Source: Candidatus Rokuibacteriota bacterium (GTDB lineage Bacteria > Methylomirabilota > Methylomirabilia > Rokubacteriales > CSP1-6). From it: 48,993 nt of DNA. The notes under the pieces were generated by a model. The model was not told where the DNA came from. It ran no database searches and was given only the letters and a program-made list of their open reading frames with translations. Location of the stretch: assembly GCA_016209425.1 (NCBI GenBank), contig JACQWA010000257.1, forward strand, positions 1 through 48,993, in the 5' to 3' direction. Made by a program: the position numbers and the translations under genes. Position 1 is the stretch's first letter. Every line of letters starts with the position of its first letter. This document shows positions 1 to 48,993 of the stretch, piece after piece.

Positions 1-380
1 ACGGCCACTTCGTGATGCCGACCGTCGTGGACCGCCTTCCCGTCGATCATCGACTCTGTCGTGACGAGCTGTTCGTCCCGTTCGTCGCCGTGGCGGACGT
101 GGAGAGCCTCGACGAGGCGCTGAGCCGGGCCAACCGGTCGGAGTTCGGGCTCACCGCGGGGATCTTCAGCGAGGATCCCGAGGAGGTGCGCACGTTCTTC
201 AGCGCGATCGAGGCCGGAGTCGCCTACGCCAATCGCCGCGGGGGCGCCACGACGGGGGCGTGGCCCGGCGTGAACTCCTTCGGCGGCTGGAAGGCCTCGG
301 GCTCAAGCGGCCGGGGCGCCGGCGGCCCCTACTACGTCCAGCAGTTCCTCCGCGAGCAGTCGCAGACCTGGGTCGAGTAG
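1..380 (+). CDS. Aldehyde dehydrogenase family protein, C-terminal fragment (5' end outside window); resembles 1-pyrroline-5-carboxylate / glutamate-semialdehyde dehydrogenase
   Basis: The frame is open from nt 3 (GHFVMPTVVD...). It carries ALDH C-terminal motifs: ELFVPF, GLTAGIFS, FGGWKASGSSGRGAGGPYYVQQF. Stop at 378-380. Confidence 0.7.
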   Translation, partial: GHFVMPTVVDRLPVDHRLCRDELFVPFVAVADVESLDEALSRANRSEFGLTAGIFSEDPEEVRTFFSAIEAGVAYANRRGGATTGAWPGVNSFGGWKASGSSGRGAGGPYYVQQFLREQSQTWVE

Positions 381-430
381 GAAGCACGGAGGGGCCTCGA
401 CGGCCCCCCCGTGAGCCCCCCCGAGAGGTT

Positions 431-449
431 GCGCGGGCGACGCCCGCGC
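431..449. repeat. GC-rich palindrome GCGCGGGC-gac-GCCCGCGC (copy 1 of 2)
   Basis: Perfect 8-bp arms with a 3-nt spacer, in the intergenic region between the ALDH gene and mraZ. The same arms recur at 8521-8539. Confidence 0.6.
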
Positions 450-560
450 TCGAAGAGCGGTTAGCTCGACACCCCACCAGCGGTAGAAAGACGCGTCCCG
501 TTCCCCCATCCATTGGCCCGCGGGTGTCTTGAATTCCCTGGAAAAATCAGCACTTTTTCC

Positions 561-589
561 TTGACACCTTCTGGAGGGGTGTGTAGGAT
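561..589 (+). promoter_or_regulatory. Sigma-70-like promoter of the dcw cluster (Pmra)
   Basis: TTGACA (561-566), 17-nt spacer, TAGGAT (584-589). It lies in an AT-richer patch about 80 nt upstream of mraZ. Confidence 0.5.
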
Positions 590-597
590 CACCACTC

Positions 598-626
598 AAA
601 GTGGGATGATTTCCCATAAAGTGGGA
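598..626 (+). promoter_or_regulatory. Candidate MraZ operator: direct repeats AAAGTGGGA
   Basis: Identical 9-mers AAAGTGGGA at 598-606 and 618-626 (20-bp period), just downstream of the -10. A degenerate third copy AAAGGGA lies at 639-645. The repeats contain the TGGG / AAAGTG cores reported for MraZ boxes. Confidence 0.45.
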
Positions 627-670
627 ACTGAGCCCATGAAAGGGAAGTGCCATCCCAACTGGCGCCGGCA

Positions 671-1114
671 ATGTTTCGGGGACGCTTTCATCACGCGATC
701 GACCCGAAGGGACGAGTGAGCATCCCGTCAAAGTTCCGGGATGCTCTCGAGAGGGACTACGGGGAGAAGCGGCTCGTGCTGGTTCCGAACGATCACTGCC
801 TGGAGGTCCACCCGTTCAGAGAGTGGGAACGGATCGAAGACAAGGTGAAAGCGCTTCCGCAGATGGATCGTGATGTGCAGAAGTTCAACCGCCTCTACAT
901 CTCCCGCGCGGTGGACGCCGCGATCGACGCGCAGGGGCGGATTCAGATCCCGCCCGAATACCGGGAGCGGGCCGGGTTGGTCAAGGACGTCGTGCTCGTC
1001 GGCGGGGTTCTGAAGTTCGAGATCTGGAACAAGGAGCGCTGGGAGGAGTACGACCGGACGAACCAGCCGGAGCTTCCCTCGCTCTTCGAGAAGATCAGCA
1101 GCCGGGGAGTCTGA
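671..1114 (+). CDS. mraZ: Transcriptional regulator MraZ
   Basis: N-terminus MFRGRFHHAIDPKGRVSIPSKFR and a second SpoVT/AbrB-like repeat (DAQGRIQIPPEYR). ATG 671 gives the canonical MF-G start. GTG 647 is an alternative. Confidence 0.9.
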   Translation: MFRGRFHHAIDPKGRVSIPSKFRDALERDYGEKRLVLVPNDHCLEVHPFREWERIEDKVKALPQMDRDVQKFNRLYISRAVDAAIDAQGRIQIPPEYRERAGLVKDVVLVGGVLKFEIWNKERWEEYDRTNQPELPSLFEKISSRGV

Positions 1115-1119
1115 AACCG

Positions 1120-2037
1120 GTGGAGCCGGAGGCCGGGACTCAGATCCCGGTCCTGCTGGACGAGGTGACGTTTCTCTTGGCCCCCCGAAGGGGGGGGTGG
1201 ATGGTGGACGGCACGGTGGGCATGGGCGGACACGCTGAGGCGCTGCTGGAACGGGGAGGGCCCCAGGTCCGACTGCTCGGGATCGACAGGGATCTCGCGG
1301 CCCTGGCTCGGGCTCGGATTCGGCTTGCCCGCTTCGGCAATCGGGTGCTGCTGCGGCAGGCCAGCTTTCGCCACCTCCGGGCGATCGCGCGGGAAAGCGG
1401 CGTGGACGCCGCGCAGTCGGTTCTGCTCGACCTCGGTCTGTCTTCCTCCCAGCTGGACGCTTCTGAGCGGGGGTTCTCCTTCCAGGTCGACGCGCCGCTG
1501 GACATGCGCTTTGACCCTTCGGGAGGTCCGACGGCTGCCCAACTGCTTCAGACCCTCTCCGAGGCCGATCTGGCCCGAATCATTTTGGAATATGGGGGAG
1601 AACGTCACGCCCGGAGGATCGCCCGTGAGATCGTCCGGCGCTGCCGCCGGACCCCGCTGCGCACGACGTTTGACCTGGTCGCCGCAGTCAAAGCAGCCGT
1701 GCCCCGGCGGCAGTGGCCGAAGGACCGTCACGTCGCGACCCGAACCTTTCAGGCGGTCCGGATGGCCGTGAATGAAGAGGTCGAGGCCCTCAGTGAAGCA
1801 TTGCCCGCCGCAGCCGGGCTGCTCGCCCCGGGCGGTCGGCTCGGGGTTATCAGCTTCCACTCAGGAGAGGACCGGATCGTGAAGCGGGCCTTTCTGTCGC
1901 TGGCGGGGGGCCCCTACGCCATCCTCCAGCCCGCCCCCCTGATCCCCTGCCGCGAGGAGCGGCTGGCGAACCCGCGCTGCCGGAGCGCCAAGCTCCGGGT
2001 GCTCGAGCGCCTCGGAGAGCCCGATGGCTCCCGGTGA
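1120..2037 (+). CDS. rsmH: 16S rRNA (cytosine1402-N4)-methyltransferase RsmH
   Basis: PVLLDEV...DGTVGMGGHA...GIDRD...LLDLGLSSSQLD...RGFSF...ISFHSGEDRIVK motifs. Canonical position after mraZ. Confidence 0.9.
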   Translation: MEPEAGTQIPVLLDEVTFLLAPRRGGWMVDGTVGMGGHAEALLERGGPQVRLLGIDRDLAALARARIRLARFGNRVLLRQASFRHLRAIARESGVDAAQSVLLDLGLSSSQLDASERGFSFQVDAPLDMRFDPSGGPTAAQLLQTLSEADLARIILEYGGERHARRIAREIVRRCRRTPLRTTFDLVAAVKAAVPRRQWPKDRHVATRTFQAVRMAVNEEVEALSEALPAAAGLLAPGGRLGVISFHSGEDRIVKRAFLSLAGGPYAILQPAPLIPCREERLANPRCRSAKLRVLERLGEPDGSR

Positions 2038-2449
2038 CCAATCGGCCCGCTTGATCCGTGAGCGGGACCGGCGCCGGACGCGCGCCATGGGCGTGACGTT
2101 GCTCGTTTCCGCCTGTCTCGTGGCGGGGGCGCTCGGGATCGTCGCCCTCAAGGTGAACCAGGTGAGGCTCTCGTACCGGTTGGATCAGCTGCGCCTGGTC
2201 CGGAGCGAACTGGAAGAGGGGAACCGCCAGTTGCGGGTGGAGCATGCCACGCTTCGCGCGCTGGCCCGGATCGAGTCAAAGGCGCGGGGTGAGCTGGGCA
2301 TGCTTTCCCCGTCGCGCGATCAGGTGAGGCTGGCGCGGGAGTACGTCCCGGGCTGGGCCCCGGACGGCGTAGGCGTGGGGAGGGGCAGCGCGTCGCTTCA
2401 AACCGCGTGGGAGGAACAGCCGGCTCCCCCGGGCCCCCGGGTCAGGTGA
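2024..2449 (+). CDS. ftsL: Cell division protein FtsL-like (bitopic membrane protein)
   Basis: Basic N-terminus, one TM helix (GVTLLVSACLVAGALGIVALKV), then a coiled-coil-like stretch. Located between rsmH and ftsI. The start is uncertain (ATG 2024 or ATG 2087). Confidence 0.55.
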   Translation: MAPGDQSARLIRERDRRRTRAMGVTLLVSACLVAGALGIVALKVNQVRLSYRLDQLRLVRSELEEGNRQLRVEHATLRALARIESKARGELGMLSPSRDQVRLAREYVPGWAPDGVGVGRGSASLQTAWEEQPAPPGPRVR

Positions 2450-2479
2450 CGTGACGAACACCGGACAGGCTGAGCGGGC

Positions 2480-4516
2480 ATGACCGACGCCCTGAGCGAT
2501 TCCCTCAAAACCCGGGCGCTCATCCTCTCCACCCTCTTCGCCTGCGCCCTCCTCGCTCTGATCGGCCGCCTGGCGTTTCTTCAGATCGTCAAGCACGAAG
2601 AACTGGCCCGCCTCGCCGAGCGTCAGCGCTCGAAGACGATCGTTCTCCGCCCCAAGCGCGGCCCCGTGTTGGACCGCCACGGCCAAGCCCTGGCGGTGTC
2701 GAGCCACGCCGAGTCGCTCTTCGCCCTGCCGGCGCGCGTCGGGGATCCGGAAGGGGTGGCCGAGCGGCTGGCACCGCTCCTGAACGAGGCGCCCGAGGAG
2801 GTCCGGAAGCGGCTGGCGACCGATCGTGCCTTTGTCTGGGTGAAGCGAAAGCTCTCGCCGTCCCTGGCTCAGGCGATCAGGACCCTCGGGGAGCCCGGTC
2901 TCGGCTTCGTTCAAGAGAGCCTTCGCCTGTACCCGAACCGCGAGTTAGCGGCCCAGGTGCTCGGGTTCGAGGGGGTCGACGGTCGGGGACTCGAAGGGAT
3001 CGAGCGCGCCTGGGACAGCCACTTGGCCGGAGAGACCGGGCTGGCGCTCGTCGAACGGGATGCGCTGGGTCGAGAGGTGACGGGTCTCCCCACGGTGATC
3101 AAAGCCTCGACGCCGGGCCAAGGCGTCGCGCTGACCCTGGACACGACGATTCAGTATCTGGCCGAAAAAGAGGTGGAGCTGGCCTGGCGGCGGACCCACT
3201 CCAAGGCCGCCCTGGCGATCGTGCTGGATCCGCGGACCGGCGAGCTGCTCGCCCTGGCGATCCGCCCCACCTTCAACCCCAATAGCTTCGCCACGGCGAG
3301 CGCGAACGAATGGCGCAACCGCGCGGTCACCGATCCCTTCGAGCCGGGCTCCACCTTCAAGGTGATCCTCGCTGCCGGGGCGCTCGAGGAAGGGGTGGCG
3401 CGCCCCACCGATCGCTTCTACGGCGAGCAGGGGACCATCACCGTGGCCAGCACGGTGATCCACGACTGGAAGCGCTACGGCTGGCTCACCTTTTCCGAAG
3501 TCCTCCAGAACTCCTCCAACGTGGGCGCCATCAAGGTGGGGATGGCCCTGGGACGGGAGCGCTACCACCGCTACATCACGGGCTTCGGGTTCGGCAGTCT
3601 CACGGGCGTCGGGCTTCCCGGGGAGAGCCGGGGCCAAGTGAGAGCGCCGGACCGCTGGTCGGGCCTCTCGCTGGCGACTCTGTCGATCGGCCAGGAGGCC
3701 TCGGTCACGGCGCTCCAACTGATCGCCGCCTTCGGCGCGGTGGCCAACGGCGGCCGGCTCATGCAGCCCCAGGTCGTCCGGGCCGTCCTCGACTCCGGAG
3801 GGCGCGAGGTGCGCGGCTTCGAGCCCCGCGCCGTTCGCCAGGTGATCGCTCCGGAAACGGCGCGGGCCCTGACCCAGATTCTGACCCGGGTCGTCGGAGA
3901 GGGCACCGGCCGCCATGCGGCCATCCCGGGCTACGAGGTCGCCGGCAAGACCGGAACCGCCCAGAAGATCGATCCGACGACGAAGCGCTACTCCCGGGCC
4001 CCGGGGATCCTCTCCTTCGCCGGGTTTGCTCCCGCCGACGATCCGCGCATTGCGATGCTCGTGCTGCTCGACGAACCCACGAGCGAGAAGTGGGGGAGCG
4101 AGGCCGCAGCGCCGATCTTCGCCGCCCTTGGAGGCGAGGTGCTCCGCTATCTGAACGTGCCGCCGCGCGATACCCCAACAGTCCAGATCGTCCGGGGCCT
4201 CGAGGCCGGCATGGTGGTGCCCGTGTCCAGGGGAGGGGCGGCCGGCGGGCCCCTGGCCGAAGGCCAGGGAGCCAATGGCGTTCCCCTCGGGGCCGTTGCC
4301 CATGGCGCGCTCGACCCGGACGCTATGAGCCCGCGAATGCCCGCGGTGGTCGGCAAGAGCCTTCGGGAGGCGCTGTCGGTCCTTGAGGCCTTTGACATCC
4401 AGGTGGAGGTCGCGGGTCGCGGGGTGGTGGTGGCCCAGCGGCCGGCGGCCGGGGAGGATCTGCCGCCGGGCTCGGTGTGCCGGCTGGAGCTGGCTCCACC
4501 GACCGCTCGGCAATGA
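2480..4516 (+). CDS. ftsI: Peptidoglycan D,D-transpeptidase FtsI (class B PBP) with C-terminal PASTA domain
   Basis: N-terminal TM helix. STFK, SSN and KTGT transpeptidase motifs. The C-terminal PASTA-like segment is MPAVVGKSLREALSVLEAFDIQVEVAGRGVVVAQRPAAG. Confidence 0.9.
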   Translation: MTDALSDSLKTRALILSTLFACALLALIGRLAFLQIVKHEELARLAERQRSKTIVLRPKRGPVLDRHGQALAVSSHAESLFALPARVGDPEGVAERLAPLLNEAPEEVRKRLATDRAFVWVKRKLSPSLAQAIRTLGEPGLGFVQESLRLYPNRELAAQVLGFEGVDGRGLEGIERAWDSHLAGETGLALVERDALGREVTGLPTVIKASTPGQGVALTLDTTIQYLAEKEVELAWRRTHSKAALAIVLDPRTGELLALAIRPTFNPNSFATASANEWRNRAVTDPFEPGSTFKVILAAGALEEGVARPTDRFYGEQGTITVASTVIHDWKRYGWLTFSEVLQNSSNVGAIKVGMALGRERYHRYITGFGFGSLTGVGLPGESRGQVRAPDRWSGLSLATLSIGQEASVTALQLIAAFGAVANGGRLMQPQVVRAVLDSGGREVRGFEPRAVRQVIAPETARALTQILTRVVGEGTGRHAAIPGYEVAGKTGTAQKIDPTTKRYSRAPGILSFAGFAPADDPRIAMLVLLDEPTSEKWGSEAAAPIFAALGGEVLRYLNVPPRDTPTVQIVRGLEAGMVVPVSRGGAAGGPLAEGQGANGVPLGAVAHGALDPDAMSPRMPAVVGKSLREALSVLEAFDIQVEVAGRGVVVAQRPAAGEDLPPGSVCRLELAPPTARQ

Positions 4517-6012
4517 CCCGGCGGCGCGTGCCGATGGATACGCTCTTACAGGCGCTCCCGAGGAAGACGGTGCTGGGGCAGCTTCCCGAAGCGGTGACGG
4601 GGCTCGCCTACGATTCGCGCGGCGTGAGGCTCGGCGATCTCTTCGTGGCCGTCCCCGGTCTCACGCGCGACGGGCGCCGGTTCATCCCCGAGGCGCTGGA
4701 CCGCGGGGCCGCGGCGGTGGTGACAGAGGGCGAGGATCCTCTCCCCGGCGCGACGCTGGGGCGGATTGTCGTTCCCTCGACGCGGGAGGCCCTGGCGCGG
4801 TTGGCCGACGCATTTTTCGGTCATCCGTCGAGGGCGCTCACGGTGGTGGGGATTACGGGGACAAACGGGAAGACCACGACGTCCTATCTGGTGGAGGCGC
4901 TGTTCCGCGCCCAAGGGATGCGGACGGGTGTGGTCGGGACGATCCAGTACCGGATCGGCGACGAGCCGATCCCGGCGGGCCAAACGACGCCCGAGGCTGT
5001 GGACCTTCAAGGGCTGCTGGCCCGCATGGTCGAGTCTGGCGTCGGAGGCGTCGCCATGGAGGTCTCCTCTCACGCGCTGGCGCTCCGTCGGGTGGATGGC
5101 ATCGAGTTCGACGTGGCGGCGTTCACCAACCTCACCCAGGACCACCTGGACTTCCACGGCACCCTGGCGGACTATCGCCGGGCCAAGCGGCGGCTCTTCG
5201 AGCTCCTGGCGGGCTCGCCGAAGCCTGAGCGGTGGGCGGTCATTAACCTGGATGATCCCGCCGGCGAATCGATGGTGGAGGGGCTGGCGCTCAGGAGTCT
5301 CACCTACGGTCTCCGGCCTGCGGCCCGGGTCCGCTCGGTGGAGCATACCTCCAACTTGGACGGCATCCGGATGAGCATCGAGAGCCCGTCCGGGCGTTTC
5401 AGCTTGGCGTCTCCCCTGATCGGCGAGCCCAACGTGATGAACCTCCTCGCGGCGTGCGCGGTCGGCGTGGCCCTTCGGATGGAGCCGTCAGCGATCGTCC
5501 ATGCCCTCGAGCGCGTGCCGGCGGTCCCGGGGCGCTTTGAGCGCGTCGACGCGGGGCAGCCGTTTCTCGTGGTGGTGGACTATGCGCATACCCCCGATGC
5601 CCTGGAGCGCGTCCTCGCGACCGCCCGGAAGCTCACCCGCGGCCGGCTCGGCGTTGTCTTCGGTTGCGGCGGGGACCGCGACCGGGGAAAGCGTCCCATC
5701 ATGGGGGCCATCGCCGCCCGGCTCGCCGACCGGGTGTGGGTCACCTCCGACAACCCGCGAAGCGAGGATCCGCGCGCCATCATCGACCAAGTGGTCCGAG
5801 GGGTGCGCGACGCCTGGCCCGACTTGGAGCGCTGTGCTATGATCCCGGATAGGCGCGTCGCCATCGGAACTGCCCTCGATTGGGCTCGCCCCGGCGACCT
5901 CATCGTGATCGCCGGGAAGGGCCACGAGACCTACCAGATCATCGGCCGAGAAGTGCTCTCCTTCGACGACCGGGCGGTGGTTCGTCAGATCCTCGCTGGG
6001 CGGGTGCAATAA
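4513..6012 (+). CDS. murE: UDP-N-acetylmuramoyl-L-alanyl-D-glutamate--2,6-diaminopimelate ligase
   Basis: GITGTNGKTTT P-loop, DNPR motif (TSDNPRSEDP), AGKGHE. ATGA overlap with the ftsI stop (4513/4516). ATG 4534 is an alternative start. Confidence 0.9.
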   Translation: MTRRRVPMDTLLQALPRKTVLGQLPEAVTGLAYDSRGVRLGDLFVAVPGLTRDGRRFIPEALDRGAAAVVTEGEDPLPGATLGRIVVPSTREALARLADAFFGHPSRALTVVGITGTNGKTTTSYLVEALFRAQGMRTGVVGTIQYRIGDEPIPAGQTTPEAVDLQGLLARMVESGVGGVAMEVSSHALALRRVDGIEFDVAAFTNLTQDHLDFHGTLADYRRAKRRLFELLAGSPKPERWAVINLDDPAGESMVEGLALRSLTYGLRPAARVRSVEHTSNLDGIRMSIESPSGRFSLASPLIGEPNVMNLLAACAVGVALRMEPSAIVHALERVPAVPGRFERVDAGQPFLVVVDYAHTPDALERVLATARKLTRGRLGVVFGCGGDRDRGKRPIMGAIAARLADRVWVTSDNPRSEDPRAIIDQVVRGVRDAWPDLERCAMIPDRRVAIGTALDWARPGDLIVIAGKGHETYQIIGREVLSFDDRAVVRQILAGRVQ

Positions 6013-6020
6013 GGAGCGCT

Positions 6021-7409
6021 ATGTCGCGGCTGACCGTGCGAGACGTGGTTCGAGCCACCCGCGGCGCCCTCGTCAGGGGCGACCTGGGAGTCCCCGTGAC
6101 CGGCGTGTCCATTGACAGCCGAAGCCTCGGCGTCGGGGAGGCCTTCTTCGCCATCCGCGGCCATCGCCTGGATGGCCATGCCTTCGTCAACGAGGCGGCG
6201 GCGCAGGGCGCCGCCTGCGTGGTGGTCCACCACCTTCCGGACGAGATCCCGCCCCATATTCCCCTGATTCTCGTGGACGACACCACGCCGGCCCTGGGCA
6301 GATTGGCCGCCTTCCAGCGAAGTCGATTTTCGCTGCCGGTGGTGGGCATCACCGGCTCCAACGGGAAGACCACCACGAAGGAGATGGTCGCCGAAATCCT
6401 CGCCGGTCTCGGCCCGGTCCTGAAGCCCGAGGCGAGCTTCAACAACCAGTGGGGGCTTCCGCTGACGCTCCTCAGGCTTAGGAGGGAGCATCAAGCCGTC
6501 GTCCTCGAGCTGGGCGCCAACCAGCGCGGAGAGATCGCGACCCTTGCCGGGATCGCGCGGCCGACGGTCGGGGTCGTCACCACAGTGGCGGCGGCGCACA
6601 CGGCGTTCTTCGGAAGCCTGGAGGAGGTTCAGCGCGAGAAGGCCTCCCTGGTGCAGGCGATCCCGCCGGACGGACGCGTGATCCTGAACGGTGACGACCG
6701 GCGTGTTCGAGAAATGGCGAGGGAGGCCCGCTGTCCGGTGCTGCTCTACGGGACCTCCCCGGACGCGGACGTGAAGAGCGTCGGGCCGATCGACGAGAGG
6801 GCCGAGGGAGTGAAGTTTACGCTTGAGATCGCCGGCCAGCGAGAATCCGTGAGGCTGGCCATCCCGGGCCGCCACAACGTCACCAACGCTCTCGCCGCCG
6901 CCGCGGTCGGATATGCCCTGGGTCGTTCGATCGCCGAGATCGCTGGAGGGCTCCAACGTGCCCGCCCCGTCAAGGGACGTTGTGTCTGGCGTCCGGCCGG
7001 CGCAATCCGCATCCTCGACGATACCTACAATGCCAATCCGGCGGCCGTGGAGGCCGCCCTGGCCGTCCTCTGCCGGGCGCGCGGCGCCGGGCGAATCCTG
7101 GTGGCCCTGGGAGACATGCTGGAGCTCGGCGAGATCGCCGAGGCAGCCCACCGGGACGTCGGGCGACGGGTGGCTCAACTGGGCGTGGCGGAGTTCGTGG
7201 GCGTCGGGCCCCTGTCCGTGCACGCCGTGGCGGCCGCGCGCGCCGCGGGGGTCCTCGAGAGCCACCACGCCGGGACCGCGGAGGAGGCCATCGCCATTCT
7301 GCTCAAACGCCTGGCCCCGGGGGACTGTCTCCTCGTGAAAGGGTCCCGGGGGATGCGGATGGAGCGGGTGGTGGACGCGCTCGTGGCGCGGCTGGGAGGA
7401 GGCGAATGA
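6021..7409 (+). CDS. murF: UDP-N-acetylmuramoyl-tripeptide--D-alanyl-D-alanine ligase
   Basis: GITGSNGKTTTKEM, DDTYNANP, LVKGSRGMRMERVV. AAGGAG Shine-Dalgarno at 6011-6016 upstream of ATG 6021. The track ORF start at 5880 overlaps murE and is rejected. Confidence 0.9.
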   Translation: MSRLTVRDVVRATRGALVRGDLGVPVTGVSIDSRSLGVGEAFFAIRGHRLDGHAFVNEAAAQGAACVVVHHLPDEIPPHIPLILVDDTTPALGRLAAFQRSRFSLPVVGITGSNGKTTTKEMVAEILAGLGPVLKPEASFNNQWGLPLTLLRLRREHQAVVLELGANQRGEIATLAGIARPTVGVVTTVAAAHTAFFGSLEEVQREKASLVQAIPPDGRVILNGDDRRVREMAREARCPVLLYGTSPDADVKSVGPIDERAEGVKFTLEIAGQRESVRLAIPGRHNVTNALAAAAVGYALGRSIAEIAGGLQRARPVKGRCVWRPAGAIRILDDTYNANPAAVEAALAVLCRARGAGRILVALGDMLELGEIAEAAHRDVGRRVAQLGVAEFVGVGPLSVHAVAAARAAGVLESHHAGTAEEAIAILLKRLAPGDCLLVKGSRGMRMERVVDALVARLGGGE

Positions 7410-7412
7410 AGG

Positions 7413-8492
7413 ATGCTGTACCACCTCCTCGTGCCGTTCGCCAAGGAGCATATCGTCTTCAACGTCTTCCGGTACATCACCTTCCGGACGGCGATGGCGA
7501 CGGTGACGGCCCTGATCCTGTCCTTCGTTCTCGGACCATGGCTGGTGAAGAAGCTCCGCACGTGGCAGGCCGGCAGGGAGACCCTGCGGGAGGATACCCC
7601 CGAACGCCACCGCGCGAAGGCCGGCACACCGACCATGGGAGGGATCCTGATCCTGGTAGCGATCCTCAGCTCCACCCTGCTGTGGGCAAACTTGAAGAAT
7701 CGCTACGTCTGGATGGTCGTGGTGGTCACGGCGGGGCTGGGGCTCATCGGGCTTCTCGACGATTACCGAAAGCTCCAAACCCGCAAGGGCGTCTCGGCCA
7801 AGGAGAAGTTCGGCGCCCAGCTCCTCCTCGTCGGGTTGCTGCTCCTTTCTCTCTACCTGTTTCCCGTGGACGGCTTTTCGACGCGGCTCGCGATCCCCTT
7901 TTTCAAGGGGTGGCTGGTGAACCTGGGCTGGCTCTGGATTCCCTTCGCCCTCCTGGTGATCGTCGGCGCCTCCAACGCCGTAAACCTGACCGACGGCCTC
8001 GACGGGCTGGCCATCGGTCCCGTCATCATGGCGGGTGGTGCCTTCGCCGTCCTGGCCTACTTGACCGGCAACTTCATCGCCGCCACGTATCTGAGGATCC
8101 CCAACGTCAAGGGCGCGGGGGAGCTGACGATCTTCTGCGGCGCGCTGGTGGGGGCGAGCCTTGGCTTCCTTTGGTTCAACAGCTATCCGGCGCAAGTCTT
8201 CATGGGAGACGTGGGCTCGCTTGCGCTCGGGGGCGCGATCGGGACCTTGGCGGTTCTGACCAAGGCGGAGCTCCTCCTGCCGCTGATCGGCGGGTTGTAT
8301 GTGGTGGAGGCGGGGTCGGTGATCGTTCAGGTGGTGGCGTTCAAGCTCACGGGCAAACGGGTGTTCAGGATGGCGCCCCTGCATCACCACTACGAACTGG
8401 CGGGGTGGGCGGAGCCCAAGATCATCGTGCGCTTTTGGATCGTCTCCTTCCTCCTCGCGCTGTTGGCGCTGACGACCCTGAAGCTGAGGTAG
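7413..8492 (+). CDS. mraY: Phospho-N-acetylmuramoyl-pentapeptide transferase
   Basis: Polytopic membrane protein with KAGTPTMGG, NAVNLTDGLDGLA, GDVGSLALGG and HHHYEL motifs. Confidence 0.95.
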   Translation: MLYHLLVPFAKEHIVFNVFRYITFRTAMATVTALILSFVLGPWLVKKLRTWQAGRETLREDTPERHRAKAGTPTMGGILILVAILSSTLLWANLKNRYVWMVVVVTAGLGLIGLLDDYRKLQTRKGVSAKEKFGAQLLLVGLLLLSLYLFPVDGFSTRLAIPFFKGWLVNLGWLWIPFALLVIVGASNAVNLTDGLDGLAIGPVIMAGGAFAVLAYLTGNFIAATYLRIPNVKGAGELTIFCGALVGASLGFLWFNSYPAQVFMGDVGSLALGGAIGTLAVLTKAELLLPLIGGLYVVEAGSVIVQVVAFKLTGKRVFRMAPLHHHYELAGWAEPKIIVRFWIVSFLLALLALTTLKLR

Positions 8493-8520
8493 CGCGGCGG
8501 TGATACACGCGCTTGTTCGA

Positions 8521-8539
8521 GCGCGGGCTCTGCCCGCGC
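8521..8539. repeat. GC-rich palindrome GCGCGGGC-tct-GCCCGCGC (copy 2 of 2)
   Basis: Same 8-bp arms as 431-449, in the 118-bp mraY-murD spacer. A second hairpin GGGGGGC-gga-GCCCCCC follows at about 8573-8589. Confidence 0.6.
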
Positions 8540-8610
8540 AACCGAGTCTGGGGGGAGGCATCGGAAGGGGGGCGGAGCCCCCCTCCGAGGAACTGTTGGA
8601 GGAGACGGAG

Positions 8611-9987
8611 GTGAGGGGGGCGGCGTACCGGGAGTGGTTGCGGGGGCGAAGAGTCTCGGTCGTGGGCCTCGCCCGGAGCGGGGTGGCCGCCTGCCGGCTT
8701 CTCCGGCGTCTCGGCGCTGTCGTGCTCGCGTCCGACGCCAAGCCGCGCCAGGCCCTCAGCGCGGATGTCCTGTCGCTGGAGGCCGACGGAGTGAGCGTCT
8801 CGGCGGGCGGACATCCGACGGAGGTCTTCAGGGGGGCCGAGCTGGTCGTTGTGAGCCCCGGGGTACCAAGCCAGCTTCCGATCCTCCAGGAGCTTCGGGA
8901 GAAAGGCGTGACGGTGATCGGCGAGCTGGAGCTGGCCTGGCGGATCATGGAGGCCCCGGTGATCGCCATCACGGGCACCAACGGGAAGACGACGACGACG
9001 GCCCTGACGGGGACCCTCCTGCGCGAGCAGAGCCGGCCTGTCCTGGTGGCGGGAAACATCGGCACCCCCCTCGCCGCCCATGCGCTCGACGTGCCTCCGG
9101 ACGGAATCGTCGTGGTGGAGGTTTCGAGCTTCCAGCTGGAAACCATCGAGACGTTCCGGCCTCGGGTGGCGGCATTCCTGAACCTGAGCGCCGACCATCT
9201 GGATCGCCACGGCAGCTTCGCGGCGTACGCGAACGCCAAGTGCCGGATCTTCGAGAACCAGACGGAAGCGGACTGCGCCGTCCTGAACGCGGATGACGCG
9301 CTGACCGCCCAGCTTGCCGGCCGCACGAAGGCCCAGGTGGTGTTCTTCAGCCGGACGCGGACGCTGGACACCGGGGTGTTCTGCCACGACGGGTGGATCG
9401 TCGCCAAGCTCAACGGCCATGTGGAGCGGATCTGCCCGGTGGGCGAGATCTTTCTGCGCGGGAGCCACAATTTGGAAAATGTGCTGGCGGCGACGGCCTG
9501 CGCGCTCTGGACTGGGATCGCGCCCGAGCCGTTGCGCCGGGGGATCGGGTCGTTTCGGGGGGTGGAGCATCGGATGGAGTGGGTCCGCGACCTCCAGGGC
9601 GTGGCCTATTACAACGACTCGAAGGGGACGAACGTGGCGTCCACCATCAAGGCGCTGGAGAGTTTCAGCGAGCCCGTGATCCTGATCGCCGGCGGTCGCG
9701 GCAAGGGACAGGATTTCGGGGCTCTGGCGGAGGCGGCCCGCGGGCGGGTCCGAGCCGCGATCCTGATCGGGGAGGATCGAGAGAAGGTCCGGCGCTGCCT
9801 GGGGGAGACGATTCCCTCGATGTTCGCCGAGTCCATGGGGGAGGCCGTGCACCTGGCGCGGGAGTGGGCGCGGGCGGGCGAGGTGGTTCTGCTCTCGCCG
9901 GCCTGCGCCTCCTTTGACATGTTCGAGAATTTCGAGGAGCGGGGCGAGGTCTTCAAGGCGGTCGTCCTGACGTTGCGCGGCGCCTGA
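8611..9987 (+). CDS. murD: UDP-N-acetylmuramoylalanine--D-glutamate ligase
   Basis: VVGLARSG Rossmann start, ITGTNGKTTT, GSHNLENVLAA, YNDSKGTN. GTG 8611 is preceded by GGAGGAGACGGAG. The track start at 8500 would add an atypical 37-aa extension. Confidence 0.9.
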   Translation: MRGAAYREWLRGRRVSVVGLARSGVAACRLLRRLGAVVLASDAKPRQALSADVLSLEADGVSVSAGGHPTEVFRGAELVVVSPGVPSQLPILQELREKGVTVIGELELAWRIMEAPVIAITGTNGKTTTTALTGTLLREQSRPVLVAGNIGTPLAAHALDVPPDGIVVVEVSSFQLETIETFRPRVAAFLNLSADHLDRHGSFAAYANAKCRIFENQTEADCAVLNADDALTAQLAGRTKAQVVFFSRTRTLDTGVFCHDGWIVAKLNGHVERICPVGEIFLRGSHNLENVLAATACALWTGIAPEPLRRGIGSFRGVEHRMEWVRDLQGVAYYNDSKGTNVASTIKALESFSEPVILIAGGRGKGQDFGALAEAARGRVRAAILIGEDREKVRRCLGETIPSMFAESMGEAVHLAREWARAGEVVLLSPACASFDMFENFEERGEVFKAVVLTLRGA

Positions 9988-11087
9988 TGCCAAAAAAGTT
10001 GGTGCCCGACATGTGGCTCTTCGGCGTGGTCGTGGCCCTGGTGTCCATCGGGGTGGTCATGGTCTACTCGGCCAGCGCCATCGTGGCCGCCGACCGCTTC
10101 CGCGATCCGTATTTCTTTCTGAAGAAGCAGCTCTTCTGGGCTCTGCTGGGCTTTGGCTGCCTGTGGGCGGCCATGACACTGGATTACCGCTCCCTCCAGC
10201 GGATCGTGGTGCCGCTCCTTGTCCTGTCACTGGTCCTCCTGGTGCTCGTGCTCGTCCCGCCCTTCAGCCAGGAGATTCACGGCACACGACGCTGGTTCCG
10301 CTGGGGCCCGGTGTCCTTCCAGCCCGCCGAGCTCGCCAAGTTTTCCCTCGTGGTGTACCTCGCCGCCTTTCTCGCGCGGCGACGGGAGGTTGTGGAGAGC
10401 TTCTGGCTCGGCCTCCTGCCCCCCCTCCTGGTGGCGGGAGCCATGGCCGGGCTGGTGCTCCTCCAGCCGGACCTGGGGTCGAGCCTCGCGCTGGTCGCGC
10501 TGGTCTTCTGCCTCCTCTTCTTGGCGGGAGGCCGCCTTAAGCAGATGACGCTGGTGGCCGCCTCCGCACTCCCGCTCGTCGCGGTGACGATCTTCATGGC
10601 GCCCTACCGGAGCAGGCGGATCCTGACCTTCCTGGATCCGTGGGCGGACCCGCGCGGGAGCGGCTTTCAGATCATCCAGTCCTACTTGGCCTTGGGCTCC
10701 GGCGGCCTGTTCGGACGCGGGCTCGGGGAGTCGAAGCAGAAGCTCTTCTATTTGCCGGAGCCCCACACAGACTTCATCTTTGCCGTCCTCGGCGAAGAGG
10801 TGGGCTTGCTCGGGGCGTCGGCGGTGGTCTGCCTGTTCGGCCTTCTGATCTGGCGCGGAATTCGCATTGGGCTCGGTGCCCCGGACCTCTTCGGCGCCTT
10901 TCTCGCCCTGGGGCTGACGACCCTCTTGGCCTGCCAGACGCTCGTCAACCTCGGGGTCGTCACCGGCGCGCTCCCGACGAAGGGGCTCCCGCTCCCATTC
11001 GTCTCCTTTGGCGGCTCGTCGCTGCTGATGGCGATGGTCTCGATCGGGGTGCTCCTCAACGTCTCGCAGCATACGAGGGACGCCTGA
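9987..11087 (+). CDS. ftsW: SEDS-family peptidoglycan glycosyltransferase FtsW
   Basis: About 10 TM helices. Motifs include RWFRWGPVSFQPAELAK, PEPHTDFIFAVLGEE and LPLPFVSFGGSS. TGATG overlap with the murD stop. Confidence 0.9.
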   Translation: MPKKLVPDMWLFGVVVALVSIGVVMVYSASAIVAADRFRDPYFFLKKQLFWALLGFGCLWAAMTLDYRSLQRIVVPLLVLSLVLLVLVLVPPFSQEIHGTRRWFRWGPVSFQPAELAKFSLVVYLAAFLARRREVVESFWLGLLPPLLVAGAMAGLVLLQPDLGSSLALVALVFCLLFLAGGRLKQMTLVAASALPLVAVTIFMAPYRSRRILTFLDPWADPRGSGFQIIQSYLALGSGGLFGRGLGESKQKLFYLPEPHTDFIFAVLGEEVGLLGASAVVCLFGLLIWRGIRIGLGAPDLFGAFLALGLTTLLACQTLVNLGVVTGALPTKGLPLPFVSFGGSSLLMAMVSIGVLLNVSQHTRDA

Positions 11088-11378
11088 TGCGCCCGGCCGC
11101 GCTAGTTCTAGCCCGGGAGGCGTCCGCCCTCGCTCGCAGGCCTCCGGCGGTGACCCTTTCGTGGCTCGCGCGGCGGGGATGCCCCTCCAGACTCGCTCCC
11201 GTCGCCCGTGATCGCTTGGAAATTGCCGATGGCAGTTTCGCGTCTCCAAGACTTTGGCCGGGGTGTGCGGTCTGGCTTCCCCTGCCGCGCTCACTCACGA
11301 TGGGGCCCCCACCGCCTCCGGCAGTGCTCGCTCGGACGGATCGCCTCCCGGGCGCACCGAACACGACGGGGGGGCCTC

Positions 11379-12785
11379 ATGTTTAAGAAGTACCAGCAGA
11401 TCCACTTCGTGGGGATCGGCGGCGCCGGCATGAGCGGCATCGCCGAGGTGCTCCTGAACATGGGCTACCGCGTCACGGGCTCGGACCTGAAGCGCGGCGA
11501 GGCCGTGGAGCGGCTCGAGCGCCTCGGGGCCAAGGTGTTTACGGGCCATGAGCCCTCCCACCTCGAGGGGGCCCATGTGGTCGTCTACTCCGCCGCGGTC
11601 GCCAAGGACAACGTCGAGATCCAGGTGGCCCGCCAGCGCCAGATCCCGACGATCCCGCGGGCAGAGATGCTCGCCGAGCTCATGCGGCTCAAGTACGGGA
11701 TCGCGGTCGCGGGCACCCATGGCAAGACCACCACGACCTCCATGGTGGCGGCGGTCCTGGCGGAGGGAGGCTTCGATCCCACCGTGGTCGTCGGCGGGCG
11801 CATTCAGGGGCTGGGGGCCAACGCCCGGCTCGGGCAGGGCGAATACCTGGTGGCCGAGGCGGACGAGTCGGATGGCTCGTTCCTCAAGCTCACCCCGACC
11901 ATCGCGGTCGTGACCACGATCGATGCGGAGCACCTCGACTACTACAAGGACGTCGACGCCATCAGCGAGGCGTTCCTGGCCTTCATCAACAAAGTCCCGT
12001 TCTACGGGGCCGCAATACTCTGCCTGGACCAGCCCCAGATTCAGCGCCTGATCCCGCGGGTGGAGAAGCGGCTGGCGACGTACGGCCTCGAATCGGGCGC
12101 CGAATTCACGGCCCGGCGTCTGGCGCTGTCGGGCCTCACCTGCCGGTTCGAGGTCCTTCATCGGGGACGCTCACAGGGAGAGTGTCTGCTCCAGGTTCCA
12201 GGCAGGCACAACGTCCTCAATGCCCTCGCGGCCATCGCGGTCGGGATGGACCTGGAGATCCCCTTTACGGGCATTCAGCGGGCGCTGGCCGGCTTTTCGG
12301 GCGTCCAGCGCCGCTTTCAGGTCAGGGGAGAGGTCGGCGGGGTGCTGGTGGTGGACGATTACGGCCACCATCCCGCCGAAATCCGGGCGACGCTGGCCGC
12401 CGCCAAGGCCGCCTTCGACCGGCGTGTGATCACCGTGTTTCAGCCTCACCGCTACACCCGCACCCTCCACCTCCGTCAGGAGTTCCTGACGGCGTTCTAT
12501 CAGACCGATGTGCTTGTCGTGATGGACGTCTACCCGGCCGGCGAGCCGCCCATCCCAGGCGTGCACGCCCGCGACCTGGCCGAGGGGATCGCGTCACACG
12601 GTCACCGGGAGGTGGTGTACCTGGACAACGATCGCCAACGGATCCTGGATTACCTCGGCGAAATCACGCGTCCAGGGGATTTGGTCCTGACTCTCGGCGC
12701 CGGAGACATCGGGACGCTGGGCGGGGAACTGGTGGCCCGGCTCACCGCCCAGGAGGGTGCAACGAAGAGGAGGTCCACATGCTAG
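11379..12785 (+). CDS. murC: UDP-N-acetylmuramate--L-alanine ligase
   Basis: [24 protein letters not shown]-terminus, [24 protein letters not shown] 11379. The 57-codon upstream extension in the track has no MurC similarity. Confidence 0.92.
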
Positions 12786-13657
12786 GAGAGATCCGGGGCG
12801 AGGTGCGCTTCAAGGAGCCCCTGAGCTTCCATACCTCCTTGCGCATAGGGGGGCCAGCGGACATCTTCGTCATCCCCCAGGACGTGGATGATATCCGCCA
12901 AGCGGTGTCTTACGCCGAAAAGGAGGGCCTCCCGCTGGAGGTGATCGGCGGCGGGAACAACCTCCTGGTCAAAGATCGCGGTGTCCGCGGCGTTGTCGTC
13001 AAGCTGGAGGGGTGTCTGGGTCGCGTCGAATTCCGCGGTGAAGAGGTGGTGGCCGGCGCGGGCGCGAGCCTCTCGGCGTTGATCCGCGAGGCCGCCGCCC
13101 TGGGGCTCGGGGGGATCGAGTGCCTCGTGGGAATTCCGGCCACCATCGGCGGGGCGCTCGCCATGAATGCGGGCACCCCCGACGGCTCGATCGGCGACTT
13201 CGTTTCGGCGGTGTACTTTCTCCACGCGGATGGAACTCTGGGGGAGTTCAAGCCGGGGGCAGGCGCCTTCACGTACCGGGCCTTCCACTGCCCCTCCGGC
13301 GCCATCCTGGTCGGGGCGCGGCTCCAGCTCCACCGGCACCCTCAGGTCGAGATCCAGAAAGAGATCAAACAACGGCTGAAACAGAAAAAGGCCACCCAAC
13401 CCCTGGCTCTGGCGTCGGCGGGCTGCGTCTGGAAGAACCCGGCGTCGGACTTCGCGGGACGGCTGATCGAAAAGGTGGGGCTGAAGGGCAAGCGACTGAG
13501 CGGCGCCGAGATCTCGTCCAAGCACGCCAACTTCATCGTCAACCGCGGCGGAGCCTCGGCCGCCGACATCCTGGCGCTCATGGAGCTGGCGCAGGAGCGG
13601 GTCGCGACCCAATTCGGCATCAAGCTGGAGCCCGAGATCCGGATCATCGGCGAGTAA
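12779..13657 (+). CDS. murB: UDP-N-acetylenolpyruvoylglucosamine reductase
   Basis: [41 protein letters not shown] motifs. ATG 12779 overlaps the murC stop (12783-85). Confidence 0.9.
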
Positions 13658-14517
13658 TGCCCACGCGAGCGGGGATCCTTTCGCCGCGGCGTGCTCCGGG
13701 AGCCCTCCCGGATCTGGCCGAGCGCTCCCCGTTCATCACGGGCCAGCGGGTGCGACGCCGTCGTCGCCGGCGCGCCGCGCACGGCATCCTCTCCGCCCTC
13801 AGGGCGGTCGGGACGGTCCTCTTCCTCGCCGCCGCGGCGGCGTCCCTCGCCGCGGGCGTTCACTGGCTCTTCACGTCCCCCCGTTTCGCGGTCGCCTCGA
13901 TTGAGGTGCGGGGGGCCAGCCGGCTCGCGCGGGCCGAAGTCGTTTCGGCTGCCAAGATCCCTCCCGGCGAAAACCTCTTCCGTCTGGATTCCGAAGGGGT
14001 CGTGGCGCGGCTCCTGCGCCTGCCGCCGGTCAAGAGGGCCGAGGTGATCCGTTCGTTCCCGAACCGCGTCACCCTCGTCGTCGAAGAGCGCCTGCCCTTC
14101 ACGCTCGCCCAGGCGGGACGGCTCTACTGGCTGGACGAGGAGGGCGTGAGCCTGGGTCCCGAGCTCCGCGCGGTGACGCCGCCGCTTCCGGTGATCGCCG
14201 GGATTGATCCGGACGAAGCCCGGCGAGGGGGAACCGCCACAGAGGGCGCCCGGGACGCGGTCTCCTTGATCCGGTCAATCCTCAGGACTGGGAGCCCGCT
14301 TATCGGGGAGATTTCCGAGATCGACATGAGCGGTCAGGACGGCCCTGTCCTGTATACCGTCGAGGGCGTTGAGGTGAGGCTCGGCAACACGGACTGGGAG
14401 GAGCGGCTCGGCCGCCTCGACGGACTGCTCACCCAGATCCGCACGCTGGGGGAACCGGTCGTGTACGTCGATCTGAGATTCCGGGGCCAGGTGGTGTTCA
14501 AACCGCGGCCTCGATAG
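13657..14517 (+). CDS. ftsQ: Cell division protein FtsQ (POTRA domain)
   Basis: Arg-rich N-terminus, one TM helix (VGTVLFLAAAAASLAAGVHWLF), and a POTRA-like segment FAVASIEVRGASRLARAEV. TAATG overlap with the murB stop. Position is between murB and ftsA. Confidence 0.75.
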   Translation: MPTRAGILSPRRAPGALPDLAERSPFITGQRVRRRRRRRAAHGILSALRAVGTVLFLAAAAASLAAGVHWLFTSPRFAVASIEVRGASRLARAEVVSAAKIPPGENLFRLDSEGVVARLLRLPPVKRAEVIRSFPNRVTLVVEERLPFTLAQAGRLYWLDEEGVSLGPELRAVTPPLPVIAGIDPDEARRGGTATEGARDAVSLIRSILRTGSPLIGEISEIDMSGQDGPVLYTVEGVEVRLGNTDWEERLGRLDGLLTQIRTLGEPVVYVDLRFRGQVVFKPRPR

Positions 14518-14525
14518 GGGAGCGC

Positions 14526-15767
14526 GTGGGCAGGGGCGCGCGGCAGACGGTGATGACCGGGCTGGACGTGGGCACGACGAAAGTCTGCGCCATCATCGCC
14601 GAGGTCACCCCCCTCGGGGGCCTCAACATCATCGGGGTCGGGACGAGCCCCTCCCGCGGCCTCCGAAAAGGGGCGGTGGTGAACATCGACTCCACGGTCG
14701 AGGCGATCAAGAAGGCGGTGGGGGAAGCCGAGCAGATGGCGGGCGTCGAGGTCGGCTCCGTCTACGCGGGCGTATCGGGCGGTCACATCCGGGGAGTCAA
14801 CAGCCGTGGGGTGGTGGCCGTTTCCGGCAAGAGCAAAGAGGTGAGCCCGGCCGACCTGGAGCGCGCGTTGGAGGCGGCCCGGGCCATCAACATCCCGCCC
14901 GATCGGGAGATCATCCATGTTCTTCCCCAGACCTACGTGGTGGACGACCAGGACGGCGTCAAGGAGCCGCTCGGGATGTCCGGGGTGCGACTGGAGGTGG
15001 AGGTCCACATCGTCACCGCCGCCGTGACCTCCGTCCAGAACGTGATCCGGAGCGTCAACCGCGCCGGCCTGACCGTGCAGGACATCGTCCTGCAACCCCT
15101 CGCTTCCTCCGAGGCGATCGTTTCGCCCGACGAAAAGGAGCTCGGCGTCCTGCTGATTGACCTGGGCGGCGGGACCACGGATGTGGCCCTCTTCAGGGAT
15201 GGGGCGATCGTGCACACGGGGGTGTTGGCCCTGGGTGGAGACCACATCTCCAACGACATTGCCGTGGGGCTCAGGACTCCCACGGCGGAGGCCGAAGAGC
15301 TCAAGAAGCGGCACGGCTGCGCCCTCACCGCTCTGGTGAGGGAGGAGGAGACCATCGAGATCCCATCCGTCGGCGGCCGCAAGCCGCGCGCGCTCTCCCG
15401 CCAGATCCTGTCGGAGATCATCCAGCCCCGGGTCGAGGAGATCTTCACGCTGGTGGCCCGGGACCTCGGCAGAGCCGGCCTCCAGGATGCGGCCGTTGCC
15501 GGCGTGGTGGTGACGGGAGGGACATCGATCATGGAAGGGGTGCCCGAGTTGGCGGGGCAGGTGTTCGACCTCCCGGTGCGGCGCGGGATCCCCGAGGGCG
15601 TGGGCGGCCTCGGTGCGGCGGTTCAGAGCCCGATCTACGCCACCGGCGTGGGGCTGGCGCTCTACGGACTCCGGGCCGGGCACCTCGCCCCCGTCGACGG
15701 GGGGGACGGGCGGTGGCTCGCCCGGTTCTCGCGCCGAATGAGGGACTGGTTCGATGAGGCGTTTTGA
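14526..15767 (+). CDS. ftsA: Cell division protein FtsA
   Basis: Actin-fold motifs [36 protein letters not shown] 14526 has a GGGGAG SD. ATG 14553 is an alternative start. Confidence 0.9.
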
Positions 15768-15910
15768 CTCGGCGGGGCAGGCTGATGACGGGTGAGGGGC
15801 TCCCGGCGGGGAGGTCGGACGGGCAGGCTGAGCTCTTTCTCCATCTGCCTGCTCGCCGCGGGAGCAGCGCTGCTTCGCGGGGAGAACAAGCCTCAAGGAG
15901 GGGGGCATCG

Positions 15911-17080
15911 ATGGAGGAGTCGCGTGCAAGGCGGCCGCTCTTCGAGCTGGAGGACGGAGCAGGAGCCGGCGATGACGGGCGGGAAGTGGCCAGAATCAAG
16001 GTGATCGGCCTCGGCGGCGGCGGTGGCAACGCGGTGAACCGGATGATGGCCTCTCGATTCACCGGGGTTGAGTTTATCGTCGCGAACACCGATAGCCAGG
16101 CGCTTCGGAGCTCCTCGGCTCCGGTGAAGCTTCAGCTCGGGGCCCGGTTGACCGGCGGCCTCGGGGCGGGCTCCGACCCCGAAGTGGGGCGGCGGGCGGC
16201 GGAGGAAGATCGGGAACAGATCGCTCGCATCCTGGCAGGCGCCGACATGGTCTTTGTGACCGCCGGGCTGGGCGGCGGCACCGGCACGGGGGCCGCTCCC
16301 ATCGTGGCGGGGGTGGCCAAGGAACTGGGGATCCTGACGGTCGCCGTGGTCACGAAGCCGTTCACCTTTGAGGGCCGGAAGCGCGCCCAGCAAGCTGAAG
16401 CGGGAGTCGTGGAACTCCGGGGGGTCGTCGATACGCTGATCACGATTCCCAACCAGAGGCTCCTGGCGGTGGTGGAGCGGGGCACGCCGCTCCTGGAAGC
16501 CTTCAAGGTCGTGGATTCCGTTTTGCATCAGGCCGTGCAAGGGATCTCGGACCTCATCCTCGTCCCCGGGCTGATCAACCTCGACTTCGCCGACGTCCGC
16601 ACCATTATGTCCGGAATGGGGATGGCGCTGATGGGGACGGGCGTCGGCAGGGGGGAGCATCGGGCTCTGGACGCCGCTCAGAAGGCTGTCGCAAGCCCCC
16701 TCCTGGATGAAACTTCGATCGAGGGCGCCCGCGGAATTCTGATCAATTTCACGGGAGGCCCGGACCTTTCCCTCCACGAGGTGGAGGAAGCTGCGCGAAT
16801 CGTCCAGGAGGCCGCCCATGAGGAAGCGAACATCATCTTCGGCGCGGTGATCGACGGGAGCCTCGAGGACGAGGTCAGGCTCACGGTGATCGCGACCGGC
16901 TTCTCCGAGCGGAAGGAGGCCACCGGGCCGGGCGGCAAGGTGGTGGATCTGGCGAAGACCCCGAGGCCCATGCCGGCAAGCCCGTGGCGGCGCCGGACCG
17001 CGGAGATCCGGGCCGAGGGGGAGGAGCCCGTCGCAGAGGATCTCGACGTTCCCGCCTTCCTCCGACGGCAGGCGGATTAA
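15911..17080 (+). CDS. ftsZ: Cell division GTPase FtsZ
   Basis: [32 protein letters not shown] (tubulin signature), and the C-terminal [13 protein letters not shown] peptide. AAGGAGGGG SD upstream of ATG 15911. Confidence 0.95.
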
Positions 17081-17097
17081 CATCGGAGGGGGCCTCG

Positions 17098-18192
17098 ATG
17101 GCCCCCTCCGATGCCTCCCCCTATGAGCTTGCGCCGGCAAAGCCGGCGCTCGAGAGCGCCTGGCCAGTGGTGGCCGTAGAGTTTCTGACGACACCGGCGG
17201 TGCCGCCGGCGGAGGCGTTGCCTGAGCTGGCGGGAGTCCCCGCAACTTCGCCCCCCGACCTCCTGATCGCGCACGCCGCTACGGTGAAGGAGTGGCTGGC
17301 GATCCTCGACAAGCTCGAGACCATGGGAATCGCCCTTCGTCAGGCGGAGCGGGATCATCCGGACCCCCTGGTGGCGGTCTGGATTGCGGAAGCCACGGAG
17401 AACCCTGAGCCTCTGGCTCCCGTCGCCGACCTGATGTTGCTCGGGGGCGGATGGTCCTTACTCCGTCAACTGCTCCACGAGCTGGAGGGCTGCGGCCGCC
17501 TTGGACACGCTGTGAGCCTGGAGCGGCTCGCGGCGATCCCCGGCGTGTACGTCCCGTCGCTCTACGCGGTCGAGTACGCGCCGGAGGGCCCGATTGCCCG
17601 GGTGATGCCGCGTCCCGGAGTCCCCCTGCCGGCGGGGCGCGAAGGGGCGGCGCCGTTTCCGCTGAGGACGGAGACGGGATACCGGCGCTATTTTGTCGGG
17701 GAGCCCAACGGCCGGATAGAGCGGATTGCCGAAGCGATCAAGCGGGAGCGCCACGAGGCGCGGGTCCGGCTCAAGCGGGAGCCCCCACCCGTCAGCGTGA
17801 GCCTGACCTGCCTGGTGCCCTGGCCCTGGGGGCCGTATCAGTGGGCGCCGATGGCGACCGAGGAGCGGTTGAAGGATGAGATCCGGCGAGCCTCGAGGCT
17901 GCTCGCCCGCGTTCCCGGAGTGATGGTGACGCATGATCAGCCGAAGTGGGCGCTCCTCGAAGGCGTGCTGAAGATGGGAGACCGGCGCGCGGGAGACCTG
18001 CTGCTTCTGACCCGGCGTCTCGGCTGGAATCAGGCCCGCCTTGCCTCGCCGCTGAATCCGGCCTTCATCCTCCACCGCCAGCGGCCGAAGAGCGAGATCC
18101 TTCCATGGGATCACCTCGGTTGGGGCATTGACCGTGGTGCCCTCTGGGAGGAGGCTGAGCCGCTCCGAGCGGGAGCGGGGCAGAAGTCGTGA
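17098..18192 (+). CDS. Radical-SAM-family (TIGR03960-like) scaffold protein lacking the CxxxCxxC core; function unknown
   Basis: It retains flanking signatures of that family: IPGVYVPSLYAVEYAPEG; VSVSLTCLVPWPWGPYQW (compare VSxSxFVPKPxTPFQW); LEGVLKMGDRR; ILPWDHLGWGI. It has only 2 Cys in total and no Fe-S motif. GGAGGGGG SD before ATG 17098. GTGA overlap with pgeF. Confidence 0.5.
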   Translation: MAPSDASPYELAPAKPALESAWPVVAVEFLTTPAVPPAEALPELAGVPATSPPDLLIAHAATVKEWLAILDKLETMGIALRQAERDHPDPLVAVWIAEATENPEPLAPVADLMLLGGGWSLLRQLLHELEGCGRLGHAVSLERLAAIPGVYVPSLYAVEYAPEGPIARVMPRPGVPLPAGREGAAPFPLRTETGYRRYFVGEPNGRIERIAEAIKRERHEARVRLKREPPPVSVSLTCLVPWPWGPYQWAPMATEERLKDEIRRASRLLARVPGVMVTHDQPKWALLEGVLKMGDRRAGDLLLLTRRLGWNQARLASPLNPAFILHRQRPKSEILPWDHLGWGIDRGALWEEAEPLRAGAGQKS

Positions 18193-18968
18193 ACGCCGCC
18201 ATCAAATTCCACGGAGAGCCGCCGACCTCCCTCACGCTTCCCGCTCTCGAGGCCCTGGGTCTTCGGCACGCCTCGACCACGCGCCACTGTCCGGGGATCG
18301 CCCACCCCTCCGAGCCGGTCTCCCCTGTCCGTCCGGAAGCGGCCGCCATCCTGGCGCGGCACGGCCTCAACCCGGCGAGGGTGACCTTCCTCCGCCAGGT
18401 TCACGGCGCGGGAGTGCAGCGCGCAGACAGTCTTCAGGGGGGATGCGCGGGCGCGGGCGACGTGTTGCTCACGACGAAACCGAAGCTTCCGCTGGCGGTC
18501 TTCACCGCCGATTGTCTGGCCATCGTCGTCTTCGATCCGGTGGAGCAACGGCTCGCGCTGGCCCACGTGGGATGGCGGGGGACGGTGCGAGGAGCCTCAG
18601 GGGCGGCGGTCAGGGCGCTCGTCGAAGAGGGAGCGCGCCCGGAGCAGCTGATGGCCGCGATCTTTCCCTCCATCGGTCCCTGTTGCTACGAGGTGGACCC
18701 CCCCGTGATCGAGCCGCTCGCGGCTGCCTTCCGCGACCGGTGGGAGGCGTGGACGAGGCCGGCGGGTCCGGGCAGGTGGCAGCTGGATCTCTGGGCCGCC
18801 AACGAGTCCCAGCTTTGCGCCGCGGGGGTTCCGGCAGACCGGATTGTCAACCCGCGACTCTGCACGGCGTGCCGCCCGGACCTTTTTTTCTCCTACCGGA
18901 AGGAGGGGAGCCGCGGCCGGCTGGTGACCTGCGCCGCGCTGCCCATCGGTGGCGAAGCCTCGCCCTGA
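18189..18968 (+). CDS. pgeF: Peptidoglycan editing factor PgeF (YfiH/DUF152 purine nucleoside phosphorylase/laccase-domain family)
   Basis: Motifs QVHG, TADCLAIVVFDP, AHVGWRG, IGPCCYEV, CTACRPDLFFSYR. Conserved position downstream of ftsZ (ylmD-type). Confidence 0.85.
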   Translation: MNAAIKFHGEPPTSLTLPALEALGLRHASTTRHCPGIAHPSEPVSPVRPEAAAILARHGLNPARVTFLRQVHGAGVQRADSLQGGCAGAGDVLLTTKPKLPLAVFTADCLAIVVFDPVEQRLALAHVGWRGTVRGASGAAVRALVEEGARPEQLMAAIFPSIGPCCYEVDPPVIEPLAAAFRDRWEAWTRPAGPGRWQLDLWAANESQLCAAGVPADRIVNPRLCTACRPDLFFSYRKEGSRGRLVTCAALPIGGEASP

Positions 18969-19234
18969 GCCCGCCGCGAAGCTTGAACCGCCGACAATGG
19001 TTGAGGCTCGGGATTTTTCAAGCGGCGACGCAGCCTGATGCGTAGAATATGCGTGTAGGAGGCGTCCTCATACAGTTGGAACATGGCGACGAATGGGGAG
19101 ACGAAGAGGGAAAGGTTTCGATGTAAATCGAATGCGGCGTTCGTGATCGCGATTCTGCTCATCTGGGGATCTTCCGTAGCCGCACAGCCCAAATCCTTCA
19201 AAGACTGCATGCGGCTTCGGCCCTGAAGGTCCGC

Positions 19235-19266
19235 CTAGCCCGAATTATGTGCATAATTCGGGTTAG
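19235..19266. repeat. REP-like palindromic element, family A (copy 1)
   Basis: CTAGCCCGAATTAT-gtgc-ATAATTCGGGTTAG: a 14-bp stem with one G:U. The arms are closely related to the hairpin at 29905-29940 (CTAGCCCGGATTATTC...). Confidence 0.6.
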
Positions 19267-20645
19267 CGCTTCACGATCCCACGCTCTCTCCAAGAGAGCG
19301 GGAGCGCACGGCCCCCAAGCTTGCGGAGTTCAGGAGCATCCTGGAGGAGCAGGTCGCCAGCAACGGGGCGAAGGCCCTCGTCTTCAGCCAGTGGGCGGGG
19401 ATGCTCGCGCTGGCCGAGCCGGGACTCCGGCGGATGGGCCTGGGCTACGTCAAGCTGACCGGCGCGGTCCCTTCGTCCCAACGCGCGCGACTCATCGAGC
19501 AGTTCTTTGAGGACGACGCCTGCCGGATCTTCCTCTCCACCGACGCCGGCGGGGTGGGGCTGAACCTCCAGGCCGCGAGCCTGGTGGTGAACCTGGACCT
19601 GCCGTGGAACCCCGCCGTGCTGGAGCAGCGCATCTCGCGGGCGCATCGTCACGGGCAGCCGAGGACCGTCAACGTCGTCAACCTCATCGCCCGCGACACC
19701 ATCGAGGAGCGGATGCTGGACACCCTGGCCGCGAAGCGGCACCTTTTCGAAGGGGTCTTCGGGACCGAGGAGGCTCCCGCCGCCATCAGCTTCCGGGACA
19801 CCGGACAGCAGCTCCTGCGCCGCCTGGCTGACCTCCTGGCGCCGTCGAAGGAACAGCCGGAGCCTGCGGAGGTCACCGAAGCAGCAGAGGGACAAGCCCC
19901 TCCAATCGCGCCTCCCGCGCCACCCCTTCGCCTGTTCGCCGAAGCGCTCGTGTCGCGCTTCCCCGGGCGAATCCTGCTCGTGCGTCGGGCCTCACCGATC
20001 AGAGTCCCGGTGGCCGATCGCCAGGTTTTGGTCGTTGTGGACCGCGAGCCTGCCGACCTGCGCCCGCCAATCGAGGCGCTCCTCCGTGAGCACTTTGGCG
20101 AGCAGGCGGTACCCGGCCTCCACCTGATGGAGCGGGAGGGGTACCGTGCACTGCTGGCACTGTCGGGTGAGCTGGAACGCCGGGAGGAAGACGAGGAGGC
20201 CTACCGCGCTCCGGCGCTTCCGGCCGCCTTCGGCGACGACGAGCGCGAGCGGAGGATCAGGCGGGCGCGAGAGGCGTTGGAGCACGCGGCCAAGCGGCTC
20301 CGCTTTGCCGAGGTCGTGCTGGCGGGCGGCTTTCCCGAGGAGGCGCTGCGTCCCCTGAGAGAGGCGCTGGGCTGGGGGCTCACGGGGGGTCTCGCGCTTG
20401 TCAAAGACCGGGAGCCAGGTCCTGAGCTTCCCGCGCCGCGGGAGGTGGAGAGCGCGATGGTTGCGACCGGGCGACTGCCGGAGGAGCTGGCGGTGCGCCT
20501 GTCCCGCGCGCGCGAGCTGACCGAACCGCAGGAAGGCGACGCCCAGTCCCCACCGCCATCGGCAAAAACCCTGGCAACCCTGGTGGCGGCGGTTCGTGAG
20601 CTCATCGAAGCGGGGCAGCAACACGTGATGGCCGAGCGGCTGTAG
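19257..20645 (+). pseudogene. SNF2-family helicase, 5'-truncated (only the helicase C-terminal domain plus an uncharacterised tail)
   Basis: The frame opens right after a TAA (19254-56) inside hairpin A. It reads ...KLAEFRSILEEQVASNGAKALVFSQWAGML...LTGAVPSSQRARLIEQF...FLSTDAGGVGLNLQAASLVVNLDLPWNPAVLEQRISRAHRHGQ. The SNF2 N-terminal ATPase lobe (motifs I-III) is absent, and only about 290 bp lie upstream. Confidence 0.65.
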
Positions 20646-20719
20646 CCGCCCCGGTCTATAATGCGGGTGTGGCTCGGCCAATCCAGGGTACGCTGATCGA
20701 GCAGCTCCGAAGGGATCAC

Positions 20720-21274
20720 ATGCACTCCCGCGATATCGCCGCGGTTCTCGAATCCCTGCGTCGCCGACTGGCGCGGGAGGGCATTCCATTCGCGGTGATC
20801 GGGGCGCTGGCTCTCCGGTACTATGGCTACGTTCGTCACACCGAGGACATCGATATTCTCACGACGCGCGAGGGGCTCGACAGGATCCACGCCACGCTCG
20901 TCGGACAGGGCCTGGTGCCCCGAGGGCTGGGGCTGCGCAAGAGTCTGCGCGAGACGGACTACGAAGTGAACATCGACGTCGTGACCTCCGGCGAGCATGC
21001 TGGTTCGTCGGAGAGCCCCGTGGAATACCCTCCGCCGGATTCCACTGCCTTCGTCGACGTCGCCGGGCTGCGGCTCCCGACCCTCGAAGCGCTTGTCGAG
21101 TTCAAAATCGCCAGCGGCGTCTGGGGCCACCGCGCACAGGATCTGGCCGACGTGCAGAGGCTCATCCGCATCAATGGCCTCGCAGAGGCGTTCGCAGACC
21201 GTATTGCCCCGACGCTTCGTGAGAAGTTCTTGGATCTTCTGCGCGAGTCGCGCCTGGAACGCGACCTGGAATAG
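20720..21274 (+). CDS. Nucleotidyltransferase-fold protein (MNT / AbiEii-like)
   Basis: The GIPFAVIGALALRYYGYVRHTEDIDILT motif has the G-x-a-a-x-x-y-G...T-x-D-h-D-h pattern of minimal NTases. Perfect TATAAT at 20657-62 and a GAAGGGA SD before ATG 20720. GTG 20669 is an alternative start. Confidence 0.6.
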   Translation: MHSRDIAAVLESLRRRLAREGIPFAVIGALALRYYGYVRHTEDIDILTTREGLDRIHATLVGQGLVPRGLGLRKSLRETDYEVNIDVVTSGEHAGSSESPVEYPPPDSTAFVDVAGLRLPTLEALVEFKIASGVWGHRAQDLADVQRLIRINGLAEAFADRIAPTLREKFLDLLRESRLERDLE

Positions 21275-21328
21275 CGGCTTGGCCGCAGTCACCGGAGGAT
21301 CAGCCGCCAGGGTTCGGCTCCCGAAGCG

Positions 21329-21337
21329 TGATACAAT
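21329..21337 (+). promoter_or_regulatory. Extended -10 promoter element TGATACAAT upstream of yggS
   Basis: TG-n-TACAAT, 24 nt upstream of GTG 21361. GAGGGGGG SD at 21348-55. An identical 9-mer occurs at 39717-39725. Confidence 0.35.
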
Positions 21338-21360
21338 CACCTGGCGTGAGGGGGGCGGCG

Positions 21361-22029
21361 GTGATTGATGTCGCGGGGAATCTCGCTCGCGTCCGGGAGC
21401 GGATCTGCCGCGCCGCCGAACGGGCGGGGCGTGCCCCTGAGGAGGTTCTCCTCGTCGGCGTCTCCAAGTCGGTGGACGTCGAGCGGATTCGAAGCGCCCT
21501 GGCCGCCGGCCTGCCCGCGCTGGGGGAAAATCGGATCCAGGAGGCGAGAGAGAAGATCGGGGTGATCGGCCGCCCGGTGCCCTGGCATCTCGTCGGTCAT
21601 CTCCAGACCAACAAGGCCAGGGATGCCGTCCTGCTCTTCGACTTGATCCACTCCGTCGATCGCCTGGAGCTGGCGCGGGAACTCCAGCGCCGGGCCAGCA
21701 CCGCCGGCAGGGTGGTGGAGGTGCTCGTCCAGGTGAACCTGGCGGGCGAAGCGACCAAGGGCGGGTTCGCCACCGGCGAACTCAAGGGCGCGCTCGAAGC
21801 TCTGGCGGGGTTCTCCGGGCTCTCGGTGCGGGGGCTCATGACGATCCCGCCACCGGTCGAGGAGGCTGAGCTGTCGCGGGGGTGGTTCCGCCAGCTCCGC
21901 GAGCTCAGGGACGAGGCCGGTCTCGAGCATCTTTCGATGGGGATGAGCGAAGACTTCGAGGTCGCGGTCGAGGAAGGGGCAACCATCGTCAGGGTGGGCA
22001 CAGCCATTTTTGGACCGAGAACACCGTGA
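21361..22029 (+). CDS. yggS: PLP-binding homeostasis protein YggS (alanine racemase N-terminal fold)
   Basis: LVGVSKS, LGENRIQEAREK, HLVGHLQTNKA, MGMSEDFEVAVEEGATIVRVGTAIFG. Confidence 0.85.
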   Translation: MIDVAGNLARVRERICRAAERAGRAPEEVLLVGVSKSVDVERIRSALAAGLPALGENRIQEAREKIGVIGRPVPWHLVGHLQTNKARDAVLLFDLIHSVDRLELARELQRRASTAGRVVEVLVQVNLAGEATKGGFATGELKGALEALAGFSGLSVRGLMTIPPPVEEAELSRGWFRQLRELRDEAGLEHLSMGMSEDFEVAVEEGATIVRVGTAIFGPRTP

Positions 22030-22865
22030 GCCTGAAGGGGAAGAAGGTCGGGTTTCTGGGCGGGGGCAACATGGGGGAGGCTCTGATCCGGGGTCTTCTC
22101 AAGGCCGAGCTGGTCCCCCCGGAAGACGTCTTCGTCACGGACGTTCGGCTTGACCGCCTGCAACAGCTCGGCAAGCTCTACGGGATCCACACGCTTTCCG
22201 ACAATGCGCTCCTCGTGAGGCGGGTGGACGTGGTGATCGTGGCGGTGAAGCCTCAGATCATCCACGCGGTGCTCAAAGAGGTGGCCCCGGCAGTGACGAC
22301 TCGGAAGCTCTTCATCTCGCTGGCCGCCGGCGTCCCGACCGCGGCGCTGCGCGCCGACCTCCCGAAGAGCGTTCGCCTCATCCGGGTCATGCCCAACACC
22401 CCGGCCCTGGTCCTGGAGGGCGTGACCGCGGTGGCGCAGGCGGATGGGCTTCAGCGGGGGGATCTGGAAACCGCTCAGGAAATCTTCGGCGCGGTGGGAA
22501 AGGTGGTCGTGCTGGACGAAGAGCTGCTGGACGCCGTCACCGGACTGTCGGGCTCGGGCCCCGCCTACGTGGCGCTGATGATCGAGGCGCTGGCCGACGG
22601 CGGGGTCAAGGTGGGTCTCGACCGGATTACCGCCATGACCCTGGCGGCGCAGACCGTCCTGGGGTCGGCGAAGCTCCTGATCGAAACGGGAGCGCATCCG
22701 GGCCAGCTGAAGGACATGGTGACCTCGCCGGGGGGGACCGCCATTGCCGGGATCGCGGCCCTGGAGGAGGGGGGCGTCCGCCGGACCCTCATCAGCGCCG
22801 TCGAGCGCGCCACGCTCCGCTCGCGCGAGCTGGGCCGTGGCCCCCGGGGCGACAAGAAGGCCTGA
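22026..22865 (+). CDS. proC: Pyrroline-5-carboxylate reductase
   Basis: KVGFLGGGNMGEALIRG Rossmann motif, VMPNTPALV, GSGPAYVALMIEALADGGV, VTSPGGTAIAG. GTGA overlap with the yggS stop. Confidence 0.9.
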   Translation: MSLKGKKVGFLGGGNMGEALIRGLLKAELVPPEDVFVTDVRLDRLQQLGKLYGIHTLSDNALLVRRVDVVIVAVKPQIIHAVLKEVAPAVTTRKLFISLAAGVPTAALRADLPKSVRLIRVMPNTPALVLEGVTAVAQADGLQRGDLETAQEIFGAVGKVVVLDEELLDAVTGLSGSGPAYVALMIEALADGGVKVGLDRITAMTLAAQTVLGSAKLLIETGAHPGQLKDMVTSPGGTAIAGIAALEEGGVRRTLISAVERATLRSRELGRGPRGDKKA

Positions 22866-22866
22866 C

Positions 22867-23142
22867 GTGGAAGGCGCCGTATTGCTCTACCGGTTGGTGG
22901 ATTTCGTCAGCTGGCTCCTGAGCCTCTACACGTGGGTCATCATCGCGGCGGCGCTGATCTCCTGGATCAACCCGGACCCCTACAACCCCATCGTCCAGCT
23001 CCTCAGGCGCGTCACCGAACCGGTGCTCCGCCCGATCCGGAAACTGCTCTCCCGCTACCAGACCGGGCTCGACTTTTCTCCGCTGGTGGCGATCCTCATC
23101 ATCCAGTTCGTCCAGCAGGTGATCCTGCGCTCGCTCTTCTGA
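22867..23142 (+). CDS. yggT: YggT family membrane protein
   Basis: About 91 aa with two TM segments, and the typical ISWINPDPYNPIVQLLRRVTEPVLRPIR motif. GTG 22867 is 1 nt after the proC stop. Confidence 0.8.
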   Translation: MEGAVLLYRLVDFVSWLLSLYTWVIIAAALISWINPDPYNPIVQLLRRVTEPVLRPIRKLLSRYQTGLDFSPLVAILIIQFVQQVILRSLF

Positions 23143-23211
23143 GCCACGCTCGGTGGGCGGCGCCGCCGGCAGGCGACGTCGGCTGGCACCGCGATGGGAG
23201 GTGAAGGTCCG

Positions 23212-23679
23212 ATGCGCATCTCGCCGATGGACATCCGGCAACAGCAGTTCACCGTCCGTTTTCGCGGCTTCGACCGGCAGGAGGTGGACGCGTTCCTGGC
23301 GGACGTGGCGGAGGATTACGAGCAGCTCGTCAAGGAGAACGCGCTCCTGAAGGAACAGCTCACCGCGCTGGAGGAGCGGTCCCGGGGGATCGAGGAGCGG
23401 GAAAAGCTGCTCCAGGATACCCTGGTCACCACCCAACGACTGGCCGAAGAGATGAAGGAAGGCGCCAAGCGCGAGGCCAATCTCCTCGTCCGGGAGGCGG
23501 AACTCCAGGGGGACAAACTCTTGGAGGAGGCGCGGGCCGAGGAGGCCAAGATCAAGGCCGAGGTCCTTGCCCTCAAGCGCACCCGTCGCCAGCTGGCCGA
23601 GGGGCTTCGCGTCACGCTCGACATGTACCAGCGGCTTGTGGCCGAGGAATTCGGGGATGCGGGGGCCGGGTCGCACTGA
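23212..23679 (+). CDS. divIVA: DivIVA-domain protein
   Basis: N-terminal lipid-binding domain MRISPMDIRQQQFTVRFRGFDRQEVDAFLADV, followed by coiled coil. GGAGGTGAAGG SD before ATG 23212. Confidence 0.85.
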   Translation: MRISPMDIRQQQFTVRFRGFDRQEVDAFLADVAEDYEQLVKENALLKEQLTALEERSRGIEEREKLLQDTLVTTQRLAEEMKEGAKREANLLVREAELQGDKLLEEARAEEAKIKAEVLALKRTRRQLAEGLRVTLDMYQRLVAEEFGDAGAGSH

Positions 23680-23950
23680 CTCGGCCCTCCTCCGCGTGAG
23701 GGTTCAGCCCCGGGCCGCGAGAGACGAGCTGGGGGACTGGGACGGATCCACCCTCCGCGTCCGCGTGCGCGCGGCTCCGGTTGACGGGGAGGCCAATCAC
23801 GCGGTGTGCGCGCTCCTCGCCCGATCCTTCCGGGTGCCCCAATCGGCCGTCACGCTCGTGAGGGGCGCCCACGGCCGGGATAAACTCATCCGGATTCAGG
23901 GACTCTCCTTCGAGACGCTTGAAGCCCGGATCAAGGCCGGGCTCCTGTGA
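23657..23950 (+). CDS. yggU: DUF167 (YggU) family protein
   Basis: LRVRVQPRAARDEL...LRVRVRAAPVDGEANHAVCALLARSFRVPQSAVTLVRGAHGRDKLIRI matches the YggU pattern. It overlaps the divIVA 3' end by 23 nt. Confidence 0.75.
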   Translation: MRGPGRTDSALLRVRVQPRAARDELGDWDGSTLRVRVRAAPVDGEANHAVCALLARSFRVPQSAVTLVRGAHGRDKLIRIQGLSFETLEARIKAGLL

Positions 23951-24966
23951 TCTCCCCGGTCCGCTGGGAGGGCGACCGGCTGGTCCTCCTGGACCAGACG
24001 CGTCTCCCCGCCGAAGAGGTCGAGCGCCGGTACACCTCCTGGTCCGAGGTGGCGGAGGCCATCCGCTCGATGGTCGTGCGCGGCGCCCCTGCCATCGGGG
24101 TGACCGCGGCTTTCGGCGTCGCGCTGGCTGCGCGTGAGAGCCGAGCATCGACGGTTGATGGGCTCCTGGCGGACCTTGAGAGCGCGATCAAGGGGCTCGC
24201 CGCCACGCGGCCGACCGCGGTGAATCTCTTTTGGGCCCTGGAGCGGATGCGGCGCTGCTGCCTTGACTATCGGACGCTTCCCCTCGACACCCTCAAGACT
24301 CGCCTGCTTCAGGAGGCGCAGGCGGTCCTGGATGAGGACGTGGCGGCCAATCGGGCCATGGGTGCCTACGGCGCGGCGCTCATCCCCGACCACGCGCGGA
24401 TCCTCACCCACTGCAACGCCGGGGCCCTGGCCACCGCGGGCTACGGGACGGCGCTCGGGGTGGTCCGGGCGGCCCACGAGCAGGGCAAGGTGGCGCTCGT
24501 CTGGGTGGATGAGACCCGCCCCGTCCTGCAAGGCGCCCGCCTTACCGCCTGGGAGTGCGTCAAGGACGGGATCCCCCACCGGGTGATCTCGGATGTCGCG
24601 GCCGCCTCCGTGATGGCCCGCGGGGAGGTCGACTTGGTCGTCACCGGGGCGGATCGGATCGCCGCCAACGGCGACACGGCCAACAAGATCGGCACCTACG
24701 CGCTCGCCGTGCTCGCCAGGCACCACGGCATCCCGTTCTACGCGGCCGCCCCCTTCTCGACCATCGACCGGGCGCTCCCCTCGGGCGATCTCATCCCCAT
24801 CGAGGAGCGTGACGGGAGCGAGGTCAGGGGCCTGGCGGGCCGCCAGACCGCGCCGGCCGCGTCGCCCGTCTTCAACCCGGCGTTCGACGTGACGCCGGCG
24901 GCGCTGATCACCGCCATCATCACCGAGCGCGGCATCTTCCGTCCGCCCTACGATTTCTCGCGGTGA
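23947..24966 (+). CDS. mtnA: S-methyl-5-thioribose-1-phosphate isomerase (eIF-2B alpha/beta/delta family)
   Basis: LLDQTRLP, MVVRGAPAIGVTAAFG, RPTAVNLFWA, THCNAGALAT, GADRIAANGDTANKIGTY, NPAFDVTP. GTGA overlap with yggU. Confidence 0.85.
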   Translation: MISPVRWEGDRLVLLDQTRLPAEEVERRYTSWSEVAEAIRSMVVRGAPAIGVTAAFGVALAARESRASTVDGLLADLESAIKGLAATRPTAVNLFWALERMRRCCLDYRTLPLDTLKTRLLQEAQAVLDEDVAANRAMGAYGAALIPDHARILTHCNAGALATAGYGTALGVVRAAHEQGKVALVWVDETRPVLQGARLTAWECVKDGIPHRVISDVAAASVMARGEVDLVVTGADRIAANGDTANKIGTYALAVLARHHGIPFYAAAPFSTIDRALPSGDLIPIEERDGSEVRGLAGRQTAPAASPVFNPAFDVTPAALITAIITERGIFRPPYDFSR

Positions 24967-26525
24967 CCCCCGTCGGCAATCGCGACATCCGGGCGGCGCG
25001 GGAGTACCACGACCGCACCGCTCACAGTTACCAGTCGGTCCGCCAGAGCGGCCACGTCCTCGACTGGGACACGAAGCCATTCCTCTACAAGGTGTACCCC
25101 GATTTGCCGGTCACGCTGCTGCCCCGCGAGTTCCCTCAGCCGCCGCAAGACACGCTGGAGGCGATGGCGACCTTCGAAGGCAAAGGGGCGACGCTCACAC
25201 TCGAGACCCTCGCGTCCCTCCTGTTCTTCACCGCCGGGTTGACCAAGAAGAAGACCCATCCCGGGGGTGGCGAGATGCACTTCCGCGCCGCGCCGTCGAC
25301 CGGCGCCCTCTACCAGACGGAGGTGTATGTCGTGGCGGGGGAGCTCCCGGCACTTTCGGCCGGGGTGTACCATTTCTCGCCCGGTGACTTCTGCCTTCGG
25401 CGGCTCCGGGCGGGAGACTTTCGAGGCGAGCTGGGCGTCGCCGCGGTTGACGAACGGATCCCGACCGCCGCGGCCACGCTCGTCCTGACCGCCATCTACT
25501 GGCGCAACACCTGGAAGTACCAGGCACGGGCGTACCGGCATCTCTTCTGGGACTCGGGAACCATGCTGGCCAACCTCCTCGCCACGGCCGCCGGCTTGGG
25601 GATCCCCGCGCGCCTCGTCACGTTCTTTGTCGACGAGCGAATCAATCGGCTCCTGGCGCTCGACGCTGAGAAGGAAGTGAGCCTCGAGCTGGTTCCGCTG
25701 GGGACTTCGGCGGCGCCGCCACCCGCCGCAGACGTCTCTACGGAGCCGATCACGCCACGGACCATTCCGTTGTCGTCCAGCGAGGTGGAGTATCCACTGG
25801 TCAGGTACATGCATGCGGTGTCGTCCCTGGTGGAATCCGACGAGCTGAGGACCGTCCGGCCGTCTCACCCCGGCGAGCCCCGGTCCATCCCGGAGCACCT
25901 CGTGTCGCTTCCCGGGCCGCTGGCGCGCGCCGGACGATCGCTTGGGGAGACTATCCTCGGGCGGGGATCGACGCGCCAGTTCTCCGGCCAGCCGATCAGC
26001 GCCGAGGCACTCTCCACGGTGCTCTTTCACGCGACCCGCGGCATCCCGGCCGACTTCTTGCCGGCGCCCGGGCGTCGGCTCGTGGACCTCTATCTGATCG
26101 TCAACGCCGTGGAGACAATCCCCTCCGGCGCCTACTGCTACTGGCCCGAGGCCCACGGCGTGGAGATGCTCGCGAGCGGCGACTTCCGGCGCCAGGCCGG
26201 CTACCTCTGCCTGGAGCAGGCTCTCGGCGCCGACGCCGGCGTCGGGATCTTCTTCCTCGCGGCCCTCGGCCCGATCCTCGAGCGCTTGGGCAACCGCGGC
26301 TACCGGCTGGCCAACCTGGAGGCGGGGATCATCGGCGGCAGGTGCTACCTCGGCGCCTACGCTCAGGGCTTCGGCGCCTCCGGGCTCACTTACTACGACG
26401 GCGACGTGGTGCGGTTCTTCTCGCCCCACGCCCGGGGCAAGGACGCGCTCTTCGTCACGGTGCTGGGCCGATCCGTCAAGGGCGTTCCCGGGATCGAGGT
26501 GCCGCTCCAGATCGCGAAGCCGTAG
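24963..26525 (+). CDS. SagB/ThcOx-type dehydrogenase (double nitroreductase-fold protein)
   Basis: YHDRTAHSY...DWDTKPFLYKVY N-terminus and RAAPSTGALYQTEVYVV are typical of SagB-type dehydrogenase domains. A second nitroreductase-like half follows (GRGSTRQFSG...). GTGA overlap with mtnA. Confidence 0.65.
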   Translation: MTPVGNRDIRAAREYHDRTAHSYQSVRQSGHVLDWDTKPFLYKVYPDLPVTLLPREFPQPPQDTLEAMATFEGKGATLTLETLASLLFFTAGLTKKKTHPGGGEMHFRAAPSTGALYQTEVYVVAGELPALSAGVYHFSPGDFCLRRLRAGDFRGELGVAAVDERIPTAAATLVLTAIYWRNTWKYQARAYRHLFWDSGTMLANLLATAAGLGIPARLVTFFVDERINRLLALDAEKEVSLELVPLGTSAAPPPAADVSTEPITPRTIPLSSSEVEYPLVRYMHAVSSLVESDELRTVRPSHPGEPRSIPEHLVSLPGPLARAGRSLGETILGRGSTRQFSGQPISAEALSTVLFHATRGIPADFLPAPGRRLVDLYLIVNAVETIPSGAYCYWPEAHGVEMLASGDFRRQAGYLCLEQALGADAGVGIFFLAALGPILERLGNRGYRLANLEAGIIGGRCYLGAYAQGFGASGLTYYDGDVVRFFSPHARGKDALFVTVLGRSVKGVPGIEVPLQIAKP

Positions 26526-26593
26526 CGGCTCTGGTGTCTCCGGACGAAGACACTTGAAATGGCCTTTCGGGTGAGATAAAGGTGAGAGTGCCC

Positions 26594-26980
26594 ATGACCA
26601 GTGCCGAGTATCAACAGCTCATCGAGTTCCTCGGTCGCCAGTTCACGGCAATCGATGGTCAATTCACGGCAATCGATGGTCAATTCACCGTGGTCGGTCG
26701 GCGATTCGACTCGCTAGAGCAGCGGTTCGATGCGTTCGAGCAGCGCATGGAGGAGCGCTTCCAGGAGGTATTCGGCCACCTCGATGCCATCTACCGTCGC
26801 CTGGAGACCCTGGAACAGGAGTATCACATGATCGTCCAGGCGCTCCGGCGGATCGAGGCGCTGCTGGCAGATGAAGTCGGCCGCCGCGAGGTGCTGGAAC
26901 GGGGTCTGGAGGACTTGAAGCGGAATGTCGCGTCCCTCCAGGCCCGCATCGAGGAACTGGAGCGCCGGATCCGAAGTTAG
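26594..26980 (+). CDS. Small coiled-coil protein with heptad repeats (function unknown)
   Basis: Heptads QFTAIDG/QFTAIDG/QFTVVGR/RFDSLEQ/RFDAFEQ/RMEERFQ, then a long helix ending in ARIEELERRIRS. AGGTGA SD before ATG 26594. It sits in a lower-G+C patch. Confidence 0.5.
   Translation: MTSAEYQQLIEFLGRQFTAIDGQFTAIDGQFTVVGRRFDSLEQRFDAFEQRMEERFQEVFGHLDAIYRRLETLEQEYHMIVQALRRIEALLADEVGRREVLERGLEDLKRNVASLQARIEELERRIRS
26639..26701 (+). repeat. 21-bp in-frame tandem repeat (2 near-identical units plus 1 diverged)
   Basis: CAGTTCACGGCAATCGATGGT / CAATTCACGGCAATCGATGGT / CAATTCACCGTGGTCGGTCGG. One unit equals one heptad of the coiled-coil protein. Confidence 0.85.
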
Positions 26981-27098
26981 ATCCCAGACCGGAGCCGAAT
27001 CAGGCTCAGCGCTCTTTCGGGGACTTCTCCTTCTCCCGCAAAGTCCGACGGCGCTCCTTCACTTGGCCTGTGACCAGGTCATCCGGTAGGTTGGCCCG

Positions 27099-27128
27099 TT
27101 GACTGGGCCCCGAGGATGCGCCTATAGT
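27099..27128 (+). promoter_or_regulatory. Sigma-70-like promoter of the aminotransferase-serA operon
   Basis: TTGACT (27099-104), 18-nt spacer, TATAGT (27123-128), about 55 nt upstream of ATG 27183. Confidence 0.4.
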
Positions 27129-27182
27129 GAGGTGGGTTGTGATCCCGTTCACGAAATTCCACCCGCCGGAAAGGAGCCCTCG

Positions 27183-28328
27183 ATGAAGAAGTACTACCTC
27201 ATGGCCCCGGGGCCGACGCCAGTTCCGAATCAGGTGCTCCTGGCCATGGCTCACCCGATCATCCACCACCGGACCCCGGAGTACGAGGCGCTCTTCGCCA
27301 GGGTGCGGGAGGGGCTCAAGTGGCTCATCCAGACGACGCAGGAGACGATCCTCTTGGCGGCGTCGGGCACGGGGGGCATGGAGGCTGCCGTGGCCAACAC
27401 GCTCTCCCCGGGCGACAAATCCCTCGTGATCCGGGCGGGGAAGTTCGGGGAGCGCTGGGCAGAGATCTGCCAGGCCTACGGCGTCGAGGTGGTGGCGCTG
27501 GACGCTCCGTTCGGCCACACCGTCCCGGCCGACCGGGTGGCCGACGCGCTGACGAAGTCGTCAGGCATCCGGGCCGTCTTCTGCCAGCACAGCGAGACGT
27601 CCACCGGCGTTCTCCACGACGTCAAGGGCTACGCCGAGGCGACGCGCGGGAGCGACGCGATCCTGGTGGTGGACGCGGTGTCGAGCCTGGGCGTGGCGGA
27701 TCTGCCGATGGACGCCTGGGGAGTGGACGTCGTGGTGGCGGGCTCTCAGAAGGGGCTGATGCTCCCGCCGGGGCTGGCCTTCTGCACGCTCTCGGACAAG
27801 GCGTGGGCGCTCGTCAAGCGGGCCAGGCTCCCCCGGTATTATTTTGATCTGCTGGAAGAGAAGAAGCTCGTGGTGAAGAACCAGCCCCACTTCACCCCCG
27901 CGGTGTCGATCGTCGTCGGGTTGGCAGCGGCGCTGGCCATGCTCCAAGCCGAGGGGCTCGCCAACGTCTTCAAGCGCCACGACCGGCTGGCCCGCGCCAC
28001 CCGCGCCGGCGTCGAGGCCCTGGGCCTGGAGTTGTTCGCCAAGGCCACGCCGAGCCCGGCGATCACCGCCGTCGTCTCGCCGAAGGGAATCGACGGCGAG
28101 CGAGTGTTGGCCACCTTTGCCTCGTCGCACAACATCACGATCGCCGGCGGGCAGGGGGAGATGAAGGGGAAGGTCTTCCGGCTGGGTCACATGGGCTACG
28201 TCGGCGATTTCGACGTGGTCGTGGCCCTCGGGGCGCTGGAGCAGGTGCTGGCGGAGCTGGGGTACCCGGTGGACTGGGGCGCCGCGGTCGGGGCCGCCCA
28301 GAAGGTGCTCGCCGAACGCGCGCCATGA
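27183..28328 (+). CDS. Class V aminotransferase (serine-pyruvate / alanine-glyoxylate / phosphoserine aminotransferase-like)
   Basis: N-terminus YLMAPGPTPVPNQVL, with GSQKGLMLPPGLAF holding the PLP lysine motif. GGAAAGGAG SD. ATGA overlap with serA suggests a role in serine biosynthesis. Confidence 0.85.
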   Translation: MKKYYLMAPGPTPVPNQVLLAMAHPIIHHRTPEYEALFARVREGLKWLIQTTQETILLAASGTGGMEAAVANTLSPGDKSLVIRAGKFGERWAEICQAYGVEVVALDAPFGHTVPADRVADALTKSSGIRAVFCQHSETSTGVLHDVKGYAEATRGSDAILVVDAVSSLGVADLPMDAWGVDVVVAGSQKGLMLPPGLAFCTLSDKAWALVKRARLPRYYFDLLEEKKLVVKNQPHFTPAVSIVVGLAAALAMLQAEGLANVFKRHDRLARATRAGVEALGLELFAKATPSPAITAVVSPKGIDGERVLATFASSHNITIAGGQGEMKGKVFRLGHMGYVGDFDVVVALGALEQVLAELGYPVDWGAAVGAAQKVLAERAP

Positions 28329-29908
28329 AGACGGTGATCGTGACCGACGGCTTGCAGGAGATCGGAATCGAGGCCCTCCGCCGGGAGGGCCTTTCCGTTG
28401 AGGTGGTCCCCACGCTCACCGAGCCGGACCTCTGCGTCGCGATCGCGAATGCGGATGGCTTGATCGTCCGCAGCGCCACGAAAGTCACGGCGAAGGTGAT
28501 CGAGGCGGGCCGACAGCTTCAGGTGGTCGGGCGGGCCGGTGCCGGCGTGGACAACATCGACGTGGAGGCCGCCACCGAGCGAGGGATCGTCGTGATGAAC
28601 ACCCCCGGGGCCAACACGATCGCCGTCGCCGAGCACACCATCGGGCTCCTCCTGGCGCTCGCCCGCAAGCTCCCGCAGGCCCACGGCGCGCTCAAGGGCG
28701 GCCGCTGGGAGAAGGAGCGCTTTGCCGGGATCGAGCTCTACAACAAGGTGCTGGGGATCATCGGGCTCGGGCGGATCGGCTCCGAGGTGGCCCGCCGGGC
28801 CCTGGGGCTCCGGATGCAGGTCATCGCCTACGATCCGTACCTCACCGCGGAGGCCGCGCAGCGGATCGGCGTCGAGGTGGTGGAGCTGGATCACCTCCTC
28901 AAGCAGGCCGATTTCGTCTCGATCCATGTCCCCCTGACGGCCGAAACGCGGAATTTCCTCGGGGCCGGCGAGATGGCCAAGATGAAGGATGGCGTGCGAA
29001 TCATCAACTGCGCCCGGGGCGGGGTGATCAGCGAAGAGGCGCTGGTGAACGCCATCCGCGAGGGGAAGGTGGCCGGCGCGGCCCTGGACGTGTTCGAACG
29101 GGAACCGCTGCCTCCCGACCATCCGCTGCTCGGTCTCGACGAGGTGATCCTGACCCCCCACCTGGCGGCGTCCACGGAGGAGGCGCAGTCCGGCGTGGCC
29201 CTGGCGATCGCCCAGCAGGTTTCGGATGTGCTGGTCCGCGGACTGGTCCGGAACGCGGTGAATGTCCCCTCGGTGGACGCCGAGACGCTCAAGGAGCTCC
29301 GTCCCTATCTCACGCTGGCGGAAAAAATGGGCTCGTTCCTGGCCCAGATGGCCGAAGGCCGGATGAAGCGGGTCCGCCTGGAGTACGCCGGCGAGGTCGC
29401 GACGCTGGCGACCCCGGTCCTCACCGTGACGTTCCTCAAGGGGCTCCTCAACGTGATCCTCGAGGAGAACGTGTCGGACGTGAACGCCCCCTACCTCGCC
29501 AAGGTTCGCGGGATCAAGGTGGTGGAGACGAACACCGCCGAGAGCGAAGATTACGCGAGCCTGCTCGCCGCCGAGCTTGAGACCAACCGGGGGTCCTGGC
29601 GGGTGGCGGGGACCCTGTTCCACAAACGGGAGCCCCGGATCGTGAGGATCGACGGCTACCCCCTGGAGGCGGTCCCCTCAGGCTGGATGCTCGTCTTCTC
29701 CAACCTCGACGTGCCGGGCGTGATCGGGCGGATCGGCACCCTCTGCGGCCGCCACCAGATCAACATCGCCGGCATGCAGCTCGGCCGCGAGCGCCGGGGC
29801 GGGCAGGCCGTCTCCATCCTGAACCTGGATGACCCCATCCCGGAGGCGATCCTTCGCGAGATCCGGGCGATGCCCGACATCGGCTTCGCGAAAGTGGTGA
29901 AGCTCTAG
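28325..29908 (+). CDS. serA: D-3-phosphoglycerate dehydrogenase (long form with ASB and ACT domains)
   Basis: GIIGLGRIGSEVA NAD-binding motif, INCARGG, TPHLAASTEEAQ, and a C-terminal ACT-like segment (LVFSNLDVPGVIGRIGTLCGRHQINIAGMQLGR). Confidence 0.92.
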   Translation: MKTVIVTDGLQEIGIEALRREGLSVEVVPTLTEPDLCVAIANADGLIVRSATKVTAKVIEAGRQLQVVGRAGAGVDNIDVEAATERGIVVMNTPGANTIAVAEHTIGLLLALARKLPQAHGALKGGRWEKERFAGIELYNKVLGIIGLGRIGSEVARRALGLRMQVIAYDPYLTAEAAQRIGVEVVELDHLLKQADFVSIHVPLTAETRNFLGAGEMAKMKDGVRIINCARGGVISEEALVNAIREGKVAGAALDVFEREPLPPDHPLLGLDEVILTPHLAASTEEAQSGVALAIAQQVSDVLVRGLVRNAVNVPSVDAETLKELRPYLTLAEKMGSFLAQMAEGRMKRVRLEYAGEVATLATPVLTVTFLKGLLNVILEENVSDVNAPYLAKVRGIKVVETNTAESEDYASLLAAELETNRGSWRVAGTLFHKREPRIVRIDGYPLEAVPSGWMLVFSNLDVPGVIGRIGTLCGRHQINIAGMQLGRERRGGQAVSILNLDDPIPEAILREIRAMPDIGFAKVVKL

Positions 29909-29940
29909 CCCGGATTATTCTCGTGAATAATCCGGGCTAG
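29905..29940. repeat. REP-like palindromic element, family A (copy 2); possible serA terminator hairpin
   Basis: CTAGCCCGGATTATTC-tcgt-GAATAATCCGGGCTAG: a perfect 16-bp stem that overlaps the serA TAG stop. No U-tract follows. Confidence 0.6.
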
Positions 29941-29953
29941 CCCCACCTGTCGT

Positions 29954-29973
29954 CCCCCTCACCCTGCCTCTCC
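29954..29973. repeat. Family B repeat, half-copy (CCCCCTCACCCTGCCTCTCC)
   Basis: This 20-mer is identical to 38343-38362. Here it lacks the complementary right arm. Confidence 0.45.
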
Positions 29974-29976
29974 GGG

Positions 29977-30006
29977 TTGGCCTTTGGAGCCCGCCTTGAT
30001 TACAAT
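29977..30006 (+). promoter_or_regulatory. Sigma-70-like promoter upstream of hisZ
   Basis: TTGGCC (29977-82), 18-nt spacer, TACAAT (30001-06), 21 nt upstream of ATG 30027. Confidence 0.35.
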
Positions 30007-30026
30007 AAACAGGGTTGAGCACTGGT

Positions 30027-32676
<2,650 letters not shown>

Positions 32677-32749
32677 CGCGGATCCTCAGCAGGAATTTTC
32701 GGCGGAGCCCATGAGTATTTCGTCGCATCGTGTTATCATTATTCGTCCG

Positions 32750-32825
32750 GAGCCGTTAGCTCAGTCGGGAGAGCACCTGCCTTTTAAGCAGGGGGTCGGT
32801 GGTTCGATCCCACCACGGCTCACCA
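32750..32825 (+). tRNA. tRNA-Lys (anticodon UUU), CCA encoded
   Basis: Manual cloverleaf fold. Acceptor GAGCCGT/ACGGCTC, D-arm GCTC-AGTCGGGA-GAGC, anticodon arm CCTGC-CTTTTAA-GCAGG, T-arm GGTGG-TTCGATC-CCACC. 76 nt. Confidence 0.9.
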
Positions 32826-32934
32826 GGGTTTTCGGCCCGTTGCGTTTCCACGCCGTCCTGGTCGCTCCGGCCAGCGGGTGTGCGCAGCCTGGAGGTGTCG
32901 TAGACTGAAACACGACGTCCGGGGGTCGCAGAAG

Positions 32935-34677
32935 GTGGAAGCTGCCAAGGCAAGCGAAGGTCAGCGCCCGGTCGGCCGGCGCCTGGGAGACCTCCTCGTG
33001 GCCGCGGGGTTGGTCGCCCCCACCCAGCTCGCCGAGGCCCTGGCCGAGCAGAAGCGGACGGGCGAGAAGCTGGGCCCGGTCCTGGTCCGCCTTGGCCTCG
33101 TCAGTGAAGAGCAGCTGGTCAAGGTCCTGTCCAGCCAGTACGGAATCCCGACGGTCACGCTCTCCGACATCACCCTCGAGCCCGAACTCCTCAAGCTGGT
33201 TCCGGCCTGGATTGCCAAGAAATACGAGCTGGTCCCCGTCCACTACGCGAACGGCACGCTGACCCTTGCCATGGCGGACCCGACCAACCTCTCCGCGCTG
33301 GACGACATGGCCTTCATGACAGGGCTGCAGGTCGTCCCGGCCATCGCCCCGCTGTCGGTCATTCGCCAGGCCATCGAGCATTCCTACGAGACCTCGCTCT
33401 CCACCCTGGCGGATATGCTGACCGAAGCCGAGGCCATCGCCGAAGAGATCAATCTCGTGCGGGACCGGGATCTCGGCGGCCTGGTCGACATCCGGCAGCT
33501 TCGCGCCTCGGCCGACGAGGCGCCGGTGGTTCGGTTCGTGAACATGATTCTTCTTGACGCGATCCGCCGCGCGGCCTCGGACGTCCACCTGGAACCGTAC
33601 GAGGACGCCCTCCGCATCAGGTTCCGCCTCGACGGTATGCTCCATAAGATCATGGACGCTCCCAAGCAGCTGGAGCCCGCGCTCGTCTCGCGCATCAAGA
33701 TCATGGCCAACCTCGACATCGCCGAGCGACGGCTTCCTCAGGACGGGAGCATCCAGTTTCGCGGCCGCTCCCGGGAGGTCGACCTCCGGGTGTCCACGCT
33801 GCCGACGATCTTCGGCGAGAGCGTGTCCGTGCGGATCCTGGACAAGGAAGCCCTCAAGCTGGACTTGAGTCAGCTCGGGTTCGATGCCTGGTGCCTGGAG
33901 CAGTTCCGGAAGGTCATCCACAGCCCCCATGGCTTGATCCTGATCACGGGCCCGACCGGCTCTGGCAAGACCACCACCCTCTATGCCGCCATCAACACGG
34001 TGAACGCCCCCCATGTCAACATCATGACCGTCGAGGATCCGGTGGAGTACAACCTCAAGGGGGTCAACCAGGTCCAGGTCAAAGAGGAGATCGGGCGGAC
34101 CTTCGCGGCCATTCTCCGCTCGTTCCTCCGCCACGACCCCGACGTGGTCCTGGTGGGTGAGATGCGCGATCTGGAGACGGCCCAGATCGCCGTTCGGGCG
34201 GCGCTCACGGGTCACCTGGTCCTGAGCACGCTGCACACCAACGATTGCCCGTCCAGCATCGACCGGCTCCTGGACATGGGCATCCCCCCCTTCCTCGTCT
34301 CCTCCTCGCTCCGCCTGATCCTGGCCCAGCGCCTCGTCCGGAAGATCTGCCTGGACTGCCGCGAAGCCTACGAGGCCGACGAGGAGAGCCTGGCCCCGTA
34401 TGGCCACACCCCGCAGGGGCTCGGCAAGTGCACCTTGTACCGGGGGGAGGGCTGCCCGACCTGCAACTTCACGGGGATGAAGGGCCGGGTGGCGATTGCC
34501 GAGGTGATGCCCATCGCCAGGGAGATCCGCGATCTGATCCGGGCCAGCGCGCCCACCGCCGAAGTCCGCGAGGTGGCCCGTCGACAGGGGATGCGGACCC
34601 TGCGCGAGGCCGGCCTTCAGAAGGTCCTCGAGGGGATGACCAATGTCGATGAAGTCCTGCGCGTGACCACCGAGTAA
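32935..34677 (+). CDS. pilB: GspE/PilB-family type IV pilus / type II secretion ATPase
   Basis: N-terminal T2SSE_N domain (LGDLLVAAGLVAPTQLAEALAEQ...LGLVSEEQLVKVLSSQYG). Walker A GPTGSGKTTT. Also VEDPVEY, VGEMRD and the tetra-Cys motif CLDC...CPTC. The start is uncertain (GTG 32935 or GTG 32878). Confidence 0.85.
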   Translation: MEAAKASEGQRPVGRRLGDLLVAAGLVAPTQLAEALAEQKRTGEKLGPVLVRLGLVSEEQLVKVLSSQYGIPTVTLSDITLEPELLKLVPAWIAKKYELVPVHYANGTLTLAMADPTNLSALDDMAFMTGLQVVPAIAPLSVIRQAIEHSYETSLSTLADMLTEAEAIAEEINLVRDRDLGGLVDIRQLRASADEAPVVRFVNMILLDAIRRAASDVHLEPYEDALRIRFRLDGMLHKIMDAPKQLEPALVSRIKIMANLDIAERRLPQDGSIQFRGRSREVDLRVSTLPTIFGESVSVRILDKEALKLDLSQLGFDAWCLEQFRKVIHSPHGLILITGPTGSGKTTTLYAAINTVNAPHVNIMTVEDPVEYNLKGVNQVQVKEEIGRTFAAILRSFLRHDPDVVLVGEMRDLETAQIAVRAALTGHLVLSTLHTNDCPSSIDRLLDMGIPPFLVSSSLRLILAQRLVRKICLDCREAYEADEESLAPYGHTPQGLGKCTLYRGEGCPTCNFTGMKGRVAIAEVMPIAREIRDLIRASAPTAEVREVARRQGMRTLREAGLQKVLEGMTNVDEVLRVTTE

Positions 34678-34720
34678 CCCGCCGCAGGAGAATCCACGCG
34701 CTGCCCGGGGTCTCAGCTTC

Positions 34721-34749
34721 TTGCGGGATTCGGTCGTCTGAGGTAGTCT
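34721..34749 (+). promoter_or_regulatory. Candidate promoter of tRNA-Glu
   Basis: TTGCGG (34721-26), 17-nt spacer, TAGTCT (34744-49), 10 nt upstream of the mature tRNA 5' end. Confidence 0.3.
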
Positions 34750-34758
34750 GGCTCACCG

Positions 34759-34837
34759 GACCCCGTCGTCTAGCCTGGCCAAGGACGCGACCCTTTCAAG
34801 GTCGAGATCGCGGGTTCGAATCCCGCCGGGGTCACCA
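34759..34837 (+). tRNA. tRNA-Glu (anticodon UUC), CCA encoded
   Basis: Acceptor GACCCCG/CGGGGTC, anticodon arm CGACC-CTTTCAA-GGTCG, T-arm GCGGG-TTCGAAT-CCCGC, long D-loop. 79 nt. Followed by CCCTTTTT. Confidence 0.85.
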
Positions 34838-34909
34838 CCCTTTTTGTATGGACGAATCCTTCCGGAATCGGACTCTGGCATCTCCACGAGCACTGGCTGG
34901 AGCCGCCTG

Positions 34910-36214
34910 ATGACCACTGGGGGGGAGTGCCAGGACGGGCGAGCCCGGGCCCGTGCGTCGGTTTTGAGGCGGGTAAAGTCGGCTGCGGGGTTCCGGGGAG
35001 CACGATGGGTGTTCTGCGTGATGGTGGCCTCCCTCAACGTGGCGGCCACCCTGGCGAGCGCGCAGACGGTGAAGGATGGCCGGCTCACGGTGAGGCCGGT
35101 GGCGAGCGGGTTGCACGCGCCCACGACCATGGCCTTCATCGGTCCGGACGATATCCTCGTCCTCCAGAAGAACGACGGCCGGGTCCGTCGCATCCTCGGG
35201 GGCGTCCTGCAGCCCGGCGAGGTGCTGGACGTCGCGGTGGACTACGCGGCAGAGCGCGGACTGCTGGGGATCGCGGTCCATCCGCAGTTTCCGACGACGC
35301 CCTTCGTCTATCTCTTCTACACGGAGAGCAGCACGGGCGCCGACACCGAGGGCTTCCCTCCTCCCCTGGGCAATCGCCTCTACCGCTATACCTGGAACGG
35401 AACGGCCCTCATCAATCCGACGCTCCTGCTGGATCTGTCGGTCTCTCCCAACTTCAACCATAACGGGGGCGTTCTCACCTTCGGCCCCGACGGCAAGCTC
35501 TACGCGGTGATCGGGGATCTGGATCACCGCGGCCAGCTGCAGAACCTCCCGGCCGGCCCCCTCCCCGACGACACCGGGGTGATCTTCCGCCTCAACGACG
35601 ACGGCACGATCCCGGGGGATAACCCGTTCTTCTCTCAAGGGGGAAAGCTGGCCCAGTACTACGCCTACGGGATTCGCAACAGCTTCGGTCTGGCGTTCGA
35701 TCCCGTGACCGGCAACCTGTGGGACACCGAGAACGGGGCGGCCACCTATGATGAAATCAACCTGGTGAGGCCAGGCTTTAACAGCGGCTGGATCCAGATC
35801 ATGGGACCCAACGTCCGCGACCCCCAGCGGGTTGACGACCTCTTCCACGTGCCGGGCTCGCACTACGCCGACCCGGCCTTTTCCTGGCGCAGGACCGTGG
35901 CCCCCACGGGCATTGTCTTTCTCGACTCGCCGAGGCTAGGTGAGCAGTACCTGAACGACGCCTTCGTCGGCGATTACGTGACGGGGAGCCTCTACCGCTT
36001 CCGGATGAACGCGACCCGCGACGGCTTCCTCTTCAGGCACCCGGGCCTGGTTGATCGGGTCGCTGACACGCCCGGCGAGCTCAGGGAGCTGATTTTCGGC
36101 ACCGGGTTCGGCGCGATCACCGACCTGGAGGTGGGCCCGGACGGCCTGCTTTATGTCCTCCCCTTTGAGCGGGGAACGCTCTACGTGATCGCGCCCAGAG
36201 CCCCCGACCCATGA
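34910..36214 (+). CDS. PQQ-dependent (soluble) sugar dehydrogenase, beta-propeller, secreted
   Basis: VASGLHAPTTMAF, ERGLLGIAVHPQF, HNGGVLTFGPDGKLY, YAYGIRNSFGLAFDP, DEINLV..GFNSGW. Signal-peptide-like segment WVFCVMVASLNVAATLASAQT. GGAG SD before ATG 34910, but the start is uncertain. Confidence 0.8.
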   Translation: MTTGGECQDGRARARASVLRRVKSAAGFRGARWVFCVMVASLNVAATLASAQTVKDGRLTVRPVASGLHAPTTMAFIGPDDILVLQKNDGRVRRILGGVLQPGEVLDVAVDYAAERGLLGIAVHPQFPTTPFVYLFYTESSTGADTEGFPPPLGNRLYRYTWNGTALINPTLLLDLSVSPNFNHNGGVLTFGPDGKLYAVIGDLDHRGQLQNLPAGPLPDDTGVIFRLNDDGTIPGDNPFFSQGGKLAQYYAYGIRNSFGLAFDPVTGNLWDTENGAATYDEINLVRPGFNSGWIQIMGPNVRDPQRVDDLFHVPGSHYADPAFSWRRTVAPTGIVFLDSPRLGEQYLNDAFVGDYVTGSLYRFRMNATRDGFLFRHPGLVDRVADTPGELRELIFGTGFGAITDLEVGPDGLLYVLPFERGTLYVIAPRAPDP

Positions 36215-36261
36215 CCCACCGTCTGCGCCTCCTTTCCCGGCCTTCTTCCCGGCGGGTGCGC

Positions 36262-36267
36262 TATAAT
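36262..36267 (+). promoter_or_regulatory. Perfect TATAAT -10 hexamer upstream of the small-protein/cNMP/M50-like operon
   Basis: TATAAT lies in an AT-richer patch (ctataataggttttccaattt), 61 nt upstream of ATG 36328. No convincing -35. Confidence 0.3.
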
Positions 36268-36327
36268 AGGTTTTCCAATTTGCGCTTCGCTAGGAGGCTG
36301 TTCGAGCGCGCGCCGAGGGGAGGGCGG

Positions 36328-36549
36328 ATGGCAGGGGAGGGGCTCAAGGAGCTCGTGGGGCGGGCGATGATCGACCCTGACTTCCTTCAGGCCCTCGTGC
36401 GGGACCCCTACACCGTGCTGGCGGACTACGAGCTGAGCGCGGAGGAGCGCACCTCCGTCCTGCAGGCCATCGCCAAGCTCACCCTGACGCCTCGGCCCCA
36501 GCAGGCGCGGGCCTTCCAGACGGCCCTCGTCAAGCGCTTGGCGACGTAG
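36328..36549 (+). CDS. Small helical protein resembling NHLP-clan (nitrile-hydratase-leader-like) peptides; 73 aa
   Basis: MAGEGLKELVGRAMIDPDFLQALVRDPYTVLADYELSAEERTSVLQAI has the xxDPxFxxxLxxDPxxxLxxYxLSxEE pattern I associate with NHLP/Os1348-type leader-like proteins. GAGGGGAGGG SD. Its stop is 4 nt before the next gene. Confidence 0.45.
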   Translation: MAGEGLKELVGRAMIDPDFLQALVRDPYTVLADYELSAEERTSVLQAIAKLTLTPRPQQARAFQTALVKRLAT

Positions 36550-36553
36550 AGGC

Positions 36554-37060
36554 ATGCCGAAAGCCGACGCCGTTGCCTTCCTCCGGTCCGTCTCCGTCTT
36601 CAAGGATCTTGCGGAGCCCCACCTGGTGGCGCTCGCGCTGCGGCTCCAGCCGCGGCGACTCACGAAGGGCGAAGTGCTCTTCCGCGAGGGGGACAAGGGC
36701 GAGGAGCTCTACCTGATCCGCGAGGGGACCGTCGTGGTCTCCAAGCCCGTCATCGGTCGGGTCGAGCAGGTGCTGGCGCGGATGGGCCCCGGGGAGTTTT
36801 TCGGGGAGATGAGCCTCTTCGACCGGGCTCCCCGGTCGGCCACCATTCAGGCTGAAACCGACGCGCTCCTCTTGTGCTTGGATCGGGAAAGCCTCCAGCA
36901 GCTCGTCGAGATCAGCCCCCGCGCTGCGGCGGCCTTTTTCTTCCAGATGGTTCAGGTGTTCGTCTCCCGACTCCGAGAGTCGGGCAACCTCGTCGCGGAG
37001 GTGACGCGGTGGGGCCTGGAGGCCACGGGACTGGACCTGGACAGCAAGTTCCCCGGCTGA
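36554..37060 (+). CDS. Cyclic nucleotide-binding domain protein (stand-alone cNMP domain, no HTH)
   Basis: FKDLAEPHLVALA...GEVLFREGDKGEELYLIREG...GPGEFFGEMSLFDRAPRSATIQA: canonical CAP/PKA-type cNMP-binding beta-barrel with the FGE...RSA phosphate-binding cassette. Confidence 0.8.
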   Translation: MPKADAVAFLRSVSVFKDLAEPHLVALALRLQPRRLTKGEVLFREGDKGEELYLIREGTVVVSKPVIGRVEQVLARMGPGEFFGEMSLFDRAPRSATIQAETDALLLCLDRESLQQLVEISPRAAAAFFFQMVQVFVSRLRESGNLVAEVTRWGLEATGLDLDSKFPG

Positions 37061-37092
37061 CCCGAGGCGGCCGAGCCGAGGAAGGACCGAGT

Positions 37093-38313
37093 GTGGCCCG
37101 ACAGACCAAGATCCAGCTCCTGATCCGCCGCGAGGAAGAAAAGGGGTTCGAGGTCCGGGCCGTCCCGAGCGCCCGGGCCTACCTCCAGTACCGCCCCCAG
37201 CGCATCCCGGCCCCGGCGTGGGAGCTGGCCCAGCTCCCGAAGAGCATCGAGGGTCAGGTCACCTACGTCCTCAAGAACAAGGCCACGGACCGCTACCTCC
37301 TGCTGACCGCGCCCGAGTACTTTCTCTGGGAGCAGATGGACGGCCGGACTTCGCTCCACGAGATGGCGACCGCCTACGTCCTCCGCTACGGCGCCTTCGA
37401 CTTCGACCTGATCCCGAGCCTCATCGCGAAGCTTCAGCGGGCCCAGTTTTTGACCCTCCGCCCCGTGTCCAGGCTGCGCGAGGTGCTGTCACGGCACCAG
37501 AAGAATCTGGGGGCCCGGACGCTGGAGGTGACGCTCAAGGGGCTCGAAAAGCTCACGCTGACGAGCCGGGAGGTGCAGCGGGACTTCGAGCGGGTCTACC
37601 GGTGGGGCGGGCTCCTGCTTTTCACCCTGCCGACCCGCGTCGGGGGGGTTGCCCTGACGGTCCTGGGGGTGATGTCGGCCATCCGCGTCTGGAATGACGC
37701 GGGCGAGATCCTGGCCCCGCTCGCCCGACACCCCATCCTGGCCTTGCTGTCGGTGAAGGCCTTCTTTTGGGTCAGCGTGGCCGCCCACCAGCTCCTCCAC
37801 GGGCTCGCGTGCGTTCACTACGGCCGCCAGGTGCGGGAGTTCGGCTTCGCCCTCCTCCACGGCTTCGTGCCCACGTTCTATGTGGACGTCACCGATATCT
37901 TCATGGCTACCCGGAAGGCCCGCGTGGTGACGGCGCTGGCCGGACCGCTCGTGCATCTCTACCTGGCGAGCCTCTGGTTCTGGGTCGCCACGCAGCTCCC
38001 GCACGGCTTCTTCCAGAGTTTTGCGGCGGCGACCGCGATCTTCCAGATGCAGACCTTCCTGGTGAGCCTGTATCCCTTCTGCTTCCTCGAGATGGATGGC
38101 TATCATATCCTGGTGGACCTCCTCGGGTTCCCGACCCTGAACAAGGATTCCTGGCGGTTCTTTCGCCAGGAGCTGTGGCGGCGGCTGGCGGACCGCAAGA
38201 AGCTCTCCCGCCAGGAGGCCATCTGGGTCGGGTACGTCGTCCTCTCCGCCCTCTCGGTGAGCGCCTTCGTCATCTTCAACGTGTGGGGGCTGGTGCAGCT
38301 CGGCTCCAGTTGA
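37093..38313 (+). CDS. Membrane protein: N-terminal PqqD-like (RRE-like) domain fused to an M50 (site-2-protease)-like domain with HQxxH in place of HExxH
   Basis: PqqD-like segment: YLLLTAPEYFLWEQMDGRTSLHEMATAYVLRYGAFDFDLIPSLIAKLQRAQFL. M50-like segment: AAHQLLHGLACVHYGRQV (HQLLH at 37786-37800), and the downstream LYPFCFLEMDGYHILVDLLG matches the M50 LDG motif. Several TM helices. GTG 37093 with a GAAGGA SD. Confidence 0.6.
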   Translation: MARQTKIQLLIRREEEKGFEVRAVPSARAYLQYRPQRIPAPAWELAQLPKSIEGQVTYVLKNKATDRYLLLTAPEYFLWEQMDGRTSLHEMATAYVLRYGAFDFDLIPSLIAKLQRAQFLTLRPVSRLREVLSRHQKNLGARTLEVTLKGLEKLTLTSREVQRDFERVYRWGGLLLFTLPTRVGGVALTVLGVMSAIRVWNDAGEILAPLARHPILALLSVKAFFWVSVAAHQLLHGLACVHYGRQVREFGFALLHGFVPTFYVDVTDIFMATRKARVVTALAGPLVHLYLASLWFWVATQLPHGFFQSFAAATAIFQMQTFLVSLYPFCFLEMDGYHILVDLLGFPTLNKDSWRFFRQELWRRLADRKKLSRQEAIWVGYVVLSALSVSAFVIFNVWGLVQLGSS

Positions 38314-38342
38314 CGCTCCTTTCCCCTCTTCTCCCGGCCTCC

Positions 38343-38390
38343 CCCCCTCACCCTGCCTCTCCCCACTGGGGAGAGGAGAAGAGGTGAGGG
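38343..38390. repeat. Family B REP-like compound hairpin between convergent genes (possible bidirectional terminator)
   Basis: CCCTCACC(38345-52)...CCTCTCCC(38356-63)-cactg-GGGAGAGG(38369-76)...GGTGAGGG(38383-90). The left arm 20-mer is identical to 29954-29973. Confidence 0.6.
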
Positions 38391-38397
38391 GCGAGGG

Positions 38398-39738
38398 TCA
38401 GTCCGGCAGGTCCCTGCCGGAGATCAACGCGTGGACCAGCCGGTCCAGGAACGACTGAAGGGTGGAAGCCGCCGTGTGGCTCGTGGCGGCGGCCAGCTCC
38501 AAGGCTGCCTGTTGCCCGGACTCGGGGAGGGACGCCAGAGCGGTCTGGGCGTGGCGTCGGACCGCCGGCCCGAGGAGCTTTGCCACCTCCGCCGCAAAGC
38601 GAAGCGCGACGCCCACCCGCTGCCCCAGCGTGTGCTGGGCCTCAAGCAGCCGTCGAAAGAGGTGCGGCAGGCGCAGGCTCACCACCAGGCGGTCCTCGCC
38701 AACCTCCACGAGATCTCCCGTCACCGGCCCCCACTCAAGGGGAAGGCGTTCCACGACCCCCAGGATCGATGGCCGGAGGAGCGGGGCGCTGCCATGGGCG
38801 ATGAGCTCGCCGAGCGTTCTCCGCCATCCCGGCGAGAGGGCCGTCCGTTTCCCTTCCACGGGTGTCATGGGCAGGACGGCCAGGACGTTTCCGCTTCGGT
38901 CGAGGATCAGGTGGTCCTCGATCGCCTCCCCCAGGGCCCAGAGTGAGCAGACGATGCCGTCACCGTCTTCCCGCACGACCCGGGGCTCGTCACGAACCAC
39001 GCCCTGCCAGCGCTGGCGGTAGTACGCCCTCCCTTCGAATACGACCTTCTCGACCCCGTCGCGAAGCTGTACGTACACCCCTGCGCGGGCAAACCGCCTC
39101 TCGTGCGGCGCCGGGCTCCAGTCCAACGGCGATTCGGCGAGATCGCCCGCCAGCATGGCCTCGTTGGACCCCGTGAACTGTTCGAGCGGAGAGGCCGCGG
39201 CCGGATCGTAGCGGAAGGATTCCAGGAGCGCCGTGAAGAGCAGCTCGGTGGCGTAGGGGCCCCGGTAGCGGACGCGGGGCGTCCCCTGGTCTGCGAGCAG
39301 GCAGGCCAGGAAGTTCAGCACCGCGGTCCCGGCCCCGGGAGGAAGCCGCTCCGGCTCGGCCAGCGGCGGGATGAATTTGATCGCCGCATAATCCAGCGAC
39401 TGGAAGAGCGTGATCGGCTCCACGGGACGAAACGGCCGCTCGGGGTTGAGCTGCACGAGCCGGTCGGACCGCCCCCAGATCGGCGATTGTCCGGCTCCGG
39501 GCTCGATGCCGATCCAGCCCCCGTCGGGCGTCCTGACCTTGGCGTGGCGGAGGGCCCCGTCCTCATCCCACTCGGCCGACGTCAGGAGGGTCCCGTGTCG
39601 GTCCACTTCGGAGACGAGGAGGGGCGGTCGTCCCACCCGCCCCGGGATGCGGGTCACGACGGTTCCGTATGGCCTCACCGGCCTCACCGTCGCCTGAGGA
39701 TCTCCCATGAAGAGGATGATACAATGGCGGGGACTCAT
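38398..39738 (-). CDS. Hypothetical protein (about 436-446 aa), the only convincing minus-strand gene in the window
   Basis: Long ORF whose composition is unlike the Arg/Pro-rich antisense artefacts (balanced, many L/E/V/F/W/Y). No overlapping + strand gene with homology. I recognise no motif. Start is ATG 39738 or ATG 39708. Confidence 0.5.
   Translation of the reverse strand: MSPRHCIILFMGDPQATVRPVRPYGTVVTRIPGRVGRPPLLVSEVDRHGTLLTSAEWDEDGALRHAKVRTPDGGWIGIEPGAGQSPIWGRSDRLVQLNPERPFRPVEPITLFQSLDYAAIKFIPPLAEPERLPPGAGTAVLNFLACLLADQGTPRVRYRGPYATELLFTALLESFRYDPAAASPLEQFTGSNEAMLAGDLAESPLDWSPAPHERRFARAGVYVQLRDGVEKVVFEGRAYYRQRWQGVVRDEPRVVREDGDGIVCSLWALGEAIEDHLILDRSGNVLAVLPMTPVEGKRTALSPGWRRTLGELIAHGSAPLLRPSILGVVERLPLEWGPVTGDLVEVGEDRLVVSLRLPHLFRRLLEAQHTLGQRVGVALRFAAEVAKLLGPAVRRHAQTALASLPESGQQAALELAAATSHTAASTLQSFLDRLVHALISGRDLPD
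39717..39725 (+). promoter_or_regulatory. Extended -10 element TGATACAAT upstream of the lipoprotein-amidase-uppS-MFS operon
   Basis: Same 9-mer as 21329-21337. It ends 11 nt before ATG 39737, implying a very short leader. Confidence 0.3.
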
Positions 39739-40147
39739 GCTCGACCGTCGCTCTCGCGTCGGCCTCCTGCTCGTGCTGACCCTCCCGCTGTCGGCGTGCG
39801 CCGGTCAGGGTGGGATCCCGCGCGAGCCCTTCCCGGATGTCCCCCTCCCGGCCTCGTTCATCCCGCACTCCGATCAGTGGGTGCGAATTCGGACGGGGCA
39901 GGCCGACGTCGCCAGGCTGATCTACATGACCGAGCTCGACGTGGAAGGCGCCGCGGCCGCGGTCCGGGACCTCATGGTGAAGAACGGGTGGACCATTCAG
40001 CTCACGAACCGGACGGCCACCCCCGATGGCTACAAGATGATCGTCGTGGATTTCGGGAAGGAGGCGGATACCATCCGGGTCACCGTGCGCGAGGGCGCCT
40101 ATGCCACCCACGTGGAGCTGTCGGTGGCCCGCGTGACACTTCGATGA
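39737..40147 (+). CDS. Putative lipoprotein
   Basis: Signal peptide MLDRRSRVGLLLVLTLPLSAC with lipobox L-S-A-C. ATG 39707 is an alternative start. ATGA overlap with the amidase gene. Confidence 0.55.
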   Translation: MLDRRSRVGLLLVLTLPLSACAGQGGIPREPFPDVPLPASFIPHSDQWVRIRTGQADVARLIYMTELDVEGAAAAVRDLMVKNGWTIQLTNRTATPDGYKMIVVDFGKEADTIRVTVREGAYATHVELSVARVTLR

Positions 40148-41568
40148 CCGTGAACGATCTCTGCTGGCTTCCTGCCACCGAGCTGGTCGCGCGCATCCGG
40201 CGGAAAGAACTCTCGCCGGTGGAGCTCACCGAAACCGTGCTGGCCCGGATCGAGCGGGTGAACCCACGGGTCAATGCCTTCTGCACCATTCCCCACGACC
40301 TTGCGCGCCAGGCCGCGAAGATCGCCGAGGCGGCTGTCTTGCACGGCGAACCGCTCGGCCCCCTTCATGGCGTTCCCCTGTCGGTCAAAGACCTCGTCTT
40401 CACGCGCGGCATCGCCACCACCGGCGGCTCGCGGATCTTCGCCGACTTTGTTCCGGAGGAGGATGCCGTCGCCGTGGAGCGGCTCAAGGCCGCCGGCGCG
40501 GTGATCGTCGGCAAGACCAACACCCCCGAGTTCGGCCACAAGGGGGTGACGGACAACCCGCTCTTCGGAGTGACCCGGAACCCCTGGAGGCTTGACCGCA
40601 CAGCCGGCGGTTCCAGTGGCGGGGCCGGCGCGGCGGTGGCGGCAGGGCTCGCCCCGCTCGCCCTGGGGACGGATGGCGGAGGCTCCATCCGGATCCCGGC
40701 GTCCTTCTGCGGGATTTACGGCTTCAAACCCTCCTTCGGGCGGATTCCGAACGCGCCGGGATTTCCCGGGTGGGAGACGTTCTCCGTGCTCGGCCCCATG
40801 ACCCGCACCGTGCGCGACGCCGCGCTGATGCTGGATGTCCTGGCGGGCCCCGACGACCGCGACCGTCACTCACTCCCCGCGACCGCCGGCTCGTCCCTGG
40901 CGGCGTGCGAGGAACCGATCCCCGGATGGAGCGTGGCCTGGAGCCCCGATCTGGGTTACGCCCGCGTGGACCCCGAGGTTGCCCGGATCTCGGAAGACGC
41001 CGCCGCCGTGTTCGAAGCCCTCGGCTGTCGCGTCGAAACGGTCGCGACGGGCTGGGAGAACCCGGAGGAGATCTTCGCGGTCATGGCCGCCGCCGAGACG
41101 TGCGCGGCCTGGGGGGACCGTCTTCCCGAGTGGGGAGATCGGATGGATCCCACGCTCATTCGTGTCCTGGAGCGCGGGCGCGCGGTGACACTCACGGAGT
41201 ACCTGAAGGCCGCGCAACGTCGCCGAGAGTTCTGGGCCCACGTGCAGGGGTTTCTTAGCCGGTTCGATCTCCTCCTTACCCCGACCGTGGCCGTTGCCCC
41301 CTTCGGCGGAGGGGGCTTCGGACCGCGTGAGATTGCCGGCCAAGGGGTGACGCCCCTCGGCTGGATGCCTTTCACGTATCCGTTCAACCTCACCGGCCAA
41401 CCCGCCGCCACGGTGCCCGCCGGCTTCACCGCCGACGGCCTGCCGGTCGGGCTTCAAATTGTCGGTAAGCGCCACGCCGACCAGGCGGTGCTCGCCGCGT
41501 CGGCTGCGTTCGAGGCGGCGCGCCCCTGGGCTTCTCGGCGACCGCCCCTCGACGGGGCCGGAAACTGA
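40144..41568 (+). CDS. Amidase (amidase-signature family, GatA-like)
   Basis: GPLHGVPLSVKDL...GKTNTPEFG...GGSSGGAGAAVAAGLAPLALGTDGGGSIRIPASFCGIYGFKPSFGRIP, the AS signature with the Ser-cisSer-Lys triad context. The 347-codon upstream extension in the track is rejected. Confidence 0.9.
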   Translation: MTVNDLCWLPATELVARIRRKELSPVELTETVLARIERVNPRVNAFCTIPHDLARQAAKIAEAAVLHGEPLGPLHGVPLSVKDLVFTRGIATTGGSRIFADFVPEEDAVAVERLKAAGAVIVGKTNTPEFGHKGVTDNPLFGVTRNPWRLDRTAGGSSGGAGAAVAAGLAPLALGTDGGGSIRIPASFCGIYGFKPSFGRIPNAPGFPGWETFSVLGPMTRTVRDAALMLDVLAGPDDRDRHSLPATAGSSLAACEEPIPGWSVAWSPDLGYARVDPEVARISEDAAAVFEALGCRVETVATGWENPEEIFAVMAAAETCAAWGDRLPEWGDRMDPTLIRVLERGRAVTLTEYLKAAQRRREFWAHVQGFLSRFDLLLTPTVAVAPFGGGGFGPREIAGQGVTPLGWMPFTYPFNLTGQPAATVPAGFTADGLPVGLQIVGKRHADQAVLAASAAFEAARPWASRRPPLDGAGN

Positions 41569-41579
41569 AGGGAGAACTC

Positions 41580-42356
41580 ATGCTCAAGCGGCTTGTCTAC
41601 GGTTTCTACGAACGGCAGCTCCTGACCGAGGTCTCCCACCGGCCGCTGCCGCAGCACCTCGGCCTGATCCAGGACGGCCACCGGCGCTACGCGCGGGAGA
41701 ACGGGCTGGCGAGTCTGGCCGAGGGCTACCAACTGGGGGCGGAAAAAACCGAGGAGGTCCTCGGCTGGTGCGCCGAGCTGGGGATTGCCACCGTCACCCT
41801 CTGGTGGCTCTCGACCGAGAATCTCTGCCGCCAGCCCGACGAGGTCCACGACGTCCTCCGGGTCATCGAGACCAAGATGGCCGAATGGATTGAGGGCGGC
41901 CTGGTCCGGCGGCTCGGGATGCGGGTCCGTCCGATCGGCCTGCTGGACCTCCTGCCGGCCTCGGCGCTCAACGCGCTCCGGGCGGCCGAGGCGGCGACCC
42001 GTCACCAGGGGCGGATGCTGCTCAACATGGCGGTGGGGTACGGCGGCAGGCAGGAGATCGTGGACGCCATCAAGGGGCACCTGCGCGACTGCTTCAATCG
42101 TGGAGAGGAGCCCGAGGAGATCCTCCGCGGCCTCACCCCCGACGCGGTGGTCAAGTACCTCTATACGTATGACTGTCCGGATCCCGACCTGATCATCCGA
42201 ACCTCGGGAGAGGTTCGCCTCTCCGGCTTCATGCTCTGGCAGAGCGCCTACAGCGAGTTCTACTTCTGCGACGCCTACTGGCCGGCGTTCCGGAAGATCG
42301 ACTTCCTCCGGGCCATTCGGAGCTACCAGAACCGGCACCGACGCTTCGGCCGGTGA
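41580..42356 (+). CDS. uppS: cis-Prenyltransferase (undecaprenyl-diphosphate synthase family)
   Basis: HLGLIQDGHRRYA (variant of DGNRRWA), TLWWLSTENL, IRTSGEVRLSGFMLWQSAYSEFYF, RRFG C-terminus. GAAGGGAG SD. Confidence 0.8.
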   Translation: MLKRLVYGFYERQLLTEVSHRPLPQHLGLIQDGHRRYARENGLASLAEGYQLGAEKTEEVLGWCAELGIATVTLWWLSTENLCRQPDEVHDVLRVIETKMAEWIEGGLVRRLGMRVRPIGLLDLLPASALNALRAAEAATRHQGRMLLNMAVGYGGRQEIVDAIKGHLRDCFNRGEEPEEILRGLTPDAVVKYLYTYDCPDPDLIIRTSGEVRLSGFMLWQSAYSEFYFCDAYWPAFRKIDFLRAIRSYQNRHRRFGR

Positions 42357-43507
42357 AGAGCGCCCCCGCCCTTCCCCGAGCGGTCTGGGCGTTGGGCTGG
42401 GTCAGTTTCTGCTCCGACATCGCCTCCGAGATGATCTACCCCCTCCTTCCGCTCTTTCTCACGCGGACGCTCGGGGCGCCGATGAGAGCCGTGGGGTTGA
42501 TCGAGGGAGTGGCGGAGGCGACGGGAAGCCTCCTGCGGCTCGGGGCGGGCTGGCTCTCCGATCGGACGGGGCGCCGGAAGCCGTTCGTGGTGATTGGCTA
42601 TGCCTGCGCGGCGGTGGCCAAGCCGCTCCTCGCCCTGGCCGGGACATGGGGGCATGTCCTCGGCATCCGGTTCCTGGATCGGTTGGGCAAAGGGCTTCGG
42701 ACCCCGCCGCGCGATGCGCTCCTGGCCGACTCGGCGCCGGCGTCAATCCGCGGCCGGGCCTTCGGCCTTCACGGGAGCATGGACACGGCGGGCGCGGTCG
42801 TGGGGCCGCTCCTGGCCTTTGCACTCCTCCCCGCTCTGGGGGGAGAATTCCGCTCCCTCTTTCTCCTCGCCTTTCTCCCGGCGCTGGCCGGCATCGTCAT
42901 CCTCGCCCTGGAGGTGAAGGAGATCCCACCGAGCCCCGGTAACCACTCCGCTTCCGCTCCCTCGACCCCGCTCGGAGGGAGATTCTGGCGGTTCGTTCCG
43001 GTTCTGATCTGCTTTGGGATCGGCAACTCCTCCGACGCGTTCCTGATCCTGCGGGCTCGCCACCTGGGAATCGGCGAGGGATGGATTCCGCTGCTCTATC
43101 TCACGTTCAACGTCGTCTACGCGGCCGTGTCGATGCCGGGAGGCGCCCTCTCCGACGTGGTCGGGCGGCGGCGGGTGATCGTGATCGGCTACGCGGTTTT
43201 CGCCATCGTCTATCTGGGGTTCGCCCGGGCGGCGTCGGCGTGGGAGGCGTGGCCGCTCTTCGCGGTCTACGGGATCTACTACGCGCTGACCGAGCGGATC
43301 CAGCGCGCATTTGTCGCCGACCTGGTGCCGGGGGCGGTGCGGGGGCGAGCCTTCGGGATCTACCACGCGCTCGTGGGCGGCCTGGCCCTCCCCGCGAGCC
43401 TCCTGGCGGGCTGGCTCTGGGACGCGGTCAGCCCCGCCGCCCCCTTCTGGGTCGCCAGCGCGTCGGGCGTGCTGGCCCTGCTCCTCTTCCTGATCCTGCG
43501 TCCCTGA
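42353..43507 (+). CDS. MFS transporter
   Basis: About 12 TM segments. MFS loop 2-3 motif GWLSDRTGRRKP and its repeat in the second half (GALSDVVGRRRV). GTGA overlap with uppS. Confidence 0.8.
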   Translation: MKSAPALPRAVWALGWVSFCSDIASEMIYPLLPLFLTRTLGAPMRAVGLIEGVAEATGSLLRLGAGWLSDRTGRRKPFVVIGYACAAVAKPLLALAGTWGHVLGIRFLDRLGKGLRTPPRDALLADSAPASIRGRAFGLHGSMDTAGAVVGPLLAFALLPALGGEFRSLFLLAFLPALAGIVILALEVKEIPPSPGNHSASAPSTPLGGRFWRFVPVLICFGIGNSSDAFLILRARHLGIGEGWIPLLYLTFNVVYAAVSMPGGALSDVVGRRRVIVIGYAVFAIVYLGFARAASAWEAWPLFAVYGIYYALTERIQRAFVADLVPGAVRGRAFGIYHALVGGLALPASLLAGWLWDAVSPAAPFWVASASGVLALLLFLILRP

Positions 43508-43604
43508 CCGATGCTAACTTGACACGAGTGGAGCCCACCTGCTACAAATAGGGCATCGGGCGATGGAGTTCGCCCCGTAACCGCCCACCCTCACAAGGGC
43601 TGAT

Positions 43605-43645
43605 AACTCCTACTGAAGCGAACCTTCGGTAGGAGTTTTGATTTT
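43605..43645 (+). terminator. Rho-independent terminator
   Basis: AACTCCTACTGAAG-cgaac-CTTCGGTAGGAGTT: a 14-bp stem with one G:U, followed by TTGATTTT. It lies 98 nt after the MFS stop. Confidence 0.6.
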
Positions 43646-43780
43646 CAGGGCTCCTCCGACAGGGCGTTCTGTGTTATCGGCGCGTGAGCAGGCCGTGGGA
43701 TTCAATGCGGGGGATGCAACGATTGGTTTCCCCGTCCGGCGATTGAGGTCAACTATCGCTACCGGGGACGAACGGCCAGG

Positions 43781-43909
43781 ATGATCCGGCACTTCGAACA
43801 CCGGCTCACTGTCTCGCCGGCGCCACCCGCGTTGGCGCCACGGTGGCAGGCGCCGCCGCCGTTTTGGCGCCGCACGTGGCACCGGGTCGTCGCGTGGTGG
43901 TGGATCTGA
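43781..43909 (+). CDS. Candidate 42-aa Trp/Pro-rich micro-protein (speculative)
   Basis: ATG 43781...TGA 43907-09 encodes MIRHFEHRLTVSPAPPALAPRWQAPPPFWRRTWHRVVAWWWI. The stop overlaps ATG 43909 of paralog 1 (TGATG). Third positions are G/C-rich. There is no clear SD. It competes with an N-terminal extension of paralog 1 from GTG 43843. Confidence 0.2.
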   Translation: MIRHFEHRLTVSPAPPALAPRWQAPPPFWRRTWHRVVAWWWI

Positions 43910-44688
43910 TGGATCTCCTCGTCCAAGCTGAGCTCAAGCAGGCCCTGGGGGCGTCCGGCTGCCCCATCTGCCGGGTGGGGGAGGAAGCGGCGTCCCGGTA
44001 TCTCCGATTCGTTCTCCACGAATCGGTCAATGATCCGGCGACACGGCGTCGCCTGGCGTCGTCGTGGGGCTTCTGCCGGCGCCACGGCTGGTACTTCCTG
44101 AGGCTGGAGTGTGTGACGATGCGGGACGGCCTCGGCACCGCCATCCTTGCGGAAGGGCTTCTGAAGATGGCCGAGCAGGTCCTCGACGGCCACCTCGCCG
44201 GTCCACCGGGAGGCGTCCGGAAACAGAGAGCGGCGCGCGCGCGGCTGGAAAAGCTGGTCCGGAGCTTGACCCCGAGAGGACAATGCCCGCCCTGCGTTGT
44301 TCAAGCCGAACACGAGGCCTATGCCCTCGCGGTCCTTGGGACGGTGCTCCAGGTGGAGGCGTGGCGGGAGCGCTTCGCCCTGTCGGATGGCTTTTGCCTG
44401 CGTCACCTGCGGGACGCGCTGGCCACGGAGAAAATCCCGGACCGCCTTCGGTGGATCGTCGAGGACCATCACCGCCGGCTGCGGCGGCTTCTGGCAGATC
44501 TGGAAGAGTATATCCGCAAACACGACTACCGCTTCAGCCAGGAGCCCTACGGGCGAGAGCGCGACGCCGTTGACCGGGCTACCGCGGCCCTGGTCGGGAA
44601 CTGGTTCGACCTGCCCCGCCGGCCCCCGGGGAATCACGGAAGTGAAGCGGAGCGAGTCCAGGCGGAGGAGGGGAAGCATGGTGGCTGA
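43909..44688 (+). CDS. Cys/His-rich protein, paralog 1 of 4 (two CPxC...CxxH modules plus KHDYR helical tail); function unknown
   Basis: GCPICR-34aa-C(F-C-R-R-H), QCPPCV-33aa-C(F-C-L-R-H), then LEEYIRKHDYRFSQEPYGRERDAVDRATAALVG. Clearly homologous to the next three ORFs. The start is ATG 43909 (GGTGGTGGA SD-like) or GTG 43843. Confidence 0.6.
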   Translation: MDLLVQAELKQALGASGCPICRVGEEAASRYLRFVLHESVNDPATRRRLASSWGFCRRHGWYFLRLECVTMRDGLGTAILAEGLLKMAEQVLDGHLAGPPGGVRKQRAARARLEKLVRSLTPRGQCPPCVVQAEHEAYALAVLGTVLQVEAWRERFALSDGFCLRHLRDALATEKIPDRLRWIVEDHHRRLRRLLADLEEYIRKHDYRFSQEPYGRERDAVDRATAALVGNWFDLPRRPPGNHGSEAERVQAEEGKHGG

Positions 44689-44740
44689 GCAGAACGCGGA
44701 GGAATTCGTGAAGAACTACGTCCAGCGGGGCGGTGAGTGA
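44678..44740 (+). CDS. Candidate 20-aa micro-ORF coupling paralogs 1 and 2
   Basis: Strong SD GGAGGAGGGG (44664-73), then ATG 44678. Encodes MVAEQNAEEFVKNYVQRGGE. It overlaps the paralog 1 stop (44686-88), and its TGA (44738-40) overlaps GTG 44737 of paralog 2. Confidence 0.3.
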   Translation: MVAEQNAEEFVKNYVQRGGE

Positions 44741-45801
44741 CCTCCAAGTTCGTCAGCTTCTTCCGCCTGATCGAGGCGTGCGCCCACGAGGGGTGCCCGG
44801 TCTGCCGCTGCCTCAGGGAGGACGCGGTCCAATACCTGGACGCCCTGCTCTACGAGCGGGTCAATGATCCCGGGACCCGTGCCGCCCTTCGCGCCTCCGG
44901 GGGGTTCTGCAACTGGCACGCCTGGCTGACCCGCGACATCCTCCACAGCGGCCTGGGGACCGGCATCATCTCCGAGGATCTTCTGGGCGGTGCCCTGGGT
45001 CGGCTGCGGCGCCAGCTGGTCAGGGTCCAGCGGGGGCCACTCAGCGTAGGGTGGCTGCATCGTCTCTTCGGTCGCTTTCCCCGGCTCTCGTTTCTCACGC
45101 ATTGGCGACGCAAGGCGATCTGTCCCGCCTGTCGGAGCGCGCGCGAGGCCGAGGCGAGCTACCTCCTGGCCGTCCTGGAGTTCACCGGGGATCCCCAGTT
45201 CGACCGGGCGTTCGAGCGTTCTCCCGGTCTCTGTCTCCCTCACGTGCTCCGCCTCGTGGCCCTCGGGCCCAGCCACGCGAGGCTGGAAACGGTCCTCGAG
45301 CGGGTGGCGACCAAATGGCAGCGCCTTCAGGCCGAGCTGAAGGGCTTCGTGGCCAAGCACGACTACCGCACGACGGAGCCATTCACCGACGACGAGGCGA
45401 AGTCCTGGACCCTGGCCATCGAGCTCCTCGCGGGCGCCCCCGGCATCTTCGGGAACGAACTTCACGGCGACGGCTCCCCGGCCGCCGAGCCCCTGATCGG
45501 GCCGCAAGTCCTTCTCGATCGCTCGCCCGTCTCCCAATCGGATCCCGAGACGCTCCGGTTCGAGAAGGAGAAGCTGGAACTCCGGGTCAAGGAGCTCACG
45601 GATCAGTTCAGCGAGGTTTCCAGCCGGGCCGCCGCGCTCCATTACCGGCTCTGGGAGGTGCTGGAGGACCGCAAGGCCCTCGAGATGAACCTCTCGGGCG
45701 AACAGGCCTCGTCCCGCCTCTGGGAGCGGAAGGTCGAAGAGCTCCAGAAGCAGATCGACCGGTTGAGGGAGCAGGCGTCACGCGGACGGGGGCCCGAGTG
45801 A
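44737..45801 (+). CDS. Cys/His-rich protein, paralog 2 of 4 (two modules, tail, C-terminal coiled coil); function unknown
   Basis: GCPVCR...GGFCNWH; ICPACR...PGLCLPH; LKGFVAKHDYRTTEPFTDDEAKSWTLAIELLAG; then the heptad-rich stretch LRFEKEKLELRVKELTDQF...KVEELQKQIDRLREQ. An in-frame TGA at 44734-36 fixes GTG 44737 as the earliest start. Confidence 0.65.
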   Translation: MTSKFVSFFRLIEACAHEGCPVCRCLREDAVQYLDALLYERVNDPGTRAALRASGGFCNWHAWLTRDILHSGLGTGIISEDLLGGALGRLRRQLVRVQRGPLSVGWLHRLFGRFPRLSFLTHWRRKAICPACRSAREAEASYLLAVLEFTGDPQFDRAFERSPGLCLPHVLRLVALGPSHARLETVLERVATKWQRLQAELKGFVAKHDYRTTEPFTDDEAKSWTLAIELLAGAPGIFGNELHGDGSPAAEPLIGPQVLLDRSPVSQSDPETLRFEKEKLELRVKELTDQFSEVSSRAAALHYRLWEVLEDRKALEMNLSGEQASSRLWERKVEELQKQIDRLREQASRGRGPE

Positions 45802-46913
45802 GGGGGAAGAGAATCTCCAGGGGACATCAGGACGCCCAGCTCTTGGCCGCCCTCGACGAAGAAGGCTGCCCGGTCTGTCACCTAATCGCGGGCAGCGACG
45901 ACCACTACCTCTTCTGGTTCTTCAACGAGAACTACTATGAGCCGTTCAGCCTCGACGGCCTGACGCGCTCGCTCGGCTTCTGCCTGGCTCATGGGGCGCG
46001 CCTGACGCGAAGCAGTGTGGGGGCCTACCAGCTGGCGGCGGTTCATGAAGTGCTGGTCCGCCGCATCCGCGAGATGCTGCTCCACCATCCGGCCGCCCAG
46101 CGCCGAGGTGAGGGCCCCCGACCGGCGCTGGCCACCTATGACGTCTGCCCGGCGTGTCAGGACCGGGAGAGCCAGGCCGCGCGGACCGCCTTCTGGTTGG
46201 CCGCCCTGCTCGAGGAGCCTGGGGGGGCCGACCGCTACGCACGCCCCGGGATCCTCTGCTTCCCTCATCTCCGAGCCGTCTTGCCGCGGGTCTCTCAGGT
46301 GACGTTCGAGCGCCTCCTGGCCGTTCACGAGTCGGCCATGGCGTGCGCCCTGCAGTCGCTGCGGGAGTTGACGATCGAGCTTGGCCCGATCGCCTCCGAG
46401 GGGCGGCAGGATCTCGTGAAGGCGCTGCTGCCGTCGCTTCGTCTCGCCCTGGGGCATGACAAGGGGAACGGCGCCTACCCCGTACCGCACGAGTCCGGGG
46501 TCTCCCCACGAAGCAGAGACCCGGTCGGTGACTTCCTCGAAGCGCTGGGCCGGGGTGAGGCGTGCCCGGTCTGTCTCCCCGTCTGCGAGCGGCTGGCCGT
46601 CGCCAGAGACCGGGCCCTCTCCCTTCTCTTCGGCCTCCTCGAAGGCCGCCAGCACCGGGCCACCCTGGAGAGCGGGTACGGGCTCTGCCTCAAGCACTTC
46701 TCTCGCACCCTGGCTTTTCACCCAGCGCCCGCGATCCGCTCAGCCCTCGTGGAGGTTGAGGCCGCCAAGCTCGCCCGCCTCCATTGGGAGCTTGAGGAGT
46801 CCTTGCGCAAGGTCGCCTGGAACGTCCGGCCTGAGCCGAAGGGCACAGAGCAAACGGCCTGGAGGCGAGCGGTGCTGAGATTCTCGGGCTCCCTCAAGCA
46901 ACGGGCGGGTTGA
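45798..46913 (+). CDS. Cys/His-rich protein, paralog 3 of 4 (three modules); function unknown
   Basis: GCPVCH...LGFCLAH; VCPACQ...ILCFPH; ACPVCLPVC...YGLCLKH; tail LEESLRKVAWNVRPEPKGTEQTAWRRAVLRFSG. GTG 45798 overlaps the paralog 2 TGA (GTGA). The upstream 249 codons of the track ORF run out of frame over paralog 2. Confidence 0.65.
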   Translation: MRGKRISRGHQDAQLLAALDEEGCPVCHLIAGSDDHYLFWFFNENYYEPFSLDGLTRSLGFCLAHGARLTRSSVGAYQLAAVHEVLVRRIREMLLHHPAAQRRGEGPRPALATYDVCPACQDRESQAARTAFWLAALLEEPGGADRYARPGILCFPHLRAVLPRVSQVTFERLLAVHESAMACALQSLRELTIELGPIASEGRQDLVKALLPSLRLALGHDKGNGAYPVPHESGVSPRSRDPVGDFLEALGRGEACPVCLPVCERLAVARDRALSLLFGLLEGRQHRATLESGYGLCLKHFSRTLAFHPAPAIRSALVEVEAAKLARLHWELEESLRKVAWNVRPEPKGTEQTAWRRAVLRFSGSLKQRAG

Positions 46914-46914
46914 C

Positions 46915-47615
46915 ATGGCTCCCGCCCCCGTCCGAGCCAGGCCGTTCCACGCGGGGACCGCGGAGAGTTTGCGGCTCTCGGACGGGGAGATCCATTTCCT
47001 CTGGTGGTTCATCCAGGGGAGCATCATGGAGCCTGACATTCGCCGTGGGGCTTCTGCGAGCGGCACGCTTGGGGCGCCCTCGCCGTCGAGGCGGGGTTCC
47101 GTCATGGCTTCCTGCACGGCCCTGCCGTGCTCTACCAGGACCTCATGGAGCGCGCCCTCCGCGCCTTCGCGCTCCGTGGGCCGGGGCAGGTCAGGCGTCT
47201 GGCGCGGAGGCTCCAGGCGACCGACCCGTGCCATCTGTGCGACCTGAACCTGGGTCAGGTGGCAGGGGCTCACGTCCGCGCGGAGCGCATCGCCGAGGGG
47301 CGAGATCCGAGGGCTCTGCGTGCGTTCGCGGAGCACACGCGGCGGTACTGGTGGAGGGCTGTGTGTGGGCGGTGTCTCGGCGACGGATCGACGCCACGAT
47401 GCCGCCCTCATCTGCTCGAGGAAGCCTCGCGCGCGGGACCGATTGACCTTGGGGCGCAGCGCGCTCAGGTCAAGTACATCGTCGAGCACCTGACGGTCTA
47501 TCACCAGTCGTTCGTCTGGGGATACCATGGCACCGAGACCGACGAGGACCGGGCGGCCCTGATCAGCGCCGTGTGCTGGTGCAGTGGCTGGCGGGCCTGG
47601 ATCCCGTTTGTTTGA
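46915..47615 (+). pseudogene. Cys/His-rich paralog 4 of 4, frame-disrupted and degenerate (or split into two ORFs)
   Basis: Frame 1 from ATG 46915 reads ...LSDGEIHFLWWFIQGSIMEPDIRR (first CPxC lost). Homology then continues in another frame from about 47037: HSPWGFCERHAWG...DPCHLCD...PRCRPHLL...YHQSFVWGYHGTETDEDRAALISAV. A 1-nt frame change is needed near 47037-47046. Confidence 0.5.
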
Positions 47616-47812
47616 TGATCTTCCTCGTTGAGTTCCTGGAGGACGATGGAGCGCTCTCTCAACGGCCCCCGCGTGTCGACGTGGAAGCCGACGAGCGTCG
47701 GGTCGTTGAATGGCTGGCCGCCCGCGGGCGTCAGGCGTATGTCCGGCAACTCTTCACGCCGTACGGCTTCCTCTGGGTTCCGCAGGGGCGGTCTCCGCGC
47801 GAGGGGCTTTGA
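47615..47812 (+). CDS. Hypothetical 65-aa protein coupled to paralog 4 and to the USP-CBS gene
   Basis: ATG 47615 overlaps the paralog 4 TGA (TGATG). Encodes MIFLVEFLEDDGALSQRPPRVDVEADERRVVEWLAARGRQAYVRQLFTPYGFLWVPQGRSPREGL. The stop is 2 nt before ATG 47815. G/C-rich third positions. Confidence 0.35.
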   Translation: MIFLVEFLEDDGALSQRPPRVDVEADERRVVEWLAARGRQAYVRQLFTPYGFLWVPQGRSPREGL

Positions 47813-47814
47813 AA

Positions 47815-48993
47815 ATGTTCAGGCGAATCCTGGTGGCGTATGACGGCTCGGCCGGTGCCCGGACGGCGCTCAGGATTGGGATTGACCTCGCCCGGCAGCT
47901 GGGCGCGGAGCTCTCCAGCGTCTCGGTCGAGGAGCCGCTGCCACGGTACGCGGCGACGATCGGCGAGGTGGAGGCCGCCAAGGAGGAAATCGACGAGCAC
48001 TTCCACAAGCTGACCAAGGAGGCGCGGGACCTGGCGGCGCTGGCGGGCGGCGTCGAGCTCGAGACGGAGGTCCGCCGGGGGCACGAGGTAGAGATGATCC
48101 TCGAGGTCGCCCGCGGAGGGAAGTTCGACCTGCTCCTGATCGGCTATCAGGGGCACAGTCGCATCTTCGAGCGGATGATGGGAAGCACGGCGCTCAACGT
48201 CGCGCGGCTGACCCCGTGCTCGGTCCTGATCGCGCGGCCCCGCGAGGCGTCAGGGGAAGGCGTGGGGGCTTTCAAGCGCATCCTGGTCGGCCTGGACGGC
48301 TCGCCGCTGGGGCGTCTGGCGTTCCAGGCCGCGCTGGACCTGGCCCGGCTCTCCGGCGGGACAGTCATAGGGGCGACGGTCCGGGAGGTCTCGCCGCTGG
48401 CGAGATCTGAGGTCCCCGACGAGACCTACGTCCACCAGCTCCAGACGGCCGCTACCGAGCACGCCCGCGCCGCGGGTGTCGTGTTCGACGGGATCATCCG
48501 GACCGGCCACGCCGCGCAGGCCCTCTGTGATCAGGCGCGAGACGGCCGAGCCGATCTGATCGTCCTAGGGGCGACCGGGCTCGAGCACCCCTGGAGCGCC
48601 ACGCTGGGAGGCACAGCGACGCGCGTCGCCAGCGAGGCGCCCTGCTCCATCCTCCTCGTCCGGTTCCCCCGAGCAGTCCTCCACGTCCGGGACGTGATGG
48701 TGCGGGGCGTCTCTTCGGTGACGCTCGACACGCCGCTCGCCGAGGTGGTCGAGCTGCTCCTCCGGCGGAACGTCAAGGCCCTGCCGGTGGTCGATGCCCG
48801 TCAGCACGTCGTCGGCATCATCACGGGCGGCGACCTGCTCGATCGCACGGACCTCGAGTTGCGCCTGAGCATCCAGCGGGAGCTGCATGCCGACACCTTG
48901 CGGGAACGGCTTCGCGGCCTCGCGCGGAGCCCAAAGGCTGCCCGCGACGTGATGACGCGCCCCGTTCACACGGTGGAGGCCGACGTGGATCTC
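47815..48993 (+). CDS. Universal stress protein (two tandem Usp domains) fused to a CBS pair; 3' end outside window
   Basis: Not in the supplied ORF track because no stop falls inside the window. I translated it by hand: 393 codons, open to nt 48993. Usp domain 1: MFRRILVAYDGS...LLLIGYQGHS...GSTALNVARLTPCSVLIAR. Usp domain 2: FKRILVGLDGSP...DLIVLGATG...GGTATRVASEAPCSILLVR. CBS: VRDVMVRGVSSVTLDTPLAEVVELLLRRNVKALPVVD...GIITGGDLL, then ARDVMTRPVHTVE. GAGGGG SD. Confidence 0.8.
   Translation, partial: MFRRILVAYDGSAGARTALRIGIDLARQLGAELSSVSVEEPLPRYAATIGEVEAAKEEIDEHFHKLTKEARDLAALAGGVELETEVRRGHEVEMILEVARGGKFDLLLIGYQGHSRIFERMMGSTALNVARLTPCSVLIARPREASGEGVGAFKRILVGLDGSPLGRLAFQAALDLARLSGGTVIGATVREVSPLARSEVPDETYVHQLQTAATEHARAAGVVFDGIIRTGHAAQALCDQARDGRADLIVLGATGLEHPWSATLGGTATRVASEAPCSILLVRFPRAVLHVRDVMVRGVSSVTLDTPLAEVVELLLRRNVKALPVVDARQHVVGIITGGDLLDRTDLELRLSIQRELHADTLRERLRGLARSPKAARDVMTRPVHTVEADVDL

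Follow-up and report, generated by a model that had tools for sequence, protein, structure and literature searches.

Regulons under the control of the fluoride riboswitch (crcB motif, RF01734) were reportedly described by Weinberg in 2010 and Baker in 2012, with crcB/Fluc, CLC-F, enolase, pyrophosphatase, Na+/H+ antiporters, USP, MutS-like proteins and formate hydrogen lyase as known members. Terminators that overlap the aptamer have already been described for crcB RNAs (PMC2864571), and the locus analysed here, in a window of 48,993 nucleotides from a Candidatus Rokuibacteriota contig, uses the same aptamer and the same overlap-based ON logic. Loci related to the window also carry the same companion genes, but the first controlled genes are paralogs of DUF6062 (PF19538), a family to which Pfam gives no function, joined by pup in the window's clade. 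Unlike the described regulons, the window holds no exporter gene, and no fluoride exporter, enolase or PPase gene lies within its 49 kb. The fluoride literature searched makes no mention of DUF6062, pup or dynamin-like GTPases, nor of a link between DUF6062 and fluoride, an association that Baker et al. 2012 may already tabulate. Overall, the locus is probably best explained as a fluoride-inducible DUF6062 operon whose products have a proposed scaffold role.

The control region and all genes described here lie on the plus strand. Starting upstream, a promoter-like element recognised by inspection (43519–43548) sits directly 5′ of the riboswitch, with a −35 hexamer TTGACA (43519–43524), an 18-nt spacer and a −10 hexamer TACAAA (43543–43548). 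A consensus promoter scanner does not list this site, whose final −10 base is A, but both hexamers are kept in the alignment with the related locus L024 and both copies in L022. The aptamer (43550–43619) matches RF01734 over the full length of the model (positions 1–64) at 55.1 bits (cmscan, E 1.4e-14; gathering score 34), and orthologous aptamers occupy the equivalent position in L024, L004, L022, L001 and L003. The expression platform (43605–43647) is an intrinsic terminator found by terminator scan, with a 14-bp stem (43605–43637) followed by TTGATTTT and a fold energy of −25.3 kcal/mol (z −3.5). The 3′ end of the aptamer serves as the 5′ arm of this stem, and fluoride binding should therefore block termination; the same overlap is present in the relatives and in 37 metagenome leaders. 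A GC-rich long leader (43648–43908) separates the terminator from the first gene; it is partly conserved with L107 (72%), is absent from L024 and L004, where the leaders are 46–76 nt, and folds no better than shuffled sequence. The riboswitch with its promoter and terminator (43519–43647), at least partly outside the interval covered by the initial annotation and overlooked there, is the decisive feature that places the operon in the fluoride regulon. The ‘stress-linked’ role proposed in that annotation was right in spirit.

The first gene, P1 (43909–44688), encodes an intact DUF6062 protein of 259 amino acids that is 64–69% identical to its orthologues across the full length. P2 (44737–45801) is an intact DUF6062 protein of 354 amino acids (orthologues, 354–356) with a C-terminal coiled coil of about 90 residues, as previously annotated and now borne out by weak Pfam matches to coiled-coil families at residues 270–347. 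The first GTGA junction, earlier placed between P1 and P2, belongs instead to an overlooked remnant of pup (44678–44740; 20 codons, MVAEQNAEEFVKNYVQRGGE), whose stop overlaps the GTG start of P2. Identified by translation, Pfam and DNA alignment, the remnant retains a start codon, a Shine–Dalgarno sequence and the C-terminal GGE; an in-frame loss of 132 nt has removed 44 codons. P3 (45798–46913) encodes 371 amino acids here and was originally a double DUF6062 unit: each of the 20 orthologues comprises four modules in about 478 residues, of which the window copy lacks about 108 by alignment. An in-frame deletion of 321 nt with a junction at about 46577 (blastn breakpoints) has fused the CPVC of module 3 to module 4, so the CPVCLPVC stretch read earlier as a third module is a deletion hybrid, and one CPxC…CxxH module has been lost.

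P4 (46915–47615), taken before for a single open reading frame, is 701 nt long and frameshifted, a pseudogene of a divergent DUF6062-like paralog. Translation runs in frame 1 from 46915 to about 47045 and in frame 0 over 47037–47615, and DNA alignment with L024, L004 and L107 places a clean 16-nt deletion at about 47043/47044. P4 has no Pfam match and its orthologues, intact at 234–240 amino acids, also fall below the PF19538 threshold, but a custom DUF6062 HMM (E 1e-6) and BLASTP to P1 (1.7e-5) tie it to the family. Its site A is degenerate and has no CPxC, even in intact orthologues. At the TGATG junction the P4 stop overlaps the start of a conserved 65-aa gene (47615–47812); this gene has no Pfam match and has a 66-aa orthologue at the same position in L107. 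The USP-USP-CBS gene (47815–48993) starts 2 nt later and runs past the window end, with Pfam matches to Usp (E 8e-52, two copies) and CBS (7.5e-13) and a 447-aa orthologue in L107; it is probably the last operon gene visible in the window. Loci with a fluoride riboswitch repeatedly contain USP and CBS genes.

The window's copy of the operon is thus partly decayed and decaying, and the ‘four tandem paralogs’ first annotated make up a damaged array in which P1 to P3 are mutually homologous (BLASTP: P1–P2 7e-24, P1–P3 1e-9, P2–P3 7e-8), P4 is frameshifted, P3 is short of a module and pup is truncated. These three derived lesions, with the raised dN of P4 on the window branch, are what an incidental riboswitch at a relic locus, its products no longer acting, would leave behind. 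We nevertheless consider this reading unlikely. All three control elements, promoter, aptamer and terminator, are undamaged, with scores matching those of relatives; P1 and P2 keep their full length, and their dN/dS of 0.2–0.3 falls within a range of 0.2–0.38 against orthologues that indicates purifying selection; two of the three deletions, in pup and P3, are in frame; and the decay affects the window copy, not the association across the family.

That association was surveyed at loci selected by protein motif alone. Among species-representative genomes, a riboswitch at the Rfam threshold lies within 10 kb in 7 of 17, and three more have sub-threshold matches (7–10 of 17 overall), with L006 and L012 placing it directly upstream of a DUF6062 gene; the lineages represented are NC10/Methylomirabilota, Chloroflexota, Actinomycetes, Clostridia and a Cupriavidus plasmid. 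Of 80 metagenome loci, 55 gave a match; in 48 of 71 that could be assessed, it lies upstream of the array's first DUF6062 gene and in the same orientation. Only 5 of 20 re-tested leaders reach the Rfam gathering score, and the remaining matches come from a custom model trained on riboswitches from DUF6062 loci. The weaker matches retain the invariant nucleotides, and they show covariation in the pseudoknot and a terminator that overlaps the aptamer. Between about a quarter and a third of the DUF6062 loci show no riboswitch. Where it is present, arrays of one to five paralogs, or fused double units, typically stand directly behind it, DUF6062 is usually the first gene, and the operon layout is common to L024, L004, L022, L001, L107 and L108. 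The neighbours, namely enolase, pyrophosphatase, CrcB/CLC, Na+/H+ antiporters, USP and MutS-like (MutS_V) ATPases, match the published fluoride regulon (PMC2864571, PMC11139923). A dynamin-like GTPase is also a very frequent neighbour, and the MutS-like ATPases can occur as a pair; many loci have neither NTPase.

The annotation's vague memory of a DUF-type family proved sound: P1, P2 and P3 match PF19538 above the gathering score (E 5e-21, 2e-12 and 4e-7; 75.6, 47.5 and 30.2 bits) with all eight Cys/His columns present, the P3 of the window as a truncated double unit. The family, which exceeds 5,000 clusters at 50% identity, is uncharacterised and has no solved relative, no fold-level relative and no likeness to any enzyme family or fold. 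Its two modules, CPxC-34-CxxH (A) and CPxC-33-CxxH (B), have exactly the spacing counted by hand before and go back to an old duplication within the protein (hhalign, 97% probability, E 8e-11). In P1 they supply two Cys3His sites, C18/C21/C56/H59 and C126/C129/C163/H166, and all eight ligand positions are 99–100% kept in 90 diverse family representatives that are 29–48% identical to P1. Conservation across the family extends to the E.VND...R motif and to the EYIRKHDYRF...E tail. The conserved residues E38/N41/D42/R46/K204/D206/E212/E217 may just as well form a site of catalysis or ligand binding. The AF2 model of P1 is all-alpha (pLDDT 88, pTM 0.81), and in the predicted models the ligands lie at the N-termini of helices, well inside a bundle whose packing is predicted with confidence. 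DUF6062 is a cytoplasmic family, all-alpha in these models and built by internal duplication; in each half an invariant CPxC…CxxH site is predicted to clamp two helix N-termini, and on this modelled geometry a structural Zn(Cys3His) site is most likely. Helical zinc-binding modules include the ZAS anti-sigma domains (HxxxCxxC) and TAZ domains (HCCC). By analogy, DUF6062 may share with them Zn-type ligands bridging helices in an all-alpha protein, but there is no sequence or fold match, and the ligand order and 33/34-residue spacing are unique to DUF6062.

If the Cys3His sites were exchangeable, DUF6062 proteins could be Zn or Fe buffers or metallochaperones, induced since fluoride disturbs metal homeostasis, with the adjacent GTPase driving delivery as in GTPase-dependent metallochaperone systems. 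Each unit has eight invariant soft-metal ligands and an operon has up to about 30; these numbers, the frequent GTPase neighbour and the reported perturbation of metal-ion homeostasis by fluoride (PMC12700350, introduction) fit such a role. We find it rather improbable, as the predicted burial of the ligands is typical of structural sites and the GTPases are dynamin-like, not of the COG0523 or SIMIBI metallochaperone type. Moreover, fluoride binds hard cations, not thiolate-bound Zn. No stronger case, in our judgement, can be made for enzymes or for fluoride or metal-fluoride binders, in which E-x-V-N-D…R and R-K-H-D-Y-R…E…E would form the active or ligand site and Cys3His would only hold the fold, for instance to release or sequester Mg-fluoride from trapped phosphoryl-transfer enzymes. 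The charges of E38, D42, R46, K204, E212 and E217 are indeed 90–99% conserved outside the metal sites, the first place after the riboswitch is normally that of direct resistance functions, and the MutS_V ATPases encoded nearby bear a weak resemblance to the KamC reactivase ATPase; but similarity to an enzyme is absent, the conserved charges may be mere salt bridges, and the occurrence of degenerate members such as P4 in the paralog arrays points to scaffolding more than to catalysis. Redox or Fe-S sensors or regulators (for example, anti-sigma-like factors) that widen the response to a larger regulon are very improbable: CPxC motifs are classically redox-active, labile Fe-S clusters can be bound by Cys3His ligands, and L001 and L024 have two-component and sigma-54 regulators downstream, but DUF6062 has neither a DNA-binding nor a sigma-binding domain, no sigma factor is adjacent, arrays of two to five paralogs are unusual among regulators, and the spacing and predicted helix-capping geometry favour mononuclear structural sites.

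Fused double units are common and one folds in prediction as a single body (pTM 0.83), making a hetero-oligomer of DUF6062 paralogs plausible, and radical SAM, YcaO and protease partners are absent, as the annotation stated. Bacterial dynamin-like operons (DynA, LeoABC, IniABC) likewise set a stress-induced dynamin-family GTPase beside small helical partners, but here the partners are predicted Zn-type proteins, the trigger would be fluoride, and the window lost or never had the GTPase. PADLOC gives no defence-system match for DUF6062.

Pup occurs with DUF6062 in one clade only. In L001, L004, L022, L024, L107 and L108 the position of the remnant holds an intact 64-aa Pup, ending ...LDEID.VLE.NAEEFVK.YVQRGG[QE], that passes both curated thresholds (PF05639, E 1e-20; TIGR03687, 59.6 bits), whereas the window retains no more than its final 19 residues (Pfam Pup, 32.1 bits, profile positions 51–69). 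In the actinobacterial Pup–proteasome system pup lies between dop and prcB, but here it lies between DUF6062 genes behind a fluoride riboswitch. The link may be incidental, since no PafA, Dop or proteasome gene occurs in the window or any fetched neighbourhood, and dop, pafA, mpa and prcAB are missing from every fetched DUF6062 neighbourhood. MgFx is bound between ADP and the Pup C terminus in a Dop–Pup crystal (PMC8599861), and Clp ATPases are inhibited by fluoride (PMC12700350). A fluoride-inducible pup copy, translationally coupled to P1 in this clade, could plausibly replenish Pup trapped by magnesium-fluoride on Dop/PafA.

Taken together, a sigma-70-type promoter would drive the crcB-type riboswitch and, with fluoride bound, the terminator could not form, allowing read-through into P1, the pup remnant, P2, P3, P4, the 65-aa gene and the USP-USP-CBS gene. 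Fluoride induction of DUF6062 operons is well supported, and, judging from these sequences, should operate in vivo. The paralogs would form a hetero-oligomeric, non-enzymatic, Zn-stabilised scaffold or adaptor of helical subunits that, as gene adjacency suggests, assembles and works with neighbouring stress NTPases, protecting or restoring a fluoride-sensitive process. DUF6062 is thus probably part of the bacterial fluoride stress response, and an apparently undescribed one.

The four Cys-rich paralogous genes P1–P4 lie on the + strand of this 68% GC window, and three of them belong to DUF6062 (Pfam PF19538, gathering threshold 27 bits): P1 (43909–44688; 75.6 bits, E 5e-21), P2 (44737–45801; 47.5 bits, E 2e-12) and P3 (45798–46913; 30.2 bits, E 4e-7) are open reading frames that all pass the threshold. 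No NCBIfam family model was found for P1–P4. The initial annotation had described the four genes as mutually homologous, and for P1–P3 this is borne out by BLASTP (P1–P2 7e-24, P1–P3 1e-9, P2–P3 7e-8). Its hand count of the module spacing is likewise correct, with CPxC-34-CxxH (site A) followed by CPxC-33-CxxH (site B) in P1, P2 and the first unit of P3; the two halves of the unit arose by internal duplication (hhalign probability 97%, E 8e-11). Across 90 representatives whose identity to P1 is 29–48%, each of the eight Cys/His columns shows 99–100% conservation; residues E38, V40, D42, R46, K204, E212 and E217, in the ‘VNDP’ stretch and helical tail singled out earlier, are conserved too. An exhaustive profile search returned 5,192 DUF6062 clusters (50% identity, E ≤ 1e-3), among them single units of approximately 240 aa and numerous fused double units (approximately 470–500 aa). 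Tandem paralog arrays are the normal state of DUF6062 and no peculiarity of the window.

Upstream of P1, a fluoride riboswitch (RF01734, crcB motif) occupies 43550–43619 on the + strand, matching the Rfam model over positions 1–64 of 64 with 55.1 bits (E 1.4e-14), against a gathering score of 34 bits. The non-coding stretch 43540–43665 is better conserved than the genes by blastn. A promoter-like −35 TTGACA and −10 TACAAA upstream of the aptamer, on the same strand, are conserved in relatives, and a terminator (43605–43637, +), consisting of a 14-bp stem and then TTGATTTT, takes in the final 15 nt of the aptamer. The same ON-switch layout, with a terminator overlapping the aptamer 3′ end, has been described for crcB RNAs (PMC2864571). 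Judging from this arrangement, fluoride very probably turns the operon on: it would cause read-through past the terminator into P1, the pup remnant (delta-pup), P2 and the downstream genes. The P1 start lies 290 nt downstream of the aptamer, on the same strand, orthologous aptamers lie 5′ of P1 in five related loci (L024, L004, L022, L001 and L003), and the pattern recurs in unrelated lineages. The full order is promoter, aptamer, terminator, P1, delta-pup, P2, truncated P3, P4 pseudogene, a 65-aa gene and the USP-USP-CBS gene, with gene junctions that overlap or are separated by 1–2 nt. The leader at 43648–43908 is unusually long (approximately 260 nt) and GC-rich, partly conserved with the related locus L107 and absent from L024 and L004. 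Structured RNA in this leader was rejected, as 43660–43908 folds no better than shuffled sequence, and a snoRNA match at 43812–43875 on the minus strand is spurious.

The window copy is a partly decayed example of the DUF6062 operon. P4, previously taken as a single ORF, runs over 701 nt (46915–47615) in two frames, with the first 43–44 residues in frame 1 and coding in frame 0 from approximately 47037. In alignment with three orthologous loci, 16 nt are cleanly deleted between ...ATTCGC and CGTGGGG..., which argues against a homopolymer error of one base in the G-run 47046–47049; programmed frameshifting is rejected by the lack of a slippery site and by orthologues that read in a single frame. 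Those intact orthologues are 234–240 aa long and also lack the first CPxC. Neither half of P4 matches PF19538, and the gene is recognised only by the family HMM built here (E 1e-6) and by BLASTP to P1 (1.7e-5). P3 orthologues are approximately 478 aa long with four CPxC...CxxH modules, and approximately 108 aa are missing from the window P3 alone among 21 sequences. The CPVCLPVC string that had been read as the start of a third P3 module is real, but it is a deletion product, in which the CPVC of module 3 is fused to module 4. The eight-Cys/His pattern is incomplete at P4 site A and at modules 3 and 4 of the window P3. In the closest relative, L107, with DNA 82–85% identical over P2–USP, everything is intact: P1, Pup (64 aa), P2 (354), P3 (478), P4 (234), a 66-aa gene and USP/CBS. 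The three lesions, in pup, P3 and P4, are therefore derived in the lineage of the window. dN/dS is 0.2–0.38 for all genes, and dN is higher for P4 on the window branch. Relative to L107, the P1 segment (window 43703–44703) shows 72% DNA identity versus 82–85% for P2–P4 and USP (44687–48855), a pattern that suggests recombination or faster evolution of the P1–pup segment. Past P4 lies a conserved small gene of 65 aa (47615–47812, +), whose start overlaps the P4 stop; it has a 66-aa orthologue at L107:4699–4899 and the pattern MIFLV...VVEWLA..G..AYVR.LF.PYGFLWV, and this 65–66-aa protein between P4 and the USP-CBS gene has no family match. The USP-USP-CBS gene starts 2 nt later, at 47815 (+).

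The 48 nt separating P1 and P2 are not empty, as a pup remnant ORF of 20 codons (44678–44740, +; translation MVAEQNAEEFVKNYVQRGGE) spans the gap. At this position all close relatives encode a 64-aa protein, for example MADQERKPVRRQKPQEEEAASNPRVAKKGRELKKGLDKVLDEIDTVLEQNAEEFVKNYVQRGGE, which is Pup (PF05639 69–75 bits, E 1e-20; TIGR03687 59.6 bits versus a cut-off of 41.45). The window pup has lost 44 codons in frame, retaining the start codon, which overlaps the P1 stop, and the GGE end; it scores 32.1 bits on Pup profile positions 51–69, and its 20 codons fall short of a full-length Pup (approximately 64 aa, GGQ/GGE end, curated thresholds). No genes for PafA, Dop, Mpa/ARC or the 20S proteasome are present in the 49-kb window, nor are PafA, Dop, Mpa/ARC or proteasome genes found among the called genes of the L001, L004, L022, L024, L107 and L108 loci. 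Pup as a general partner of DUF6062 is rejected, since it is confined to one clade. In the complexes that Dop stably forms with Pup, MgFx sits between ADP and the C-terminus of Pup (PMC8599861), and Clp ATPase assembly is inhibited by fluoride (PMC12700350). A fluoride-induced extra pup would thus fit the regulon logic of making more of what fluoride blocks, and we infer that the pup copy may replenish a blocked component.

The riboswitch class and the Pfam family were both already known; no paper naming DUF6062 or PF19538 was found, and the gene tables of Baker et al. 2012 may already list the family among unnamed hypothetical proteins. The association of riboswitch and family extends well beyond the window. 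Among 17 species-representative DUF6062 loci picked by protein motif only, RF01734 reaches the gathering score in seven (L005, L007, L009, L013, L017, L018 and L019), and three more have sub-threshold matches, directly upstream of a DUF6062 gene in L006 and L012 and on the opposite strand in L020; several of the loci without a match lie on contigs too short for a judgement. Rfam-verified aptamers also served to build a covariance model for 80 metagenome loci selected by the peptide SDGLCLPH[LF], of which 55 had a match. Where there was enough upstream sequence (71 loci), the match was upstream on the same strand in 48; in 21 of these it was within 250 nt of the matched DUF6062 gene, and in 22 it was approximately 750–1,000 nt upstream with another DUF6062 paralog intervening. 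The Rfam threshold was reached in only 5 of 20 re-tested metagenome loci. The weaker aptamers retain GGCGAUG...CUCGCC and CUGAUAGCCUCUAC together with a covarying pseudoknot (GAGGC/GCCUC versus GGAGU/ACUCC versus GGCAU/AUGCC), and in each case the aptamer 3′ end forms part of a terminator that follows. By these sequence features the weaker matches plainly belong to the same RNA and differ by an additional hairpin. In this common variant (L033:5883–5964, L031:2728–2809, L085:1531–1609 and approximately 30 more loci) the hairpin lies between aptamer stem P1 and the second stem, and the pseudoknot covaries (GAGGCU/AGCCUC). As the variant mostly scores below the Rfam gathering threshold, fluoride riboswitches are under-counted by standard annotation. 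Our conclusion is that DUF6062 belongs to the core of the fluoride regulon in several phyla, usually in a promoter-proximal position.

The company kept by DUF6062 points the same way. Neighbours across loci include enolase, PPase, CrcB, CLC, a Na+/H+ antiporter, USP and MutS-like proteins, all of them genes of the published fluoride regulon (PMC2864571, PMC11139923). Ten loci (L004, L007, L009, L012, L013, L017, L018, L019, L024 and L108) also have a dynamin-like GTPase, whose gene is often coupled in translation to DUF6062; no paper was found that links dynamin-like GTPases or Pup to fluoride riboswitches, and for UBact the literature search gave passing mentions only. On the Cupriavidus sp. 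TMH.W2 plasmid pTMH.W2_3 (73189–93620), the locus L018:1–20432 forms a fluoride island, in which six aptamers reach the Rfam threshold and one more scores lower, all within 20 kb. The genes behind these aptamers encode a MutS-like ATPase, enolase, CLC-DUF190-PPase, a Na+/H+ exchanger, a dynamin-like GTPase and a double DUF6062, the last followed by a 158-aa gene and a second dynamin-like GTPase. MutS_V-only ATPases, usually paired in fluoride loci (L022:11470–14639, L018:462–2105, L105:3395–6591), have a weak similarity (E 1e-11 to 3e-23, below cut-off) to the lysine 5,6-aminomutase reactivase ATPase KamC, a hint that they serve as chaperones or reactivases and not in DNA repair. On the L001 contig, a second fluoride aptamer (37–107) has downstream of it, at 222–7955, Mrp, complex I and formate-hydrogen-lyase-like subunits (NADHdh, Proton_antipo_M, Complex1_49kDa, Fer4, Oxidored_q6). 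An anti-phage defence reading was rejected, with no PADLOC match for P1–P3 or for P4 and P5 of L024; LeoA of Eleos/LeoABC shares only generic dynamin similarity with the GTPases neighbouring DUF6062.

The remaining window is chromosomal housekeeping, with a dcw cluster (FtsL, PBP, Mur ligases, FtsW, FtsA, FtsZ), serA, hisS, purA, uppS and an MFS transporter. Within 36169–38946, a small ORF resembles the Frankia_peptide RiPP-precursor family below threshold (33.6 bits versus 48) and is followed by 36856–38313 and 38314–38946, neither with a Pfam match; a long ORF ending in an amidase domain then covers 38947–41568, and this group of ORFs may be a RiPP-like cluster. tRNA-Lys(UUU) and tRNA-Glu(UUC), at 32750–32825 and 34759–34837, flank a T2SSE/MshEN type II/IV secretion ATPase ORF. 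A RiPP or radical-SAM context of P1–P4 themselves was rejected, as no such enzymes are adjacent, and the earlier remark that radical SAM, YcaO and protease genes are missing from their vicinity stands.

The AlphaFold2 model of P1 (41 homologues) is all-alpha with twelve helices (pLDDT 88, pTM 0.81) and places each Cys pair and each Cys/His pair at a helix N-terminus. A four-module P3 orthologue also folds confidently (pLDDT 83, pTM 0.83), an indication that two units form a single packed body; this double-unit model and the frequency of fusions support the hetero-oligomers of paralogs proposed in the initial annotation. Foldseek searches of PDB and BFVD with the P1 and double-unit models gave a best E of 0.17–1 and TM below 0.2, and the family profile found nothing below E 0.01 among PDB sequences, only coiled-coil noise. 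Given the ligand conservation and the helix-N-terminal positions in the models, the Cys3His sites are probably structural zinc. What the protein does is a more tentative matter. As the likeliest of several weak options, the paralogs could be a non-enzymatic scaffold or adaptor working with the co-regulated dynamin-like GTPase or MutS-like ATPases. Three other readings are weak candidates: an enzyme or Mg-fluoride-binding protein that would use the conserved acidic and basic residues, a metal buffer or chaperone, and a redox or Fe-S regulator. In a wider reading, which we consider rather unlikely, DUF6062, the dynamin-like GTPases and the MutS-like ATPases would make up a widespread, hitherto unrecognised intracellular, non-export fluoride-tolerance machine that is Pup-wired in one clade. 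Such a machine might, for instance, release or replace phosphoryl-transfer enzymes in which magnesium-fluoride is trapped.

The fluoride defences so far known in bacteria are, in the main, two exporters and additional copies of the enzymes that fluoride inhibits. A family of more than 5,000 clusters standing first behind fluoride riboswitches would be a major missing component of this response, and DUF6062 holds that first position in NC10/Methylomirabilota, Chloroflexota, Actinomycetes, Clostridia and a Cupriavidus plasmid. The riboswitch gives the uncharacterised DUF6062 a testable phenotype, fluoride tolerance, and the Cupriavidus host is cultured. That dynamin-like GTPases, MutS-like ATPases and Pup are co-regulated with it points to damage control inside the cell, a matter of relevance to the engineering of microbes for organofluorine chemistry.
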